UHGV virus genome: UHGV-0105470 | Strand: one strand, 5' to 3' | Source: a virus | DNA length: 35,353 nt | In this document: positions 1 through 35,353 of the stretch, one piece after another | How positions within the stretch are numbered: position 1 is the first letter of the stretch | Layout: each line of letters opens with the position of its first letter | The notes under the pieces: generated by a model | The model's database searches: none | The model's input: the letters and a program-made list of their open reading frames with translations, nothing else | What the model was told of the DNA's origin: nothing | Made by a program: the position numbers and the translations under genes

Positions 1-2351
<2,351 letters not shown>

Positions 2352-2352
<1 letters not shown>

Positions 2353-2591
2353 TACATTTTTCCTGCTCTTCTAAGTTCGTTGTAAGCAATTTCCTCTTTA
2401 TACGACCTCTGAATCTCAAGAAATTGTCTCAATGATAATAAATCAGAGAATGTCATAGCAAAGAGTTGGTCAAGTGTTTCTTTACACCCTTCCATACCAT
2501 AAATAGCAAGCACAAATTTCATCTCGTCTGCTTCTTCATAGGTTGCCTCTACAGCAGCATCAGTCAGTGGTGTCTGTAGAGTATTGCCCAT
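2352..2591 (-). CDS. tail assembly chaperone, frameshift-extension ORF (T-like part of a G/GT pair)
   Basis: 79-aa ORF in the -1 frame relative to 2594..2992, directly upstream of the tape measure gene (stop/start overlap TAATG); -1 frame is open back to the slippery site. Confidence 0.55.
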
Positions 2592-2593
2592 GT

Positions 2594-2992
2594 TTACTGA
2601 GAAGTTAGGCTTTTGAAAATGCTTGCTTCGAAAAAACTTCCGAAGTTTGCCTCCAGCGCAAATGCTAAGTAATCAATAAACTCGCCGTAGTTTGCTTGGA
2701 AGTACGTATCAATATTAAGTGGGAAGTCATCAACAGTTGCCCCTTGAAATAACAAGGTAGCCATTTCTTCAAGGTTAATTTCTTCAATTCTGTCAAAACA
2801 AGCTTCAACAAGTTCTTTAAATGGAACCATCGGTGCTTCTTTCTTATCTTTATCAGTCAGACTTGATAGCATCTGTGCAAATGTTGGAACAACAATTTTA
2901 CCCAACTTCATAGACATCTTAATACCATCTCTTGCCCCAAGCAGAACGATATTTACTTTCTTACCATTAATTACTCTAGATTCTGTTTTCAT
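2594..2992 (-). CDS. tail assembly chaperone (G-like)
   Basis: 132-aa ORF between tube and tape measure genes; contains slippery heptamer T_TTT_TTC about 16 codons before its stop. Confidence 0.6.
   Translation of the reverse strand: MKTESRVINGKKVNIVLLGARDGIKMSMKLGKIVVPTFAQMLSSLTDKDKKEAPMVPFKELVEACFDRIEEINLEEMATLLFQGATVDDFPLNIDTYFQANYGEFIDYLAFALEANFGSFFEASIFKSLTSQ
2630..2636 (-). other. candidate -1 programmed ribosomal frameshift site (T_TTT_TTC)
   Basis: Plus-strand gaaaaaa at 2630-2636 reads UUUUUUC on the coding strand in X_XXY_YYZ phase; the -1 frame then runs without stops into the 79-aa ORF. Confidence 0.5.
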
Positions 2993-3064
2993 TGTGATTC
3001 CTTAATACTTTAAAAGAAACAAAAAAGGGGAAGACCTTTTAAAGTCTCCCCCTTATAGGATTTA

Positions 3065-3511
3065 TTAAACACTTGACGCTGGAATTGTTGAAGTATAGTC
3101 TAGCTTCTCACAACCAAAAATCCAAGTTTTAGAGTTCTGGTCACGACCAAGTTCAATCTGTGGTAATTCCTGCAACCAAGCATTAATACCAGTTGCCAGA
3201 ACAGAGCCTGATGGGTCGTAGATTACGAAGTTAGAAGAGATATCTTCTTCAAGTTCCATATTGTCTTGTTTAGCTTGAATTGCAGAAAGCATCTGATTAG
3301 AGAGAGAAGTCTGCATTAGCTCAATCTCAATAGTACCTGTCTTGTCTGCATTTCTTGTCAGAGCAACCTGACCACCTGCACCTACAACTGGTGTGATAAG
3401 TGGTGATGTTCTCTGTAGACGTAAGAATGAGTCTGGAGCAAAGCCTTCAATAGCAATGCCATTCCAGCTACATACAACGTCTTTAGGGGAATATTGCTGA
3501 TACATAGCCAT
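3065..3511 (-). CDS. tail tube protein (contractile tail)
   Basis: 148-aa ORF directly downstream of the sheath gene, in P2-like order sheath-tube-chaperones-tape measure. Confidence 0.6.
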   Translation of the reverse strand: MAMYQQYSPKDVVCSWNGIAIEGFAPDSFLRLQRTSPLITPVVGAGGQVALTRNADKTGTIEIELMQTSLSNQMLSAIQAKQDNMELEEDISSNFVIYDPSGSVLATGINAWLQELPQIELGRDQNSKTWIFGCEKLDYTSTIPASSV

Positions 3512-3526
3512 TCCAATTTACCTCTA

Positions 3527-4879
3527 TTATTCGTAAGCCACTGTACCTTTCAAGTCAACATCCAAGATAGCCCCTGCTAAGATACCTGCGAAGGTAACAT
3601 CTTTCAGGATACGAGCTTTCTTGTCTGCCAAAGCAACTTGAGAGGCTTTAGGAACATTAACTGTGTAAGATGACAGGAAGTTTCTGTTGACTGCTCTTTG
3701 TAGAGAGGTTTCAATGACTTGACGAATACGGGTAATACCAGTATCATCATAAGTAATCTTACCACCCTTCTGGTTAATTAGCAAGTCTCTCAGAGAAGTT
3801 TTCAGGTCTGATTCCAACCAGTCAACACCACGGACGATATCAATCCATTCCCCACCAGAAGTAATCCCTCTACGAACCACTGGAACACCACCATCAAGGT
3901 CAATAAAGTTACAGTGACGTGCATCTAAAGCTGACTTCTGAATACTTGTCAGAGGTCTCTTATTAGCTGGCTGTAGAGAAGCAGCTACACCAGTTAGCTG
4001 AGCATTACCCCAAGCAATTGAACCTGCATCATATGGAGCACCATAAGCAATATATGCCATCTCTGGATAATCTTCTGCCGCTGTGTGATGCCACAAGCAA
4101 ACTGTGCGAGTATACATACTCTTAGCAAGCTGTGCTGGAACATCATTTGCACTGTTTAATTCTGTACCTTGTAGTGCTGCTACATCAGAGTTAGCTGTGA
4201 AGAAGATTTTCTTACGAGCCTGAATCTCAGAAGCCATTGCCAAAACAAACTGTTGAGTTCTGTCTTCTGCTGCAATGAAATACCAGTCGGTAGAATAAGC
4301 TTCAATAGCTGCCAGAGCAGTTGACGCTGTATCAGCAGTTGTGCTTGCAATAGACACAGTTTGTGCTGTAGTGGTTACCTTCACGAAATCATTGTCACCA
4401 GCTTTGGAGATGACCATTGTGGCAGAACCGTTGCTACCAGTAACATTGACTGAAACTTTATCTTTAATTGATTGGTCAGCTTCAATCTGTGTTTTAAACT
4501 GTTGTAATACATTCTCGGCAGTGTCTTCACCTTGTGAGGTGTACTGGAATGGTTGTGACATTCCCCCACCGACAGCTACAGTAATTGAGTAGTCTGTACT
4601 TTCGGTAACAGCATCAGGAATTGATACAGTATACTGCATAGCACGTCTACCAATATAAAGCTGAGTTACTTTAGGAGTCTGACTCCAAAGTTGTTTAGCA
4701 GCCTTATATGCAGCAGTATTCTCATCGAAATCTTCAGCAACTTCAGTTAAGGAAGTGTAGCCACGAACTCTTTCTTCAAAGTTATCTGTTGAAGCTAAGA
4801 ATAGTGGCAAACCAAAACCTTCTCTTGTAGTTCCTGCGGTGTTCAATGTAATATCTACATTAACAATTGGATTCCACAT
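3527..4879 (-). CDS. tail sheath protein
   Basis: 450-aa ORF preceding tube gene; size and gene order typical of contractile tail sheath. Confidence 0.65.
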   Translation of the reverse strand: MWNPIVNVDITLNTAGTTREGFGLPLFLASTDNFEERVRGYTSLTEVAEDFDENTAAYKAAKQLWSQTPKVTQLYIGRRAMQYTVSIPDAVTESTDYSITVAVGGGMSQPFQYTSQGEDTAENVLQQFKTQIEADQSIKDKVSVNVTGSNGSATMVISKAGDNDFVKVTTTAQTVSIASTTADTASTALAAIEAYSTDWYFIAAEDRTQQFVLAMASEIQARKKIFFTANSDVAALQGTELNSANDVPAQLAKSMYTRTVCLWHHTAAEDYPEMAYIAYGAPYDAGSIAWGNAQLTGVAASLQPANKRPLTSIQKSALDARHCNFIDLDGGVPVVRRGITSGGEWIDIVRGVDWLESDLKTSLRDLLINQKGGKITYDDTGITRIRQVIETSLQRAVNRNFLSSYTVNVPKASQVALADKKARILKDVTFAGILAGAILDVDLKGTVAYE

Positions 4880-5479
4880 TTATTTTACCCCTTTGGAGTC
4901 TACATCTAGATGGATAGTATATTCTGGTGGCTCTTGCCCTTCTTCATAAACCAACTCACCATCAACAATGACACGCTCAATAATACTTCCACGTTCATCT
5001 TTCAGGACTGAGTTTTTTACAAGAGTTACAACAAGAGGTGCAGAATTTTCGAAATCTGTATTGAGATAAGTATAGTCATTCGGGATTGCTCCAGTGTCTA
5101 GTACTGTAGCCCCTGTTTCTTCAAGGATTAAATCTCTGACTGAACTCATCTCTAATCGTTGTTTAAGCTCAAGCATAATACTGTGAGCACCTTTACCATT
5201 TACCGTAATTAATACAGGAATCTGAAAAGCAATTCTGTAGCAAACTACATCATCCTCAACAAACTTATCAAGAACCCAACCATAAGGTGTTGCAGCATCT
5301 TGACAGTATACGGTAATAAATGGCTGGTCAGGTTTTAAACCTTTGTCATTTGAGTTATCAGAAGGGTAAGCTCTAATTACATTTGGTCTATTATTCTTAT
5401 CACGAGCTAATCTGTGACCAATAACATCCACTAAGGTTCTAACTAGACCTTTTTCAAGTTCTGCTGTTTCTAACTGCAT
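4880..5479 (-). CDS. hypothetical protein (neck/tail completion candidate)
   Basis: 199-aa ORF between head and tail modules; ATG at 5479. Confidence 0.5.
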   Translation of the reverse strand: MQLETAELEKGLVRTLVDVIGHRLARDKNNRPNVIRAYPSDNSNDKGLKPDQPFITVYCQDAATPYGWVLDKFVEDDVVCYRIAFQIPVLITVNGKGAHSIMLELKQRLEMSSVRDLILEETGATVLDTGAIPNDYTYLNTDFENSAPLVVTLVKNSVLKDERGSIIERVIVDGELVYEEGQEPPEYTIHLDVDSKGVK

Positions 5480-5855
5480 TCATTTTATCCCTTCTAATAA
5501 TGATATATTCATAATGGGATGTATGGGCTAATTGCTGTGACCAATCCATAGTCATAAATACTTCATACTCATGACCATCAATCATAACAATGTCAGACTC
5601 ATTCCACTCTACATCGTCTGAAGTTCTAAGTTTATATGTAGTGTACAGGATTCTTGTATCGGTAAGTCTAATACCTTCCGGTAAAGCAATCTGTGTACCA
5701 TTCTTTACAGAACCTTTGATATATGGCTGGATATTACCTTTACAGTTAACCTCTACAATATCTTGTGAAGCTACCCAATCACCATCATCATTATAATAAC
5801 CGTCTTCAGAGACTTTACGCTTTACTACAAAGCTGTGTCTGTTTAAGAGTCTCAT
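5454..5855 (-). CDS. hypothetical protein (head-tail joining candidate)
   Basis: 133-aa ORF in the tightly packed structural operon. Confidence 0.5.
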   Translation of the reverse strand: MRLLNRHSFVVKRKVSEDGYYNDDGDWVASQDIVEVNCKGNIQPYIKGSVKNGTQIALPEGIRLTDTRILYTTYKLRTSDDVEWNESDIVMIDGHEYEVFMTMDWSQQLAHTSHYEYIIIRRDKMNAVRNSRT

Positions 5856-6334
5856 TTTTTAATACCCTTCTTAGTAGAAATTTTATAAGCAAGGTTATCC
5901 CTTAAGTCACCTGTCTCAACAAGAGGTGCATTAAAGCCTTTTTTCTTGACTGTGGAAGGTGCGTTAGGAGGGAGGATAGCAGAATTACCAAAACCTCTTT
6001 TAATCGCCTTTTGAGCATTCTTTGCAAATGCTTCTAAGGTATTTGAAGGGTCTGTGTTGAGACTGCTAAGTTGCTTATATAGATTCTTCTTAGTCTGCTC
6101 TAACAAGGTCTGTTTGTTTAGCATCATAGTGATTTCAAACAACCTACGATATACTTTACCAGAAGCTGAAGGAACCCCAATGACTTCTTGTAAATACATT
6201 AAAGCAGGATAAGAAAAACCAGAGCTATGTTGACCTTGTTCTTGAAAATACCCAACTTGAGCATTAGCCGTTTGCAAGTTCTTCATAGCCCCGACTAATT
6301 TTGCTCTAGCGGGGTGAATAACCCTTTTAACCAT
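5852..6334 (-). CDS. hypothetical protein (head-tail adaptor candidate)
   Basis: 160-aa ORF; overlapping start/stop with neighbours suggests translational coupling. Confidence 0.5.
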   Translation of the reverse strand: MVKRVIHPARAKLVGAMKNLQTANAQVGYFQEQGQHSSGFSYPALMYLQEVIGVPSASGKVYRRLFEITMMLNKQTLLEQTKKNLYKQLSSLNTDPSNTLEAFAKNAQKAIKRGFGNSAILPPNAPSTVKKKGFNAPLVETGDLRDNLAYKISTKKGIKK

Positions 6335-6783
6335 TATTCATCTCGCTCGATAATAAATACGCCATTAACACGGTTGCAGTAATCTCTGCCTTCGTATCTG
6401 GCAGCATCACCATATTCTGTGTATTTCTTGACAGAGCAAGGATTCTGACGACGCATATCAATGTCACACTGATTAATACCACCTACATAGGGTAGTCCTG
6501 AAACAGAGCTTTTAACAAGGTCGTCATAAACAGCTTTCAGAGATTTGAATCTGGAAGAGTTACGTAAATAAACACCACCAACCTTCTCATCTCCCATCTT
6601 GGCTACTTGAAAGAGTAAATATTTAAGAGCTTTGATGGCTGCTTTCTTTTCATCCTTTCCAGATTCTAGATAGAACCACTCTAGCACAGACTGCTCAATA
6701 AGAATCTCATCATTATTGGTGTCTGTGCAGAGGATTCTTACTCTATCAAGAGGGTTATTGGCTGGGTCGCCTGTATAACACAT
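6334..6783 (-). CDS. hypothetical protein (head completion candidate)
   Basis: 149-aa ORF immediately downstream of the major capsid gene. Confidence 0.5.
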   Translation of the reverse strand: MCYTGDPANNPLDRVRILCTDTNNDEILIEQSVLEWFYLESGKDEKKAAIKALKYLLFQVAKMGDEKVGGVYLRNSSRFKSLKAVYDDLVKSSVSGLPYVGGINQCDIDMRRQNPCSVKKYTEYGDAARYEGRDYCNRVNGVFIIERDE

Positions 6784-6804
6784 TCATAACCCTCCTTAAG
6801 AATA

Positions 6805-7908
6805 TTAGTCTTTGGCGTCAGCACGAACATCTACCAGCAACTGAGGACGAGTACAGTATGGCAGCATGTAAGAGTGAGCTTCAAAGTCAATACCTTCGTC
6901 ACGGTCTTTTTCGTATTCGAATACGTACAGTTCCTGACCAAGTGTGTTTGCATAACCCATCTTAGGACATGGACCATATGCAACTTCGAAGATGTTGTTA
7001 GCTTCACCAAGCATAGATACGTTAGGGAAAGCATGACCAACACCAACAGTTGCTGCTGCACCATCAATGCTCACCAGAGTGTGAACCTTACCACGCTTGT
7101 CTTTGAACTTACCGTTGTACTGGACAAACTTAACACCACCGTAGTAGAAAGTGTTCATATGAGCCTGAACGCCGTCAGTACCACCAGTTCTCAGAGAACC
7201 AGTAATCTGTTGCCAAGCCAGTGGGGTCTGCTGTGCAAGATAAGCGTCACGAATCTTAGGATGCTTAACCAGCTTGCTGAAGAATACACGGTCAACAACT
7301 ACGTGAATTTCTTCACCGTTGATTACAGTGCCAGTCTTAGCTTCGTCTTCCATGTGCATACGCAGTTCTTCAATAGAAGCGTCGATGTCAGCATTAGGGT
7401 TGTCAAGGTCGAAGTAAACAGTCTTCTTCTCAACGTCGAACTGCTTGTACAGGTCAGCGTACAGCGTACCACGAGCATCAACAACTTTACCCTTCAGAGC
7501 TTGCATAAACAGGAACTCACGAGTAATATCGAACTTGGTACGAATCTTCATCAGCTTCTTAGCACGTACTACAGCTTCAGTAGTCAGTTCGTTTGCAGTG
7601 CCTGGCTGACGTACACCCTGAATTTCATCAGGAGTGATGCTTTCAACTTCTTTGAAGTACATCATTGGGAAGCTGATTTGACGGACACGCTCAGGTGCGC
7701 TAGTCTCTGCTTTACGGCTATCACGGTCTACCGCATCAAGCAAGCTAACATCCCAATCAGTCAAGTCCATAAGGAAAGTAGTTTGGGTGATTGGTGCTGA
7801 ACGGAATAGACCTAAGTTGGAAATATACCCATAAGTATTTGGGATAGACTGGACTTCACCAGTCAGGTCAGCAAGGAAAAATCTGCTTTTTTCAGAATTA
7901 GTCAACAT
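6805..7908 (-). CDS. major capsid protein (lambda gpE-like)
   Basis: 367-aa ORF after protease and decoration genes; strong SD (GGAGA) before ATG; C-terminal region resembles lambda E-family capsid proteins from memory. Confidence 0.7.
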   Translation of the reverse strand: MLTNSEKSRFFLADLTGEVQSIPNTYGYISNLGLFRSAPITQTTFLMDLTDWDVSLLDAVDRDSRKAETSAPERVRQISFPMMYFKEVESITPDEIQGVRQPGTANELTTEAVVRAKKLMKIRTKFDITREFLFMQALKGKVVDARGTLYADLYKQFDVEKKTVYFDLDNPNADIDASIEELRMHMEDEAKTGTVINGEEIHVVVDRVFFSKLVKHPKIRDAYLAQQTPLAWQQITGSLRTGGTDGVQAHMNTFYYGGVKFVQYNGKFKDKRGKVHTLVSIDGAAATVGVGHAFPNVSMLGEANNIFEVAYGPCPKMGYANTLGQELYVFEYEKDRDEGIDFEAHSYMLPYCTRPQLLVDVRADAKD

Positions 7909-7941
7909 TGTAAAATTCTCCAGAATGTCTTATTATTGTTA

Positions 7942-8319
7942 TTACAGGCCAGTTGGTACGAAATCAATACCTTTAGCAGCCAGAGCTGTCTTGACTGCAT
8001 CAGCATCAACACCTGATTCAAGAGTAAGCAGGTCTTTTAGTTCTGCGTCACGGTAAATACCAACCACTTTCAACTGACCGTGGTAAGATAGTTGCAGGTC
8101 TGCATAAAAGTTAACGATACATACAGAATCAGCCTGAGCTTCTTCTCCTGCTGCAACTTTAGTACCATCTGCTTTCAGGACTTCACCTACACGGTATTCT
8201 GTTGAAGCAACTGGGGTGTACTCTTTACGAGAGTGGCCTGTTGGGGTAACCTGTTCCCAAAGAATGATATCATTCAGAGGTTCTCTTTTACCTAGCTTAG
8301 TAAAACCTTCATATGCCAT
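7942..8319 (-). CDS. head decoration protein (lambda gpD-like)
   Basis: 125-aa ORF between protease/scaffold and capsid genes, the canonical gpD position. Confidence 0.55.
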   Translation of the reverse strand: MAYEGFTKLGKREPLNDIILWEQVTPTGHSRKEYTPVASTEYRVGEVLKADGTKVAAGEEAQADSVCIVNFYADLQLSYHGQLKVVGIYRDAELKDLLTLESGVDADAVKTALAAKGIDFVPTGL

Positions 8320-8330
8320 TATTGTGTTCC

Positions 8331-9677
8331 TTATTTAATAAGAGATTTTAGAGCATTCTGGAGAGCCAGTTTGCGTTGTTCAGCGGTGTCTTCGGAAGCA
8401 TTCTTAGCTGGTTCTTTTTCTTCTTCAACCAAATCAGCTTCGCCGTCATTACCCACTTCTTCCATAGCGTTGGAATGTTCAAGAACAGCACCAGCAGTTT
8501 CTTTCAGCTTGGTAATTTCTGATTCTTTTTCTTCCATTGCAGAAGCATGGGACGCGATAGTTTCATTAAGTTTCTGGTTAGCACCTTCCATAGCATTCAT
8601 AAACAGAACACTCAGAGGGTTATCAAGACCAGCACCTAAAATAGTCGTTGCAGCTTCTTTTGCATCAAATCCAAAAGCTTCAGCAGAAGCAGAAATCTTA
8701 TTAGTCAAATCTGACAAAGCAGCTTCCTGTTCTTTAGCTTTCATTTGAGCAACCTGAAGACGCAAAGCTTCTAGTTCTTGCTTTTCTTGTTCAGTCATTT
8801 CTTCACCTGAATTGTTAACGTTTAAACTTACAGGAGCCTCTTCAGAACCTTGTAAGTAATTTAAGAAATCATCTTGAGACATGATTGAGTTAATTAAACC
8901 AAGTTCAAGAGCTTCCTGAGCAGAATAAACATTCGCCTCAGTATTCTTTACAGCTTCTTCAGAGAGATTACGAGATTCAGCTACAAAACCTGTAAAGGTT
9001 GCGTAGGTATCATTAATTCTCTTTTGAAGTCTTTCTTTGCTTTCTTCTGAAAGTGCTTGGAATGGTGAACCCATACCTTTAAACTCACCAGCTTTGATGA
9101 CGTTAATTGTTACGCCATTCTTTTCAAATGCCTTAGTTAATTCCTGATGAACCATGATTACACCGATAGAACCAACATCTGCATCTGGTGATGCAATAAT
9201 TTCTTCAGCAGAAGATGCAAGAGCATATGCAGCGGAACAAGCGAACTCATCTACATAAGCAATAATTTTCTTTTGGCCTCTTGAAGCCATAATGTGACGT
9301 GCTAATTCAAAGCAACCTGAAGCTTCACCACCACCAGAATCAATATGCAGAACAATAGTCTTAATTGACTCATCTGCTAGAGCTTCGTCAAAGCCTCTAC
9401 GTAAACCCTCATAAGAGCTTAAACCACCAGTACACATTGCATCAATGAATGTCATACGATGAGTTAAACCACCCATAATAGGGATAATAGCAATATCATC
9501 TTTTACTTTTAAAAGACTTCTTGCTTCACCTTTGGGTTTATCAAAGTTTACTGCTGCTTGGACATCACCCAGCAATCTGTTATTCACATAAGTTGCTGCT
9601 GAGTGAGCTAATGATTCAGTGGCTAGTAAAGGTTGGTTGAATAATCTATCAGCAAGTCTGAAGATATTCGAACTCAT
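8331..9677 (-). CDS. prohead protease, S49 (SppA/ClpP-like) family, with C-terminal scaffold-like domain
   Basis: HIDSGGGE and DEFACSAAYALAS...VGSIGV motifs typical of S49 peptidases; C-terminal 150 aa is charged and coiled-coil-like (QEKQELEALRLQVAQMKAKEQE). Confidence 0.8.
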   Translation of the reverse strand: MSSNIFRLADRLFNQPLLATESLAHSAATYVNNRLLGDVQAAVNFDKPKGEARSLLKVKDDIAIIPIMGGLTHRMTFIDAMCTGGLSSYEGLRRGFDEALADESIKTIVLHIDSGGGEASGCFELARHIMASRGQKKIIAYVDEFACSAAYALASSAEEIIASPDADVGSIGVIMVHQELTKAFEKNGVTINVIKAGEFKGMGSPFQALSEESKERLQKRINDTYATFTGFVAESRNLSEEAVKNTEANVYSAQEALELGLINSIMSQDDFLNYLQGSEEAPVSLNVNNSGEEMTEQEKQELEALRLQVAQMKAKEQEAALSDLTNKISASAEAFGFDAKEAATTILGAGLDNPLSVLFMNAMEGANQKLNETIASHASAMEEKESEITKLKETAGAVLEHSNAMEEVGNDGEADLVEEEKEPAKNASEDTAEQRKLALQNALKSLIK

Positions 9678-9688
9678 TTTTACTCACC

Positions 9689-10021
9689 CTATTTGTTTAA
9701 ATCTACAGAGACTGAAGAGATAACATAGATACCTTCTTCAGCGAAGAATTGAGGTTTGCTAAGAGCACCAGTTGCCACGCATTTATCGTTAGCATCCCAC
9801 AAGCTATAGTGTGAGACCGTTGCAGAAGCTGGAACAGTAATGCTAACTGTGTCTTCTGAGGCAATTAAGCCATTATCCGGTTCAGAAAAATAAATAGCCA
9901 CTGGCTGAGTAACCTTATTTGCTGTAGGGTCTGCCGTTGGGTCTACATTGTGTAAAATAATAGTCGTTGGGGTTAGCGTGGCGAGGATTTTATTCTTACC
10001 ATCAATAGTTAATGTTCCCAT
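9689..10021 (-). CDS. hypothetical protein
   Basis: 110-aa ORF in head module. Confidence 0.45.
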   Translation of the reverse strand: MGTLTIDGKNKILATLTPTTIILHNVDPTADPTANKVTQPVAIYFSEPDNGLIASEDTVSITVPASATVSHYSLWDANDKCVATGALSKPQFFAEEGIYVISSVSVDLNK

Positions 10022-10521
10022 TAATTAAACCTTACTTTTTGTTTAAGGACTGTTGAATGGTTACCAGATTCATCTACCACATTTACAATCATATCATATA
10101 CTTTACCTTTGACAAGTACTTTGTAATCATTTTGTGAAAAAATGTATTCAAGTCTGTTTGTTTCTTTATTAACTGTCATTGGAGATTGAAATGCAGTATC
10201 GAGGGTAATGAAAGCGGCTTCAATGCTATTAACATTGATACGTTTATTCTCGCAGTTATATAACTTTACACCCAAAAGGCATGAACTGTCAAATGGAATT
10301 TTAACAATCTCACTACAATTTCCTGAAATAAACGGTTTTCCACTCATTGGTGCATCAAGTAACCTGCAAATAGTGAAAACGTCAGAGATTCCACCATCAC
10401 TAACATAACCTGAAAGGCTGACCCTTGAGCCAGCCTCCACAGATAACTTGTCAGTGATGATAAGGACACCCCTATACGAATGCACTCGTGTAGCATTTGA
10501 AATAGAGATAACTTCAGCCAT
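10021..10521 (-). CDS. hypothetical protein
   Basis: 166-aa ORF downstream of portal gene. Confidence 0.45.
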   Translation of the reverse strand: MAEVISISNATRVHSYRGVLIITDKLSVEAGSRVSLSGYVSDGGISDVFTICRLLDAPMSGKPFISGNCSEIVKIPFDSSCLLGVKLYNCENKRINVNSIEAAFITLDTAFQSPMTVNKETNRLEYIFSQNDYKVLVKGKVYDMIVNVVDESGNHSTVLKQKVRFN

Positions 10522-11996
10522 TATTTATTTGCCTTATTTGCTGTGCTTGGGTCTTTCGCTGAAGGTGTCTTTGCAGTACCTTCTCCAGCGGTCTTATAAC
10601 CATCTCCTGAGCGGCTTTGGCTATTTGGAGAAAGCTTTTCAGATACTGGCTGAGACTCATCAGCAGGAGGAAGACCAATATGCTCTCTAAGTTTGTTAGA
10701 TAGCTCTTTGTCAACTTCCAAAGCACCTACTGCAACAGTCTTCTGAATATAAGAACCAATTGCTTCAAGGTCTGGAGTTTCGATATCATCATATGTGATT
10801 TGTACATGTTCTTCATCATCCCACATATTAAGAGCGTAAGTCTGTGCAACTAAATCACGGTTAATTACGTTCTTAATTTGCTTCAGCAGAATATCTACTG
10901 ACATTGCTAATAGGCTTGTCTTAGAATCTGCAAGAGAGAATGAACCATATTTTGACTGACCCATAGCAAGAACATCTGACATAAATGCCATCATAATTTG
11001 CTTGGAATATCTGTCAATGATAGAACCTGTATCGTATGCTTTAGCACCCTGTCTAGAAACTAATGAGAACTCAAAGATATCCTCTTTAGTATCTGGGTCG
11101 ATATATCTAGGCCAGATTAAACCTGCTCTGTCATTAGCAATCATGTCATTAACAACAGTTTTGCAGTATTGTACGAAAGCTTTCTTTTCAGGTTCTGCAT
11201 TTTCATCCAGATAGTCTGGTGGTAAACCAATCTTTGGCATACCTACTAAGTCTCTTGAAACACCAACAGCTTCATACTCTTCAATCTGTACTTTATATTT
11301 CCACGGTACATAAGCATTAAGTAATGGTGAACGACCTTCTGGATTTCCATATTCATCGTCATACTTAAATAGCATGAATTTAGCTCGTGGAAGTTTTCTT
11401 GTTAGAGGTCTTTCTCCAAGATTGATTGCTCCAGCAATATGTGAAACATTTCTCAGATTCTGTCTAACACCAGTAACTTTTCTAAAGTCTTCGTCAAAAT
11501 ACCACTTATCAAGTGTTGACTGGTTTCTGATTGGTAATTTAGCCCACCCAATTAGACCGTCATCAAATTTTGACTGGTACTTTCCTTTTTTACCCTGACG
11601 TTTCTTATAAACCTTTTCGTTAACACAGAACCCATAAGTGCAGAATGACATTACAGAGTTAATAAAATCTGCCCAATCATGCTCCATGTCATCCATTAAA
11701 GAATTAAAGAAGTCTGCTCTTTCAAGCATTTTAGGGTCTTGCTCTTTTCCCTTTGGAGGTACGAATCTCCAGTTGACTTTTCTGACAAACATCTTAATAA
11801 TATTTACAGATGCTGCTACAGCAGGGTCACGCATCATTAATTGGAAAGTTTTAATACTTTCAGGGAACCTTAGTGCCTGACGAGGTTCTTCATAGATTCT
11901 TCCATTCTTAACCTTCAGACCCAAAGAACCTACTTCACCCATTCTAAATGGTGGTAAGCTTTCTTGTGTTTCTGTAATATCTGCCATTCTTCTCAC
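10521..11996 (-). CDS. portal protein
   Basis: 491-aa ORF immediately downstream of the large terminase gene; acidic/Lys-rich C-terminus. Confidence 0.6.
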   Translation of the reverse strand: MRRMADITETQESLPPFRMGEVGSLGLKVKNGRIYEEPRQALRFPESIKTFQLMMRDPAVAASVNIIKMFVRKVNWRFVPPKGKEQDPKMLERADFFNSLMDDMEHDWADFINSVMSFCTYGFCVNEKVYKKRQGKKGKYQSKFDDGLIGWAKLPIRNQSTLDKWYFDEDFRKVTGVRQNLRNVSHIAGAINLGERPLTRKLPRAKFMLFKYDDEYGNPEGRSPLLNAYVPWKYKVQIEEYEAVGVSRDLVGMPKIGLPPDYLDENAEPEKKAFVQYCKTVVNDMIANDRAGLIWPRYIDPDTKEDIFEFSLVSRQGAKAYDTGSIIDRYSKQIMMAFMSDVLAMGQSKYGSFSLADSKTSLLAMSVDILLKQIKNVINRDLVAQTYALNMWDDEEHVQITYDDIETPDLEAIGSYIQKTVAVGALEVDKELSNKLREHIGLPPADESQPVSEKLSPNSQSRSGDGYKTAGEGTAKTPSAKDPSTANKANK

Positions 11997-12003
11997 CTAG
12001 CTA

Positions 12004-13620
12004 TCAACGTCTAAGCCCCTCATATGGGTTCCCTCTCACTAAGTCTGTGTGAGCGCCCATTGATGGTGGCTTGAATAATTTAACTTCGTTAAGACTGTTG
12101 AAAGCATCACTGGTAGCATCCACTTGGTCATCTTTAGTTTTACCATCACCACAAAAGCCTTCAAGTTCTTGGAAGTAAGCTTCGTTCCAACTACCTCTCA
12201 AGACTTTTACAAGTCCAGCTTCAGAAGCAGCAGAAAACCCCGCAAATCGGGTAACTTTATCTTTATTTGTTGGTTTAGCTCTTGCTCGATAACCTTTCTC
12301 GGCAAGTTTCCTGATGAGGGATGTTGCGTAGGATTTACCAGCAGCGCCTGGGTCTTGAGGGATAAAAATACCAGTTCGCTTACCGTCACTTTCAGCAGTC
12401 AAATTAATTTGTGTTTCGACTCCAGAGGGTCTATCTCTAAATCTTACTACATCAATGATATAATAGCAACCGTCTTTTTTAGATTTACCCATCTTAACAC
12501 CTGCTGTCCAGTCTGGATTAGGGTTAATCTCAGATGGTAAAGTTGCTGCTAAGTCCCATGCTCTGACATCGAATACATCCTCTGGGAGTGAATCAACAAT
12601 TTCACACCATTGTCTTTGCCAATAGTTTGAACCTTCTGCACGAGCCTTCCAGTTACCGAAACGAAGTCTTGCAACGTTTACAGGAGTGTTGTTTTCCAAC
12701 TTACCACGATATTTAGGTTCTAAGAAGTCAAGAATTGGGTTATCATCAATCGTACCAGAGATGAATGTATATGTTTGAGGAATCTCAAGAGGAAACATTT
12801 CGAGAATCTTGTCTCTCTCCCAATCAGAAACCATAACACCATCATTCATTACATACCAACGAATACGACCACATTTTTCAGAGTCTGGGTAACCTTCTTC
12901 ATCTAAGAATGGTTCTACCCAATCGTAAATAAAGTGGTCTCTGTCTGGGTTCATAGAAATCTTCATGTATGAATCACCTTCAGCCCCAGAACGTAAACGA
13001 GTCTGTAGGTATGAAATCTGTGAAGCAGAGAAGTGCGTACCTTCGTCAAAGTAAATAGCTGAGTATTCAATACCCTGATGACCTTCAGCGTGCTTTTCAA
13101 GTTCTAGATAGGTAAACTTGATAGTTGCCCCAGAAGGGAATGTGATAGTCATCTTCTGCTCGTGAGGAACCCCACCAAACTTACCAAATAGTTTCTTTGC
13201 AGCAGGCCACAAACCACCTTGTAACTGTGTTGTATTTCGACGGAAATAGACAGCATTATAGTTAGGGTCATCAATAAACCTTAAAGAGTCCATTAACAAT
13301 GCAGCCGTCTTACCAGCACCAGCAGCACCACCATAGAGAACCAAGTCGGCATTAGTATTTAAAAAGACCTCTTGAGAACCCGGCTGAGGGGCTACATAGT
13401 TCTTATCAGTCATTAATTTGAAGATAAGTCTAACTTGGTCTGGTGTGTATCTTAATAAAGTCAGAATTTGAGTTGGAAGGAATTTAGAGGGGTCTTTACC
13501 GAATGATTTGATAATTTCTTTTACTTCATCAGAAAGCCCCAACTCTCCAGCTAGGACTTTCCTAACATCTTCCACTCGCTTCTGCTTAACAGCATTTAAG
13601 TCCATTAAGCACCTCCGCAA
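12004..13620 (-). CDS. terminase large subunit
   Basis: 538-aa ORF with Walker A-like GGAAGAGKT near N-terminus, followed by portal gene. Confidence 0.8.
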   Translation of the reverse strand: MRRCLMDLNAVKQKRVEDVRKVLAGELGLSDEVKEIIKSFGKDPSKFLPTQILTLLRYTPDQVRLIFKLMTDKNYVAPQPGSQEVFLNTNADLVLYGGAAGAGKTAALLMDSLRFIDDPNYNAVYFRRNTTQLQGGLWPAAKKLFGKFGGVPHEQKMTITFPSGATIKFTYLELEKHAEGHQGIEYSAIYFDEGTHFSASQISYLQTRLRSGAEGDSYMKISMNPDRDHFIYDWVEPFLDEEGYPDSEKCGRIRWYVMNDGVMVSDWERDKILEMFPLEIPQTYTFISGTIDDNPILDFLEPKYRGKLENNTPVNVARLRFGNWKARAEGSNYWQRQWCEIVDSLPEDVFDVRAWDLAATLPSEINPNPDWTAGVKMGKSKKDGCYYIIDVVRFRDRPSGVETQINLTAESDGKRTGIFIPQDPGAAGKSYATSLIRKLAEKGYRARAKPTNKDKVTRFAGFSAASEAGLVKVLRGSWNEAYFQELEGFCGDGKTKDDQVDATSDAFNSLNEVKLFKPPSMGAHTDLVRGNPYEGLRR

Positions 13621-13626
13621 ATAGAA

Positions 13627-13827
13627 TTATTCAGAGTCTGTAGCAGTCTCTTCTGTCTTAACTTCGAACTTTGCATCAACAGCATCAAGAAGTGCATCCA
13701 TAGACGCTTCTTGAATATCAATACCTGTTGCTACAGATAATCTGTCTGCAATTGCCATGATAGTGTTCTGCATAAATTCTAGCTTCTTGTTAGCTTCGTA
13801 AAGTTCTTTATAAACGGTCTCGCTCAT
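13627..13827 (-). CDS. hypothetical small protein upstream of terminase (small terminase subunit not excluded)
   Basis: 66-aa ORF; SD GGAGAAAA before ATG at 13827. Confidence 0.4.
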   Translation of the reverse strand: MSETVYKELYEANKKLEFMQNTIMAIADRLSVATGIDIQEASMDALLDAVDAKFEVKTEETATDSE

Positions 13828-13863
13828 TATGTTTTCTCCAAATAGTTAACCACGTTTCCCCTT

Positions 13864-13887
13864 AAAAAAGACGGTACAGAGACCGTC
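13864..13887 (-). terminator. rho-independent terminator downstream of the tRNA array
   Basis: GACGGT-acagag-ACCGTC hairpin followed on the minus strand by a T6 run (plus aaaaaa 13864-13869). Confidence 0.55.
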
Positions 13888-14049
13888 AAGGAGAAACCAC
13901 AATGTACGTCAGAGACATACTGTATAAGGCTTCTTATAAAGTATAACTCTGTAAAAAAGCCCTGTCTAAAAATACTCTTCGGTAGCGAAAGGAAGAATAC
14001 TTATAGCAGGGCATTATTATTATTTTAATTGAGAGAGAGTAAAATAACT

Positions 14050-14125
14050 TGGAGAATCCGAAGGGACTCGAACCCTTATAGACCTGTTTTGCAGACAGGC
14101 ACATAGCCATTTCTGTCACGGATTC
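14050..14125 (-). tRNA. tRNA-Cys (GCA)
   Basis: Hand-folded cloverleaf: acceptor GAATCCG/CGGATTC, anticodon loop CTGCAAA, T-loop TTCGAGT, CCA encoded. Confidence 0.85.
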
Positions 14126-14129
14126 AAAT

Positions 14130-14222
14130 TGGAGGAAGATACCAGACTTGAACTGGTACACCGATTTCTCAGCTACTGGCAGTTTAGCAAACTGCTCCCT
14201 TACCTTTTAGGGTTAATCTTCC
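14130..14222 (-). tRNA. tRNA-Ser (GCT), class II
   Basis: 93 nt; acceptor GGAAGAT/ATCTTCC; anticodon stem GCAGT/ACTGC with loop TTGCTAA; long variable arm; T-arm ACCAG-TTCAAGT-CTGGT. Confidence 0.85.
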
Positions 14223-14223
14223 A

Positions 14224-14958
14224 TTATTTCTGTAATGCGTTCTTCATTTCTGGTGTTGCAATAGTATCAATTACACCAGTTTTACAAGCATCATCAAACC
14301 AGTCTGGTAAGATACCTGCTAAGAACCCATTGATATTCGTTTTAAGGTACTCTGCAATAAGGGCAGCTTCTTCTTCAATCATCTGCACAACTTCATCTGC
14401 ATAAGCTGTAATCTTCGAGATACCTTCATTAATCTTACTAACAGCTTGGTTAGCTAAATCAGAAACAGTATCAAGACCTTTATCAATAGCATCTTGTAAG
14501 TCACTTAATACATCATTAACACCGTCTAGTGCACTGTTAATTGTGTCAATAGCTTTTTGACCATACTCTGTAGCAACACCCATAATACCACTAAATGGTG
14601 TACAACCAACTTGCTCTCCTGCTGCACCCATAACATTGGAGTAGCCTTTTGCTACCTGCATACGTGAGGAAAACTCATCAATAGACTTTTGACCATAATC
14701 TGTCAATGTCTTAGTGGTTGATGTAGTGCTTGTCAGACTCGTTGTAAAGCTATTAAGCAGAGCTGTTGTAAGTCCAGCAGCAATGAGCTTATCCTTCATT
14801 GTAGGGTCTGTTACAGAGCTAATAGAGCTTACAAGTGATGTAGAGGCAGCCACGGTTCCACCTAGAACTGCTGCACCAGTAATAAGGGGATTAGAAAACC
14901 CTCTACCGGTTTTTAAGAGATTAAAAATCTCCTTACCTTGTTCTGTCATCTCTTTCAT
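14224..14958 (-). CDS. hypothetical protein (Ser/Thr-rich N-terminal half, helical acidic C-terminal half) embedded in tRNA array
   Basis: ORF-track start (GTG at 15021) overlaps tRNA-Phe; ATG at 14956-14958 with SD AAAGGTG is the likelier start. Confidence 0.55.
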   Translation of the reverse strand: MKEMTEQGKEIFNLLKTGRGFSNPLITGAAVLGGTVAASTSLVSSISSVTDPTMKDKLIAAGLTTALLNSFTTSLTSTTSTTKTLTDYGQKSIDEFSSRMQVAKGYSNVMGAAGEQVGCTPFSGIMGVATEYGQKAIDTINSALDGVNDVLSDLQDAIDKGLDTVSDLANQAVSKINEGISKITAYADEVVQMIEEEAALIAEYLKTNINGFLAGILPDWFDDACKTGVIDTIATPEMKNALQK

Positions 14959-14974
14959 TAAGCACCTTTGAAAT

Positions 14975-15051
14975 TGGTAGTCCAGTGGGATTTGAACCCT
15001 CTTCTCATGTTTTTCAGACACGCGCTTTAACCATATAAGCTACTTGGACTA
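14975..15051 (-). tRNA. tRNA-Phe (GAA)
   Basis: Anticodon stem CGTGT/ACATG with loop CTGAAAA; T-loop TTCAAAT; acceptor TAGTCCA/TGGACTA; exact ends ambiguous by 1 nt. Confidence 0.7.
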
Positions 15052-15056
15052 TAAAT

Positions 15057-15132
15057 TGGGGTGACCTACGGGATTTGAACCCGTATAGACCATGTTCACA
15101 GCATGGGTCATTACCTTTTATGATAAGGCCAC
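15057..15132 (-). tRNA. tRNA-His (GTG)
   Basis: D-stem TCAT/ATGA, anticodon stem CCATG/CATGG with loop CTGTGAA, C73 discriminator, CCA encoded. Confidence 0.85.
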
Positions 15133-15163
15133 ATTTAAGGACTCTCGTAAGAACCCTTAGAAG

Positions 15164-15239
15164 TGGCAGCGGCATAAGGATTTGAACCTTAATAAGACAG
15201 CTTCAGAGACTGTTGCATTGCCAGTTATGCTATACCGCT
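15164..15239 (-). tRNA. tRNA-Gln (CTG)
   Basis: D-stem GCAT/ATGC, anticodon loop CTCTGAA, T-arm TAAGG-TTCAAAT-CCTTA, G73. Confidence 0.8.
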
Positions 15240-15244
15240 AAATT

Positions 15245-15323
15245 TGGTACTCCATATCGGATTCGAACCGATACATAACACAGATTTTAAGTCTGGCCTC
15301 TCTGCCAATTGGAGTAATGGAGC
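15245..15323 (-). tRNA. tRNA-Leu (TAA)-like, atypical class-I architecture
   Basis: 79 nt; acceptor GCTCCAT/ATGGAGT; anticodon stem CCAGA/TCTGT with loop CTTAAAA; variable loop only 7 nt; A73; T-arm ATCGG-TTCGAAT-CCGAT. Confidence 0.55.
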
Positions 15324-15325
15324 AT

Positions 15326-15401
15326 TGGCGGGGGATGTTGGAATTGAACCAACTTCTTCGATTTCAAAGACCGAGGTTTTAACCTTGTAAACTAATCCCC
15401 T
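15326..15401 (-). tRNA. tRNA-Gln (TTG)
   Basis: Acceptor AGGGGAT/ATCCCCC with 1-72 mismatch, D-stem GTTT/AAAC, anticodon stem TCGGT/ATCGA with loop CTTTGAA, G73. Confidence 0.8.
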
Positions 15402-15409
15402 TTAAATCT

Positions 15410-15967
15410 TTACTTTCTTAGTGGATGAATAAAGAATGCCAACATAACTCTTTCCCTTGAGAATGCTCTTTCTTCTGGGACAACACTTTTAAGTTTCCAC
15501 CCAACATAAATTCTCCAGTAGAATTGCTTACCAAAGACTTTAATTGACGGGATAAAAGCGAATAATCCCCAAGCATTACTGTTCCACATTAGGAGATAAC
15601 CTGTCTGATTATCTTCAGGGTTAGAACTTACATTGATATTACCTTTCCACTTAGTAACATCTTTTACATCTCTTCCTAACACATGGTAAGAGAAGTTATA
15701 AGCTTTGTTTCTCCAGAGCCAACCAACTCTCTGCATATAGACACCAAGCTTACCAATCTTTCTAATCTTAGCCCATCGTTCGACATGACCTTTATCACCA
15801 TCAATTGGGTTGTCATATGTCTCCATCCATCTGAATCCAAAAGGGAGATGTCCTTTCTTCTCACTGTAGAATGGAACTACGAAAGGTGCTAAGATAACTG
15901 CTAAGATTGCTGCAAATGGCTCTAACAAAGCTAAGAAAATCCATGAAGCATACTTCAAATATCTCAT
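15410..15967 (-). CDS. hypothetical membrane protein embedded in tRNA array
   Basis: 185-aa ORF with hydrophobic N-terminus (WIFLALLEPFAAILAVILAPFVVPF); flanked by tRNA genes. Confidence 0.55.
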   Translation of the reverse strand: MRYLKYASWIFLALLEPFAAILAVILAPFVVPFYSEKKGHLPFGFRWMETYDNPIDGDKGHVERWAKIRKIGKLGVYMQRVGWLWRNKAYNFSYHVLGRDVKDVTKWKGNINVSSNPEDNQTGYLLMWNSNAWGLFAFIPSIKVFGKQFYWRIYVGWKLKSVVPEERAFSRERVMLAFFIHPLRK

Positions 15968-15986
15968 CTAAATAGCCTCTTTAAAT

Positions 15987-16062
15987 TGGCGCAGGATAAG
16001 GGATTCGAACCCCTATTAACAGCTTCGTAGACTGTTGCTCTATCCATTTGAACTAATCCTGC
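15987..16062 (-). tRNA. tRNA-Arg (ACG)
   Basis: Acceptor GCAGGAT/ATCCTGC, anticodon stem ACAGT/GCTGT with loop CTACGAA, T-loop TTCGAAT. Confidence 0.85.
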
Positions 16063-16067
16063 AAAAC

Positions 16068-16145
16068 TGGTGTTCCAAGACGGATTCGAACCGTCACTAA
16101 TACAAGGTTTGAGCTTGCATCCTCTGCCAATTGGGATACTGGAAC
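16068..16145 (-). tRNA. tRNA-Leu (CAA)-like, atypical class-I architecture
   Basis: 78 nt; acceptor GTTCCAG/TTGGAAC; anticodon stem GCAAG/CTTGT with loop CTCAAAC; 6-nt variable loop; A73; shares AATTGGCAG D-loop with 15245-15323. Confidence 0.55.
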
Positions 16146-16146
16146 A

Positions 16147-16222
16147 TGGTACTCACTAAAGGACTTGAACCTTTTTTCTTCATCTTGTAAGGGTGATGTT
16201 TTACCATATAAACTAAGCGAGT
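16147..16222 (-). tRNA. tRNA-Val (TAC)
   Basis: Acceptor ACTCGCT/AGTGAGT, D-stem GTTT/AAAC, anticodon loop CTTACAA, T-arm AAAGG-TTCAAGT-CCTTT. Confidence 0.85.
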
Positions 16223-16318
16223 ATGAAAGAGGTCTGAAGTTGTGCCGCTAACTCAACTCCGTGGAATTTGTTATGGTCTTCAGTTGACTCAAAGCGGTCT
16301 TTCACTTGACCTCTAAAT

Positions 16319-16394
16319 TGGTGCTCCCACAAGGATTCGAACCCTGATAAGTTGCTTACAAGGCAACCGTAATAGCCAATTATACGATAGGAGC
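16319..16394 (-). tRNA. tRNA-Thr (TGT)
   Basis: Acceptor GCTCCTA/TGGGAGC, anticodon stem GTTGC/GCAAC with loop CTTGTAA, T-loop TTCGAAT. Confidence 0.85.
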
Positions 16395-16401
16395 ATTAAT
16401 T

Positions 16402-16476
16402 TGGAGCATCCAGAGGGAATCGAACCCTCAACCTCAGTTTGGAAGACTGTAATTTTCCCGTTTAAACTATGGATGC
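16402..16476 (-). tRNA. tRNA-Gly (TCC)
   Basis: Acceptor GCATCCA/TGGATGC, anticodon loop CTTCCAA, T-arm GAGGG-TTCGATT-CCCTC. Confidence 0.8.
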
Positions 16477-16482
16477 ACTAAT

Positions 16483-16558
16483 TGGTGGAGTCACTGAGAA
16501 TTGAACTCAGTTCCCAAGTTTGCAAAACTCGAATTTTAACCATATAAACTATGACCCC
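16483..16558 (-). tRNA. tRNA-Ala (TGC)
   Basis: G3-U70 wobble in acceptor (Ala identity element), anticodon loop TTTGCAA, T-arm CTGAG-TTCAATT-CTCAG. Confidence 0.85.
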
Positions 16559-16564
16559 ATTGCT

Positions 16565-16640
16565 TGGTACAGGTGGAGGGAATTGAACCCATCGTCTTAC
16601 TGATTAAGAGTCAGCCGCATAACCATTTTGCTACACCTGC
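16565..16640 (-). tRNA. tRNA-Lys (CTT)
   Basis: Acceptor GCAGGTG/CACCTGT, anticodon stem GCTGA/TCAGT with loop CTCTTAA; T-stem only 3 clean bp. Confidence 0.7.
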
Positions 16641-16647
16641 ATTAATT

Positions 16648-16725
16648 TGGTAGGAGACAAGGGATTCGAACCCTCAAACACCAACTTCTAAGGATGGTAG
16701 GTTTACCAATTACCGTCAATCTCCC
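16648..16725 (-). tRNA. tRNA-Leu (TAG)-like, atypical class-I architecture
   Basis: 78 nt; acceptor GGGAGAT/GTCTCCT (two G-U); anticodon stem CCATC/GTTGG with loop CTTAGAA; 5-nt variable loop; A73. Confidence 0.5.
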
Positions 16726-16977
16726 ATTAAATCTTTTTAGAGAACTTCTAAGAACCTAAGCAACAAGGTTCCACAACAAGCTGTAATAACCTTAGAAGCC
16801 CTCTAAAAAGACCTAATTTGGTCTTTGCATAGTCTTGTTTAATCCGGTGACTAGAACCTTTGGAGAGCTTGATATATCTCTTCTCCGTGACACCTACTAG
16901 GTGCTTTATCAGTGTACGACAATACACGAGGGATAAACCGAAAATGCGAGCAAGCATGGACGGTGTAAATCTTATTA

Positions 16978-17067
16978 GGCGGTAAGTAAAGGAGTCGAAC
17001 CCTCACCGTATCTCTACAGTGGCAACAGTTTTCAAGACTGTTTGGCTGCCATTAGCCGCTACCTACC
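16978..17067 (-). tRNA. tRNA-Ser (TGA), class II
   Basis: 90 nt; acceptor GGTAGGT/ACTTACC; anticodon stem ACAGT/ACTGT with loop CTTGAAA; long variable arm; T-loop TTCGACT; 3' CCA not fully encoded. Confidence 0.8.
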
Positions 17068-17080
17068 CCTAATAAGATTT

Positions 17081-17163
17081 TGGCATGGGACGGAGGAGTT
17101 GAACCCCTTTGAAACGGTTTTGGAGGCCGTTGCTCATGCCTTAGAGTCTTAACATCGTCCCAT
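17081..17163 (-). tRNA. tRNA-Trp (CCA)-like, atypical 83 nt
   Basis: Acceptor ATGGGAC/GTCCCAT, Trp-type anticodon loop CTCCAAA, T-loop TTCAACT, G73 CCA; 5' half about 7 nt longer than canonical. Confidence 0.5.
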
Positions 17164-17305
17164 ACTGTAATTCGAAGCTTACCGTATTTTCACAACACTG
17201 TAAAGCCCCTTCTCAGATTATTTACATGTTCTGGAAAACATGAGATACAGACCACCTCCTTACACGGAGACCCGATAAGGTCGTCTAAGCAATCTGCTAA
17301 CTATT

Positions 17306-17382
17306 TGGCACACCCTACAGGATTCGAACCTGTAACTCAATGATTAGAAGTCATTTGCTCTGTCCAGTTGAACTAAGGGTGC
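17306..17382 (-). tRNA. tRNA-Arg (TCT)
   Basis: Acceptor GCACCCT/AGGGTGT, D-stem GTTC/GAGC, anticodon stem AATGA/TCATT with loop CTTCTAA. Confidence 0.85.
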
Positions 17383-17629
17383 ATTAATCTTTAAAAACTC
17401 TCTTAGAAAGCCCTTAAAGATGCCCACCTTATTAATCATACCGTGGGCTAGTACGCCAAATTCTTTGATGAGGGATTGGAAGACCTCACTGGTGTTTAGC
17501 CTATCAAGCTACTGCCAGAAAAACATTGTCGTTTGCATTTATTTTAAATTTGCAAAATAGACGCTACGCAACGAAAACTAAGGTTACTATAAAGTGGTCA
17601 CATCTAAATGTCAACAACTTTATTGAAAT

Positions 17630-17705
17630 TGGTACTGGTAGGTGGAATCGAACCACCGATGTTCCCTTATCAGGGGAGTGTTATAACCTTCTTAACTATA
17701 CCAGC
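17630..17705 (-). tRNA. tRNA-Ile (GAT)
   Basis: Acceptor GCTGGTA/TACCAGT, anticodon loop CTGATAA, T-arm GGTGG-TTCGATT-CCACC. Confidence 0.85.
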
Positions 17706-17706
17706 T

Positions 17707-17782
17707 TGGAGGTTCAGATGGGATTCGAACCCACATTCATAGGGCTTATGAGACCCTTGCATTACCTTATCTGCGACTGAAC
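17707..17782 (-). tRNA. tRNA-Met (CAT); elongator, initiator or Ile2 not distinguishable
   Basis: Acceptor GGTTCAG/CTGAACC, anticodon stem AGGGT/GCCCT with loop CTCATAA. Confidence 0.8.
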
Positions 17783-17787
17783 CATAT

Positions 17788-17863
17788 TGGTAGAAGTGGA
17801 GGGATTCGAACCCATCGCCTGTCAGATTAAAAGTCTGCCGCATCACCATTCTGCTACACTTCC
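17788..17863 (-). tRNA. tRNA-Lys (TTT)
   Basis: Acceptor GGAAGTG/CACTTCT, anticodon loop CTTTTAA; paralogous in sequence to the Lys (CTT) gene. Confidence 0.8.
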
Positions 17864-17869
17864 ATTAAA

Positions 17870-18009
17870 TTATCTTTGTAGATAAGCTACCCAGACTTGC
17901 TTAAGGTCTGTAGCGATGTGCCTTGTTGGGTTTAAATCTAGAATTTACCCTTTCACCCTTTGTGGTCGCATACTCACAGGTAAGCTTAATAACTTATCTA
18001 CAAAGATAA
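17870..18009. repeat. 16-17 bp inverted repeat pair (ttatctttgtagataag / cttatctacaaagataa) flanking about 105 bp
   Basis: Exact reverse-complement 16-mers at about 17870-17886 and 17993-18009 inside the tRNA array spacer. Confidence 0.6.
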
Positions 18010-18060
18010 TTACCAGACCGTTGTTTATCATCTTAAGTGCTACCATTACACCAACTCGAC

Positions 18061-18140
18061 ATCTGCCGAGTGAAGGAATCGAACCTTCGCCTTTTCTTTA
18101 CCGGAGAAATAGATTGTTTAAGTTTTGCTGTAAACGGTCT
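18061..18140 (-). pseudogene. tRNA remnant (intact T-arm, no pairing acceptor stem)
   Basis: T-arm GAAGG-TTCGATT-CCTTC and stem-loop TTTCT-CCGGTAA-AGAAA, but no 5' strand complementary to ACTCGGC and C at loop position 33. Confidence 0.35.
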
Positions 18141-18154
18141 TCTGTAAATTTGTT

Positions 18155-18235
18155 GAGCCAGACCAAGTTTTAAATTTTCAAAATTAAATTGGCTTTAAAT
18201 TTTAAGTAACTTGCTGAATTTGGTCTTCTGCTCCT
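18155..18235 (-). ncRNA. conserved spacer stem element in tRNA array (one of four copies)
   Basis: CCAGACC(R) ... (Y)GGTCTTCTG ends with compensatory R/Y covariation across copies at 18011-18145, 18155-18235, 18558-18625, 18714-18796. Confidence 0.4.
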
Positions 18236-18291
18236 TTAAAGAATACTCGTAAGAACCCTTTAAGGGAGGGGCTAAATAGCCCTCTCAAAAT

Positions 18292-18368
18292 TGGCGGTTA
18301 CGATGAGACTTGAACTCACATCATCTCCCGTGACAGGGGAGTATTTTATCCAGTTAAACTACATAACC
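18292..18368 (-). tRNA. tRNA-Asp (GTC)
   Basis: Acceptor GGTTATG/CGTAACC, anticodon stem CTCCC/GGGAG with loop CTGTCAC, T-loop TTCAAGT. Confidence 0.85.
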
Positions 18369-18374
18369 TTTATT

Positions 18375-18462
18375 TGGTGTGCCGTGTAGGAGTCGAACCT
18401 ACCGAGTCTCAATGACAAGGGATTTACAGTCCCCACCGCTACCATCTACGGGATAACGACAC
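18375..18462 (-). tRNA. tRNA-Tyr (GTA), class II
   Basis: 88 nt; acceptor GTGTCGT/ACGGCAC; anticodon stem GGGGA/TCCCT with loop CTGTAAA; long variable arm; T-arm GTAGG-TTCGACT-CCTAC. Confidence 0.8.
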
Positions 18463-18471
18463 ATTTAAATT

Positions 18472-18548
18472 TGGCGGTTAGTCAGGGATTCGAACCCTGT
18501 GCCATTCGCTTAACAGGCGACCGCACATACCTTATGTGCTTCCTAACC
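18472..18548 (-). tRNA. tRNA-Asn (GTT)
   Basis: D-stem GCAC/GTGC, anticodon loop CTGTTAA, T-arm CAGGG-TTCGAAT-CCCTG. Confidence 0.8.
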
Positions 18549-18628
18549 TTAATATATTGCCAGACCGTGTTTTTTTTTCTTTTATCCGCAAAAAGTAGTT
18601 TATTGCTGCATACGGTCTTCTGCAAAAT

Positions 18629-18705
18629 TGGAGGCGGGTGCAGGAGTCGAACCTGCCGATGCCATGCTAATGAGACATGTGAGACGCCCTTTCTCTATAC
18701 CCGCA
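18629..18705 (-). tRNA. tRNA with CAT anticodon (Met or Ile2), second copy
   Basis: Anticodon stem CATGT/GCATG with loop CTCATTA (pyrimidine at 37), T-arm GCAGG-TTCGACT-CCTGC, 1-72 mismatch. Confidence 0.6.
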
Positions 18706-18796
18706 ATTCTTAATGACCAGACCAAATCTCTTCTTTGTCCGATTTAGCTTCAGATGAATAAGATTAAGTTTGCTGTAATTGGTCTTCTGTCAAAAC

Positions 18797-18874
18797 TGGC
18801 GTTCCAGAAGGGATTTTAACCCTCAAATATCCACTTTGAAAGAGTGGTGACTATACCATTTTGTCTACTGGAAC
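18797..18874 (-). tRNA. tRNA-Glu (TTC)
   Basis: Acceptor GTTCCAG/CTGGAAC, anticodon stem CCACT/AGTGG with loop CTTTCAA; unusual T-loop TTAAAAT (A at position 56). Confidence 0.75.
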
Positions 18875-18881
18875 ATTAATT

Positions 18882-18958
18882 TGGTCTCTGTTGGAGGACT
18901 TGAACCTCCGGCCTTACCGCCCCAAACGGAACACTCTACCAAGCTGAGCTAAACAGAG
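18882..18958 (-). tRNA. tRNA-Pro (TGG)
   Basis: C1-G72 acceptor CTCTGTT/AACAGAG, D-stem GCTC/GAGT, anticodon loop TTTGGGG, T-arm GGAGG-TTCAAGT-CCTCC. Confidence 0.85.
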
Positions 18959-19082
18959 ATAAACTTTTCAAACTCTATGTAACCACTTTAACATTATTTT
19001 TTAGTGATTGTCAAGAACTTTTTTAAAATATTTTTCAGTATCTTAGAAAAGCTCTCATTTCGTTTCTATGTAGAACATATTA

Positions 19083-19112
19083 AAGGGTATCAAACACATT
19101 GTCAATACCCTT
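19083..19112. terminator. perfect 8-bp hairpin (AAGGGTAT-N14-ATACCCTT), possible terminator
   Basis: Inverted repeat followed by a T-rich tract on the plus strand; sits between the vWA gene 3' end and the tRNA array. Confidence 0.4.
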
Positions 19113-19123
19113 TTTAAAACTTT

Positions 19124-20538
19124 TTACCAGATATAACGGTCAACCATTACTGCTTTGAGCATTACGCTGATTGGGTCAAACTTCTCACCACCAAGCAGAG
19201 CTTTTAAAGTGGCTGGAGAGAACCCTGATACCATCGCTACACCATTATCCTTAACAGATACTTCGCAAGTACCATTACGGTTTGCTAAGTACCAGAATAC
19301 TAGTTGTGGCATTTCGTATCCAGCTTTTTTGTACTTACTCTGAATTGCTTCAAAGTTTGTACGACCATTTGCACCATCAACCTGATTAAACTCCATATCA
19401 GAGAAGATAATAAGCTTACTTGGCATATCTTTCTGAGTCAAGTTGTTTCTCTTACCTATCTCAAGAATACGGTCAAAGCTGCTTGTAAGTTAGTTGAACC
19501 ATATTCAACATGACGCATTACCTGACGATGACGGTTTCGTAAATCACCACTCAGTTCAATGAAATGAGGGTTTGTTGAATAGACCATTAACTCATCTTTA
19601 AAGCAACCTGTATTGCGTTCTGCTACATACAAGGCAAGTGATACACCAATATCAAGGGCAGTGATTGAACCAAGATTCACCCAAGACATTGAGCTTGAAA
19701 CATCAGTCATACACAAGATGTTCTCACCTTCTGCCATCCAGTTTGGTAGTGCTTTCCACTGCTCATTAGCAACATCTGCATTACCATGCTTGATAGACTT
19801 AATCACATCGTATGGGTAGACAGCACCAGCATTAATCTTAGCCTCACCTTTTGATAAGGACTCAATGTAAGCTTTGTAGCGTTCTCCATCTTTGCGGTTA
19901 AAGAGCTTTTGGTAACGTGCAGCAGCAAGAGACGGAATCTTACTGTAATCAATCTTACCAAACTCATTAGCAGAGATTTTTTGCTCAACCGTATCAGACA
20001 GTGCAGATAACAGTGTGCGGTATTCTTTCTCGCTTAAGTTTGCAAACTTACAGAAACGTTTTACAAACTGTTTGTGTCGTGGTTTTACTCGTGGTAACCA
20101 CTTGGCTGCTAAACCTGCTGTCTCAGGGTCTAGTAATGCTGCTTCTAAATGCTTAAAGGCATCTGTCTCAAAACGAGTACCTACGAAGATTTTGAAGTCA
20201 TCAAAACGACCAAGTTCTGCAATCTTATCCATAATACGAAGAAACTGTGTAGGCTCTAAAACTTTATCTTCGATTGCTTGAAGTAAAACAGTTCTGAAGG
20301 CTTTACGCTCACCCATACCTTCTCGTACATCTCGCATGTGAAGCAAAATACGAACTGCAACATCAACATCCTCACGCAAAGCTTTGTAGAACAAGTCTGG
20401 TAAGATTTCTACATTGCTACGGCTTGAACCAGCAGCTTTGTAAAAGTCCACAAGAGCAGACATTGATGAAGTATGGTTTACAGCACCATTTTCAGTTCGA
20501 CCTGCATGAAGGTGCGCATGTTTAAATAATTCGCTCAT
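19124..20538 (-). pseudogene. vWA-domain protein gene (Ro60/TROVE-like?) interrupted by a frameshift
   Basis: ORF 19456..20538 carries MIDAS motif DVSSS and ends ...GSTNLQAALTVFLR*; ORF 19124..19441 in a different frame carries the downstream vWA motif LIIFSDMEF; the two frames overlap at 19456-19492. Confidence 0.6.
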
Positions 20539-20619
20539 ATTTTACTCTCTTCTCTCATTTGTTGTTTGATGTGACAGACTTTAGAGCAACTTTGTAGAGT
20601 CTGTCAACACCTTTTAAAA

Positions 20620-20991
20620 TTATTTTTTGAGAGTCGCTACAGCAGAGAACGTTGGTTTGTTATCTGTCTGTGGTTGACCACCATTATCAGGAGTCTTCTT
20701 AGTGTCTGCTGCAAGTGCTTTCATCTCACCTGCTGAGTGAGTAAAGATAGTTTTACCGACCTCAATCATACTCTTGATGGTTACATCGTCTGTGTTTAAC
20801 CCGAACTCTGCAAGCTTAGCAGCATCCCTTGTAACAATCGCCTCAAACAGCTTTGCAGCAAACTCAGCAGAATTATCAATGGTCAGTTGAGCTTTTACGA
20901 GTGAGCTTTTGTTACGAGAGCCTTTTGGTCTTCCAGATGGGTTTCCAGATTGGCCTTTTTTAAACTGGCCTTTGTTTGTTCTGTTTTTCAT
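20620..20991 (-). CDS. hypothetical basic protein with N-terminal GNPxGRPKG motif
   Basis: 123-aa ORF; N-terminus NKGQFKKGQSGNPSGRPKGSRNK is a motif recurrent in small phage DNA-binding/packaging-associated proteins (recalled, not searched). Confidence 0.55.
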   Translation of the reverse strand: MKNRTNKGQFKKGQSGNPSGRPKGSRNKSSLVKAQLTIDNSAEFAAKLFEAIVTRDAAKLAEFGLNTDDVTIKSMIEVGKTIFTHSAGEMKALAADTKKTPDNGGQPQTDNKPTFSAVATLKK

Positions 20992-21240
20992 TGGTATGCC
21001 TCTTATAAGACCTCTTAAAAGGCTTTTAAGATAAAAGATAGATATCCAGAAAGATATCTGTTTAAATAGCCTTTTTAGAGGAACCTTTTAAGTTATCTTC
21101 TAAGTATTTATAAGCCTACACCTTGTCAAGTACTTTGTCAACAACTTTTTTAACTTGCAATAGTTCTTGACTTGTTGTATGGATTACTGTACCATCTTAC
21201 TTAAAGCTGTAGGTCTGCCTTGTTCTACAAAGGAGACTTA
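20992..21240. promoter_or_regulatory. divergent intergenic control region
   Basis: Between divergently oriented genes; contains TTGTCA/TTGACT hexamers, palindrome AGATATC-cagaaa-GATATCT and several CTTNNAAG motifs. Confidence 0.4.
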
Positions 21241-21402
21241 ATGAGAAAATCAAACAACCCGAAGAAAGGTAAAAATACCAATCACTGTAAGGAATCAAAA
21301 AGGGTAGAGTTACTCTACTATTCATCCTCTGAAATTGGTCTGTACCTGTTCTTTCAAAATTACAGAAGACAAGAGGATTATCTATGTGTAGTTCCCAATT
21401 AG
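21241..21402 (+). CDS. hypothetical small basic protein
   Basis: ATG at 21241 preceded by AAGGAGA; shorter than the ORF-track 21220 start. Confidence 0.4.
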   Translation: MRKSNNPKKGKNTNHCKESKRVELLYYSSSEIGLYLFFQNYRRQEDYLCVVPN

Positions 21403-21629
21403 AAATCGCAGATATTATAGATTTATATAAGACTGCAAAGAGTCATGGCTATATAACCTCAATTGGAAAGAATAGTCACTACGATGCTTTGACTGGAATG
21501 TATTTCAGGGCAATGGCTCAATCTAGTGAACAACACTTAATGGTTTCTTCCAGTGAGTTTACTTCGTTTCTCTATTGCAGCAAAATCATAAATCGCAGGA
21601 GAACTGAAAATGTTAACAGTAAGTTTTAA
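21384..21629 (+). CDS. hypothetical protein
   Basis: 81-aa ORF overlapping both neighbours by about 20 nt. Confidence 0.35.
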   Translation: MCSSQLEIADIIDLYKTAKSHGYITSIGKNSHYDALTGMYFRAMAQSSEQHLMVSSSEFTSFLYCSKIINRRRTENVNSKF

Positions 21630-22200
21630 TTATAATAGTGATGGCTCTGTATCAATTAATTCACCATATGCAAATGACCTATTGAAAGCGCTAGTTAATC
21701 AGTGTGATAGAGGTCTTCACTATGTCCCAAATTCTTTCAAGCAGAAGACTATTGCCAATAACCTGATGCGTGTGACGGTTACGACATCAAACCCAAACTA
21801 TGACATTGATAGTGAAAGTCCTTACTCTTTAGTGGCTCTTGGAGAATGCAGTCAATTTAAACTTGTATGCCACGACTCAGAAACATTTCTTAAGGTATTT
21901 TCCAACCTTATTCACAATAACAAGTATGGATATGTTGATGGTAGTGTTAACTTCTATCCAGCAAACTATACCTGTCTATTGATTGATAATATGAGAAACA
22001 GCAAGCAAGAGCCTACAGAAATTTCATTTGATGTGAACTCTAGTCCAGACGCAGAAACAAGTAATAACTTCGATATGAGTTACGCGCTATCACTCAGCAA
22101 GAAATCCGAGTTCATTGATTATGTCAATGGATTTGGTTTTAAGTTTGACGAGAGCATGAATCTCAAAAAACTTAAGAACCTACTTAAGACCAAAGCTTAA
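21610..22200 (+). CDS. hypothetical protein
   Basis: 196-aa ORF preceded by GGAG-like SD (aggagaactgaaaATG). Confidence 0.6.
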   Translation: MLTVSFNYNSDGSVSINSPYANDLLKALVNQCDRGLHYVPNSFKQKTIANNLMRVTVTTSNPNYDIDSESPYSLVALGECSQFKLVCHDSETFLKVFSNLIHNNKYGYVDGSVNFYPANYTCLLIDNMRNSKQEPTEISFDVNSSPDAETSNNFDMSYALSLSKKSEFIDYVNGFGFKFDESMNLKKLKNLLKTKA

Positions 22201-22247
22201 GTATAAACAGGGGCTGATGCCCCTTTATCTGTTTATAAGGATATTTA

Positions 22248-22619
22248 ATGAAGGCTAAGAGTGCAAAAGACTTTTATTGCTTCCTACAATCCTATATCCA
22301 CTCCGTGGAGAATGGTGAAAGATACAATCTTAACGATGTTATTGCATCACCTTTAACATGGAGAATGAGTAAATGGCCTGAAGAGGATATTACACCAACT
22401 GCCGAACAACCCACCTATAACCCAGAAATTAAACTCCCAGATTCAGATAAGTTACTATACCCAATGTTCCACATTGTCGGGCTTGGTACGTTTATCATGG
22501 ATATCCAGTATGTAATTGGTAAGGGTTATAAAGTTGAAGGTATTGTTGTTAGTGATGTGTCTCCACAACATAAAGGCTATTTTAGATTAAACGCACGTTT
22601 AGAGGCTAAAAAGAAATGA
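22248..22619 (+). CDS. hypothetical protein, paralog of the N-terminal domain of the next gene
   Basis: 123 aa; shares YxxF..F..G...V..GxRY.....Y.EAI.PLTY...WPEADI pattern with residues 1-120 of 22616..23746; stop overlaps next start (ATGA). Confidence 0.6.
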   Translation: MKAKSAKDFYCFLQSYIHSVENGERYNLNDVIASPLTWRMSKWPEEDITPTAEQPTYNPEIKLPDSDKLLYPMFHIVGLGTFIMDIQYVIGKGYKVEGIVVSDVSPQHKGYFRLNARLEAKKK

Positions 22620-23746
22620 TTAAAGCAAAGACTTACCCAGACTTCAAAGAATTTGTAAGGGGTTTCATTGCAAATGTAAAGGCTGGTAAGAGATATGATT
22701 TTAGAACATATCAAGAAGCTATTTTACCACTTACCTATAGTTCATATTGGCCTGAAGCTGATATCGCAGAAGTTGAGAAGTTTGACTACAAACCAGACTA
22801 CAAAGTACCTTTTAGTGATGATTTGCTTTACAGCATCGGTGCTCAAAGGAGAACTTCTGACTTCTTCATGGATTTACAATATGCAATTATCAATGGTAAA
22901 GACGTTGATACAGTGTATTGTGAATGGTTGGCAAGAGTTAAGCCGTTCTCAATGTTGAATGCTAAGTTGAAGGATGCCATTAAGCCACCAGTAATTACTC
23001 AGCAACCGACAAACCAAACAGTCAATGAAGGTGGAGCACTTACCCTAAGTGTTCTCGCAACTAATGCCACTGGGTATCAATGGAAGAAGGATGGCGAGAA
23101 TATCTCCAGTGCCACATCTGCAACCTATACAAAACAATCTGTAGTACCTTCTGACGCTGGTTCATACACTTGTGTTGTGACTGGTGCTGGTGGTTCTGTT
23201 ACTTCTAACCCTGCAACTATCACGGTAAAGGCTTTGCCAGTTATCACTCAGCAACCAGCAAATCAAGAAATCACTGAAGGTGAGACCTTAACGCTGAATG
23301 TTGTGGCAACTGGTGCAACAGGTTACCAGTGGAAGAAAGGTGAGGAAGTCATCCCAGACGCAACTGCTGCAACTTACACCAAAGAAGGTGCAACTGCTGC
23401 TGATGCAGGAAGCTACACTTGTGTTGTGACTGGTGCTGGTGGTTCTGTTACTTCTAACCCTGCAACTATCACGGTAAAGGCTTTGCCAGTTATCACTCAG
23501 CAACCAGCAAATCAAGAAATCACTGAAGGTGAGACCTTAACGCTGAATGTTGTGGCAACTGGTGCAACAGGTTACCAGTGGAAGAAAGGTGAGGAAGTCA
23601 TCCCAGACGCAACTGCTGCAACTTACACCAAAGAAGGTGCAACTGCTGCTGATGCAGGAAGCTACACTTGTGTTGTGACTGGTGCTGGTGGTTCTGTTAC
23701 TTCTAATGCGGCAACAGTTACAGTTAACCCAGCAGGGGAGGCATAA
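22616..23746 (+). CDS. protein with N-terminal domain plus three tandem Ig-like domains
   Basis: 376 aa; three 83-aa repeats with the Ig-type pattern GYQWKK(D/G)(G/E)E...AGSYTCVVTGAGGSVTSN; stop overlaps lysozyme start. Confidence 0.7.
   Translation: MIKAKTYPDFKEFVRGFIANVKAGKRYDFRTYQEAILPLTYSSYWPEADIAEVEKFDYKPDYKVPFSDDLLYSIGAQRRTSDFFMDLQYAIINGKDVDTVYCEWLARVKPFSMLNAKLKDAIKPPVITQQPTNQTVNEGGALTLSVLATNATGYQWKKDGENISSATSATYTKQSVVPSDAGSYTCVVTGAGGSVTSNPATITVKALPVITQQPANQEITEGETLTLNVVATGATGYQWKKGEEVIPDATAATYTKEGATAADAGSYTCVVTGAGGSVTSNPATITVKALPVITQQPANQEITEGETLTLNVVATGATGYQWKKGEEVIPDATAATYTKEGATAADAGSYTCVVTGAGGSVTSNAATVTVNPAGEA
23166..23706 (+). repeat. perfect tandem duplication, 249-bp unit (about 2.2 copies), encoding Ig-like domains 2 and 3
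   Basis: Sequence at x and x+249 matched in every block compared by eye from about 23166 to 23457; a diverged copy precedes at about 22990. Confidence 0.85.
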
Positions 23747-24210
23747 TGCAACTCTCAAGAAAAGGTTTAGAAGCCATTAAGTTCTTTGAAGGTCTGAAGT
23801 TAGAGGCTTACAAAGACTCTGCCGGAATCCCAACAATTGGGTATGGTACAATCCGTATTGACGGAAAACCTGTTAAGATGGGTATGAAAATCACGGCTGA
23901 ACAAGCTGAACAGTATCTTCTTGCAGATGTTGAAAAGTTTGTTGCAGCAGTGAACAAAGCTATCAATGTTCCTACTTCTCAGAATGAGTTCGATGCTCTT
24001 GTAAGTGAAACATACAACATCGGTATTACAGCTATGCAGGATTCTACATTTATCAAGCGCCACAATGCTGGTAATAAGGTAGGTTGTGCAGAAGCTATGC
24101 AGTGGTGGAACAAGGTTACAGTCAAAGGTCAGAAGGTCACTTCAAACGGTCTGAAAAATAGACGAAGAATGGAAGCTGACATTTATCTTGACAGTGTATA
24201 TCCAAAGTAA
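23746..24210 (+). CDS. endolysin, GH24 lysozyme (T4 e / lambda R-like)
   Basis: N-terminal FFEGLKLEAYKDSAGIPTIGYG matches the T4 lysozyme catalytic region (Glu, Asp, Thr); 154 aa single domain. Confidence 0.9.
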   Translation: MQLSRKGLEAIKFFEGLKLEAYKDSAGIPTIGYGTIRIDGKPVKMGMKITAEQAEQYLLADVEKFVAAVNKAINVPTSQNEFDALVSETYNIGITAMQDSTFIKRHNAGNKVGCAEAMQWWNKVTVKGQKVTSNGLKNRRRMEADIYLDSVYPK

Positions 24211-24219
24211 TATCTTCAT

Positions 24220-24243
24220 AGGCTCCTTCGGGAGCCTTTTTTA
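24220..24243 (+). terminator. rho-independent terminator after lysozyme gene
   Basis: AGGCTCC-ttcg-GGAGCCT hairpin followed by T6. Confidence 0.75.
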
Positions 24244-24261
24244 TTTTCTAAGGAGAAAACT

Positions 24262-24660
24262 ATGAAACTTTGGGCTAGTGACTTTGGGACTTTTAAGTAC
24301 ACTCGTAACGGTTCACTTGTACGCATCATTGGAAACAATGTAGTTTCAAGAGGCGACAAGGTGTATACACGGTTTACTGTAGAGCTTGTTGAACTGTCAC
24401 CTATTGAGTCTGTGAACAATGGCATGTTCAAGTTTGAGACTTACAATGTCAATGAGCATGGACAATTCAATCCTCTTGGTGAAAGTGGACTTGATATTAT
24501 TTCAGAGCACCCATTGACAAAAGAGCAACTTGCAGGTTACTATAAAACTGTTCTGGAAAGGCAGTTAGCAACACATGAACAAGAAGCTAACTACCATTTA
24601 CAGCATTGCGAAACTTTAAGAGCAAAAATCGAACAAGCAGAGAGAGGTTTTTATGAATAA
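24262..24660 (+). CDS. hypothetical protein
   Basis: 132-aa ORF with SD AAGGAGAAAA before ATG. Confidence 0.6.
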   Translation: MKLWASDFGTFKYTRNGSLVRIIGNNVVSRGDKVYTRFTVELVELSPIESVNNGMFKFETYNVNEHGQFNPLGESGLDIISEHPLTKEQLAGYYKTVLERQLATHEQEANYHLQHCETLRAKIEQAERGFYE

Positions 24661-25048
24661 TAACAGTCATATCCACGTTAAAGTTGATGTCAGTCGTTAC
24701 AGCGAAAATGAGGAACTAGACCTGCAAGATGCTCTTCTCTTTGAGAAGAATGGTAATCTCCATTTGCATTTTGAAGGTACAAACACATATCTCCACAGAT
24801 GCCGAGATGATGCAGATGGTTGCCCTGTTTTTGCTTGGTATAATTTAGAGTTTCCACTTTACGCAATCCATTATCCAGATGGTGGAGAAGACTGGACAAC
24901 TCAATCAATCTTTGATGAGCTTAACGGTATTCCGGTTGAGCAGGAAGAACAAGAGCCTGTTGAGCTTACCTTCACCTTCGTCAAAGAAGAAACGGTTGGT
25001 GATTTGTCAGTAACTGAAGCTATTCAGGTAACACAGGTCATTCGCTAA
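24653..25048 (+). CDS. hypothetical protein
   Basis: 131-aa ORF overlapping upstream stop. Confidence 0.55.
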   Translation: MNNNSHIHVKVDVSRYSENEELDLQDALLFEKNGNLHLHFEGTNTYLHRCRDDADGCPVFAWYNLEFPLYAIHYPDGGEDWTTQSIFDELNGIPVEQEEQEPVELTFTFVKEETVGDLSVTEAIQVTQVIR

Positions 25049-25341
25049 TGAGTAAAGTACAGGTTATTTTCCCTATTTGTGACTTCTCACTAGAACGTGA
25101 ACTTGACCTGTACGAAGAAATTACTGACGAAATCATCTGGTCTGTTGTAGAAGAGGCTATCAAGAAGTTGTATGGTGGCCTCTTAAACCCATCAAGTAAA
25201 AAGCTTAATACCAAACAAGTAGCTGATACGTACACGTCATATGATGCCTACAACAAACCTTTTGAGAACACCTGCTTTGACCTTATGGTAGGTAATAATA
25301 AAGTCAACTATTTCTTCGTCAGAGAGTTTAACGATGAGTAA
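25048..25341 (+). CDS. hypothetical protein
   Basis: 97-aa ORF, start overlaps upstream stop. Confidence 0.55.
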   Translation: MSKVQVIFPICDFSLERELDLYEEITDEIIWSVVEEAIKKLYGGLLNPSSKKLNTKQVADTYTSYDAYNKPFENTCFDLMVGNNKVNYFFVREFNDE

Positions 25342-25678
25342 GCTCCATGTCACAGTGTACAAAAACTTCTCAGATATCAAAGAGTCTTTAACAAATAAGC
25401 TTGACTTACAACGTAAAAGACTCTTTTTAATGTACGACATAGACAACTACAACCATCCTAAAGAGTTTAACTACAAAGATGGTACAAAGGTCGTTGAATT
25501 TGAAGATTCTGTAACGGTGTATGTCAAGCATGACTTACCAGCAAAGTACATAGGGATGTTAGAGTATTACATATTCAAACATACTGGTATGCGTGGTGAA
25601 TCTGTTAAGATATCTTCTATAGAAGTTTTTGAGAAACCTAACACACAACTTAAAAAGTATTTAATGAGGAAACTGTAA
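25334..25678 (+). CDS. hypothetical protein
   Basis: 114-aa ORF. Confidence 0.55.
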   Translation: MSKLHVTVYKNFSDIKESLTNKLDLQRKRLFLMYDIDNYNHPKEFNYKDGTKVVEFEDSVTVYVKHDLPAKYIGMLEYYIFKHTGMRGESVKISSIEVFEKPNTQLKKYLMRKL

Positions 25679-26259
25679 TGTCCGAAGAGCAACAGAATAT
25701 TACTCCACAAGTAACACTGGTACAACATTTTGGAAATATTGAAGGTTGTGTTGCACTTTTTCAACCAAGCATCAACTCTCCTGCAAAAGTCTGTAAGTTG
25801 ACTATGAATGTCAACAACATTAGTGTTTGTCTTGTTGAGGAAGTTCAGTACTTCAAGTTTAATGACAGAGAAGTTGATGCTGCACTTTTGAAGTATCGAG
25901 CAAATCTCGAAAAAGACATTGACCATAAAGAACTTGTAACACTGTTCGGTGACCTTCACAAGCTTCTTGAAAAGGTTATGAAGCGCACATACTACATGAA
26001 CAATGGTTCAATTATCACCACTCTGATTTCACCATGTATCTCAGAGCCAATCCTGACTGATGAAGGTGGGTACTATGTTGTAGCATCAGCAGATTCTGAC
26101 TGGTGGATGAAAAATACAGCACTGAAGACAGTAATTGAAGCCATTCGTGAGCATATCCCTTCATTCAGCCCGTGGAAAGGCAAAGGTGATGACTTCATCG
26201 CACTGTTGAGTGAAGAGAGTAACAAGAGAAGCGCATTACTGCCTAAAAAATACTCTTGA
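25678..26259 (+). CDS. hypothetical protein
   Basis: 193-aa ORF, start overlaps upstream stop (TAATG). Confidence 0.55.
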   Translation: MSEEQQNITPQVTLVQHFGNIEGCVALFQPSINSPAKVCKLTMNVNNISVCLVEEVQYFKFNDREVDAALLKYRANLEKDIDHKELVTLFGDLHKLLEKVMKRTYYMNNGSIITTLISPCISEPILTDEGGYYVVASADSDWWMKNTALKTVIEAIREHIPSFSPWKGKGDDFIALLSEESNKRSALLPKKYS

Positions 26260-26343
26260 CCGAATATACAATGTTAACTATGATGGGAGCTATCGAGAGG
26301 TAGTTCCCTTTTTTAGTTTCTTAAGAAGATGCGTGGTGAAAGA

Positions 26344-26562
26344 ATGAAAAAACTAACTACAGTTGAAGATTACTACAAGCTGTCCCTATTAGAACAATAT
26401 CGTAGAAGTCAGAATATCAGAAAATGCTATGGTAAACACGCTGAAGGTGACTTTTACCGTTGCTACGATGCAGATTTAAAAGGTGTAACACCTAGAGGGA
26501 AAGTCCTGCAAAGACTTGTTGACCTTGAGTGGAACAAACGATTGAGAGAGGTTGGAAAATGA
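26344..26562 (+). CDS. hypothetical small basic protein
   Basis: ATG at 26344 (MKKLTTV...) preceded by GGTGAAAGA; chosen over ORF-track start 26329. Confidence 0.5.
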   Translation: MKKLTTVEDYYKLSLLEQYRRSQNIRKCYGKHAEGDFYRCYDADLKGVTPRGKVLQRLVDLEWNKRLREVGK

Positions 26563-27062
26563 TTTACGAAGAAAGATATAAGATAGATTATCAGGATACT
26601 CGCCATCATACTTCTTTGAGAGTAACCAAACCAAATGGGGATACTGGTATCATAGCACATTTTGGTGGTGATTATTGGTACGGTACAGGTTGCTTTGAAG
26701 GCTACACTCAAGAATACCTGAAAGCTTTCTACAGAGACTTTACAAATGACTACAACAGGGTTGTTGACGAAAAGAATAAGTGCATTAAGCATGAACACCA
26801 TGCCAGAGGTTGTTTAAGTACGGTAATGGTACTGGCATTTTTCCTAGCAACATTACTGGCAGTATCAGCAATCAGTTCCATAGCTCAAGACTTAACCATT
26901 ACACAGATTACTGCAAAGGTATATGATGTTTGGTACTTGTATGCTGTCCCTTTAATTGGTATCATCATCTCACTACTAAGATTCAGAGTTCATAAGAAAC
27001 GACTTAAGGACTCGGAGATTAAACTTGAAGAGGTAAGTAAAGAATGCAACCTACAATTATAG
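26559..27062 (+). CDS. hypothetical membrane protein (two predicted TM helices)
   Basis: ATG at 26559 preceded by GAGAGAGG; hydrophobic segments VMVLAFFLATLLAVSAISSIA and VWYLYAVPLIGIIISLL. Confidence 0.55.
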   Translation: MIYEERYKIDYQDTRHHTSLRVTKPNGDTGIIAHFGGDYWYGTGCFEGYTQEYLKAFYRDFTNDYNRVVDEKNKCIKHEHHARGCLSTVMVLAFFLATLLAVSAISSIAQDLTITQITAKVYDVWYLYAVPLIGIIISLLRFRVHKKRLKDSEIKLEEVSKECNLQL

Positions 27063-27142
27063 CTGTATGTGTTCGTTTTGCAATCGCTGAAATGATTAAC
27101 AAGGCAATCTTGAAAGATGCCTATGGAGAGACTAAGCAATGA
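27044..27142 (+). CDS. possible small ORF (32 aa)
   Basis: ATG at 27044, stop overlaps next ATG (ATGA); below ORF-track size cut-off. Confidence 0.3.
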   Translation: MQPTIIAVCVRFAIAEMINKAILKDAYGETKQ

Positions 27143-27363
27143 TTAAGACACCTGTACCAATTTTTGGATTTCCTTCTATTGAAGAATTTAAAGTTTATCT
27201 TGACAAAAACTTCTACAATGAGCAGCCTGTTACTTTGCTGAAGAGTGACTTATCAGAGCTTCTTGATATGGTTATCAAGGCAACTTCTGAGAAGGAACCT
27301 GAGCAGAAAGCTGAGAAGAAGACTAGTAAGAAATCCGATAAGAAGACTGAAAAGTCTGAGTAG
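27139..27363 (+). CDS. hypothetical protein with Lys/Glu-rich tail
   Basis: 74-aa ORF. Confidence 0.5.
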   Translation: MIKTPVPIFGFPSIEEFKVYLDKNFYNEQPVTLLKSDLSELLDMVIKATSEKEPEQKAEKKTSKKSDKKTEKSE

Positions 27364-27369
27364 TAGCTT

Positions 27370-27394
27370 AAGGGGTTACTTGATAGCCCCTTTG
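27370..27394 (+). terminator. possible terminator hairpin
   Basis: AAGGGG-N11-CCCCTT stem-loop after stop of 27139..27363; weak T tract. Confidence 0.4.
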
Positions 27395-27416
27395 TAGAAA
27401 CTTAGAGGGTAGCGAA

Positions 27417-27839
27417 ATGAAAGAGCTTATTGGTAAAAGATTGACAGTTTACTGCTCTAAAACAAAGAAACCACTCACTTCTGTGAAGGTCTTTGATGTT
27501 GACGACACTGGTGTAGAGTATCCAATCCAATGCACAATACTTAACCCATTTAGTGCAGATGATATGGATTTTAAAGAGTGTGAAGTGATATCTTTTAATG
27601 CTGATGGGTATTGGAGAGGTAAGTTAAACAAGCAATCAGAAGATTTTGATATGCGAATACTTATCAATGAAGGCTATATCGGTGTAAAAGATATCCTTGT
27701 AGAAGCCTATGAAGAAGGTATAATAGATGTTGTGCATGATGTTGAAGAAGCTTTAAAGCTCATTATGCCACATTTAGAATCTGGGAAGCTGACTTTAGAG
27801 ATGCTTAATAGGGTTATTCGGAGAGCTTATGAAAATTAA
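27417..27839 (+). CDS. hypothetical protein
   Basis: 140-aa ORF with SD (gagggtagcgaaATG). Confidence 0.6.
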   Translation: MKELIGKRLTVYCSKTKKPLTSVKVFDVDDTGVEYPIQCTILNPFSADDMDFKECEVISFNADGYWRGKLNKQSEDFDMRILINEGYIGVKDILVEAYEEGIIDVVHDVEEALKLIMPHLESGKLTLEMLNRVIRRAYEN

Positions 27840-28293
27840 AGAAGTCGTTCAAAAAGCCATGCTTAACAATTCAACTAAACATGAAATGTACATAGAGATT
27901 TGTGATAAGCTGAATTGTTCAAGACATGCTGCTAAGGTTCTTGTAAGTTGCTTTATCTGGGAATGCTCAGAGGCTTATATGCAACATGTAGCTTTTGATA
28001 GTTCTCACTTACTAGGTGATGTAGAAGCTGGTGAGAAACTGAAAGAACCTGAGATGAAAACAGTTCCTAAAGTTGGTAATGTATACCCTCTTAAAGACTT
28101 CAAGACTGGAAAGATTGTTGCAAAAGGTGTAGTAGAATCTGTTTATCACGATGGTAAATACTTACTTAAAATATTTGAGTATGATAGCAGATATACACAC
28201 TTGTGTGGTCTTACATTCTTAGTAACAGAAGAAGACCTCATTAAGAACAACGATAACAAGTTTGCTGTTCCAGATTACCAAGTTTTACGATAA
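27829..28293 (+). CDS. hypothetical protein
   Basis: 154-aa ORF overlapping upstream gene end. Confidence 0.55.
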   Translation: MKIKEVVQKAMLNNSTKHEMYIEICDKLNCSRHAAKVLVSCFIWECSEAYMQHVAFDSSHLLGDVEAGEKLKEPEMKTVPKVGNVYPLKDFKTGKIVAKGVVESVYHDGKYLLKIFEYDSRYTHLCGLTFLVTEEDLIKNNDNKFAVPDYQVLR

Positions 28294-28306
28294 TGGTGTG
28301 ATAGAT

Positions 28307-28855
28307 ATGAAAAAAGATAACTTAAAAGAAGTTGAAGGCAACTACCTAGTCCTTGACTGGAATGATATTCGGGAAGCACTCTCCGAAGAAAGCCTTGACA
28401 TACTAGAGCAACTTATCTTCTCAGTACGTCATACCAGAGGTATTGTAAACGGTAAAGAGCCATTAGAAGGAATCTTTGTAGAGAAGTCTTATCCGTTCTA
28501 TGAAGACACTTTGCAGAAAGTTAAAATGTACTTTAGACAGAAGAACCGTAAAGTGGTCACTATGGTGTCTCTTGGTGGTCAGAGCATGTCTGTGATGGAA
28601 GATATCAACCCTAAGAGACCGAGTAAAGGTGTTTGTATAAAAATCACAGGGCATGAAGAGTACATCTCAGTGGATGACTTTAGTGCATTCTGTAATGGTT
28701 CTGCTGTATTTAATGGGTTCCACTATGATATCCGAGTGTACCCAATCAAGGGAGATGATATCATGATGCAGATATTCGATAACAACAATGGATTCACTCA
28801 TTTTTATCAGACAACCAAGTCATCACTGAAGACAGTTCTGGAAACACTGATTTAA
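28307..28855 (+). CDS. hypothetical protein
   Basis: ATG at 28307 (MKKDNLKEV...) preferred over ORF-track start 28262, which overlaps the upstream gene. Confidence 0.55.
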   Translation: MKKDNLKEVEGNYLVLDWNDIREALSEESLDILEQLIFSVRHTRGIVNGKEPLEGIFVEKSYPFYEDTLQKVKMYFRQKNRKVVTMVSLGGQSMSVMEDINPKRPSKGVCIKITGHEEYISVDDFSAFCNGSAVFNGFHYDIRVYPIKGDDIMMQIFDNNNGFTHFYQTTKSSLKTVLETLI

Positions 28856-28865
28856 AATATCTTAA

Positions 28866-28890
28866 GAGCCTCCTTAATTGGGGGCTTTTT
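28866..28890 (+). terminator. rho-independent terminator ending the plus-strand block
   Basis: AGCCTCC-ttaatt-GGGGGCT hairpin followed by T5. Confidence 0.6.
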
Positions 28891-28949
28891 AATTTTTATA
28901 AAATTTTATCGGTTGTTCCAACCTCTGGGTCACCATCATATGTGAATAA

Positions 28950-29760
28950 AATATCTACCCTTCTTAACATCCTTCTTAAGCTTACTCTCTATATATAGTT
29001 ATATAGTACTATATAGTATCTTAGTATCTATCTAGTGGTCTTAATAGCCCCTCTGTATAGCCCTTCTAAACACTCTTCTAACAAGCCTTCTTAACAGCCT
29101 ATACAATCACCTTAACCATCTCTCTATACCCTCTTAGAAGCCCCTATACACCTCTTAATCTTTAGGTTATCTGTGTTACTTAACAGTAACCCATTATGTC
29201 AACTATGTTACCCTCTATAGGTGTTCACTAGGTATTACTAAGCCTCTATATAGACTGTTTTAACAAACTTAACAGGAATATCTTTACAGACCTTATCTCA
29301 CAAGGTCTAACACGGTAATAACAAGGTATCTTATAAGCCTGTTTATGCCTGTATTTTTAAAAGACTGTCTAGGTAATTATTCAGAATTTTAAAATTTTTA
29401 TAAAAATAGGACTATCAAGTCATTTTTTAGGGTCTTTGAAGGAACTCAAAAATATCTGTAGAAGATGTATATCTGCTTGGTAGCCCTTAACACCCCTGTA
29501 ACATCCCCTTTGCAGAATTTTAAAATATCCTTAACAATCTCTTAACAGCTACTACATCTTCTTAACATCTCTTCAGAGGTCTTAACAGATTCTTAACAGG
29601 ACTAACAAGGGCTTAACAAGTTCTTAACAGTCGATACATGGTCTTTATAGTCTCTTAACAGATGACTAACAAGAGCTAACAAGTTAATTTTTAAGAGTTA
29701 TTTTGTTAAGATAATTAACAAGTTCCTAACAAGTGTCTAATCTTTTAACAAGCTATTAAC
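28950..29760. repeat. iteron-like array of short direct repeats (CTTAACAG / CTAACAAG / TTAACAAG family)
   Basis: More than 20 copies of an 8-9 bp motif, many at about 10-11 bp spacing (densest 29530-29760); an AT-rich TATATAGT triple repeat at about 28984-29010; no ORF of 60 aa or more across 28856-30477. Confidence 0.7.
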
Positions 29761-29779
29761 ACGGTCACTATCTCTTTCT

Positions 29780-30440
29780 TATCGTTCCCTTTCCCTCTTA
29801 GTGACTCTTTAAACATACCTCTTAAAAGTTCTCTATAGCTCCTTGTAAGCTCTTTTAAGCCTCTTCCTAGTATCTACCACTCAACTGTATGGATAGCTCT
29901 TTATAGGGCTTTACAGGAGCTTTTAAGGCTATGTCAAAGGCTCTTACAAGGTTTTTACGTGGTATTAACAGAGATTTAACAAGGGGCTAACAAGTGCCTT
30001 AAAAGTGTAACTATGTAGGGATTGTTAAGAAATTGTTAAGGGGGCTAGTATTTACGTAACTTTTAAACCACTTTGAAGCAACTTTATAGCCCCTATAACA
30101 TACTTTTAAGACACTAACAAGCCATTTATAGATATTCACAAGGAACTAACGAGATGATAAAGCTTACACCCTTATAAGATTCTTTTAAGCCTCTATAAAG
30201 CCCTGTAAAGAGCTTTTTAAGGTGAGTTAATGCAATCCCTTAAGTTAGGTTGATAAGGCTGTTATAGAGCTTTATAGAGCGTTTAAATGGGCCATCCCCT
30301 TTTCTGGGGTTATTGGCTTATATTTAAGTTGATTTGATAAAAGGTTATAGAGTAAGCTATAGAGTTATTGCTTTTTAAGGTCTTGTAAGATTCTGGAAAG
30401 GAAAGGGAAAGGGTTGTATAGGATTCAATAAGACGTAAAA
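29780..30440. repeat. large imperfect palindrome rich in CTTNNAAG and CTCTATAG-type motifs
   Basis: ccctttccct...ctctatagc near 29786-29840 mirrors gctatagag...gggaaaggg near 30385-30415; many motifs occur in both orientations. Confidence 0.6.
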
Positions 30441-30477
30441 AAGCCCCTATGAAAAGGAGCTTTGAAGGTATCTGGGG

Positions 30478-30612
30478 CTATTTAGCCCCGTTTTCTGATT
30501 TGGTGATTGTTGCAAAATGTACACCATTACAACGAAATTCATAGGTGTCTTTAACAGGCTTTGACATAACACTATTTGAACGAATGAAGTTGATAGCTTT
30601 GAACTTGTTCAT
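30478..30612 (-). CDS. possible small ORF (44 aa) downstream of cassette 1
   Basis: ATG at 30610-30612 directly follows the conserved leader/SD; followed by GGGGCTA-tt-TAGCCCC hairpin. Confidence 0.4.
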   Translation of the reverse strand: MNKFKAINFIRSNSVMSKPVKDTYEFRCNGVHFATITKSENGAK

Positions 30613-30700
30613 TTTTTGAATCTCCTAGTTTAAGGACTTTACTTAGTGGGGAGGTTATCCCTCCCGTTGATTAGTAATTTACTTGTTTTGATATCTGATT
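30613..30700 (-). promoter_or_regulatory. promoter-leader cassette 1 (variant A)
   Basis: Minus strand: TTGCAA-N17-TAAATT, GC-rich hairpin, conserved leader CCACTAAGTAAAGTCCTTAAACTAGGAGATTCAAAAAATG. Confidence 0.6.
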
Positions 30701-30833
30701 GCAAGCAATTTTTTAAGTTTATCTATAAAGAATCTTTTAAGTTAATCCCTTTTAGATAAACCCCCTCGAACAAAGTTACCAATGTCAAGGGGCATTGTCA
30801 ACACTTTTTTAAAAGTTTTTTGTAAGTTATTGA

Positions 30834-31175
30834 TTAACTGATGAATATTTTTTCAGGTTTTACATAGCTGATACGCTGACTTTTTAGCAAGTCATCCCAG
30901 ATTATTGCCGCAATATGAGAATAACCAGACTCACGCAAGAGCTTCATTGCTTTACATCTCGTTTCAAATCTGGTTGCGTAGTACTCACTATTCAAAACAG
31001 TTTTCTTCCCTTCGTTATCTGTATGGATAATCTGCATTACTTGAAAGGGGCTGACATCCTCGCCTTTGTTCCATTGCTCAAAGTATTTTAGGCACTGCAT
31101 AGGTGACATCTTATCGCTTACTTGAGTTGACCAAGATGCGCCAGCTTTATCGGTAATTACGGTTACATAAGCCAT
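30834..31175 (-). CDS. hypothetical protein
   Basis: 113-aa ORF; ATG at 31175 directly follows cassette 2. Confidence 0.6.
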   Translation of the reverse strand: MAYVTVITDKAGASWSTQVSDKMSPMQCLKYFEQWNKGEDVSPFQVMQIIHTDNEGKKTVLNSEYYATRFETRCKAMKLLRESGYSHIAAIIWDDLLKSQRISYVKPEKIFIS

Positions 31176-31262
31176 TTTTGAATCTCCAGTTTAGGATTTT
31201 ATTTAGTGGGGAAGGTCATCCCCTCCCCGTTGATTGACAATTTACAGATTTTTATCAGGCTT
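31176..31262 (-). promoter_or_regulatory. promoter-leader cassette 2 (variant A)
   Basis: TAGACA-N17-TAAATT, hairpin GGGGAGGGGATGACCTTCCCC, conserved leader with GGAG. Confidence 0.6.
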
Positions 31263-31264
31263 GT

Positions 31265-31498
31265 CTAGTCTTTTTCAATGATAATTTCATACTGACCATC
31301 TACACTGTCAAAATAGATACCGTCTTCATCTTCTGTCTTAAAGTAACACTGAATATCATCACTTGCGGGATAGTCTTGTCTCGCTATCTGGCAAACTTGA
31401 ATAGCATTTTCTTTACTTCCTGTAAACTCTTCAAGCCCTTTAAAATCGCATGAATGACCATTACATATAGAAAGGATAAGATAAATGGTTGTAAGCAT
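31265..31498 (-). CDS. hypothetical small secreted/lipoprotein-like protein
   Basis: 77-aa ORF; hydrophobic N-terminus MLTTIYLILSICNG with Cys; own upstream hairpin CCCCT-aca-AGGGG, no shared cassette. Confidence 0.5.
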   Translation of the reverse strand: MLTTIYLILSICNGHSCDFKGLEEFTGSKENAIQVCQIARQDYPASDDIQCYFKTEDEDGIYFDSVDGQYEIIIEKD

Positions 31499-31564
31499 GA
31501 TTTAAGCCTCTTAAAAGCCCCTACAAGGGGCTGAATAGTGTTTATAATGTGATTGCATAGGTTT

Positions 31565-32107
31565 TTAGAAAAAGCTCTTTAAATCCTCTTCTGCGATGTT
31601 TCCTGTTAGTGTATCCATGATGTCACAAAAAACCTGAATACTGTCCGATTGTTGAACACTTTTAGCAAGTAGTTCTAATGTCTCATCAAGATAATTCATA
31701 TTTGGGTTATCCAGTGAAGGAAGACAAAAAGGCGAATACATAGCATTAAATTCAGTGATGTAAACCTTTTTAATCCAATTTAAATCGAAATATTCTGTAA
31801 AACTTGCCACGCTCGACATATTATCACAAGAATAATCATCGTTTAGCTCATCTTCTGGAGTCTCAAGTTCCAAGATAACAATGTTTTGAGTTTTCATCTG
31901 AAAAGCTGCGGTAATAGTGGCATTGCCCAGAGCCTGTTGGATACCTTCAGAGACTATTCCTTCCTCATCGTCACCATAGATTTTATTTTCTGGATAAACG
32001 TAAAAATTTCCATCCATATCCGAACAATTCCATGCGCCTGATGGTTTATCACCGTTATTAATCAGGTTGATAAAGTTTTCTTGAGTAGTACCGTGAAAGC
32101 ATTTCAT
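31565..32107 (-). CDS. hypothetical protein with N-terminal MKCFHGT motif (ADP-ribosyltransferase/KptA-like fold is a weak guess)
   Basis: 180-aa ORF; ATG at 32107 follows cassette 3; acidic C-terminal half. Confidence 0.55.
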   Translation of the reverse strand: MKCFHGTTQENFINLINNGDKPSGAWNCSDMDGNFYVYPENKIYGDDEEGIVSEGIQQALGNATITAAFQMKTQNIVILELETPEDELNDDYSCDNMSSVASFTEYFDLNWIKKVYITEFNAMYSPFCLPSLDNPNMNYLDETLELLAKSVQQSDSIQVFCDIMDTLTGNIAEEDLKSFF

Positions 32108-32199
32108 TTTAGAATCTCCTAGTTTAAGGACTTTATTTAGTGGTAAAGCTCTTTATCTGGGGCTTAAGATATCAACTTTTAAGCCCCTTGTAAAGTACT
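32108..32199 (-). promoter_or_regulatory. promoter-leader cassette 3 (variant B, palindrome brackets -10)
   Basis: Minus strand: TTTACA-N17-TATCTT with inverted repeat GGGGCTTAA-N11-TTAAGCCCC spanning spacer and -10; conserved leader follows. Confidence 0.55.
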
Positions 32200-32403
32200 T
32201 TATCGGTTATTTTTGACAACTTTTAAAACTGCAAGATAACCTAAGCAATAAGAGTCACCGAAGAGAGTTCTACCCATGAAAGAATCCTCTTTGATATCCT
32301 TTGCAGTGACAGTTTTTTCTACGCCGTGAAAAAGAACTATATCGCCAACTTTGATATCTTTGATATGAGTAGTTTCAATGTTTAAACCGTTAATAATAGC
32401 CAT
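32200..32403 (-). CDS. hypothetical protein
   Basis: 67-aa ORF; ATG at 32403 follows cassette 4. Confidence 0.55.
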   Translation of the reverse strand: MAIINGLNIETTHIKDIKVGDIVLFHGVEKTVTAKDIKEDSFMGRTLFGDSYCLGYLAVLKVVKNNR

Positions 32404-32506
32404 TTTAGAATCTCCTAGTTTAAGGACTTTGTTTAGTGGGGAAGTTCATTCCCTCCCCGTTGATTAGTAATTTACTTGTTTTAAAAACCAAAATCAAGAA
32501 AAATTT
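32404..32506 (-). promoter_or_regulatory. promoter-leader cassette 4 (variant A)
   Basis: TTGATT-N17-TAAATT, hairpin GGGGAGGGAATGAACTTCCCC, conserved leader. Confidence 0.6.
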
Positions 32507-32911
32507 TCAGAGTTCTGCGTAAATTGCGTCGCAGATATCACGAAAATCGTGATTTGTTAAATTACGTTGCAACCATGTTGCGAAAAAGTCAGCGATTGCA
32601 AAATTTGCGTCATACTCGACAGATAGCCACACTTTAACAGCAAAACGAAACATTTTTAAATCAAGCTCTTTATTCATTACCTTTGATTTGCCTAACATGT
32701 CGGCCATTTCATATTGTGCACCGTCTAGCGTGATACCTGCTGCAACGTCAGCCAATGAGTTTTTTACGTTTTCAACGTCTAAGATAACACTTTGAATCTT
32801 CCCAATAATGTTGTACAAAGTTTCATCCGGTGCTGCTGATGTGATAACATTAATCCGGTTAACGGTCAAACGTGCTTTTAAGATAGATAACTCACGATTA
32901 TTAATAGCCAT
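32507..32911 (-). CDS. hypothetical protein
   Basis: 134-aa ORF; ATG follows cassette 5. Confidence 0.6.
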   Translation of the reverse strand: MAINNRELSILKARLTVNRINVITSAAPDETLYNIIGKIQSVILDVENVKNSLADVAAGITLDGAQYEMADMLGKSKVMNKELDLKMFRFAVKVWLSVEYDANFAIADFFATWLQRNLTNHDFRDICDAIYAEL

Positions 32912-32996
32912 TTTTGAATCTCCAATTTAGGATTTAGTGGTAAAGCTCTTTATCTGGGGCTTACTGTACAGACTTATAAGCCCCTTGTAAAGTACT
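32912..32996 (-). promoter_or_regulatory. promoter-leader cassette 5 (variant B)
   Basis: TTTACA-N17-TACAGT within GGGGCTTA...TAAGCCCC palindrome; conserved leader slightly diverged (CTAAATCCTAAATTGGAGATTC). Confidence 0.5.
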
Positions 32997-33269
32997 TTAT
33001 GCTAAATGCAGCTTTTTGCCTTTTACTATGATGTAACTTGATGCGCTATTGCCGCATACATCTTGATAAATTCTACGCAAACGGCCTTCGTAGTATACTT
33101 TCCAGCTAGTTGGAATCTTTTTCCCGTATCCGGTAGCAGTTTTTTGGAATCCTGCAAGTTGCCAATCCAAAATGTGCTGTTCAGCTTGTAAATCCTCGAA
33201 GTGCATTACACCGTTCACATAGTGGCGTAGGGTTACGTTTAAGGTGCGACCGTTGTTAGTAGTGTACAT
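32997..33269 (-). CDS. hypothetical protein
   Basis: ATG at 33267-33269 (MYTTNNGRTL...) sits right after the conserved leader/SD; ORF-track N-terminal extension to 33311 would overlap the leader. Confidence 0.55.
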   Translation of the reverse strand: MYTTNNGRTLNVTLRHYVNGVMHFEDLQAEQHILDWQLAGFQKTATGYGKKIPTSWKVYYEGRLRRIYQDVCGNSASSYIIVKGKKLHLA

Positions 33270-33300
33270 TTTTGAATCTCCTAGTTTAAGGACTTTATTT
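33270..33300 (-). promoter_or_regulatory. cassette 6, truncated (conserved leader/SD only)
   Basis: catttttgaatctcctagtttaaggactttatttt on plus strand; upstream part replaced by the 3' end of the 52-aa ORF. Confidence 0.45.
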
Positions 33301-33453
33301 TGACAGTTCACTAATTAAGACATCAAAGATTATATCATTATCTGCTACAGTTGCAACACCAGTGATATAATCAATTTCTAAGATAACAACAACTTTCGTA
33401 CATAAACCGTCATCTATATCATTCCAGACAACTTTATCACCTGCACAAAACAT
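33295..33453 (-). CDS. possible small ORF (52 aa)
   Basis: ATG at 33451-33453 follows cassette 7; below ORF-track size cut-off. Confidence 0.45.
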   Translation of the reverse strand: MFCAGDKVVWNDIDDGLCTKVVVILEIDYITGVATVADNDIIFDVLISELSK

Positions 33454-33544
33454 TTTTAGAATCTCCTAGTTTAAGGACTTTATTTAGTGGGGAAGGTCAT
33501 CCCCTCCCCGTTGATGTGTAATTTAACCTATCTAAAAATCAGTG
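33454..33544 (-). promoter_or_regulatory. promoter-leader cassette 7 (variant A)
   Basis: Perfect TTGACA-N17-TAAATT, hairpin GGGGAGGGGATGACCTTCCCC, conserved leader. Confidence 0.65.
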
Positions 33545-33877
33545 TCAAACACTTTGTTTTCGTTTGCTCAATTCTTGAACAATTACAGCGTGATAGTCTT
33601 TCAAGTCACTGATGTTTAAAGCATTTATCAGAGAATTATAATCATCAACTAACTGGAAATCATCTTTGAAGATGTCACTTATCTGATAGGTTTTCACTTT
33701 ATATCTGAAGCTCATCTCTAGCCGCTTTATTTGCTCATCACTTAAACGCCCTAGAAAGCTCTCTACAAGGTTATTGCTAACTTGATGTGTGATTGCCTTA
33801 TTTGCTAGATTATAGGCTTTATATGCCTTATATAGCGCGAAAATGGCAATGATTGCAGTGATACCAGTCATTAACAT
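33545..33877 (-). CDS. hypothetical membrane protein
   Basis: 110 aa; N-terminal TM helix MLMTGITAIIAIFALY; SD AGAGGAAA; start overlaps upstream stop. Confidence 0.6.
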   Translation of the reverse strand: MLMTGITAIIAIFALYKAYKAYNLANKAITHQVSNNLVESFLGRLSDEQIKRLEMSFRYKVKTYQISDIFKDDFQLVDDYNSLINALNISDLKDYHAVIVQELSKRKQSV

Positions 33878-34167
33878 GGTGTTTCCTCTTTACGTGATAC
33901 TTTGCCATTTACAGTTATCTCATAGGATTCTAATAAATCGCTTTTAGACTTTACAGGACTTTTAAAAGTATCATCATAAACATTAATTTGCAATACAGGC
34001 TTTTTATACTCCCTGCAACTATTCCATAAGCAAATCACTACACGACGGCCTTTTATTTTGCCGTGTAACCATTCCATAACATCATGACTATTCCTTGATG
34101 TCTCTATAAAATCAATTTTGTTGAGTAATTTGCTAAGGTTTTCCCTAACTTTATTTGATAATTTCAT
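33871..34167 (-). CDS. hypothetical protein
   Basis: 98-aa ORF; ATG at 34167 follows cassette 8. Confidence 0.6.
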   Translation of the reverse strand: MKLSNKVRENLSKLLNKIDFIETSRNSHDVMEWLHGKIKGRRVVICLWNSCREYKKPVLQINVYDDTFKSPVKSKSDLLESYEITVNGKVSRKEETPC

Positions 34168-34258
34168 TTTTGAATCTCCTAGTTTAAGGGTTAATTTGAT
34201 AAAGCTCTTTATCTGGGGCTATCATATCCGCTTGTTAGCCCCGTGTAAAGAAATCTAT
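34168..34258 (-). promoter_or_regulatory. promoter-leader cassette 8 (variant B)
   Basis: TTTACA-N17-TATGAT bracketed by GGGGCTA...TAGCCCC; conserved leader. Confidence 0.55.
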
Positions 34259-34687
34259 TTAGTTCTTAAAGATATTCATCACTGAATCTTTTAATGCTTC
34301 CAAGCGTTCTAATACTTCAGATTCTGCGTCTGCGTTGTTCACTTCCTCTTTTAGTCTGTCATCTAAATCATCGCCGTCACTGTAGCACCAATCGAAAGCA
34401 TAACCAATATAAAAACTCTCTAAAACCGTGCTACCGTTTGCATCTACAACTTTCGCGGCGATGTTATATTCTGAAGCCTCTAAATCTCTTTCTAGTTCTT
34501 TCTGTAAGCTGATGTAAGCCTCTTTCGATGGATTTTCCCGGCCTTGTTTTGCATAGTCAATTGAAAGCTGTTTAAGGCTGTAATGTAAAGGAATTGCATA
34601 TTTAAATCCATTACGCTGACAGTTGGGGTTTTTAATAGTCACACCGCCTTGATGGTCATCTGTAAACTTCCAATTATCAAGAAACAA
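34259..34687 (-). CDS. hypothetical acidic protein (first gene of the minus-strand array)
   Basis: 142-aa ORF; only a TTG start at 34687 and no obvious SD, so N-terminus is uncertain. Confidence 0.45.
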   Translation of the reverse strand: MFLDNWKFTDDHQGGVTIKNPNCQRNGFKYAIPLHYSLKQLSIDYAKQGRENPSKEAYISLQKELERDLEASEYNIAAKVVDANGSTVLESFYIGYAFDWCYSDGDDLDDRLKEEVNNADAESEVLERLEALKDSVMNIFKN

Positions 34688-35072
34688 AGTTGTTTTTCAT
34701 TAATTGCAATCTATAAATGCAAGTTCCGTTTATAGTTTGTTCCAGTGCACAATCAGTTTAGTATCAATTAATGGCAAGTTTACTGTCAATCAGAAAGAAA
34801 TTTGTTGTTAATAGATGAGTTGCTATATACCTGTTCTCATACGTGCGGCATTAGCTATTTCTTTGTTTTTGAATGCCATAAAAAACTTTTCTGTTTATAA
34901 TAAATCTAAATACAGACTGGGGTAAAGAACTAAGGGAGGGGCGTTTTGTTTATAAAATAATGCAAATAATTAGTATGTAATTTCCTCTGTATAATACTTT
35001 ATTTCCTTTTTTAACGAATGGTAAATTTGGATATTATACATTTGTGGAAAGTCTTTAAGAGAGAGGTGATAA

Positions 35073-35353
35073 ATGCAAAACAACAAAAACAAAGAAACGT
35101 TAGAGATATATGTCTTAGGTGACGATTTCAAGTATTATGAGAATCTGAAGTATCTTCCTTTGACTTCTTATCCTTCTAATAATCAATCAGCTTTGATTAT
35201 ATATTGTTTAGGTGGAAAGGCCAAAATTACAGTGCATGAAGATGTACATTGGATACAACCGGAGGAATTGATTATATTATTACCCGGACAATTTGTCTCA
35301 TTTAGTGAGCCAAGTGAAGATTTCTCGACCGTTACGATGGTTATATCTACTTC
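35073..35353 (+). CDS. partial CDS (N-terminal 93 aa), possible AraC-type regulator sensor domain
   Basis: ATG at 35073 preceded by GAGAGGTGA; open to window end; pattern LEIYVLGDD...IIYCLGGKAKITVHEDVHWIQPEELIILLPGQFVSFSEPSEDF resembles AraC-family N-terminal domains (memory only). Confidence 0.45.
   Translation, partial: MQNNKNKETLEIYVLGDDFKYYENLKYLPLTSYPSNNQSALIIYCLGGKAKITVHEDVHWIQPEELIILLPGQFVSFSEPSEDFSTVTMVIST

Follow-up and report, generated by a model that had tools for sequence, protein, structure and literature searches.

A short palindromic box enriched throughout a Felix O1-like phage genome and shared by a divergent intergenic region and the terminal non-coding region

The divergent intergenic region at 20992-21240 of the virus genome UHGV-0105470 contains several short palindromes of the type CTTNNAAG, and the question that it raises is whether these belong to one family with similar motifs in the non-coding DNA at 29800-30400, and what may read them. 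A preliminary description of this DNA had proposed that the two are control regions for a common DNA-binding regulator. The window in the following text means the whole stretch of 35,353 nucleotides that was analysed. By megablast, the window was assigned to Felixounavirus (Felix O1-like myophages), with 90–93% identity to many phages of E. coli, Salmonella and Shigella. Phages of the Felix O1 type are classic tools of typing and biocontrol, and the reference genome paper describes their temporal regulation as not understood (PMC3185647). The window is laid out as follows.

Up to 20991, minus strand: packaging and structural genes
14050-18958: 26 tRNA genes, within the minus-strand packaging and structural block
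20620-20991, minus strand: last gene of this block, the DUF5681 gene, for a 123-aa basic protein homologous to Felix O1 ORF41 (Pfam PF18932, E 2e-14)
20992-21240: divergent intergenic region
21241-28855, plus strand: genes including that for the endolysin
28856-30833: non-coding stretch of about 2 kb
30834 onward, minus strand: small early genes

Direct reading and a pattern search located all of the boxes cited earlier, and also the palindrome AGATATC-N6-GATATCT. In the whole window, CTTNNAAG occurs 68 times, compared with 19.1 expected from dinucleotide shuffles, none of 100 of which reached 68, and with 26–27 expected under Markov models of order 2–3. When the spacing in CTT-N-AAG was varied from N0 to N12, N=2 alone was elevated in the window. 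The divergent region (20992-21241) has five copies against 0.27 expected, and the terminal non-coding region (28856-30440) has 14 against 1.3; neither count was reached in any of 2000 local dinucleotide shuffles (P<0.0005 in both regions). Eleven of the copies lie within 29800-30400, and the 11-mer CCTCTTAAAAG is found in both regions, at 21011 and 29818. The null models comprised mononucleotide and dinucleotide shuffles, Markov models of order 1–3, synonymous-codon and codon-order shuffles, and these dinucleotides at other spacings. Every one of them was exceeded, with z from 5 to 14, and the explanation by chance, in which the motif count is an outcome of the AT-rich genome, is therefore refuted and receives practically no credence from us. 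The proposal of a motif family common to the divergent region and 29800-30400 was thus borne out, by counts above those of the shuffles and by identical 11-mers, and genome-wide the frequency lies far above, and not at, the level of the AT-rich background.

CTTNNAAG is the AT-rich subset of an 8-base box, CT-N4-AG; in this subset, position 3 is T and position 6 is A. Seven such boxes were counted in the 250-bp divergent region, and six of these were individually positioned, three on each side of a central hairpin.

21002-21104: cluster of CT-N4-AG boxes around the central hairpin/palindrome, six boxes positioned
21002-21009: box CTTATAAG, adjoining the DUF5681 ribosome-binding site (AAGAGG in reverse complement)
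21013-21031: perfect 19-bp palindrome TCTTAAAAG-G-CTTTTAAGA, formed by two inverted boxes
21014-21021: box CTTAAAAG
21023-21030: box CTTTTAAG
21040-21059: inverted repeat AGATATC-CAGAAA-GATATCT, invariant in 17 relatives
21071: box CTTTTTAG
21085-21092: box (C)CTTTTAAG
21097-21104: box CTTCTAAG, additional to those of the preliminary description
21113-21141, minus strand: leftward sigma-70-like promoter (TTGACA, 17-nt spacer, TAGGCT), from sequence reading
21167-21195, plus strand: rightward sigma-70-like promoter (TTGACT-17-TACCAT) for the unit from ATG 21241, fully conserved

In the leftward promoter, TTGACA is the reverse complement of 21136-21141 and TAGGCT that of 21113-21118, and a second TTGACA is located at 21124-21129. 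A promoter is annotated at the equivalent place in the ASO1B record, and promoter P41 of Felix O1 was reported at the corresponding place (PMC3185647). With a promoter at 21113-21141, the box cluster falls within a leader of about 110 nt of the DUF5681 gene, the transcription start of which is a predicted position. The stretch from 21010 to 21105 is almost invariant across 17 distinct relatives, and the adjoining coding sequence varies. A like layout was found in the divergent region of ORF96/97 of Felix O1, where a double TTGACA is followed by boxes, a hairpin (AACGTAT-AGA-ATACGTT) and further boxes, the last of which is at the ribosome-binding site; this region is among the densest box windows of the Felix O1 genome.

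The terminal non-coding region contains 57 CT-N4-AG boxes, including 26 tandem pairs 10–13 bp apart, and 30 boxes of a second type, YTAACA/TGTTAR. Its features are the following.

28856-30440: terminal non-coding region, between two convergent transcription units
28864-28889, plus strand: terminator closing the plus-strand unit
29479-30045: direct terminal repeat of 567 bp, placed by homology to two records
29487-29992, minus strand: about 19 co-oriented TGTTA(A/G) direct repeats (YTAACA on the plus strand), with a spacing of exactly 11 bp
29821-30200: sub-arrays of CTTNNAAG and CTYTATAG with 10–11-bp phasing, at 29821, 29831, 29842, 29852, 29899, 29909, 29920, 29943, 29998, 30071, 30103, 30171, 30182 and 30193
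30023 and 30034: two inverted TGTTA copies, at the right boundary of the terminal repeat

The two records that place the repeat are those of vB_EcoM-Ro111lw, with an identical 613 bp at both ends, which map to 30045 and 29479, and of Citrobacter phage HP1 from a different genus, the annotated 570-bp repeat_region of which maps to exactly 29479 and 30045. The ends of Ro111lw are a PhageTerm result (PMC6454146). In several other records, the first or last base falls within 10 bp of 30045 (about 30036-30045). The direct terminal repeats of Felixounavirus measure about 580–613 bp, and that of UAB_Phi87, 608 bp, was shown experimentally (PMC4837284); the GenBank record of UAB_Phi87 was rejected for locating the repeat, because its start is not the physical end. 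Inverted copies of TAGCCC(CC)TTAACA adjoin both repeat boundaries, and the left boundary is the sole part of the terminal region that can still be aligned with Erwinia phage phiEa104. By homology, then, 29479-30045 probably contains the physical genome ends, or concatemer junction, of this phage. From this position and the bracketing terminators, 29800-30400 is the right part of the repeat with its flank, and not the second control region that it had been taken for. When the terminal region was compared with that of Citrobacter phage Mordin, the CT..AG shell was kept in 37 of the 57 boxes, 18 of those being identical 8-mers, whereas control 8-mers kept the same four positions 34% of the time; the shell was thus better conserved than the inner bases. 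With the coordinates of the terminal repeat, Felixounavirus assemblies can also be oriented correctly.

When every dinucleotide pair with a gap of 0–8 was scanned without bias, CT-N4-AG was by far the top signal of 28856-30440 (57 boxes against 10.7, z 14). In the same scan, AG-N3-CT was likewise enriched in these arrays, and the two together define an 11-bp unit. Examples of the box are CTTAACAG, CTAACAAG, CTTTTAAG, CTTAAAAG, CTTGTAAG, CTTTATAG, CTCTATAG and CTTTACAG, mostly 10–12 bp apart. The window outside the two clusters contains 308 boxes against 149 (z 13), and CT-N4-AG ranks first there among 256 pairs x 12 spacings. Within the 48 genes (27.3 kb), 248 boxes were counted against 126 from synonymous-codon shuffles (z 13.5, ratio 1.96), and the enrichment is seen in all three reading frames (1.6–2.6-fold) and in nearly all genes. 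The other spacings from N0 to N15 gave ratios near 1 in coding DNA, CTAG being depleted (0.65). Codon-junction bias was rejected as the cause, since the other in-frame spacings N1, N7, N10 and N13 are not elevated. The leading trinucleotide pairs are CTGNNAAG, CTTNNAAG, CTTNNCAG and CTANNAAG, and the inner four positions of the box are A/T-rich in the arrays and nearly unconstrained in coding DNA. In the complete genome of Felix O1 there are 841 boxes against about 396, with every 5-kb bin 1.5–4.9-fold enriched. The idea that the motif is confined to two loci did not hold: CT-N4-AG is about 2-fold enriched across the whole genome, coding DNA included.

The boxes are phased as well. The distances from box to box in the window peak at 11–12 bp even outside the arrays, with 16+16 pairs compared with 2.8 expected per distance, or 5–6 times expectation, and 38 box pairs at this spacing fall in genes or minor spacers. 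For Felix O1, the distances around 11–12 bp gave 23/29/19 pairs against 6.9 expected. The enrichment is common to other genera of the Ounavirinae, with ratios of 2.0–5.1 in Pectobacterium phage Wc4, phiEa104, Mordin and two metagenomic relatives (2.0–2.9 when Mordin is left aside), and it is lineage-specific: none was seen in a distant marine relative (ratio 1.1), in 50 kb of E. coli K-12, in a bacterial contig or in phages that are unrelated (0.85–1.13 overall). In Wc4, the boxes of the divergent and the terminal regions have both become CTGTTAAGA. The consensus of IHF was not enriched (3 against 3.45 expected). The existence of the boxes, their enrichment, their phasing and their conservation are thus direct observations. 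Searches of the literature for Felix O1 repeats, origin, DUF5681 and CTNNNNAG found these box arrays nowhere described, and, as far as we found, the searchable literature describes no box that is defined by sequence, helically phased and present genome-wide in a subfamily of virulent phages.

Enrichment, phasing of about one turn, conservation of the clusters and retention in other genera fit protein-binding sites, and from them we infer that a protein binds to the boxes, which protein this may be, and what its binding would do. The common regulator of the preliminary description stands to this extent, the binder itself staying putative; a shared DNA-binding factor for both regions is plausible. 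The reading that we favour, tentatively and as somewhat short of probable, is that CT-N4-AG is the site of one Ounavirinae-specific protein, which acts cooperatively and occupies arrays at the terminal repeat and in the DUF5681 leader, the DUF5681 protein being the candidate. The box would then be a low-information (weak) binding site of a Felix O1-like phage protein that binds cooperatively to boxes one helical turn (11–12 bp) apart and nucleates at two kinds of site, the long terminal-repeat arrays and the leaders of two operons. At 29479-30045, the complex may mark the concatemer junction or the genome ends for packaging; in the DUF5681 leader, downstream of the sigma-70 promoter and ahead of the start codon, it may feed back on expression. 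The binder would be the DUF5681 protein, a probable small terminase with an AT-hook-like basic arm. Purifying selection on individual coding boxes appears as a weak trend, the conservation of coding boxes being 0.872 compared with 0.831 for matched CT/AG dinucleotides at third codon positions (one-sided P=0.076), and so weak an excess counts against this reading.

The DUF5681 protein has an invariant AT-hook-like arm, KKGxSGNPxGRPKGSRNK. In four of five distant contexts, DUF5681 genes are located directly upstream of, or overlapping, terminase large-subunit genes, which belong to at least two large-subunit families. The position just upstream of the terminase large subunit is the canonical one for a small terminase, and by this gene context the DUF5681 protein is probably a small terminase. 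In the Ounavirinae, the DUF5681 and large-subunit genes are parted by tRNA arrays and a few other genes. The AlphaFold2 model of the protein is helical and of low confidence (pLDDT 67). A PDB sequence search and a Foldseek search with the model gave no significant match, the small terminases of G20c and P74-26 appearing at E 3.6–4.6, and the PHROGs entry reads 'unknown function'. A Pfam analysis of 29 window proteins detected no DNA-binding domain besides the DUF5681 arm; ORF85 of Felix O1, an HTH_3 protein, is encoded outside the window. The annotation of the Felix O1 reference record includes no small terminase subunit, and to our knowledge packaging-site recognition in Felix O1-like phages has not been worked out. 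Within the window, the DUF5681 protein would be the best and most economical candidate binder. The same N-terminal arm is present in other DUF5681-bearing phages and in the marine relative, which are without CT-N4-AG enrichment, indicating that the arm alone cannot specify CT-N4-AG. We also know of no reason why a small terminase should require boxes within each gene.

The motif that dominates the terminal repeat is YTAACA/TGTTA, a box distinct from CT-N4-AG, and one rival reading of it involves a host protein. The terminal repeat contains 22 YTAACA/TGTTAR boxes against 1.4 expected from local shuffles, TTAACA occurs 20 times against 1.6 expected from the remainder of the window, and TGTTA pairs on one strand with a spacing of exactly 11 bp number 12, every one of them in 29308-30034, with none elsewhere in 35 kb. 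Conservation is 0.98 in the TGTTA boxes compared with 0.87 in the spacers. ArcA-P binds 2–5 direct repeats with a TGTTA core and a centre-to-centre spacing of 11 bp (or 22 bp) (PMC4173790). A reading that we consider doubtful takes the array as a giant putative binding site for host ArcA-P, which would couple end recognition, replication or packaging to redox, and leaves the CTTNNAAG boxes to another factor. The core, the direct orientation, the exact 11-bp spacing and the multiplicity of the repeats are all as in ArcA-P operators. The TGTTA boxes also stay constant across genera while other box types change, with arrays in phiEa104 and Felix O1, and the marine relative has, upstream of a -35 element, 4–5 tandem 11-bp TTTATTAAATG units, which are almost the classical ArcA box GTTAATTAAATGTTA. 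Disruption of Salmonella arcB raises resistance to Felix O1, but the authors ascribed the effect to global RpoS-related changes, it was also seen with a T5-like phage, and arcA itself is not mentioned in that paper (PMC8744999). Moreover, ArcA-P operators are 2–5 repeats at promoters, whereas the phage array has about 19 in the terminal repeat and its likeness is known from sequence, and a phage-encoded winged-helix or other protein could read an equal geometry. The divergent region (20992-21241) contains 0 YTAACA/TGTTAR boxes. What the two regions have in common is therefore something other than the TGTTA signal, and ArcA would leave the cluster in the divergent region unexplained; the CTTNNAAG boxes, unlike ArcA-P sites, have neither the TGTTA core nor the G-T contacts. 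As an array of its own, the ArcA-like repeat suggests a possible link of the host redox state to phage DNA processing.

For the cluster itself, the position between the predicted promoter and the start codon invites an explanation at the RNA level, in which the leader, through hairpins and boxes around the Shine-Dalgarno sequence, acts as a structured RNA controlling translation or stability of the DUF5681 message, the terminal boxes serve packaging, and the likeness of the two comes from a genome-wide bias. The leader RNA, of which AGATATC-N6-GATATCT forms the apical hairpin, has a predicted fold of -28.4 kcal/mol, compared with -19.5 for shuffled versions (z -2.7), 1 in 200 of which folded equally well. 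In a relative of 69% identity, the hairpin arms are replaced by AGAACAT-AGAAAG-ATGTTCT, with both arms changed and complementarity kept, and more CT-N4-AG boxes lie around the replaced hairpin. In the leaders of ORF41 and ORF97 alike, the last box adjoins the ribosome-binding site, and the enrichment throughout the genome means that boxes arise everywhere. We nevertheless judge this explanation unlikely. An Rfam scan of 20900-21300 matched no family, the sole hit, to a microRNA model from plants, having E 0.2 and falling far short of the gathering score, and within Felixounavirus the sequence is invariant, so that covariation cannot be read there. In phiEa104, the paired boxes are kept as TCTTTAAAG-G-CTTTTAAGA, in which the CTT..AAG shell is intact while a changed inner base costs the larger palindrome a base pair and breaks it; this pair is upstream, not downstream, of the best DUF5681 promoter and hence would be outside that transcript. 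The regulatory geometry is accordingly not conserved, which also weighs against the favoured reading, and the retained shell together with this position argues for a role at the DNA level. The helical phasing, which is found also in coding DNA and in the terminator-bracketed region, is a DNA-level property too. A DNA-level role could in principle do without any specific protein, if the phased AT-rich boxes formed curved or bendable DNA at the ends and the promoter and CT..AG were a by-product. The 10–12-bp phasing of A/T tracts such as CTTAAAAG and CTTTTAAG and the A/T-rich inner positions in the arrays are as curvature would have them, but curvature does not require an invariant C-T...A-G shell, the enrichment in coding DNA holds with the inner positions nearly unconstrained, and the shell is conserved better than the inner bases. 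This makes curvature very unlikely as the explanation.

Comparison with known systems places the proposed cooperative binding to CT-N4-AG in context. By analogy, and not homology, T7 would be the nearest match for the terminal arrays. Like the present phage, T7 is virulent with a short exact terminal repeat, which together with its flanks is full of imperfect short boxes at a spacing of about one turn. Its repeat is 160 bp, the short-repeat arrays SRL and SRR lie beside it, and by sequence reading its left end contains CCTAAAG about 15 times within 1-340. Here too, short-repeat arrays are present inside and directly beside the terminal repeat, as placed by homology, and the T7 box resembles the phage box (CTAAAG compared with CTTAAAAG). 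The T7 unit is, however, the 7-mer CCTAAAG, whereas the 8-mer shell CT-N4-AG and TGTTA are used here, and T7 (Autographiviridae) is unrelated to the Ounavirinae. We do not know of T7 carrying its box genome-wide, and the function of the T7 arrays is reportedly, after Dunn and Studier in 1983, still unclear.

In SPP1 pacL/pacR and the R sites of lambda cosB, repeated boxes flank the cleavage sites and presumably wrap around an oligomeric small terminase. In the present phage, boxes flank and fill 29479-30045, adjoining the inferred cleavage positions, and the candidate binder is a probable small terminase. The pac and cosB systems have a handful of sites at one locus, whereas the box here is enriched also in nearly all genes and in two operon leaders, and unlike in those systems the probable small-terminase gene is 8 kb from the cut sites. 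The phage-encoded p6 protein of phi29 binds all along the genome from nucleation sites in the terminal regions, and serves both to organise the ends and to control promoters; it recognises bendability with a 24-bp period, and not a sequence motif, in contrast to the defined shell and 11–12-bp period seen here, and a p6 homologue was not found. The over-representation of CT-N4-AG across the genome, beyond codon usage, is of the kind known for Chi, KOPS and uptake-type motifs. Unlike these, CT-N4-AG has no strand or orientation polarity, because the CT..AG shell is its own reverse complement and the inner positions are nearly unconstrained in coding DNA.

In the GenBank records of KhF1, KhF2 and XTG1, from this phage group, a repeat has the label 'possible binding site of StbAB'. 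ParR/StbB centromeres (parC, with 11-bp iterons) do resemble it in their tandem boxes of about 11 bp, and cooperative binding of a small dimer is conceivable. No gene for a partition ATPase or a ribbon-helix-helix protein was found among the window proteins, and none is annotated in Felix O1; with no partition genes present, the ParR/StbAB label was rejected. The phage, moreover, is virulent, its DNA is linear, and a need for partition is not obvious.

A wider reading, possible in our view and rather unlikely, is that CT-N4-AG is a 'chromosome code' of the Ounavirinae. A putative phage protein would read the palindromic 8-bp shell genome-wide at intervals of one turn, nucleating at the terminal repeat and the operon leaders, and would organise the DNA, protect it or mark it as self. 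Such a code, if true, would serve packaging choice or shielding from host nucleases, and a virulent phage in which one protein read the box throughout the genome would have a system of chromosome organisation that is defined by sequence; no description of a sequence-defined genome-wide architectural motif for a virulent phage was found in the searchable literature. A box that is present at the genome ends and in two major operon leaders, and at double frequency in the genes, provides a testable handle on regulation and packaging recognition, with a candidate binder named in DUF5681, the probable small terminase.

Some copies of CTTNNAAG belong to other structures. Those in tRNA genes (for example at 16184 and 16355) are probably anticodon stem-loop sequence, as judged from the coordinates alone. 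The copies at 31510, 32176 and 32973 occur in a different context, as the stems of GGGGCTTA...TAAGCCCC terminator hairpins.

Inverted copies of TAGCCC(CC)TTAACA adjoin both boundaries of the terminal repeat (window 29479-29492 and 30034-30049), reading GGTAGCCCTTAACA on the plus strand and GCCCCCTTAACA on the minus strand. Both boundary copies are fully conserved among the relatives, and they are candidate contexts for the terminase cut sites. A run of overlapping TATATAG and CTATATAG units (ctctatatatagttatatagtactatatagtatcttagtatctatctag), located to the left within the flank of the terminal region at window 28985-29035, is 100% conserved among the relatives.

On the early-gene side of the terminal region, the small early genes are preceded by a recurring intergenic cassette of about 75 bp, of which the following copies, among others, were located.

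30613-30682, intergenic cassette
31184-31279, intergenic cassette
32398-32482, intergenic cassette
33451-33525, intergenic cassette

The cassette reads TTTAGAATCTCCTAGTTTAAGG..., followed by a hairpin of either GGGGAAGG..CCCTCCCC or GGGGCTTA..TAAGCCCC, and the matches to CTTNNAAG at 31510, 32176 and 32973 are located within these hairpin stems. Repeats of 57 bp and 39 bp have been reported for Felix O1 and are probably the counterparts of this cassette. Two to three small genes separate the terminal region from the homologue of 30834-31175 in Mio, warpig, Felix O1 (ORF22-23) and HP1. These genes are missing from window 30440-30833, where all that is left is an ORF of about 44 aa on the minus strand (~30481-30615).

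CT-N4-AG boxes were also observed inside coding DNA. The gene at 27139-27363 contains four of them within its coding sequence, at window 27287-27330, with a spacing of exactly 12 bp and in the order CTGAGAAG gaac CTGAGCAG aaag CTGAGAAG aaga CTAGTAAG. In Felix O1, the boxes of the homologous stretch (14951-15250) are more densely clustered than anywhere else except the terminal region. CTAG, i.e., CT-N0-AG, was depleted in the coding DNA of the window to 0.65 of the synonymous-shuffle expectation, which is opposite in direction to the CT-N4-AG excess. Such depletion of CTAG is the usual pattern in enterobacteria.

A second divergent promoter region, between DNA polymerase ORF96 and ORF97 of Felix O1, lies outside the window (63493-63728, equivalent to 18493-18728 of L082, a stretch of that genome), and its architecture matches that of window 20992-21141. 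A double TTGACA is followed by CT-N4-AG boxes, the hairpin AACGTAT-AGA-ATACGTT and further boxes, the final one being fused to the ribosome-binding site. ORF97 itself matched Pfam Phage_term_smal at a sub-threshold level (E 0.048). In a marine relative from the Tara metagenome (L077, ~3518-3812), the equivalent divergent region has four to five perfect tandem 11-bp TTTATTAAATG repeats, with a TTGACA -35 element immediately downstream of them. The repeat unit is almost identical to the classical ArcA box, GTTAATTAAATGTTA, and the relative shows no CT-N4-AG enrichment (ratio 1.13).

The DUF5681 gene, presumed to encode the small terminase, and the presumed large-subunit gene (12004-13620) are kept about 7 kb apart by 26 minus-strand tRNA genes (14050-18958). 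The DUF2828/TROVE-like 'RNA-binding protein' gene (19124-20538, minus strand) is present as two ORFs instead of one.

19456-20538, minus strand, first part, profile positions 1-373
19124-19441, minus strand, second part, profile positions 379-476

In Felix O1 (ORF42) and other relatives this gene is undivided, at about 471 aa, and the split is due to a frameshift/stop or else to an error in sequencing.

Follow-up and report, generated by a model that had tools for sequence, protein, structure and literature searches.

A probable Hoc-like capsid decoration gene with a recent perfect duplication of its terminal Ig unit in a Felixounavirus genome

The Ig-repeat gene and its capsid homologs

The plus-strand gene at 22616-23746 of UHGV-0105470, a stretch of 35,353 nucleotides referred to here as the window, very probably encodes the Felixounavirus hexamer-centre decoration protein Hex-Dec, a Hoc-like protein orthologous to Bas63 Hex-Dec, Sf14 gp20 and Felix O1 gp36. 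Sequence comparison also suggests that it adjoins the endolysin gene by conserved gene order, and that its 249-nt repeat arose by recent out-of-register recombination. The phage is a Felixounavirus, and the DNA of the window is 90-93% identical to many genomes of that genus. The 376-aa product was originally predicted to be an Ig-repeat protein with a non-Ig N-terminal domain, and so it is: the profile search for Ig domains that had been proposed returned the Pfam families Ig_2 (E 6e-33), Ig_3 (E 9e-32) and I-set (E 8e-25) for the three 83-aa Ig domains, and residues 1-123 align without gaps to PDB chains 9ncf_S and 9c2d_S. Those same chains are matched by the whole protein in phmmer searches (9ncf_S, Bas63 capsid, E 1.6e-244; 9c2d_S, Sf14 capsid, E 9e-166), which bears out the suggestion of a decoration protein, one of several roles the original prediction had offered.

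The capsid-binding domain (CapBD) is encoded by 22616-22984 of the plus strand and is about 98% identical to residues 1-123 of Bas63 Hex-Dec, the portion that was modelled in the capsid cryo-EM map (PMC12609058). Bas63 Hex-Dec and Sf14 gp20 are both monomeric decoration proteins located by cryo-EM at the centres of capsid hexamers (PMC12609058, PMC11821841), and in Bas63 the CapBD is N-terminal (PMC12609058). Arg79 and Arg107 of Sf14 gp20 form salt-bridge contacts with Asp221 of the capsid protein (PMC11821841); both arginines are present in the window CapBD and are invariant across 25 distinct CapBD sequences. Mass spectrometry found Sf14 gp20 in virions (PMC11821841) and identified Felix O1 gp36, of 31.6 kDa, as a virion protein with 44% peptide coverage (PMC3185647). 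We infer the capsid location of the window protein from the cryo-EM maps of Bas63 and Sf14 and from the mass spectrometry of Felix O1 and Sf14 virions. As in the homologs, its N-terminal 123 residues would plug, as a monomer, the centres of the pentamer-proximal hexamers of a T=9 capsid, Arg79 and Arg107 would engage Asp221 of the major capsid protein, and the C-terminal Ig string would form a flexible fibre reaching outward. If T4 Hoc is a guide, this fibre probably serves weak adhesion or aggregation, and not infection itself.

The capsid-binding-domain family is narrow, since just 12 cluster representatives with this domain came out of a profile search covering 1.84 billion representative proteins; the same search gave no functional clue for the stand-alone paralog described below. 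The wV8 genome and proteome paper contains no information on the Hex-Dec gene. Between one and four Ig domains have already been reported for the genus (PMC12609058), and the related genes compared here contain 1, 2, 3 or 4, the window gene having 3. Little about the gene is new, its one unusual feature being the perfect recent duplication of the last Ig domain.

The perfect tandem repeat and its origin

Tandem Repeats Finder reports the repeat at 23165-23706 of the plus strand with a period of 249, 2.2 copies, 100% matches, no indels and a score of 1084. It has the form H-X-H-X-H, where H is a 44-nt tract present three times (23165-23208, 23414-23457 and 23663-23706) and X is 205 nt. Positions 23165-23457 and 23414-23706 are identical over 293 nt, and the identity extends 0 nt beyond either side. 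When the gene is divided into in-register Ig units (22988-23236, 23237-23485 and 23486-23734), the second and third are respectively 76% and 70% identical to the first; by their coordinates, they share their first 221 nt with each other and differ in the final 28 nt (NPATITVKA versus NAATVTVNP in the protein). This is far beyond chance, the Ig repeats of 27 related genes with at least two Ig domains having just 62-70% DNA identity, and it upholds both the nucleotide identity of nearly 540 bp that had been noticed between the second and third repeats and the very recent duplication that had been read from it. The minus-strand open reading frames at 23288-23515 and 23537-23758, which had been put down to the repeat, do exist; they share most of their sequence because both are inside it, and they bear no sign of being genes. 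A comparison of 30 related loci and of 120 protein clusters found a perfect adjacent repeat in the window phage and one independent contig only, and a second ENA contig is 100% identical to the window across the repeat. No relevant account of tandem duplication in Hoc-like Ig arrays emerged from a search of the literature.

How might such a repeat have arisen? The first Ig domain (22988-23236, plus strand), of 83 aa rather than 84, is a chimera. Its N-terminal part (22988-23164) is of Ig1 type, and its C-terminal part with the linker (23165-23250) is of the type seen in the second Ig domain of relatives with three, matching residues 267-295 of UAB_Phi87-type genes at 76/86 positions, compared with 70-80% identity to the Ig1 C-terminal part of any relative. 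The second domain (23237-23485, plus strand) is a terminal-type copy, with its best matches in the last Ig domains of relatives. The third (23486-23746, plus strand) is again of terminal type and includes the tail NPAGEA and the stop codon, the 40-nt tail matching 40/40 in several relatives. C600M2 and CL1 match a 461-nt query as two pieces spanning 713 nt, that is, with 252 nt extra; P0059 has a matching Ig2 C-terminal part, and a relative with a single Ig domain (L022) reads as an Ig1/terminal-Ig chimera. The mosaic pattern suggests homologous recombination between Ig repeats that were out of register. As judged from these sequences, the simplest path would have two steps: an ancestor with three Ig domains, of UAB_Phi87 or C600M2 type, would first have lost 252 nt through an Ig1/Ig2 crossover, leaving the chimeric first domain, and an unequal crossover in the 44-nt tract common to the chimera and the terminal domain would then have duplicated one 249-nt unit. 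Such a path would account for the length of 376 aa instead of the usual 377. Any model needs an extra short homogenisation step, because the 44-nt tract of the terminal domain has 4-9 mismatches to relatives. Metagenome contigs, viral contigs and GenBank yielded no intermediate of the window lineage with two Ig domains and the 44-nt tract in both. The exact 44-nt tract had no match in metagenome contigs, and its only matches among viral contigs were the two IMG/VR contigs of the window phage; in GenBank, the closest match to Ig1 plus X reached only 89% identity.

The independent contig (ENA ERZ28582332 scaffold_399; locus L035, protein P0052) likewise carries a Felixounavirus Hex-Dec gene whose terminal Ig unit has been perfectly duplicated in tandem, 263 nt being repeated exactly at offset 249. 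In contrast to the window, it encodes a 460-aa protein with the array Ig1-Ig2-IgL-IgL, its junction tract measures 14 nt instead of 44 nt, and its upstream paralog has decayed to a remnant. Both cases bear on a different history in which copy number stayed constant, a single out-of-register gene conversion in an ancestor with three Ig domains having written "Ig2 C-part + terminal Ig N-part" over "Ig1 C-part + Ig2 N-part". Such a conversion is possible, although we doubt it. Its product has three Ig domains, as do the closest relatives, and replacing 252 nt by 249 nt predicts a protein one residue shorter, which fits 376 against 377 aa in the window and equally the 460 rather than 461 aa of L035. 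However, the identical tract in both cases spans a complete period and, beyond it, a short shared tract (249+44 and 249+14), which is automatic in unequal crossover, whereas a conversion tract would require both ends to lie exactly one period apart, and the chimeric forms with a single Ig domain show that real deletions happen.

The copy number of the window repeat rests on short-read metagenome assemblies, as does the only other perfect-repeat case, and the relatives examined, which include several isolate genomes from GenBank, show no perfect repeat. The duplication could then be an assembly artefact, the true genome having two Ig domains (Ig1N-H-X-H-tail) or another copy number, and the IMG/VR assembly of the same phage did break in two at the repeat, one contig ending 83 nt into it and the other starting 97 nt before its end. 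We nevertheless consider an artefact distinctly unlikely. A break of this kind is the expected outcome of a real exact repeat of at least 293 nt. A genome with two Ig domains would have just 44 nt common to its domains, and the L035 junction has just 14 nt; at the usual final k-mer of at least 55, a loop in the assembly graph should need reads with the X-H-X junction. Two ENA contigs, of 35,353 and 34,826 nt, also agree at every base across the repeat.

Neither cryo-EM paper settles by what route Ig-domain number changes; they suggest capture of host adhesin genes, or loss (PMC12609058, PMC11821841). The window and the one independent contig catch such a change directly. New Ig domains appear to arise by tandem duplication of the terminal Ig unit within the gene, via short identical tracts (44 and 14 nt), and to be lost through crossovers that leave chimeric domains. 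The Ig array could be viewed as a simple recombinational accordion, and it offers a natural allele pair for testing whether fibre length has an effect.

The upstream paralog and the adjoining endolysin

A stand-alone paralog of the CapBD (22248-22619, plus strand, 123 aa, 13.9 kDa; Felix O1 ORF37 family; phrog_4463, function unknown) lies just upstream, as the original prediction had it. BLASTP aligns it to Hex-Dec residues 2-119 with 36% identity over 121 aa (E 3e-17), and it matches 9ncf_S (E 1e-13) and 9c2d_S (E 1.5e-11) in the PDB. The two CapBD chains are also the top two Foldseek hits of its AlphaFold2 model, which is of modest quality (pLDDT 62.8, pTM 0.59), and the homology rests on the sequence evidence rather than on the model. 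The paralog is retained by 30 of the 32 loci that allowed a check of its position, and two relatives have lost it; its 67 distinct sequences, from Felixounavirus and related Ounavirinae, are strongly constrained. It retains the core motifs of the CapBD fold, and both capsid-contacting arginines are gone, Arg79 being replaced by Gly and Arg107 by Gln or His. By its sequence it is an old, conserved and dispensable copy of the capsid-binding domain. Neither cryo-EM paper, searched for "paralog" and for the flanking gene numbers, mentions it (PMC12609058, PMC11821841). Because it is conserved, is late together with Hex-Dec in Felix O1, keeps the fold motifs, has replaced arginines and is absent from those papers, one may speculate that it is a second hexamer-centre ligand, either filling the 20 true-threefold hexamers, which Hex-Dec is unable to bind, or restricting Hex-Dec to the 60 pentamer-proximal hexamers as a competitor or placeholder during assembly, although we hold this to be improbable. 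The paralog is a cheap target for knockout or for focused cryo-EM of the threefold hexamers.

Downstream of Hex-Dec lies the GH24 endolysin gene (Phage_lysozyme; 23746-24210, plus strand, 154 aa), whose product matches PF00959 (E 1e-40; 139.4 bits against a curated cut-off of 22.3) and the endolysin family phrog_7 (E 1.5e-58). The paralog and Hex-Dec genes overlap in ATGA (22616-22619), and Hex-Dec and endolysin in TAATG (23744-23748), the stop/start overlap seen originally. The order paralog, Hex-Dec, endolysin is normal for the group, because it is found in 26 of the 28 related loci with all three positions readable, including Felix O1 (ORF37, 36, 35), the remaining two having lost the paralog; the supposition that the pairing with the lysin is unusual or functional finds no support. 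Intrinsic-terminator-like hairpins lie on the plus strand at 22209-22234, just 5' of the paralog (AGGGGC TGAT GCCCCT with a T-rich tail, a hairpin listed as a terminator in Felix O1, Table 2 of PMC3185647), and at 24220-24247, 3' of the endolysin (AGGCTCC TTCG GGAGCCT followed by TTTTTATTTT). We considered the three genes as a discrete operon and rejected this, because the interval from the upstream hairpin to the start of the paralog has no promoter-like site; transcription of the locus probably reads through from about 21.2 kb. The structural module is on the minus strand at 109-13620, and 26 tRNA genes at 14050-18958 separate it from the Hex-Dec locus. The Hex-Dec gene is outside that module and directly 5' of the endolysin, which agrees with the published position "outside the structural module".

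A role for the Ig protein as a lysis accessory, or a functional coupling of it to the endolysin, had been proposed. The TAATG overlap is kept in most Felixounavirus loci, and Hex-Dec and endolysin lie between the same two terminator-like hairpins. Yet the homologs are structural capsid proteins, and the N-terminal domain is about 98% identical to one modelled in capsid hexamer centres (PDB 9ncf, 9c2d; PMC12609058, PMC11821841). The endolysin gene has its own Shine-Dalgarno-like tract, GGGGAGG at 23735-23741, and in more distant relatives a few bases separate the two genes. In Felix O1, which has a lysin with no adjacent holin and no holin-lysin cassette, ORF35 (lysin) peaks at 25 min, before ORF36 and ORF37, which peak at 60 min (PMC3185647). 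No transmembrane segment was detected in Hex-Dec, the paralog or any open reading frame within about 2 kb of the lysin: the highest Kyte-Doolittle mean over 19 residues is 1.04 in Hex-Dec and 1.38 in the paralog, and none of the ten frames in 21384-26259 reaches 1.6. The endolysin is the only one of those ten to match a lysis PHROG family, and the proposed search for a holin or spanin nearby was accordingly negative by both hydrophobicity and PHROG. (The hydrophobic open reading frame nearest to the lysin, at 26529-27062, is without known function.) A role in lysis is very improbable, and the repeats match a family of Hoc-like phage decoration proteins that is already known and has no connection with lysis. 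That Hex-Dec adjoins the endolysin merely by conserved gene order is in part shown by the related loci, and in part we infer that it plays no role in lysis. Many genomes and most database records label the protein "tail protein" or "major tail protein", as does phrog_3995, but a tail location is hardly credible, since cryo-EM has located the homolog on the capsid in two studies (PMC12609058, PMC11821841), and its annotation as a tail protein is expressly described as an error in the Bas63 paper (PMC12609058). The gene should be annotated as a Hoc-like capsid decoration protein (Hex-Dec), and neither as "tail protein" nor as a lysis gene.

Comparison with known decoration proteins

Like T4 Hoc, Hex-Dec has a small capsid-binding domain and an Ig-like string, and it would act as a monomer at hexamer centres, a non-essential decoration of adhesion type. 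Unlike in Hex-Dec, the domain order of Hoc is reversed, the capsid being bound through the C-terminus, and the two capsid-binding domains have distinct topology and minimal sequence conservation (PMC12609058). Membership of the T4 Hoc family by its capsid-binding domain was considered and rejected: the listed matches to the PHROG "Hoc-like head decoration" families phrog_2973 and phrog_4069 fall within residues 128-374, the Ig region, and the N-terminal domain matches phrog_3995 and phrog_4463.

Closer relatives share the arrangement seen here. Felix O1 has ORF37 (the paralog), ORF36 and ORF35 (the lysin) in the same order, ORF36 and ORF37 are late genes and gp36 is a virion protein (PMC3185647), which has, unlike the window protein, two Ig domains in 294 aa. 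Shigella phage Sf14 gp20 (9c2d and 9c3a, chain S) is collinear with the window protein over 370 residues, has three Ig domains and keeps Arg79 and Arg107, but it comes from a Mooglevirus, is clearly more diverged than Bas63 Hex-Dec, and has old, diverged Ig domains with no perfect repeat. Hex-Dec of Bas63 (Escherichia phage JohannRWettstein; 9ncf_S) is of the same genus, sits at the same locus, has a CapBD about 98% identical, carries the same types of first and last Ig domains and is described as Hoc-like (PMC12609058). It has four diverged Ig domains (460 aa) compared with three (376 aa) in the window, where the first domain is chimeric (Ig1/Ig2) and the other two result from perfect, recent copying of the terminal type.

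The Hex-Dec gene and its neighbors

What is the Ig-repeat protein encoded next to the endolysin? The window derives from a Felix O1-like myovirus (Felixounavirus), and its DNA is 90-93% identical to that of many E. coli and Salmonella phages. Three tightly packed plus-strand ORFs encode a 123-aa stand-alone paralog (22248-22619), the 376-aa Hex-Dec (22616-23746) and a 154-aa GH24 endolysin (23746-24210; Pfam PF00959 Phage_lysozyme, E 1e-40), overlapping by ATGA between the first two and TAATG between the last two. Pfam assigns three Ig domains to Hex-Dec (Ig_2, E 6e-33; also Ig_3 and I-set) and has no match for the 123-aa paralog, and Tandem Repeats Finder reports a perfect tandem repeat at 23165-23706 (period 249, 2.2 copies, 100% matches). 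The original prediction of three ORFs, an Ig-repeat protein with a perfect duplication, and an Ig-gene stop overlapping the lysozyme start is thus borne out.

Hex-Dec matches chain 9ncf_S of the Bas63 icosahedral capsid (E 1.6e-244), its first 123 residues being nearly identical, and chain 9c2d_S of the Sf14 capsid (E 9e-166). It belongs to a known family with solved structures, and the earlier suggestion of a decoration protein was right. The gene of the Bas63 ortholog, from which the name Hex-Dec comes, lies over 10 kb away from the structural module, and in most genomes it is wrongly annotated 'tail protein' (PMC12609058). Sf14 gp20 is a virion protein by mass spectrometry, and its capsid contact pairs Arg79 and Arg107 with Asp221 in the capsid protein (PMC11821841). 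Both arginines are kept in the window Hex-Dec and are invariant across 25 distinct N-terminal capsid-binding domains (CapBDs). The Felix O1 equivalents of the lysin, Ig protein and paralog are ORF35, ORF36 and ORF37. Purified Felix O1 virions contain gp36 (44% coverage), and the peak comes at 60 min for ORF36 and ORF37, as for the morphogenesis genes, and at 25 min for ORF35 (PMC3185647).

The structural module lies on the opposite strand to Hex-Dec, is bounded by the tape measure gene (at 109) and the large terminase gene (ending at 13620), and includes the major capsid protein gene (6805-7908, minus strand). Between the module and the Hex-Dec region stand 26 tRNA genes (14050-18958, minus strand), compared with 22 reported for Felix O1 and 23 for wV8. 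A 125-aa ORF adjoining the major capsid gene (7942-8319, minus strand) matches phrog_4146 'tail protease'; because the β-tulip decoration protein Dec carries this erroneous label in most genomes (PMC12609058), the ORF is probably Dec.

An unusual gene arrangement and a link to lysis had also been proposed, and neither holds. Of the 28 related loci with all three positions readable, 26 have the order paralog, Hex-Dec, endolysin, and the other two (L022 and L035) have lost the paralog; this order is the group's normal arrangement and no oddity, and the homologs are capsid proteins of a Hoc-like decoration family with no lysis link. Holin or spanin candidates near the lysin were sought: by hydrophobicity, no transmembrane-grade segment is present in any of the ten ORFs from 21384 to 26259, and a PHROGs search of ORFs near the lysin found no lysis family apart from the endolysin itself. 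The Felix O1 lysin also has no adjoining holin (PMC3185647). The endolysin ATG is preceded, 4 nt away, by a GGGGAGG tract of its own, and in more distant relatives a few bases separate the Hex-Dec stop from the endolysin start. Among the ORFs checked in 21384-28855, a hydrophobic segment of transmembrane grade occurs solely in the plus-strand ORF 26529-27062, further downstream (Kyte-Doolittle mean 2.34 over 19 residues, at residue 94); this ORF matches phrog_4343, labeled function unknown.

Origin of the perfect Ig repeat

Positions 23165-23457 are an exact copy of 23414-23706, and the identity ends abruptly on either side. The array reads Ig1N-H-X-H-X-H-tail, with a 44-nt tract H coding for YTCVVTGAGGSVTS and a 205-nt tract X. 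In 27 related genes with at least two Ig domains, the Ig repeats share only 62-70% DNA identity; those domains are old and the window, at 100%, is the exception, which agrees with the recent duplication first proposed. The middle Ig domain of the window is a terminal-type domain and best matches the last Ig domains of relatives. Ig1 is a chimera: its N-part is up to 94% identical to the Ig1 of relatives, while segment 23165-23250 scores 76/86 against the C-part of the second Ig in 3-Ig relatives, e.g., UAB_Phi87. Against Ig1 C-parts, which have an extra codon, this segment reaches only 70-80% identity. In C600M2 and CL1, a 461-nt query was matched in two pieces across 713 nt (252 nt extra), and the 377-aa database protein P0059 carries a matching Ig2 C-part.

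Judged from these alignments, the simplest history would be a deletion followed by a duplication. An out-of-register crossover would have removed 'Ig1 C-part plus Ig2 N-part' from a 3-Ig gene, and unequal crossover inside tract H would then have duplicated one unit, leaving 376 aa, not 377. Whatever the model, the H tract of the terminal domain would also have been homogenized, because it has 4-9 mismatches in 44 nt to relatives while the adjoining 40-nt tail has at most 3 to Felixounavirus 2-Ig relatives.

A second case bears on the mechanism. Locus L035 (ENA ERZ28582332 scaffold_399; 460-aa protein P0052) has the array Ig1-Ig2-IgL-IgL, and at 2847-3358 a run of 263 nt recurs exactly at an offset of 249, its length being that of one period and a 14-nt junction tract together. 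This Felixounavirus Hex-Dec is a second, independent case in which the terminal Ig unit was perfectly duplicated in tandem. Perfect adjacent repeats (83/83 residues) set the window and L035 proteins apart from the rest of the 120 best protein clusters, which reach at most 65/83. A single out-of-register gene conversion may instead have produced the window repeat, but in both cases the identical tract is as long as one period and a short shared tract combined, as unequal crossover predicts. In the Hex-Dec of L022 (3001-3633), the one inspected among the 1-Ig forms L019, L022, L023 and L029, the Ig domain reads as a chimera of an Ig1 N-part and a terminal-Ig C-part joined near SATSATYTK/EGATAAD, and would be the footprint of a deletion through unequal crossover. 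The L022 chimera and L035 duplication together support a general recombination mechanism. The 4-Ig Hex-Dec P0058 (436 aa, on a 6,572-nt ENA contig) has lost ~25 residues in frame from within its third Ig, reading …GYQWKKG|TCVVTG…; the deletion would break that Ig fold and is either a further recombination product or an assembly error.

The exact 376-aa protein is present on two ENA contigs, the window (35,353 nt) and ERZ1304109 NODE_1106 (34,826 nt), which are identical across the 7,131 nt compared, repeat included. An IMG/VR assembly of the same phage consists of two contigs of 23,279 and 62,131 nt (UViG_3300029816_000015 and _000002, our L004/L033 and L032; 0 mismatches over ~22 kb) broken exactly at the Ig repeat: one corresponds to window 12130-23247 and stops 83 nt into the repeat, the other corresponds to 23610-34682 and begins 97 nt before its end. 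The ENA assembly behind the window bridged the repeat where the IMG/VR assembly broke. Such a break is the expected product of a real, exact 293-nt repeat, so the duplication junction is probably real, and an assembly artefact is very unlikely, since the shared tract of a 2-Ig genome, just 44 nt, would be expected to assemble without a break at usual k-mer sizes. Elsewhere, the IMG/VR contig, identical up to that point, departs completely from the window over the window's last 671 nt (34683-35353). Megablast against GenBank phages matches 34400-34682 at 100% and finds nothing for this last segment. The GC content is ~32% over 34600-35353, with one open frame of 93 aa beginning MQNNKNKETLEIYVLGDD; the segment may represent an insertion, a variable region or the end of a chimeric contig.

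The stand-alone paralog and the capsid-binding domain

The upstream ORF is a true paralog of the Hex-Dec N-terminal domain, as had been noticed, with 36% identity to residues 2-119 (E 3e-17). It lies directly upstream of Hex-Dec in 30 of 32 checkable loci, comprises 51 database clusters (65-98% identity) reaching Mooglevirus and CHB7-type phages, and forms a separate PHROG labeled function unknown. Paralog and CapBD have the core motifs PLT(Y/W), WPExDI, LLY, F.MD.QY and LNA.L in common; both contact arginines are replaced in the paralog, Arg79 by Gly in 65/67 sequences and Arg107 by Gln or His in 64/67. Its AlphaFold2 model is modest (pLDDT 62.8), and its PDB matches are the two CapBD chains only. 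In Felix O1 the paralog ORF37 is a late gene absent from the virion protein list (PMC3185647). The paralog is missing at L022 2809-3000 and L035 1809-2000, each a 192-nt gap compared with the 372-nt gene, and what is left in the L035 gap reads as a degenerate copy that has suffered an internal deletion and lacks a start codon, so these two relatives, at least, can do without the paralog.

The CapBD family is narrow, with 12 representatives among 1.84 billion proteins. Five distant homologs (P0176-P0180, 153-229 aa, E 1e-7 to 3e-4) carry, by eye, other C-terminal regions, which look like Big_2-type Ig in P0176 and P0177 and are Lys/Ser-rich in P0178. These sequences suggest that CapBD may be a portable capsid anchor.

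How does this compare with the published structures? Attention to the paralog is added here: we found no mention of it in the Bas63 or Sf14 cryo-EM papers, looking for 'paralog' in both and for the flanking gene numbers in the latter (PMC12609058, PMC11821841). Ig domain number is known to vary from one to four across the genus (PMC12609058), and that variation is not new here. The additions are the L035 duplication and, in the window, what appears to be a clear recombination footprint of how the Ig array contracts and expands.

What the first reader, a model, noticed from the sequence alone, without database searches (positions are those of the whole stretch)
28856..30477. 1.6-kb ORF-free region with phased iteron-like repeats and a large imperfect palindrome
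No ORF of 60 aa or more on either strand, unusual for a phage. 28950-29760 carries more than 20 copies of CTTAACAG / CTAACAAG / TTAACAAG, many about 10-11 bp apart (densest at 29530-29760), plus a TATATAGT triple repeat near 28984-29010. 29780-30440 is an imperfect palindrome (ccctttccct...ctctatagc mirrored by gctatagag...gggaaaggg) dense in CTTNNAAG-type motifs in both orientations. The region lies where the plus-strand block and the minus-strand small-gene array converge. This architecture fits an iteron-type replication origin, a packaging or terminal-repeat region, or a binding array for a phage DNA-binding protein.
Basis: partly seen in the sequence, partly recalled or inferred. Interest (0 to 1): 0.75.

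Follow-up and report, generated by a model that had tools for sequence, protein, structure and literature searches.

The report
Phage genome ends and packaging region
This gene-free 1.6-kb stretch is where the linear genome of a Felix O1-type phage begins and ends (a roughly 570-bp repeat present at both ends of the packaged DNA), and its short motifs, spaced one per helical turn, are most likely docking sites for the DNA-packaging machinery; the genome-end location is already known for this phage group, but I found no published description of the motif architecture.

Summary
The window is a Felixounavirus (Felix O1-like myovirus). There is no ORF of 50 aa or more in 28856-30477. There are 36 TAACA/TGTTA cores against about 5 expected. 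Periodicity of 10-11 bp is very strong (autocorrelation z=11.4 at lag 11; controls reach at most 4.1). The TATATAGT repeat is real. The "large palindrome" is weaker, because a direct-orientation control scores almost as high.

The region is the concatemer junction, meaning the physical genome ends. Three relatives deposited with repeated ends (581, 592 and 613 bp; PhageTerm for two) have identical boundary sequences. These map to window 29479 and 30045, giving a 567-bp direct terminal repeat (DTR). Erwinia phage M7 has a 444-bp DTR at the homologous place. The published Bal31/SpeI end fragments of UAB_Phi87 fit this locus and not its GenBank record ends. Both boundaries are among the most conserved blocks across three genera. 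Motif cores are conserved while their spacers drift.

The closest analogue is the T7 junction, with CCTAAAG arrays in and around its 160-bp repeat.

Inferred, not shown: the phased A/T-core arrays recruit terminase, possibly through a DUF5681 protein (20620-20991) that has an AT-hook-like arm and sits directly upstream of the large terminase gene in unrelated contigs. An iteron origin is not supported but not excluded. Interest is modest.

The parts
28856..29478 (.). Unique non-coding flank on one side of the terminal repeat. It holds scattered TAACA units and highly conserved blocks at 29236-29260 and 29292-29343.
28864..28889 (+). Terminator hairpin that ends the plus-strand gene block (Felix O1 ORF40-24 homologues).
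   Evidence: It is an inverted copy of the hairpin at 30438-30471 (I3).
28984..29036 (.). TATATAGT tandem repeat (period 8-9 / 18).
   Evidence: 98.5% conserved across 11 genomes.
29377..29408 (.). Conserved A+T-rich block (TTCAGAATTTTAAAATTTTTATAAAAAT), about 70 bp outside the repeat boundary.
   Evidence: (I19/I20, D12)
29464..29492 (.). Boundary element 1, GATGTATATCTGCTT|GGTAGCCCTTAACA. The inferred end of virion DNA lies between 29478 and 29479.
   Evidence: The boundary sequence is identical in three records deposited with repeated ends. Conservation is 0.996. It is invariant in three genera.
29479..30045 (.). Direct terminal repeat (567 bp here). It is present once in this window and would be present at both ends of packaged DNA.
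   Evidence: with mapping to the window. DTR lengths in relatives are 581, 592 and 613 bp, 614 bp predicted for UAB_Phi87 (608 published), and 444 bp in M7.
29529..29770 (+). Dense array of about 18 (C)TTAACA(R) units, nearly all in + orientation, mostly 9-12 bp apart.
   Evidence: (D1-D3). Cores are 0.986 conserved against 0.836 for spacers.
29800..29950 (.). Array of CTnnnnAG-type units (CTTAAAAG, CTCTATAG, CTTGTAAG, CTTTTAAG, CTTTATAG, CTTTACAG) at 10-11 bp spacing.
   Evidence: strongest periodicity in the whole window
29963..30045 (.). Three + TAACA units at 29966/29977/29988, then two inverted units (TGTTAAG at 30023 and 30034) and GGGGGC at the repeat end.
30023..30060 (.). Boundary element 2, TGTTAAGGGGGC|TAGTATTTACGTAA. 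The inferred end lies between 30045 and 30046. Read on the other strand it is GCCCCCTTAACA..., an inverted copy of element 1. The palindrome TTACGTAA lies at 30052-30059.
   Evidence: (0.989)
30046..30477 (.). [quoted passage not shown] It holds 10-11-bp units in both orientations and terminator-like hairpins at 30438-30471 and 30473-30490.
20620..20991 (-). Candidate small terminase / recognition protein (123 aa, DUF5681). It has an N-terminal AT-hook-like arm, NPSGRPKGSRNK, followed by two long helices. This assignment is inferred, not shown.
12004..13620 (-). Large terminase subunit, the enzyme expected to cut at the two boundaries.

Best explanation
The region is the concatemer junction of a Felix O1-type phage. 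Packaged DNA starts and ends here. Window 29479-30045 (567 bp) is the short exact direct terminal repeat (DTR), and 28856-29478 and 30046-30477 are the unique non-coding flanks.

Shown (in relatives, by homology):
- The virion DNA ends fall at two sites that are invariant across genera. The two sites are inverted copies of one element, GCCC(CC)TTAACA-N5/6-TAACA-(A)TCCC, pointing into the repeat.

Established for this packaging class (PMC5557969):
- Replication produces head-to-tail concatemers with one repeat copy per junction.
- Terminase makes staggered nicks at the two boundaries, and 3' extension duplicates the repeat, so that every packaged genome carries it at both ends.

Inferred:
- Because the boundary elements are inverted, one strand-specific nicking complex bound in opposite orientations would nick opposite strands.
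- The arrays of short A/T-core units, spaced once per helical turn (TTAACA in the left 60% of the repeat; CTnnnnAG types in the right part and the right flank), put successive minor grooves on one face of the DNA. They would act as a multivalent landing pad that marks phage DNA for the packaging machinery.
- A plausible reader of the arrays is the DUF5681 protein at 20620-20991. It has a flexible N-terminal AT-hook-like arm (GRPKGSRNK) and a helical-hairpin core, and its family occupies the small-terminase position in unrelated phage contigs.
For: - The window is a Felixounavirus. The region equals the Felix O1 ORF23-ORF24 intergenic gap, 1622 bp in both.
- Records of vB_EcoM_D4 (581 bp), Ro111lw (613 bp) and ECP2307 (592 bp) have 100% identical repeated ends with the same boundary sequences. 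I14.1 and ZX4221 open at the same base.
- PhageTerm reports a 613-bp DTR for Ro111lw (PMC6454146) and a 581-bp DTR for Pr103Blw (PMC8303462). It reports DTRs for the six coliphages of the announcement that includes D4 and I14.1, without giving lengths (PMC11737134). PhageTerm writes out genomes opened at the termini with the repeats added (PMC5557969).
- Erwinia phage M7 (Kolesnikvirus) has a 444-bp repeat at the homologous site.
- UAB_Phi87: the boundary sequences predict a DTR at 15152-15765 (614 bp; 608 published). They predict terminal SpeI fragments of 2751 and 4431 bp; the Bal31-sensitive fragments reported are 2819 and 4322 bp. The GenBank record ends would give 1134 bp and more than 5600 bp (PMC4837284).
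- Both boundaries are among the most conserved 25-mers of the region (0.996 and 0.989). TAACA cores are conserved at 0.986 against 0.836 for spacers; in Mooglevirus and Suspvirus alone the figures are 0.938 against 0.642 (permutation p=2e-4).
- Helical phasing.
- Inverted terminal elements.
- The T7 junction has 13 CCTAAAG copies in and around its 160-bp repeat.
- DUF5681: Pfam E=2e-14. G20, R21 and P22 are invariant. The motif matches HMG-I/Y AT-hook 2 in 8 of 9 positions. The gene sits directly upstream of, and overlaps, the large terminase gene in 2 of 3 unrelated contexts.
Against: - No reads or virion DNA exist for this isolate, so the ends are placed by homology only.
- The UAB_Phi87 fragment sizes differ from prediction by 68 and 109 bp, and that GenBank record itself is opened elsewhere, with a 542-bp overlap in the tRNA cluster.
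- Nothing shows that any protein binds the arrays.
- The small-terminase assignment of DUF5681 is weak. The fold search found nothing. PHROGs lists its families as unknown function, with one member weakly hitting a small-terminase family at E=0.009. The AT-hook match is not statistically significant (E=0.3). The gene lies 7 kb from the large terminase gene in this phage. Unrelated DUF5681 contigs show no phased arrays within 5 kb of the gene.
- The function of the analogous T7 arrays is, to my knowledge, unresolved.
Confidence: 0.8

Rival explanations
1. Iteron-type replication origin. The direct repeats would bind a phage initiator, the A+T-rich blocks (29377-29408, 29513-29528) would unwind, and replication would start here, possibly in addition to the terminal-repeat role.
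For: There are many direct repeats in one orientation phased with the helix. Conserved A+T-rich blocks lie next to them. One perfect DnaA box lies at 28941-28949 in a conserved block. No origin has been mapped for this phage group in the papers read.
Against: The units are 10-11 bp with a 5-8-bp core, not 17-22-bp iterons. None of the neighbouring genes scanned matches a protein family of known function. DnaA boxes are not enriched: 3 in the region against about 2 expected, and 41 in the window against 47.8 in shuffles. GC skew tracks gene orientation, and the region is a transcription-convergence point. The conservation pattern is already explained by the mapped genome ends.
Confidence: 0.12
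2. End-handling array unrelated to terminase. The phased units would bind a phage or host protein that protects or tethers the incoming DNA ends (against RecBCD), controls ejection, or promotes repeat-repeat pairing to form concatemers.
For: The arrays occupy the first roughly 300 bp of one virion end and flank the other. Cores are conserved. There is no excess of promoters and no RNA family match, so a DNA-level role is likely.
Against: No candidate end-binding protein was identified. The host IHF consensus is absent from the region. The inverted boundary elements share the same TTAACA unit as the arrays, which ties the arrays to the cutting sites.
Confidence: 0.15
3. Non-functional low-complexity DNA. 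Slippage-generated 11-bp satellite sequence would be tolerated in the only gene-free gap, with only the two cut sites under selection.
For: Repeat length varies by whole units and small insertions between relatives (567-614 bp). The region is less conserved (88-90%) than the coding flanks (95-96%).
Against: Motif cores are much more conserved than spacers, even between genera at 77% identity. The same architecture, with different flank motifs, persists in Erwinia phage M7, where sequence similarity is almost gone.
Confidence: 0.08
4. The region encodes non-coding RNAs or a hidden, unusually started or spliced gene.
For: Some GenBank records annotate tiny hypothetical ORFs here.
Against: There is no Rfam match better than E=0.047, and all matches are far below the gathering scores. 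Promoter-like sites are not enriched, 10 against 6.9 +/- 2.5. The ORFs inside are 42 aa or shorter, and the relatives differ from the window by many insertions and deletions across the region.
Confidence: 0.03

Closest known systems
Concatemer junction of phage T7/T3 (160-bp or 231-bp exact direct terminal repeat with arrays of the CCTAAAG repeat)
   Same: It is a short, exact, non-permuted terminal repeat in a gene-free junction between converging or terminal transcription units. A short motif is repeated many times in one orientation inside and next to the repeat. I checked this on NC_001604: 13 CCTAAAG copies, with regular spacing in the flank array. The repeat is generated by staggered nicks plus 3' extension (PMC5557969).
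   Different: The repeat is 567 bp rather than 160 bp. Unit spacing is about 10.6-11 bp (one helical turn) rather than 13 bp. The motif differs (TTAACA / CTnnnnAG). The two boundaries are inverted copies of one element. The phage is a myovirus with a T4-type large terminase (Terminase_6N/6C), no phage RNA polymerase (PMC3185647) and no annotated small terminase.
Terminal repeats already reported for Felixounavirus and relatives (UAB_Phi87 608 bp, Ro111lw 613 bp, Pr103Blw 581 bp, M7 444 bp)
   Same: It is the same locus. The boundary sequences are identical or near-identical to those in the window.
   Different: The window's copy is 567 bp because it lacks one GTTAAGAAA unit and some spacers. 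The papers I read give lengths only; they do not describe the phased arrays or the inverted boundary elements (PMC4837284, PMC6454146, PMC8303462, PMC3185647).
Small-terminase recognition sites next to the cut site (lambda cosB R-sites with IHF; SPP1 pacL/pacR boxes) - comparison from my own knowledge
   Same: Several copies of a short element lie beside the terminase cleavage site. Helical phasing or bending is thought to let an oligomeric small terminase engage many sites at once.
   Different: Those systems make cohesive ends or headful cuts, not exact repeats. They have 3-7 sites rather than more than 30. No IHF consensus is present here. The cognate protein here is only a candidate.
Iteron origins and the plasmid R1 parC centromere (ten 11-bp repeats bound by ParR) - comparison from my own knowledge
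   Same: They are direct repeats phased with the helical turn that assemble a cooperative nucleoprotein filament or ring.
   Different: No initiator or ParR/ParM-type genes were found. The locus coincides with the genome ends. Iterons are typically 17-22 bp.

Membership tests
Short exact direct-terminal-repeat (T7-type) genome ends | Virion DNA has fixed, non-permuted ends at this locus | tested here: met
   Met by homology only. The ends of D4, Ro111lw, ECP2307, I14.1, ZX4221 and M7 map here. The UAB_Phi87 Bal31/SpeI fragments fit this locus and not the record ends. No reads are available for this isolate.
Short exact direct-terminal-repeat (T7-type) genome ends | The same sequence of some hundreds of bp is present at both ends of the packaged molecule | not testable with these tools
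   The window carries one copy, as any assembly that collapses the repeat would. Relatives' records carry 444-613 bp twice at 100% identity.
Short exact direct-terminal-repeat (T7-type) genome ends | Cut sites are specific sequences, conserved among relatives | tested here: met
   The boundaries are identical in three records, invariant in an 11-genome alignment across three genera, and among the most conserved 25-mers.
Short exact direct-terminal-repeat (T7-type) genome ends | Twofold read coverage and read-start peaks at the two boundaries | not testable with these tools
   This needs sequencing reads of this phage. It is reported by PhageTerm for relatives (PMC6454146, PMC8303462, PMC11737134).
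Iteron-type replication origin | Several 17-22-bp direct repeats that bind a Rep initiator | tested here: not met
   The repeat unit is 10-11 bp with a 5-8-bp conserved core.
Iteron-type replication origin | Initiator gene adjacent to, or overlapping, the iterons | tested here: inconclusive
   Flanking genes match only families of unknown function. Absence of annotation is not absence of function.
Iteron-type replication origin | A+T-rich unwinding element and host-factor sites (DnaA, IHF) | tested here: inconclusive
   A+T-rich conserved blocks are present. DnaA boxes are not enriched. No IHF consensus lies in the region.
Iteron-type replication origin | Origin activity (replication bubbles, copy-number peak) | not testable with these tools
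   This needs experiments.
Small-terminase recognition array (pac/cosB-like) | Multiple copies of a recognition element next to the terminase cut site | tested here: met
   TTAACA units begin 6-8 bp inside each boundary and continue as arrays. Cores are conserved and spacers are not.
Small-terminase recognition array (pac/cosB-like) | A cognate small terminase that binds the element | tested here: inconclusive
   The candidate is a DUF5681 protein. Synteny with the large terminase gene holds in 2 of 3 unrelated contexts, and it has an AT-hook-like arm. But there is no fold match, no functional PHROG label, and no binding data.
Structured non-coding RNA | Match to a curated RNA family, or a promoter-terminator unit | tested here: not met
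   The best Rfam E-value is 0.047, well below the gathering scores. There is no promoter excess.
Long DNA palindrome / cruciform | Two arms complementary about a single centre, beyond what shared repeat units give | tested here: inconclusive
   The reverse-complement alignment gives z=7.5 against shuffles, but the direct-orientation control scores 35.5 against 44.5. Pair centres scatter over 30038-30100. Arm changes in Felix O1 are not compensated.

The most novel reading that the evidence does not exclude
The phased A/T-core arrays would be the recognition site of a previously unassigned small-terminase family (DUF5681). This family would read DNA through AT-hook-like arms inserted into successive minor grooves, one per helical turn, rather than through helix-turn-helix domains. 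This would explain how Felix O1-type phages, described as lacking a small terminase, select their DNA. The inverted boundary elements would direct the opposite-strand nicks that duplicate the repeat.
Probability: 0.25. Interest if true: 0.55.

Novelty: new member of a known kind. Interest (0 to 1): 0.33.

Why it matters
Felix O1-type phages are used for Salmonella diagnostics, biocontrol and therapy. Knowing the exact genome ends and the likely packaging signals matters for several practical tasks: annotating genomes correctly (most GenBank records of this group are opened arbitrarily, and one is opened at a misleading overlap), rebooting synthetic genomes, and building reporter or transducing particles. 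The phased arrays, the inverted boundary elements and the DUF5681 candidate give a concrete and testable handle on how a group said to lack a small terminase recognises its DNA. As a discovery it is modest, because the terminal repeat at this locus is already documented for relatives.

Tried and rejected
- Rfam scan of 28500-30900 at E up to 1: only three weak hits at or beyond the edges of the region.
- Sigma-70 promoter scan: 10 sites against 6.9 +/- 2.5 expected. Most sites are caused by TTAACA resembling TTGACA.
- IHF consensus WATCARNNNNTTR: 5 matches in the window, none in the region. Adjacent units do form TAACARNNNNTTA, 7 of the 8 window matches being in the region, but the T-to-A difference is at a conserved IHF position, so I dropped this idea.
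- DnaA boxes: not enriched.
- First reading of the UAB_Phi87 record placed the ends in the tRNA cluster, at window 15201-15742. I rejected this after the SpeI-fragment test and after finding other records with repeated ends.
- REP10 and KMM2 also open inside the region, but their end overlaps are only 77 and 64 bp. I read these as assembler overlaps, not terminal repeats.
- Genes next to the large terminase (66, 75, 265 and 185 aa) and next to the region: families of unknown function only.
- DUF5681 protein: the AlphaFold model has pLDDT 69; Foldseek against PDB found nothing at E<1; the PDB sequence search gave only the AT-hook peptide; PHROGs gave no functional label.
- Unrelated DUF5681 contigs have no phased arrays within 5 kb of the gene.
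- The Felix O1 genome paper and the BASEL, PhageMaP and Bas63 cryo-EM papers contain no description of this region.
- The papers by Born et al. 2011 (phage M7) and Casjens & Gilcrease 2009 are not held in the library.
Full report
**What the window is.**
BLAST against phage records shows a Felix O1-like myovirus (genus Felixounavirus). Positions 1-25000 are 95-96% identical to many Escherichia and Salmonella phages. The finding region matches 259 records, 209 of them over at least 80% of its length, but at only 88-90% identity. In Felix O1 itself the region is the gap between ORF23 and ORF24 (record 12306-13927), which is also 1622 bp and unannotated. The Felix O1 paper describes four transcription units, and this gap is one of the two points where units converge (PMC3185647).

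**Checking the observation.**
- No ORF of 50 aa or more overlaps 28856-30477. The longest ORF inside is 42 aa.
- The named octamers occur 8, 7 and 4 times, against about 0.1 each expected from the rest of the window, and almost only on the + strand.
- TAACA/TGTTA cores number 36 against 5.2 expected. Twenty-three of them lie within 567 bp. Thirteen of the 35 gaps between successive cores are exactly 11 bp.
- Sequence autocorrelation against dinucleotide shuffles gives z=11.4 at lag 11 and 7.6 at lag 10, with harmonics at 21/22, 31/32 and 42. The highest value in control tiles from the rest of the window is 4.1.
- An A/T-versus-G/C indicator has a spectral peak near 11.1 bp in the repeat and the right flank. 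Its power is 2.0-2.5, against 0.57 +/- 0.26 (maximum 1.16) in controls.
- Tandem Repeats Finder reports many short arrays of period 10-12 and the TATATAGT repeat.
- The large palindrome is overstated. Genuine inverted pairs exist (33 nt at 82%, 27 nt at 70%), and the reverse-complement alignment of the arms beats shuffles. But the same arms aligned in direct orientation score nearly as well (35.5 against 44.5). The pair centres do not coincide. Changes in one arm in Felix O1 are not compensated in the other.

**Where the genome ends are.**
This was the decisive line of evidence, and it began with a conflict.
- The UAB_Phi87 GenBank record has 542 identical bases at its two ends. These map to window 15201-15742, inside the tRNA cluster. 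The paper reports a 608-bp terminal repeat found by Bal31 digestion and run-off sequencing (PMC4837284).
- In contrast, the record of vB_EcoM_D4 begins and ends with 581 identical bases that map inside the finding region. That phage's announcement reports PhageTerm direct terminal repeats (PMC11737134).
- A search with that segment showed that I14.1, ECP2307, ZX4221 and Ro111lw also open at exactly this point, each with a second match in the same record.
- For the four whose ends I fetched (D4, Ro111lw, ECP2307 and the Erwinia phage M7), the two ends are 100% identical over 581, 613, 592 and 444 bp.
- Ro111lw's 613-bp repeat and Pr103Blw's 581-bp repeat are PhageTerm results. PhageTerm writes genomes opened at the termini with the repeat added.
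- The three Felixounavirus records give the same boundary sequences...CTGCTT|GGTAGCCCTTAACA and ...GTTAAGGGGGC|TAGCATTTACGTAA. In the window these place the repeat at 29479-30045, 567 bp.

The UAB_Phi87 conflict resolves in favour of this locus.
- Within the parts of the record I fetched, the only SpeI sites near the homologous locus are at 13014 and 19582.
- The conserved boundary sequences predict a repeat at 15152-15765, which is 614 bp against 608 published.
- They predict terminal SpeI fragments of 2751 and 4431 bp. The Bal31-sensitive fragments reported are 2819 and 4322 bp.
- Ends at the record termini would instead give 1134 bp and more than 5600 bp.
- The agreement is within about 3%, not exact, and I could not explain the residual.

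**Conservation.**
I aligned the region from 11 genomes: eight other Felixounavirus genomes, Citrobacter phage Moogle and phage SUSP1. Identity to the window is 90-93% within the genus and 77% to the other two genera.
- The two boundary blocks are among the most conserved 25-mers (0.996 and 0.989).
- In the dense array at 29529-29770 the TAACA cores are conserved at 0.986 and the remaining positions at 0.836. Using only Moogle and SUSP1 the figures are 0.938 and 0.642 (permutation p=2e-4).
- This is the pattern expected of binding sites separated by unconstrained spacers.
- Repeat length varies through gain or loss of whole units and small insertions.
- In M7, where sequence similarity is almost gone, the same layout persists. 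TTAACA units point inward from one repeat end and TGTTAA units from the other, and a different unit (TTCTAAG) is arrayed in one flank.

**Anatomy of the ends.**
Reading inward from each end, one end starts GGTAGCCCTTAACAcccctGTAACAtcccc. The other end, read on the opposite strand, starts GCCCCCTTAACAatttCTTAACAatccc. The boundaries are thus inverted copies of one element, built from the same unit as the arrays, with the cut positions offset by 2-4 nt. A perfect palindrome, TTACGTAA, lies 6 bp outside one boundary. Terminator-like hairpins close both converging gene blocks (I3, 68).

**How it most likely works.**
- For this packaging class, concatemers carry one repeat per junction, and the repeat is duplicated by extension from staggered nicks (PMC5557969).
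- The inverted boundary elements fit that scheme. One strand-specific nicking complex bound in opposite orientations would nick opposite strands. This step is inference.
- The phased units place short A/T cores (TTAA, TTTTAA, TATA) on one face of the helix about every 11 bp over several hundred base pairs.
- I infer that they form a multivalent landing site for the packaging proteins.
- Felix O1 is described as having only a large terminase. However, the first gene of the late unit (20620-20991, 123 aa) carries DUF5681.
- Its family has an invariant G-R-P within a basic N-terminal arm. The arm reads NPSGRPKGSRNK, which matches the second AT-hook of HMG-I/Y in 8 of 9 positions (E=0.3, so it is only suggestive).
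- The predicted structure is a disordered arm followed by two long helices.
- In two of three unrelated metagenomic contexts, the DUF5681 gene overlaps the start of a large terminase gene, which is the usual small-terminase position.
- This makes it a reasonable candidate reader of the arrays. But the fold search and PHROGs give no support, and no binding has been shown.

**Comparison with known systems.**
I fetched the T7 genome ends. The 160-bp repeat is exact, and CCTAAAG occurs 13 times in one orientation inside and beside it, at a regular 13-bp spacing in the left-flank array. The Felixounavirus junction is the same kind of structure, with several differences: a longer repeat, a different motif, one-turn phasing, and inverted boundary elements.

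Iteron origins, lambda cosB, SPP1 pac and plasmid R1 parC share the principle of phased repeats that assemble a protein complex. The defining features I tested for an origin were not met or were inconclusive: unit length (not met), adjacent initiator, DnaA boxes and IHF sites. GC skew simply follows gene orientation.

**Verdict.**
The region is real and strongly non-random, and it is explained: it is the genome-end and packaging region of a Felix O1-type phage. The terminal repeat at this locus is already documented for relatives, so the finding is a new member of a known kind. What I did not find in the papers read are the helically phased arrays, the inverted boundary elements and the DUF5681 small-terminase candidate. 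These give testable hypotheses of moderate interest.

Noticed in passing
window 15201-15742 (JN225449 record ends): The UAB_Phi87 GenBank record starts and ends with 542 identical bases inside the tRNA gene cluster. This does not fit the paper's own Bal31/SpeI end fragments, so the record appears to be opened at an assembly overlap rather than at the physical ends.
   Followed up: yes
alignment: between window 29463 and 29464 (VpaE1, Moogle); Moogle near 28880; SUSP1 near 30420; Ro111lw after about 29711; VpaE1 near 29797: Two kinds of small hairpin-like insertions appear at different sites in different genomes, as if they were miniature mobile elements. One is about 24 nt (TTGATTCGGTAGAATCTACCTCAT and relatives). 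The other is the mini-palindrome GGGATTGGTAACAATACCAATT, which occurs in both orientations.
   Followed up: no
window 30478-30833: The window lacks homologues of Felix O1 ORF22 and ORF23 (and of mio_3) that lie next to the junction in relatives. In their place is a 44-aa ORF (30478-30612, minus strand) with a GGAG ribosome-binding site.
   Followed up: partly
window about 30613-30719, 31170-31279, 32103-32154, 32393-32482, 33451-33525, 34161-34250: Related 40-110-bp sequences recur in the gaps between the minus-strand small genes. They resemble the repeated intergenic sequences reported between Felix O1 genes 15-21 and may be repeated promoters or translation-start regions.
   Followed up: no
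window 20620-20991 (-): This DUF5681 protein has an N-terminal arm, NPSGRPKGSRNK, nearly identical to an HMGA AT-hook. The family sits directly upstream of large terminase genes in unrelated contigs, so it may be an unrecognised small-terminase family.
   Followed up: partly
window 14050-18958: There is a cluster of 26 tRNA genes on the minus strand, between the large terminase gene and the Ro-like RNA-binding protein gene (19456-20538).
   Followed up: no
GU169904.1 135900-136463 (H68); MG969406.1: The 147-kb record named Staphylococcus phage SA1 contains Felixounavirus sequence at 88% identity to this region. The 109-kb record GE_vB_B3 carries the segment twice. Both look like mixed or mis-assembled records.
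   Followed up: no
window 28941-28949 (-): A perfect DnaA box (TTATTCACA) lies in a conserved block of the left flank. Boxes are not enriched in the region overall.
   Followed up: partly
L013/L014 (REP10) and L015/L016 (KMM2): These two records open inside the repeat region but with only 77-bp and 64-bp end overlaps. The sizes are typical of assembler k-mer overlaps, which suggests assemblies tend to break in this double-coverage, repeat-rich segment.
   Followed up: partly
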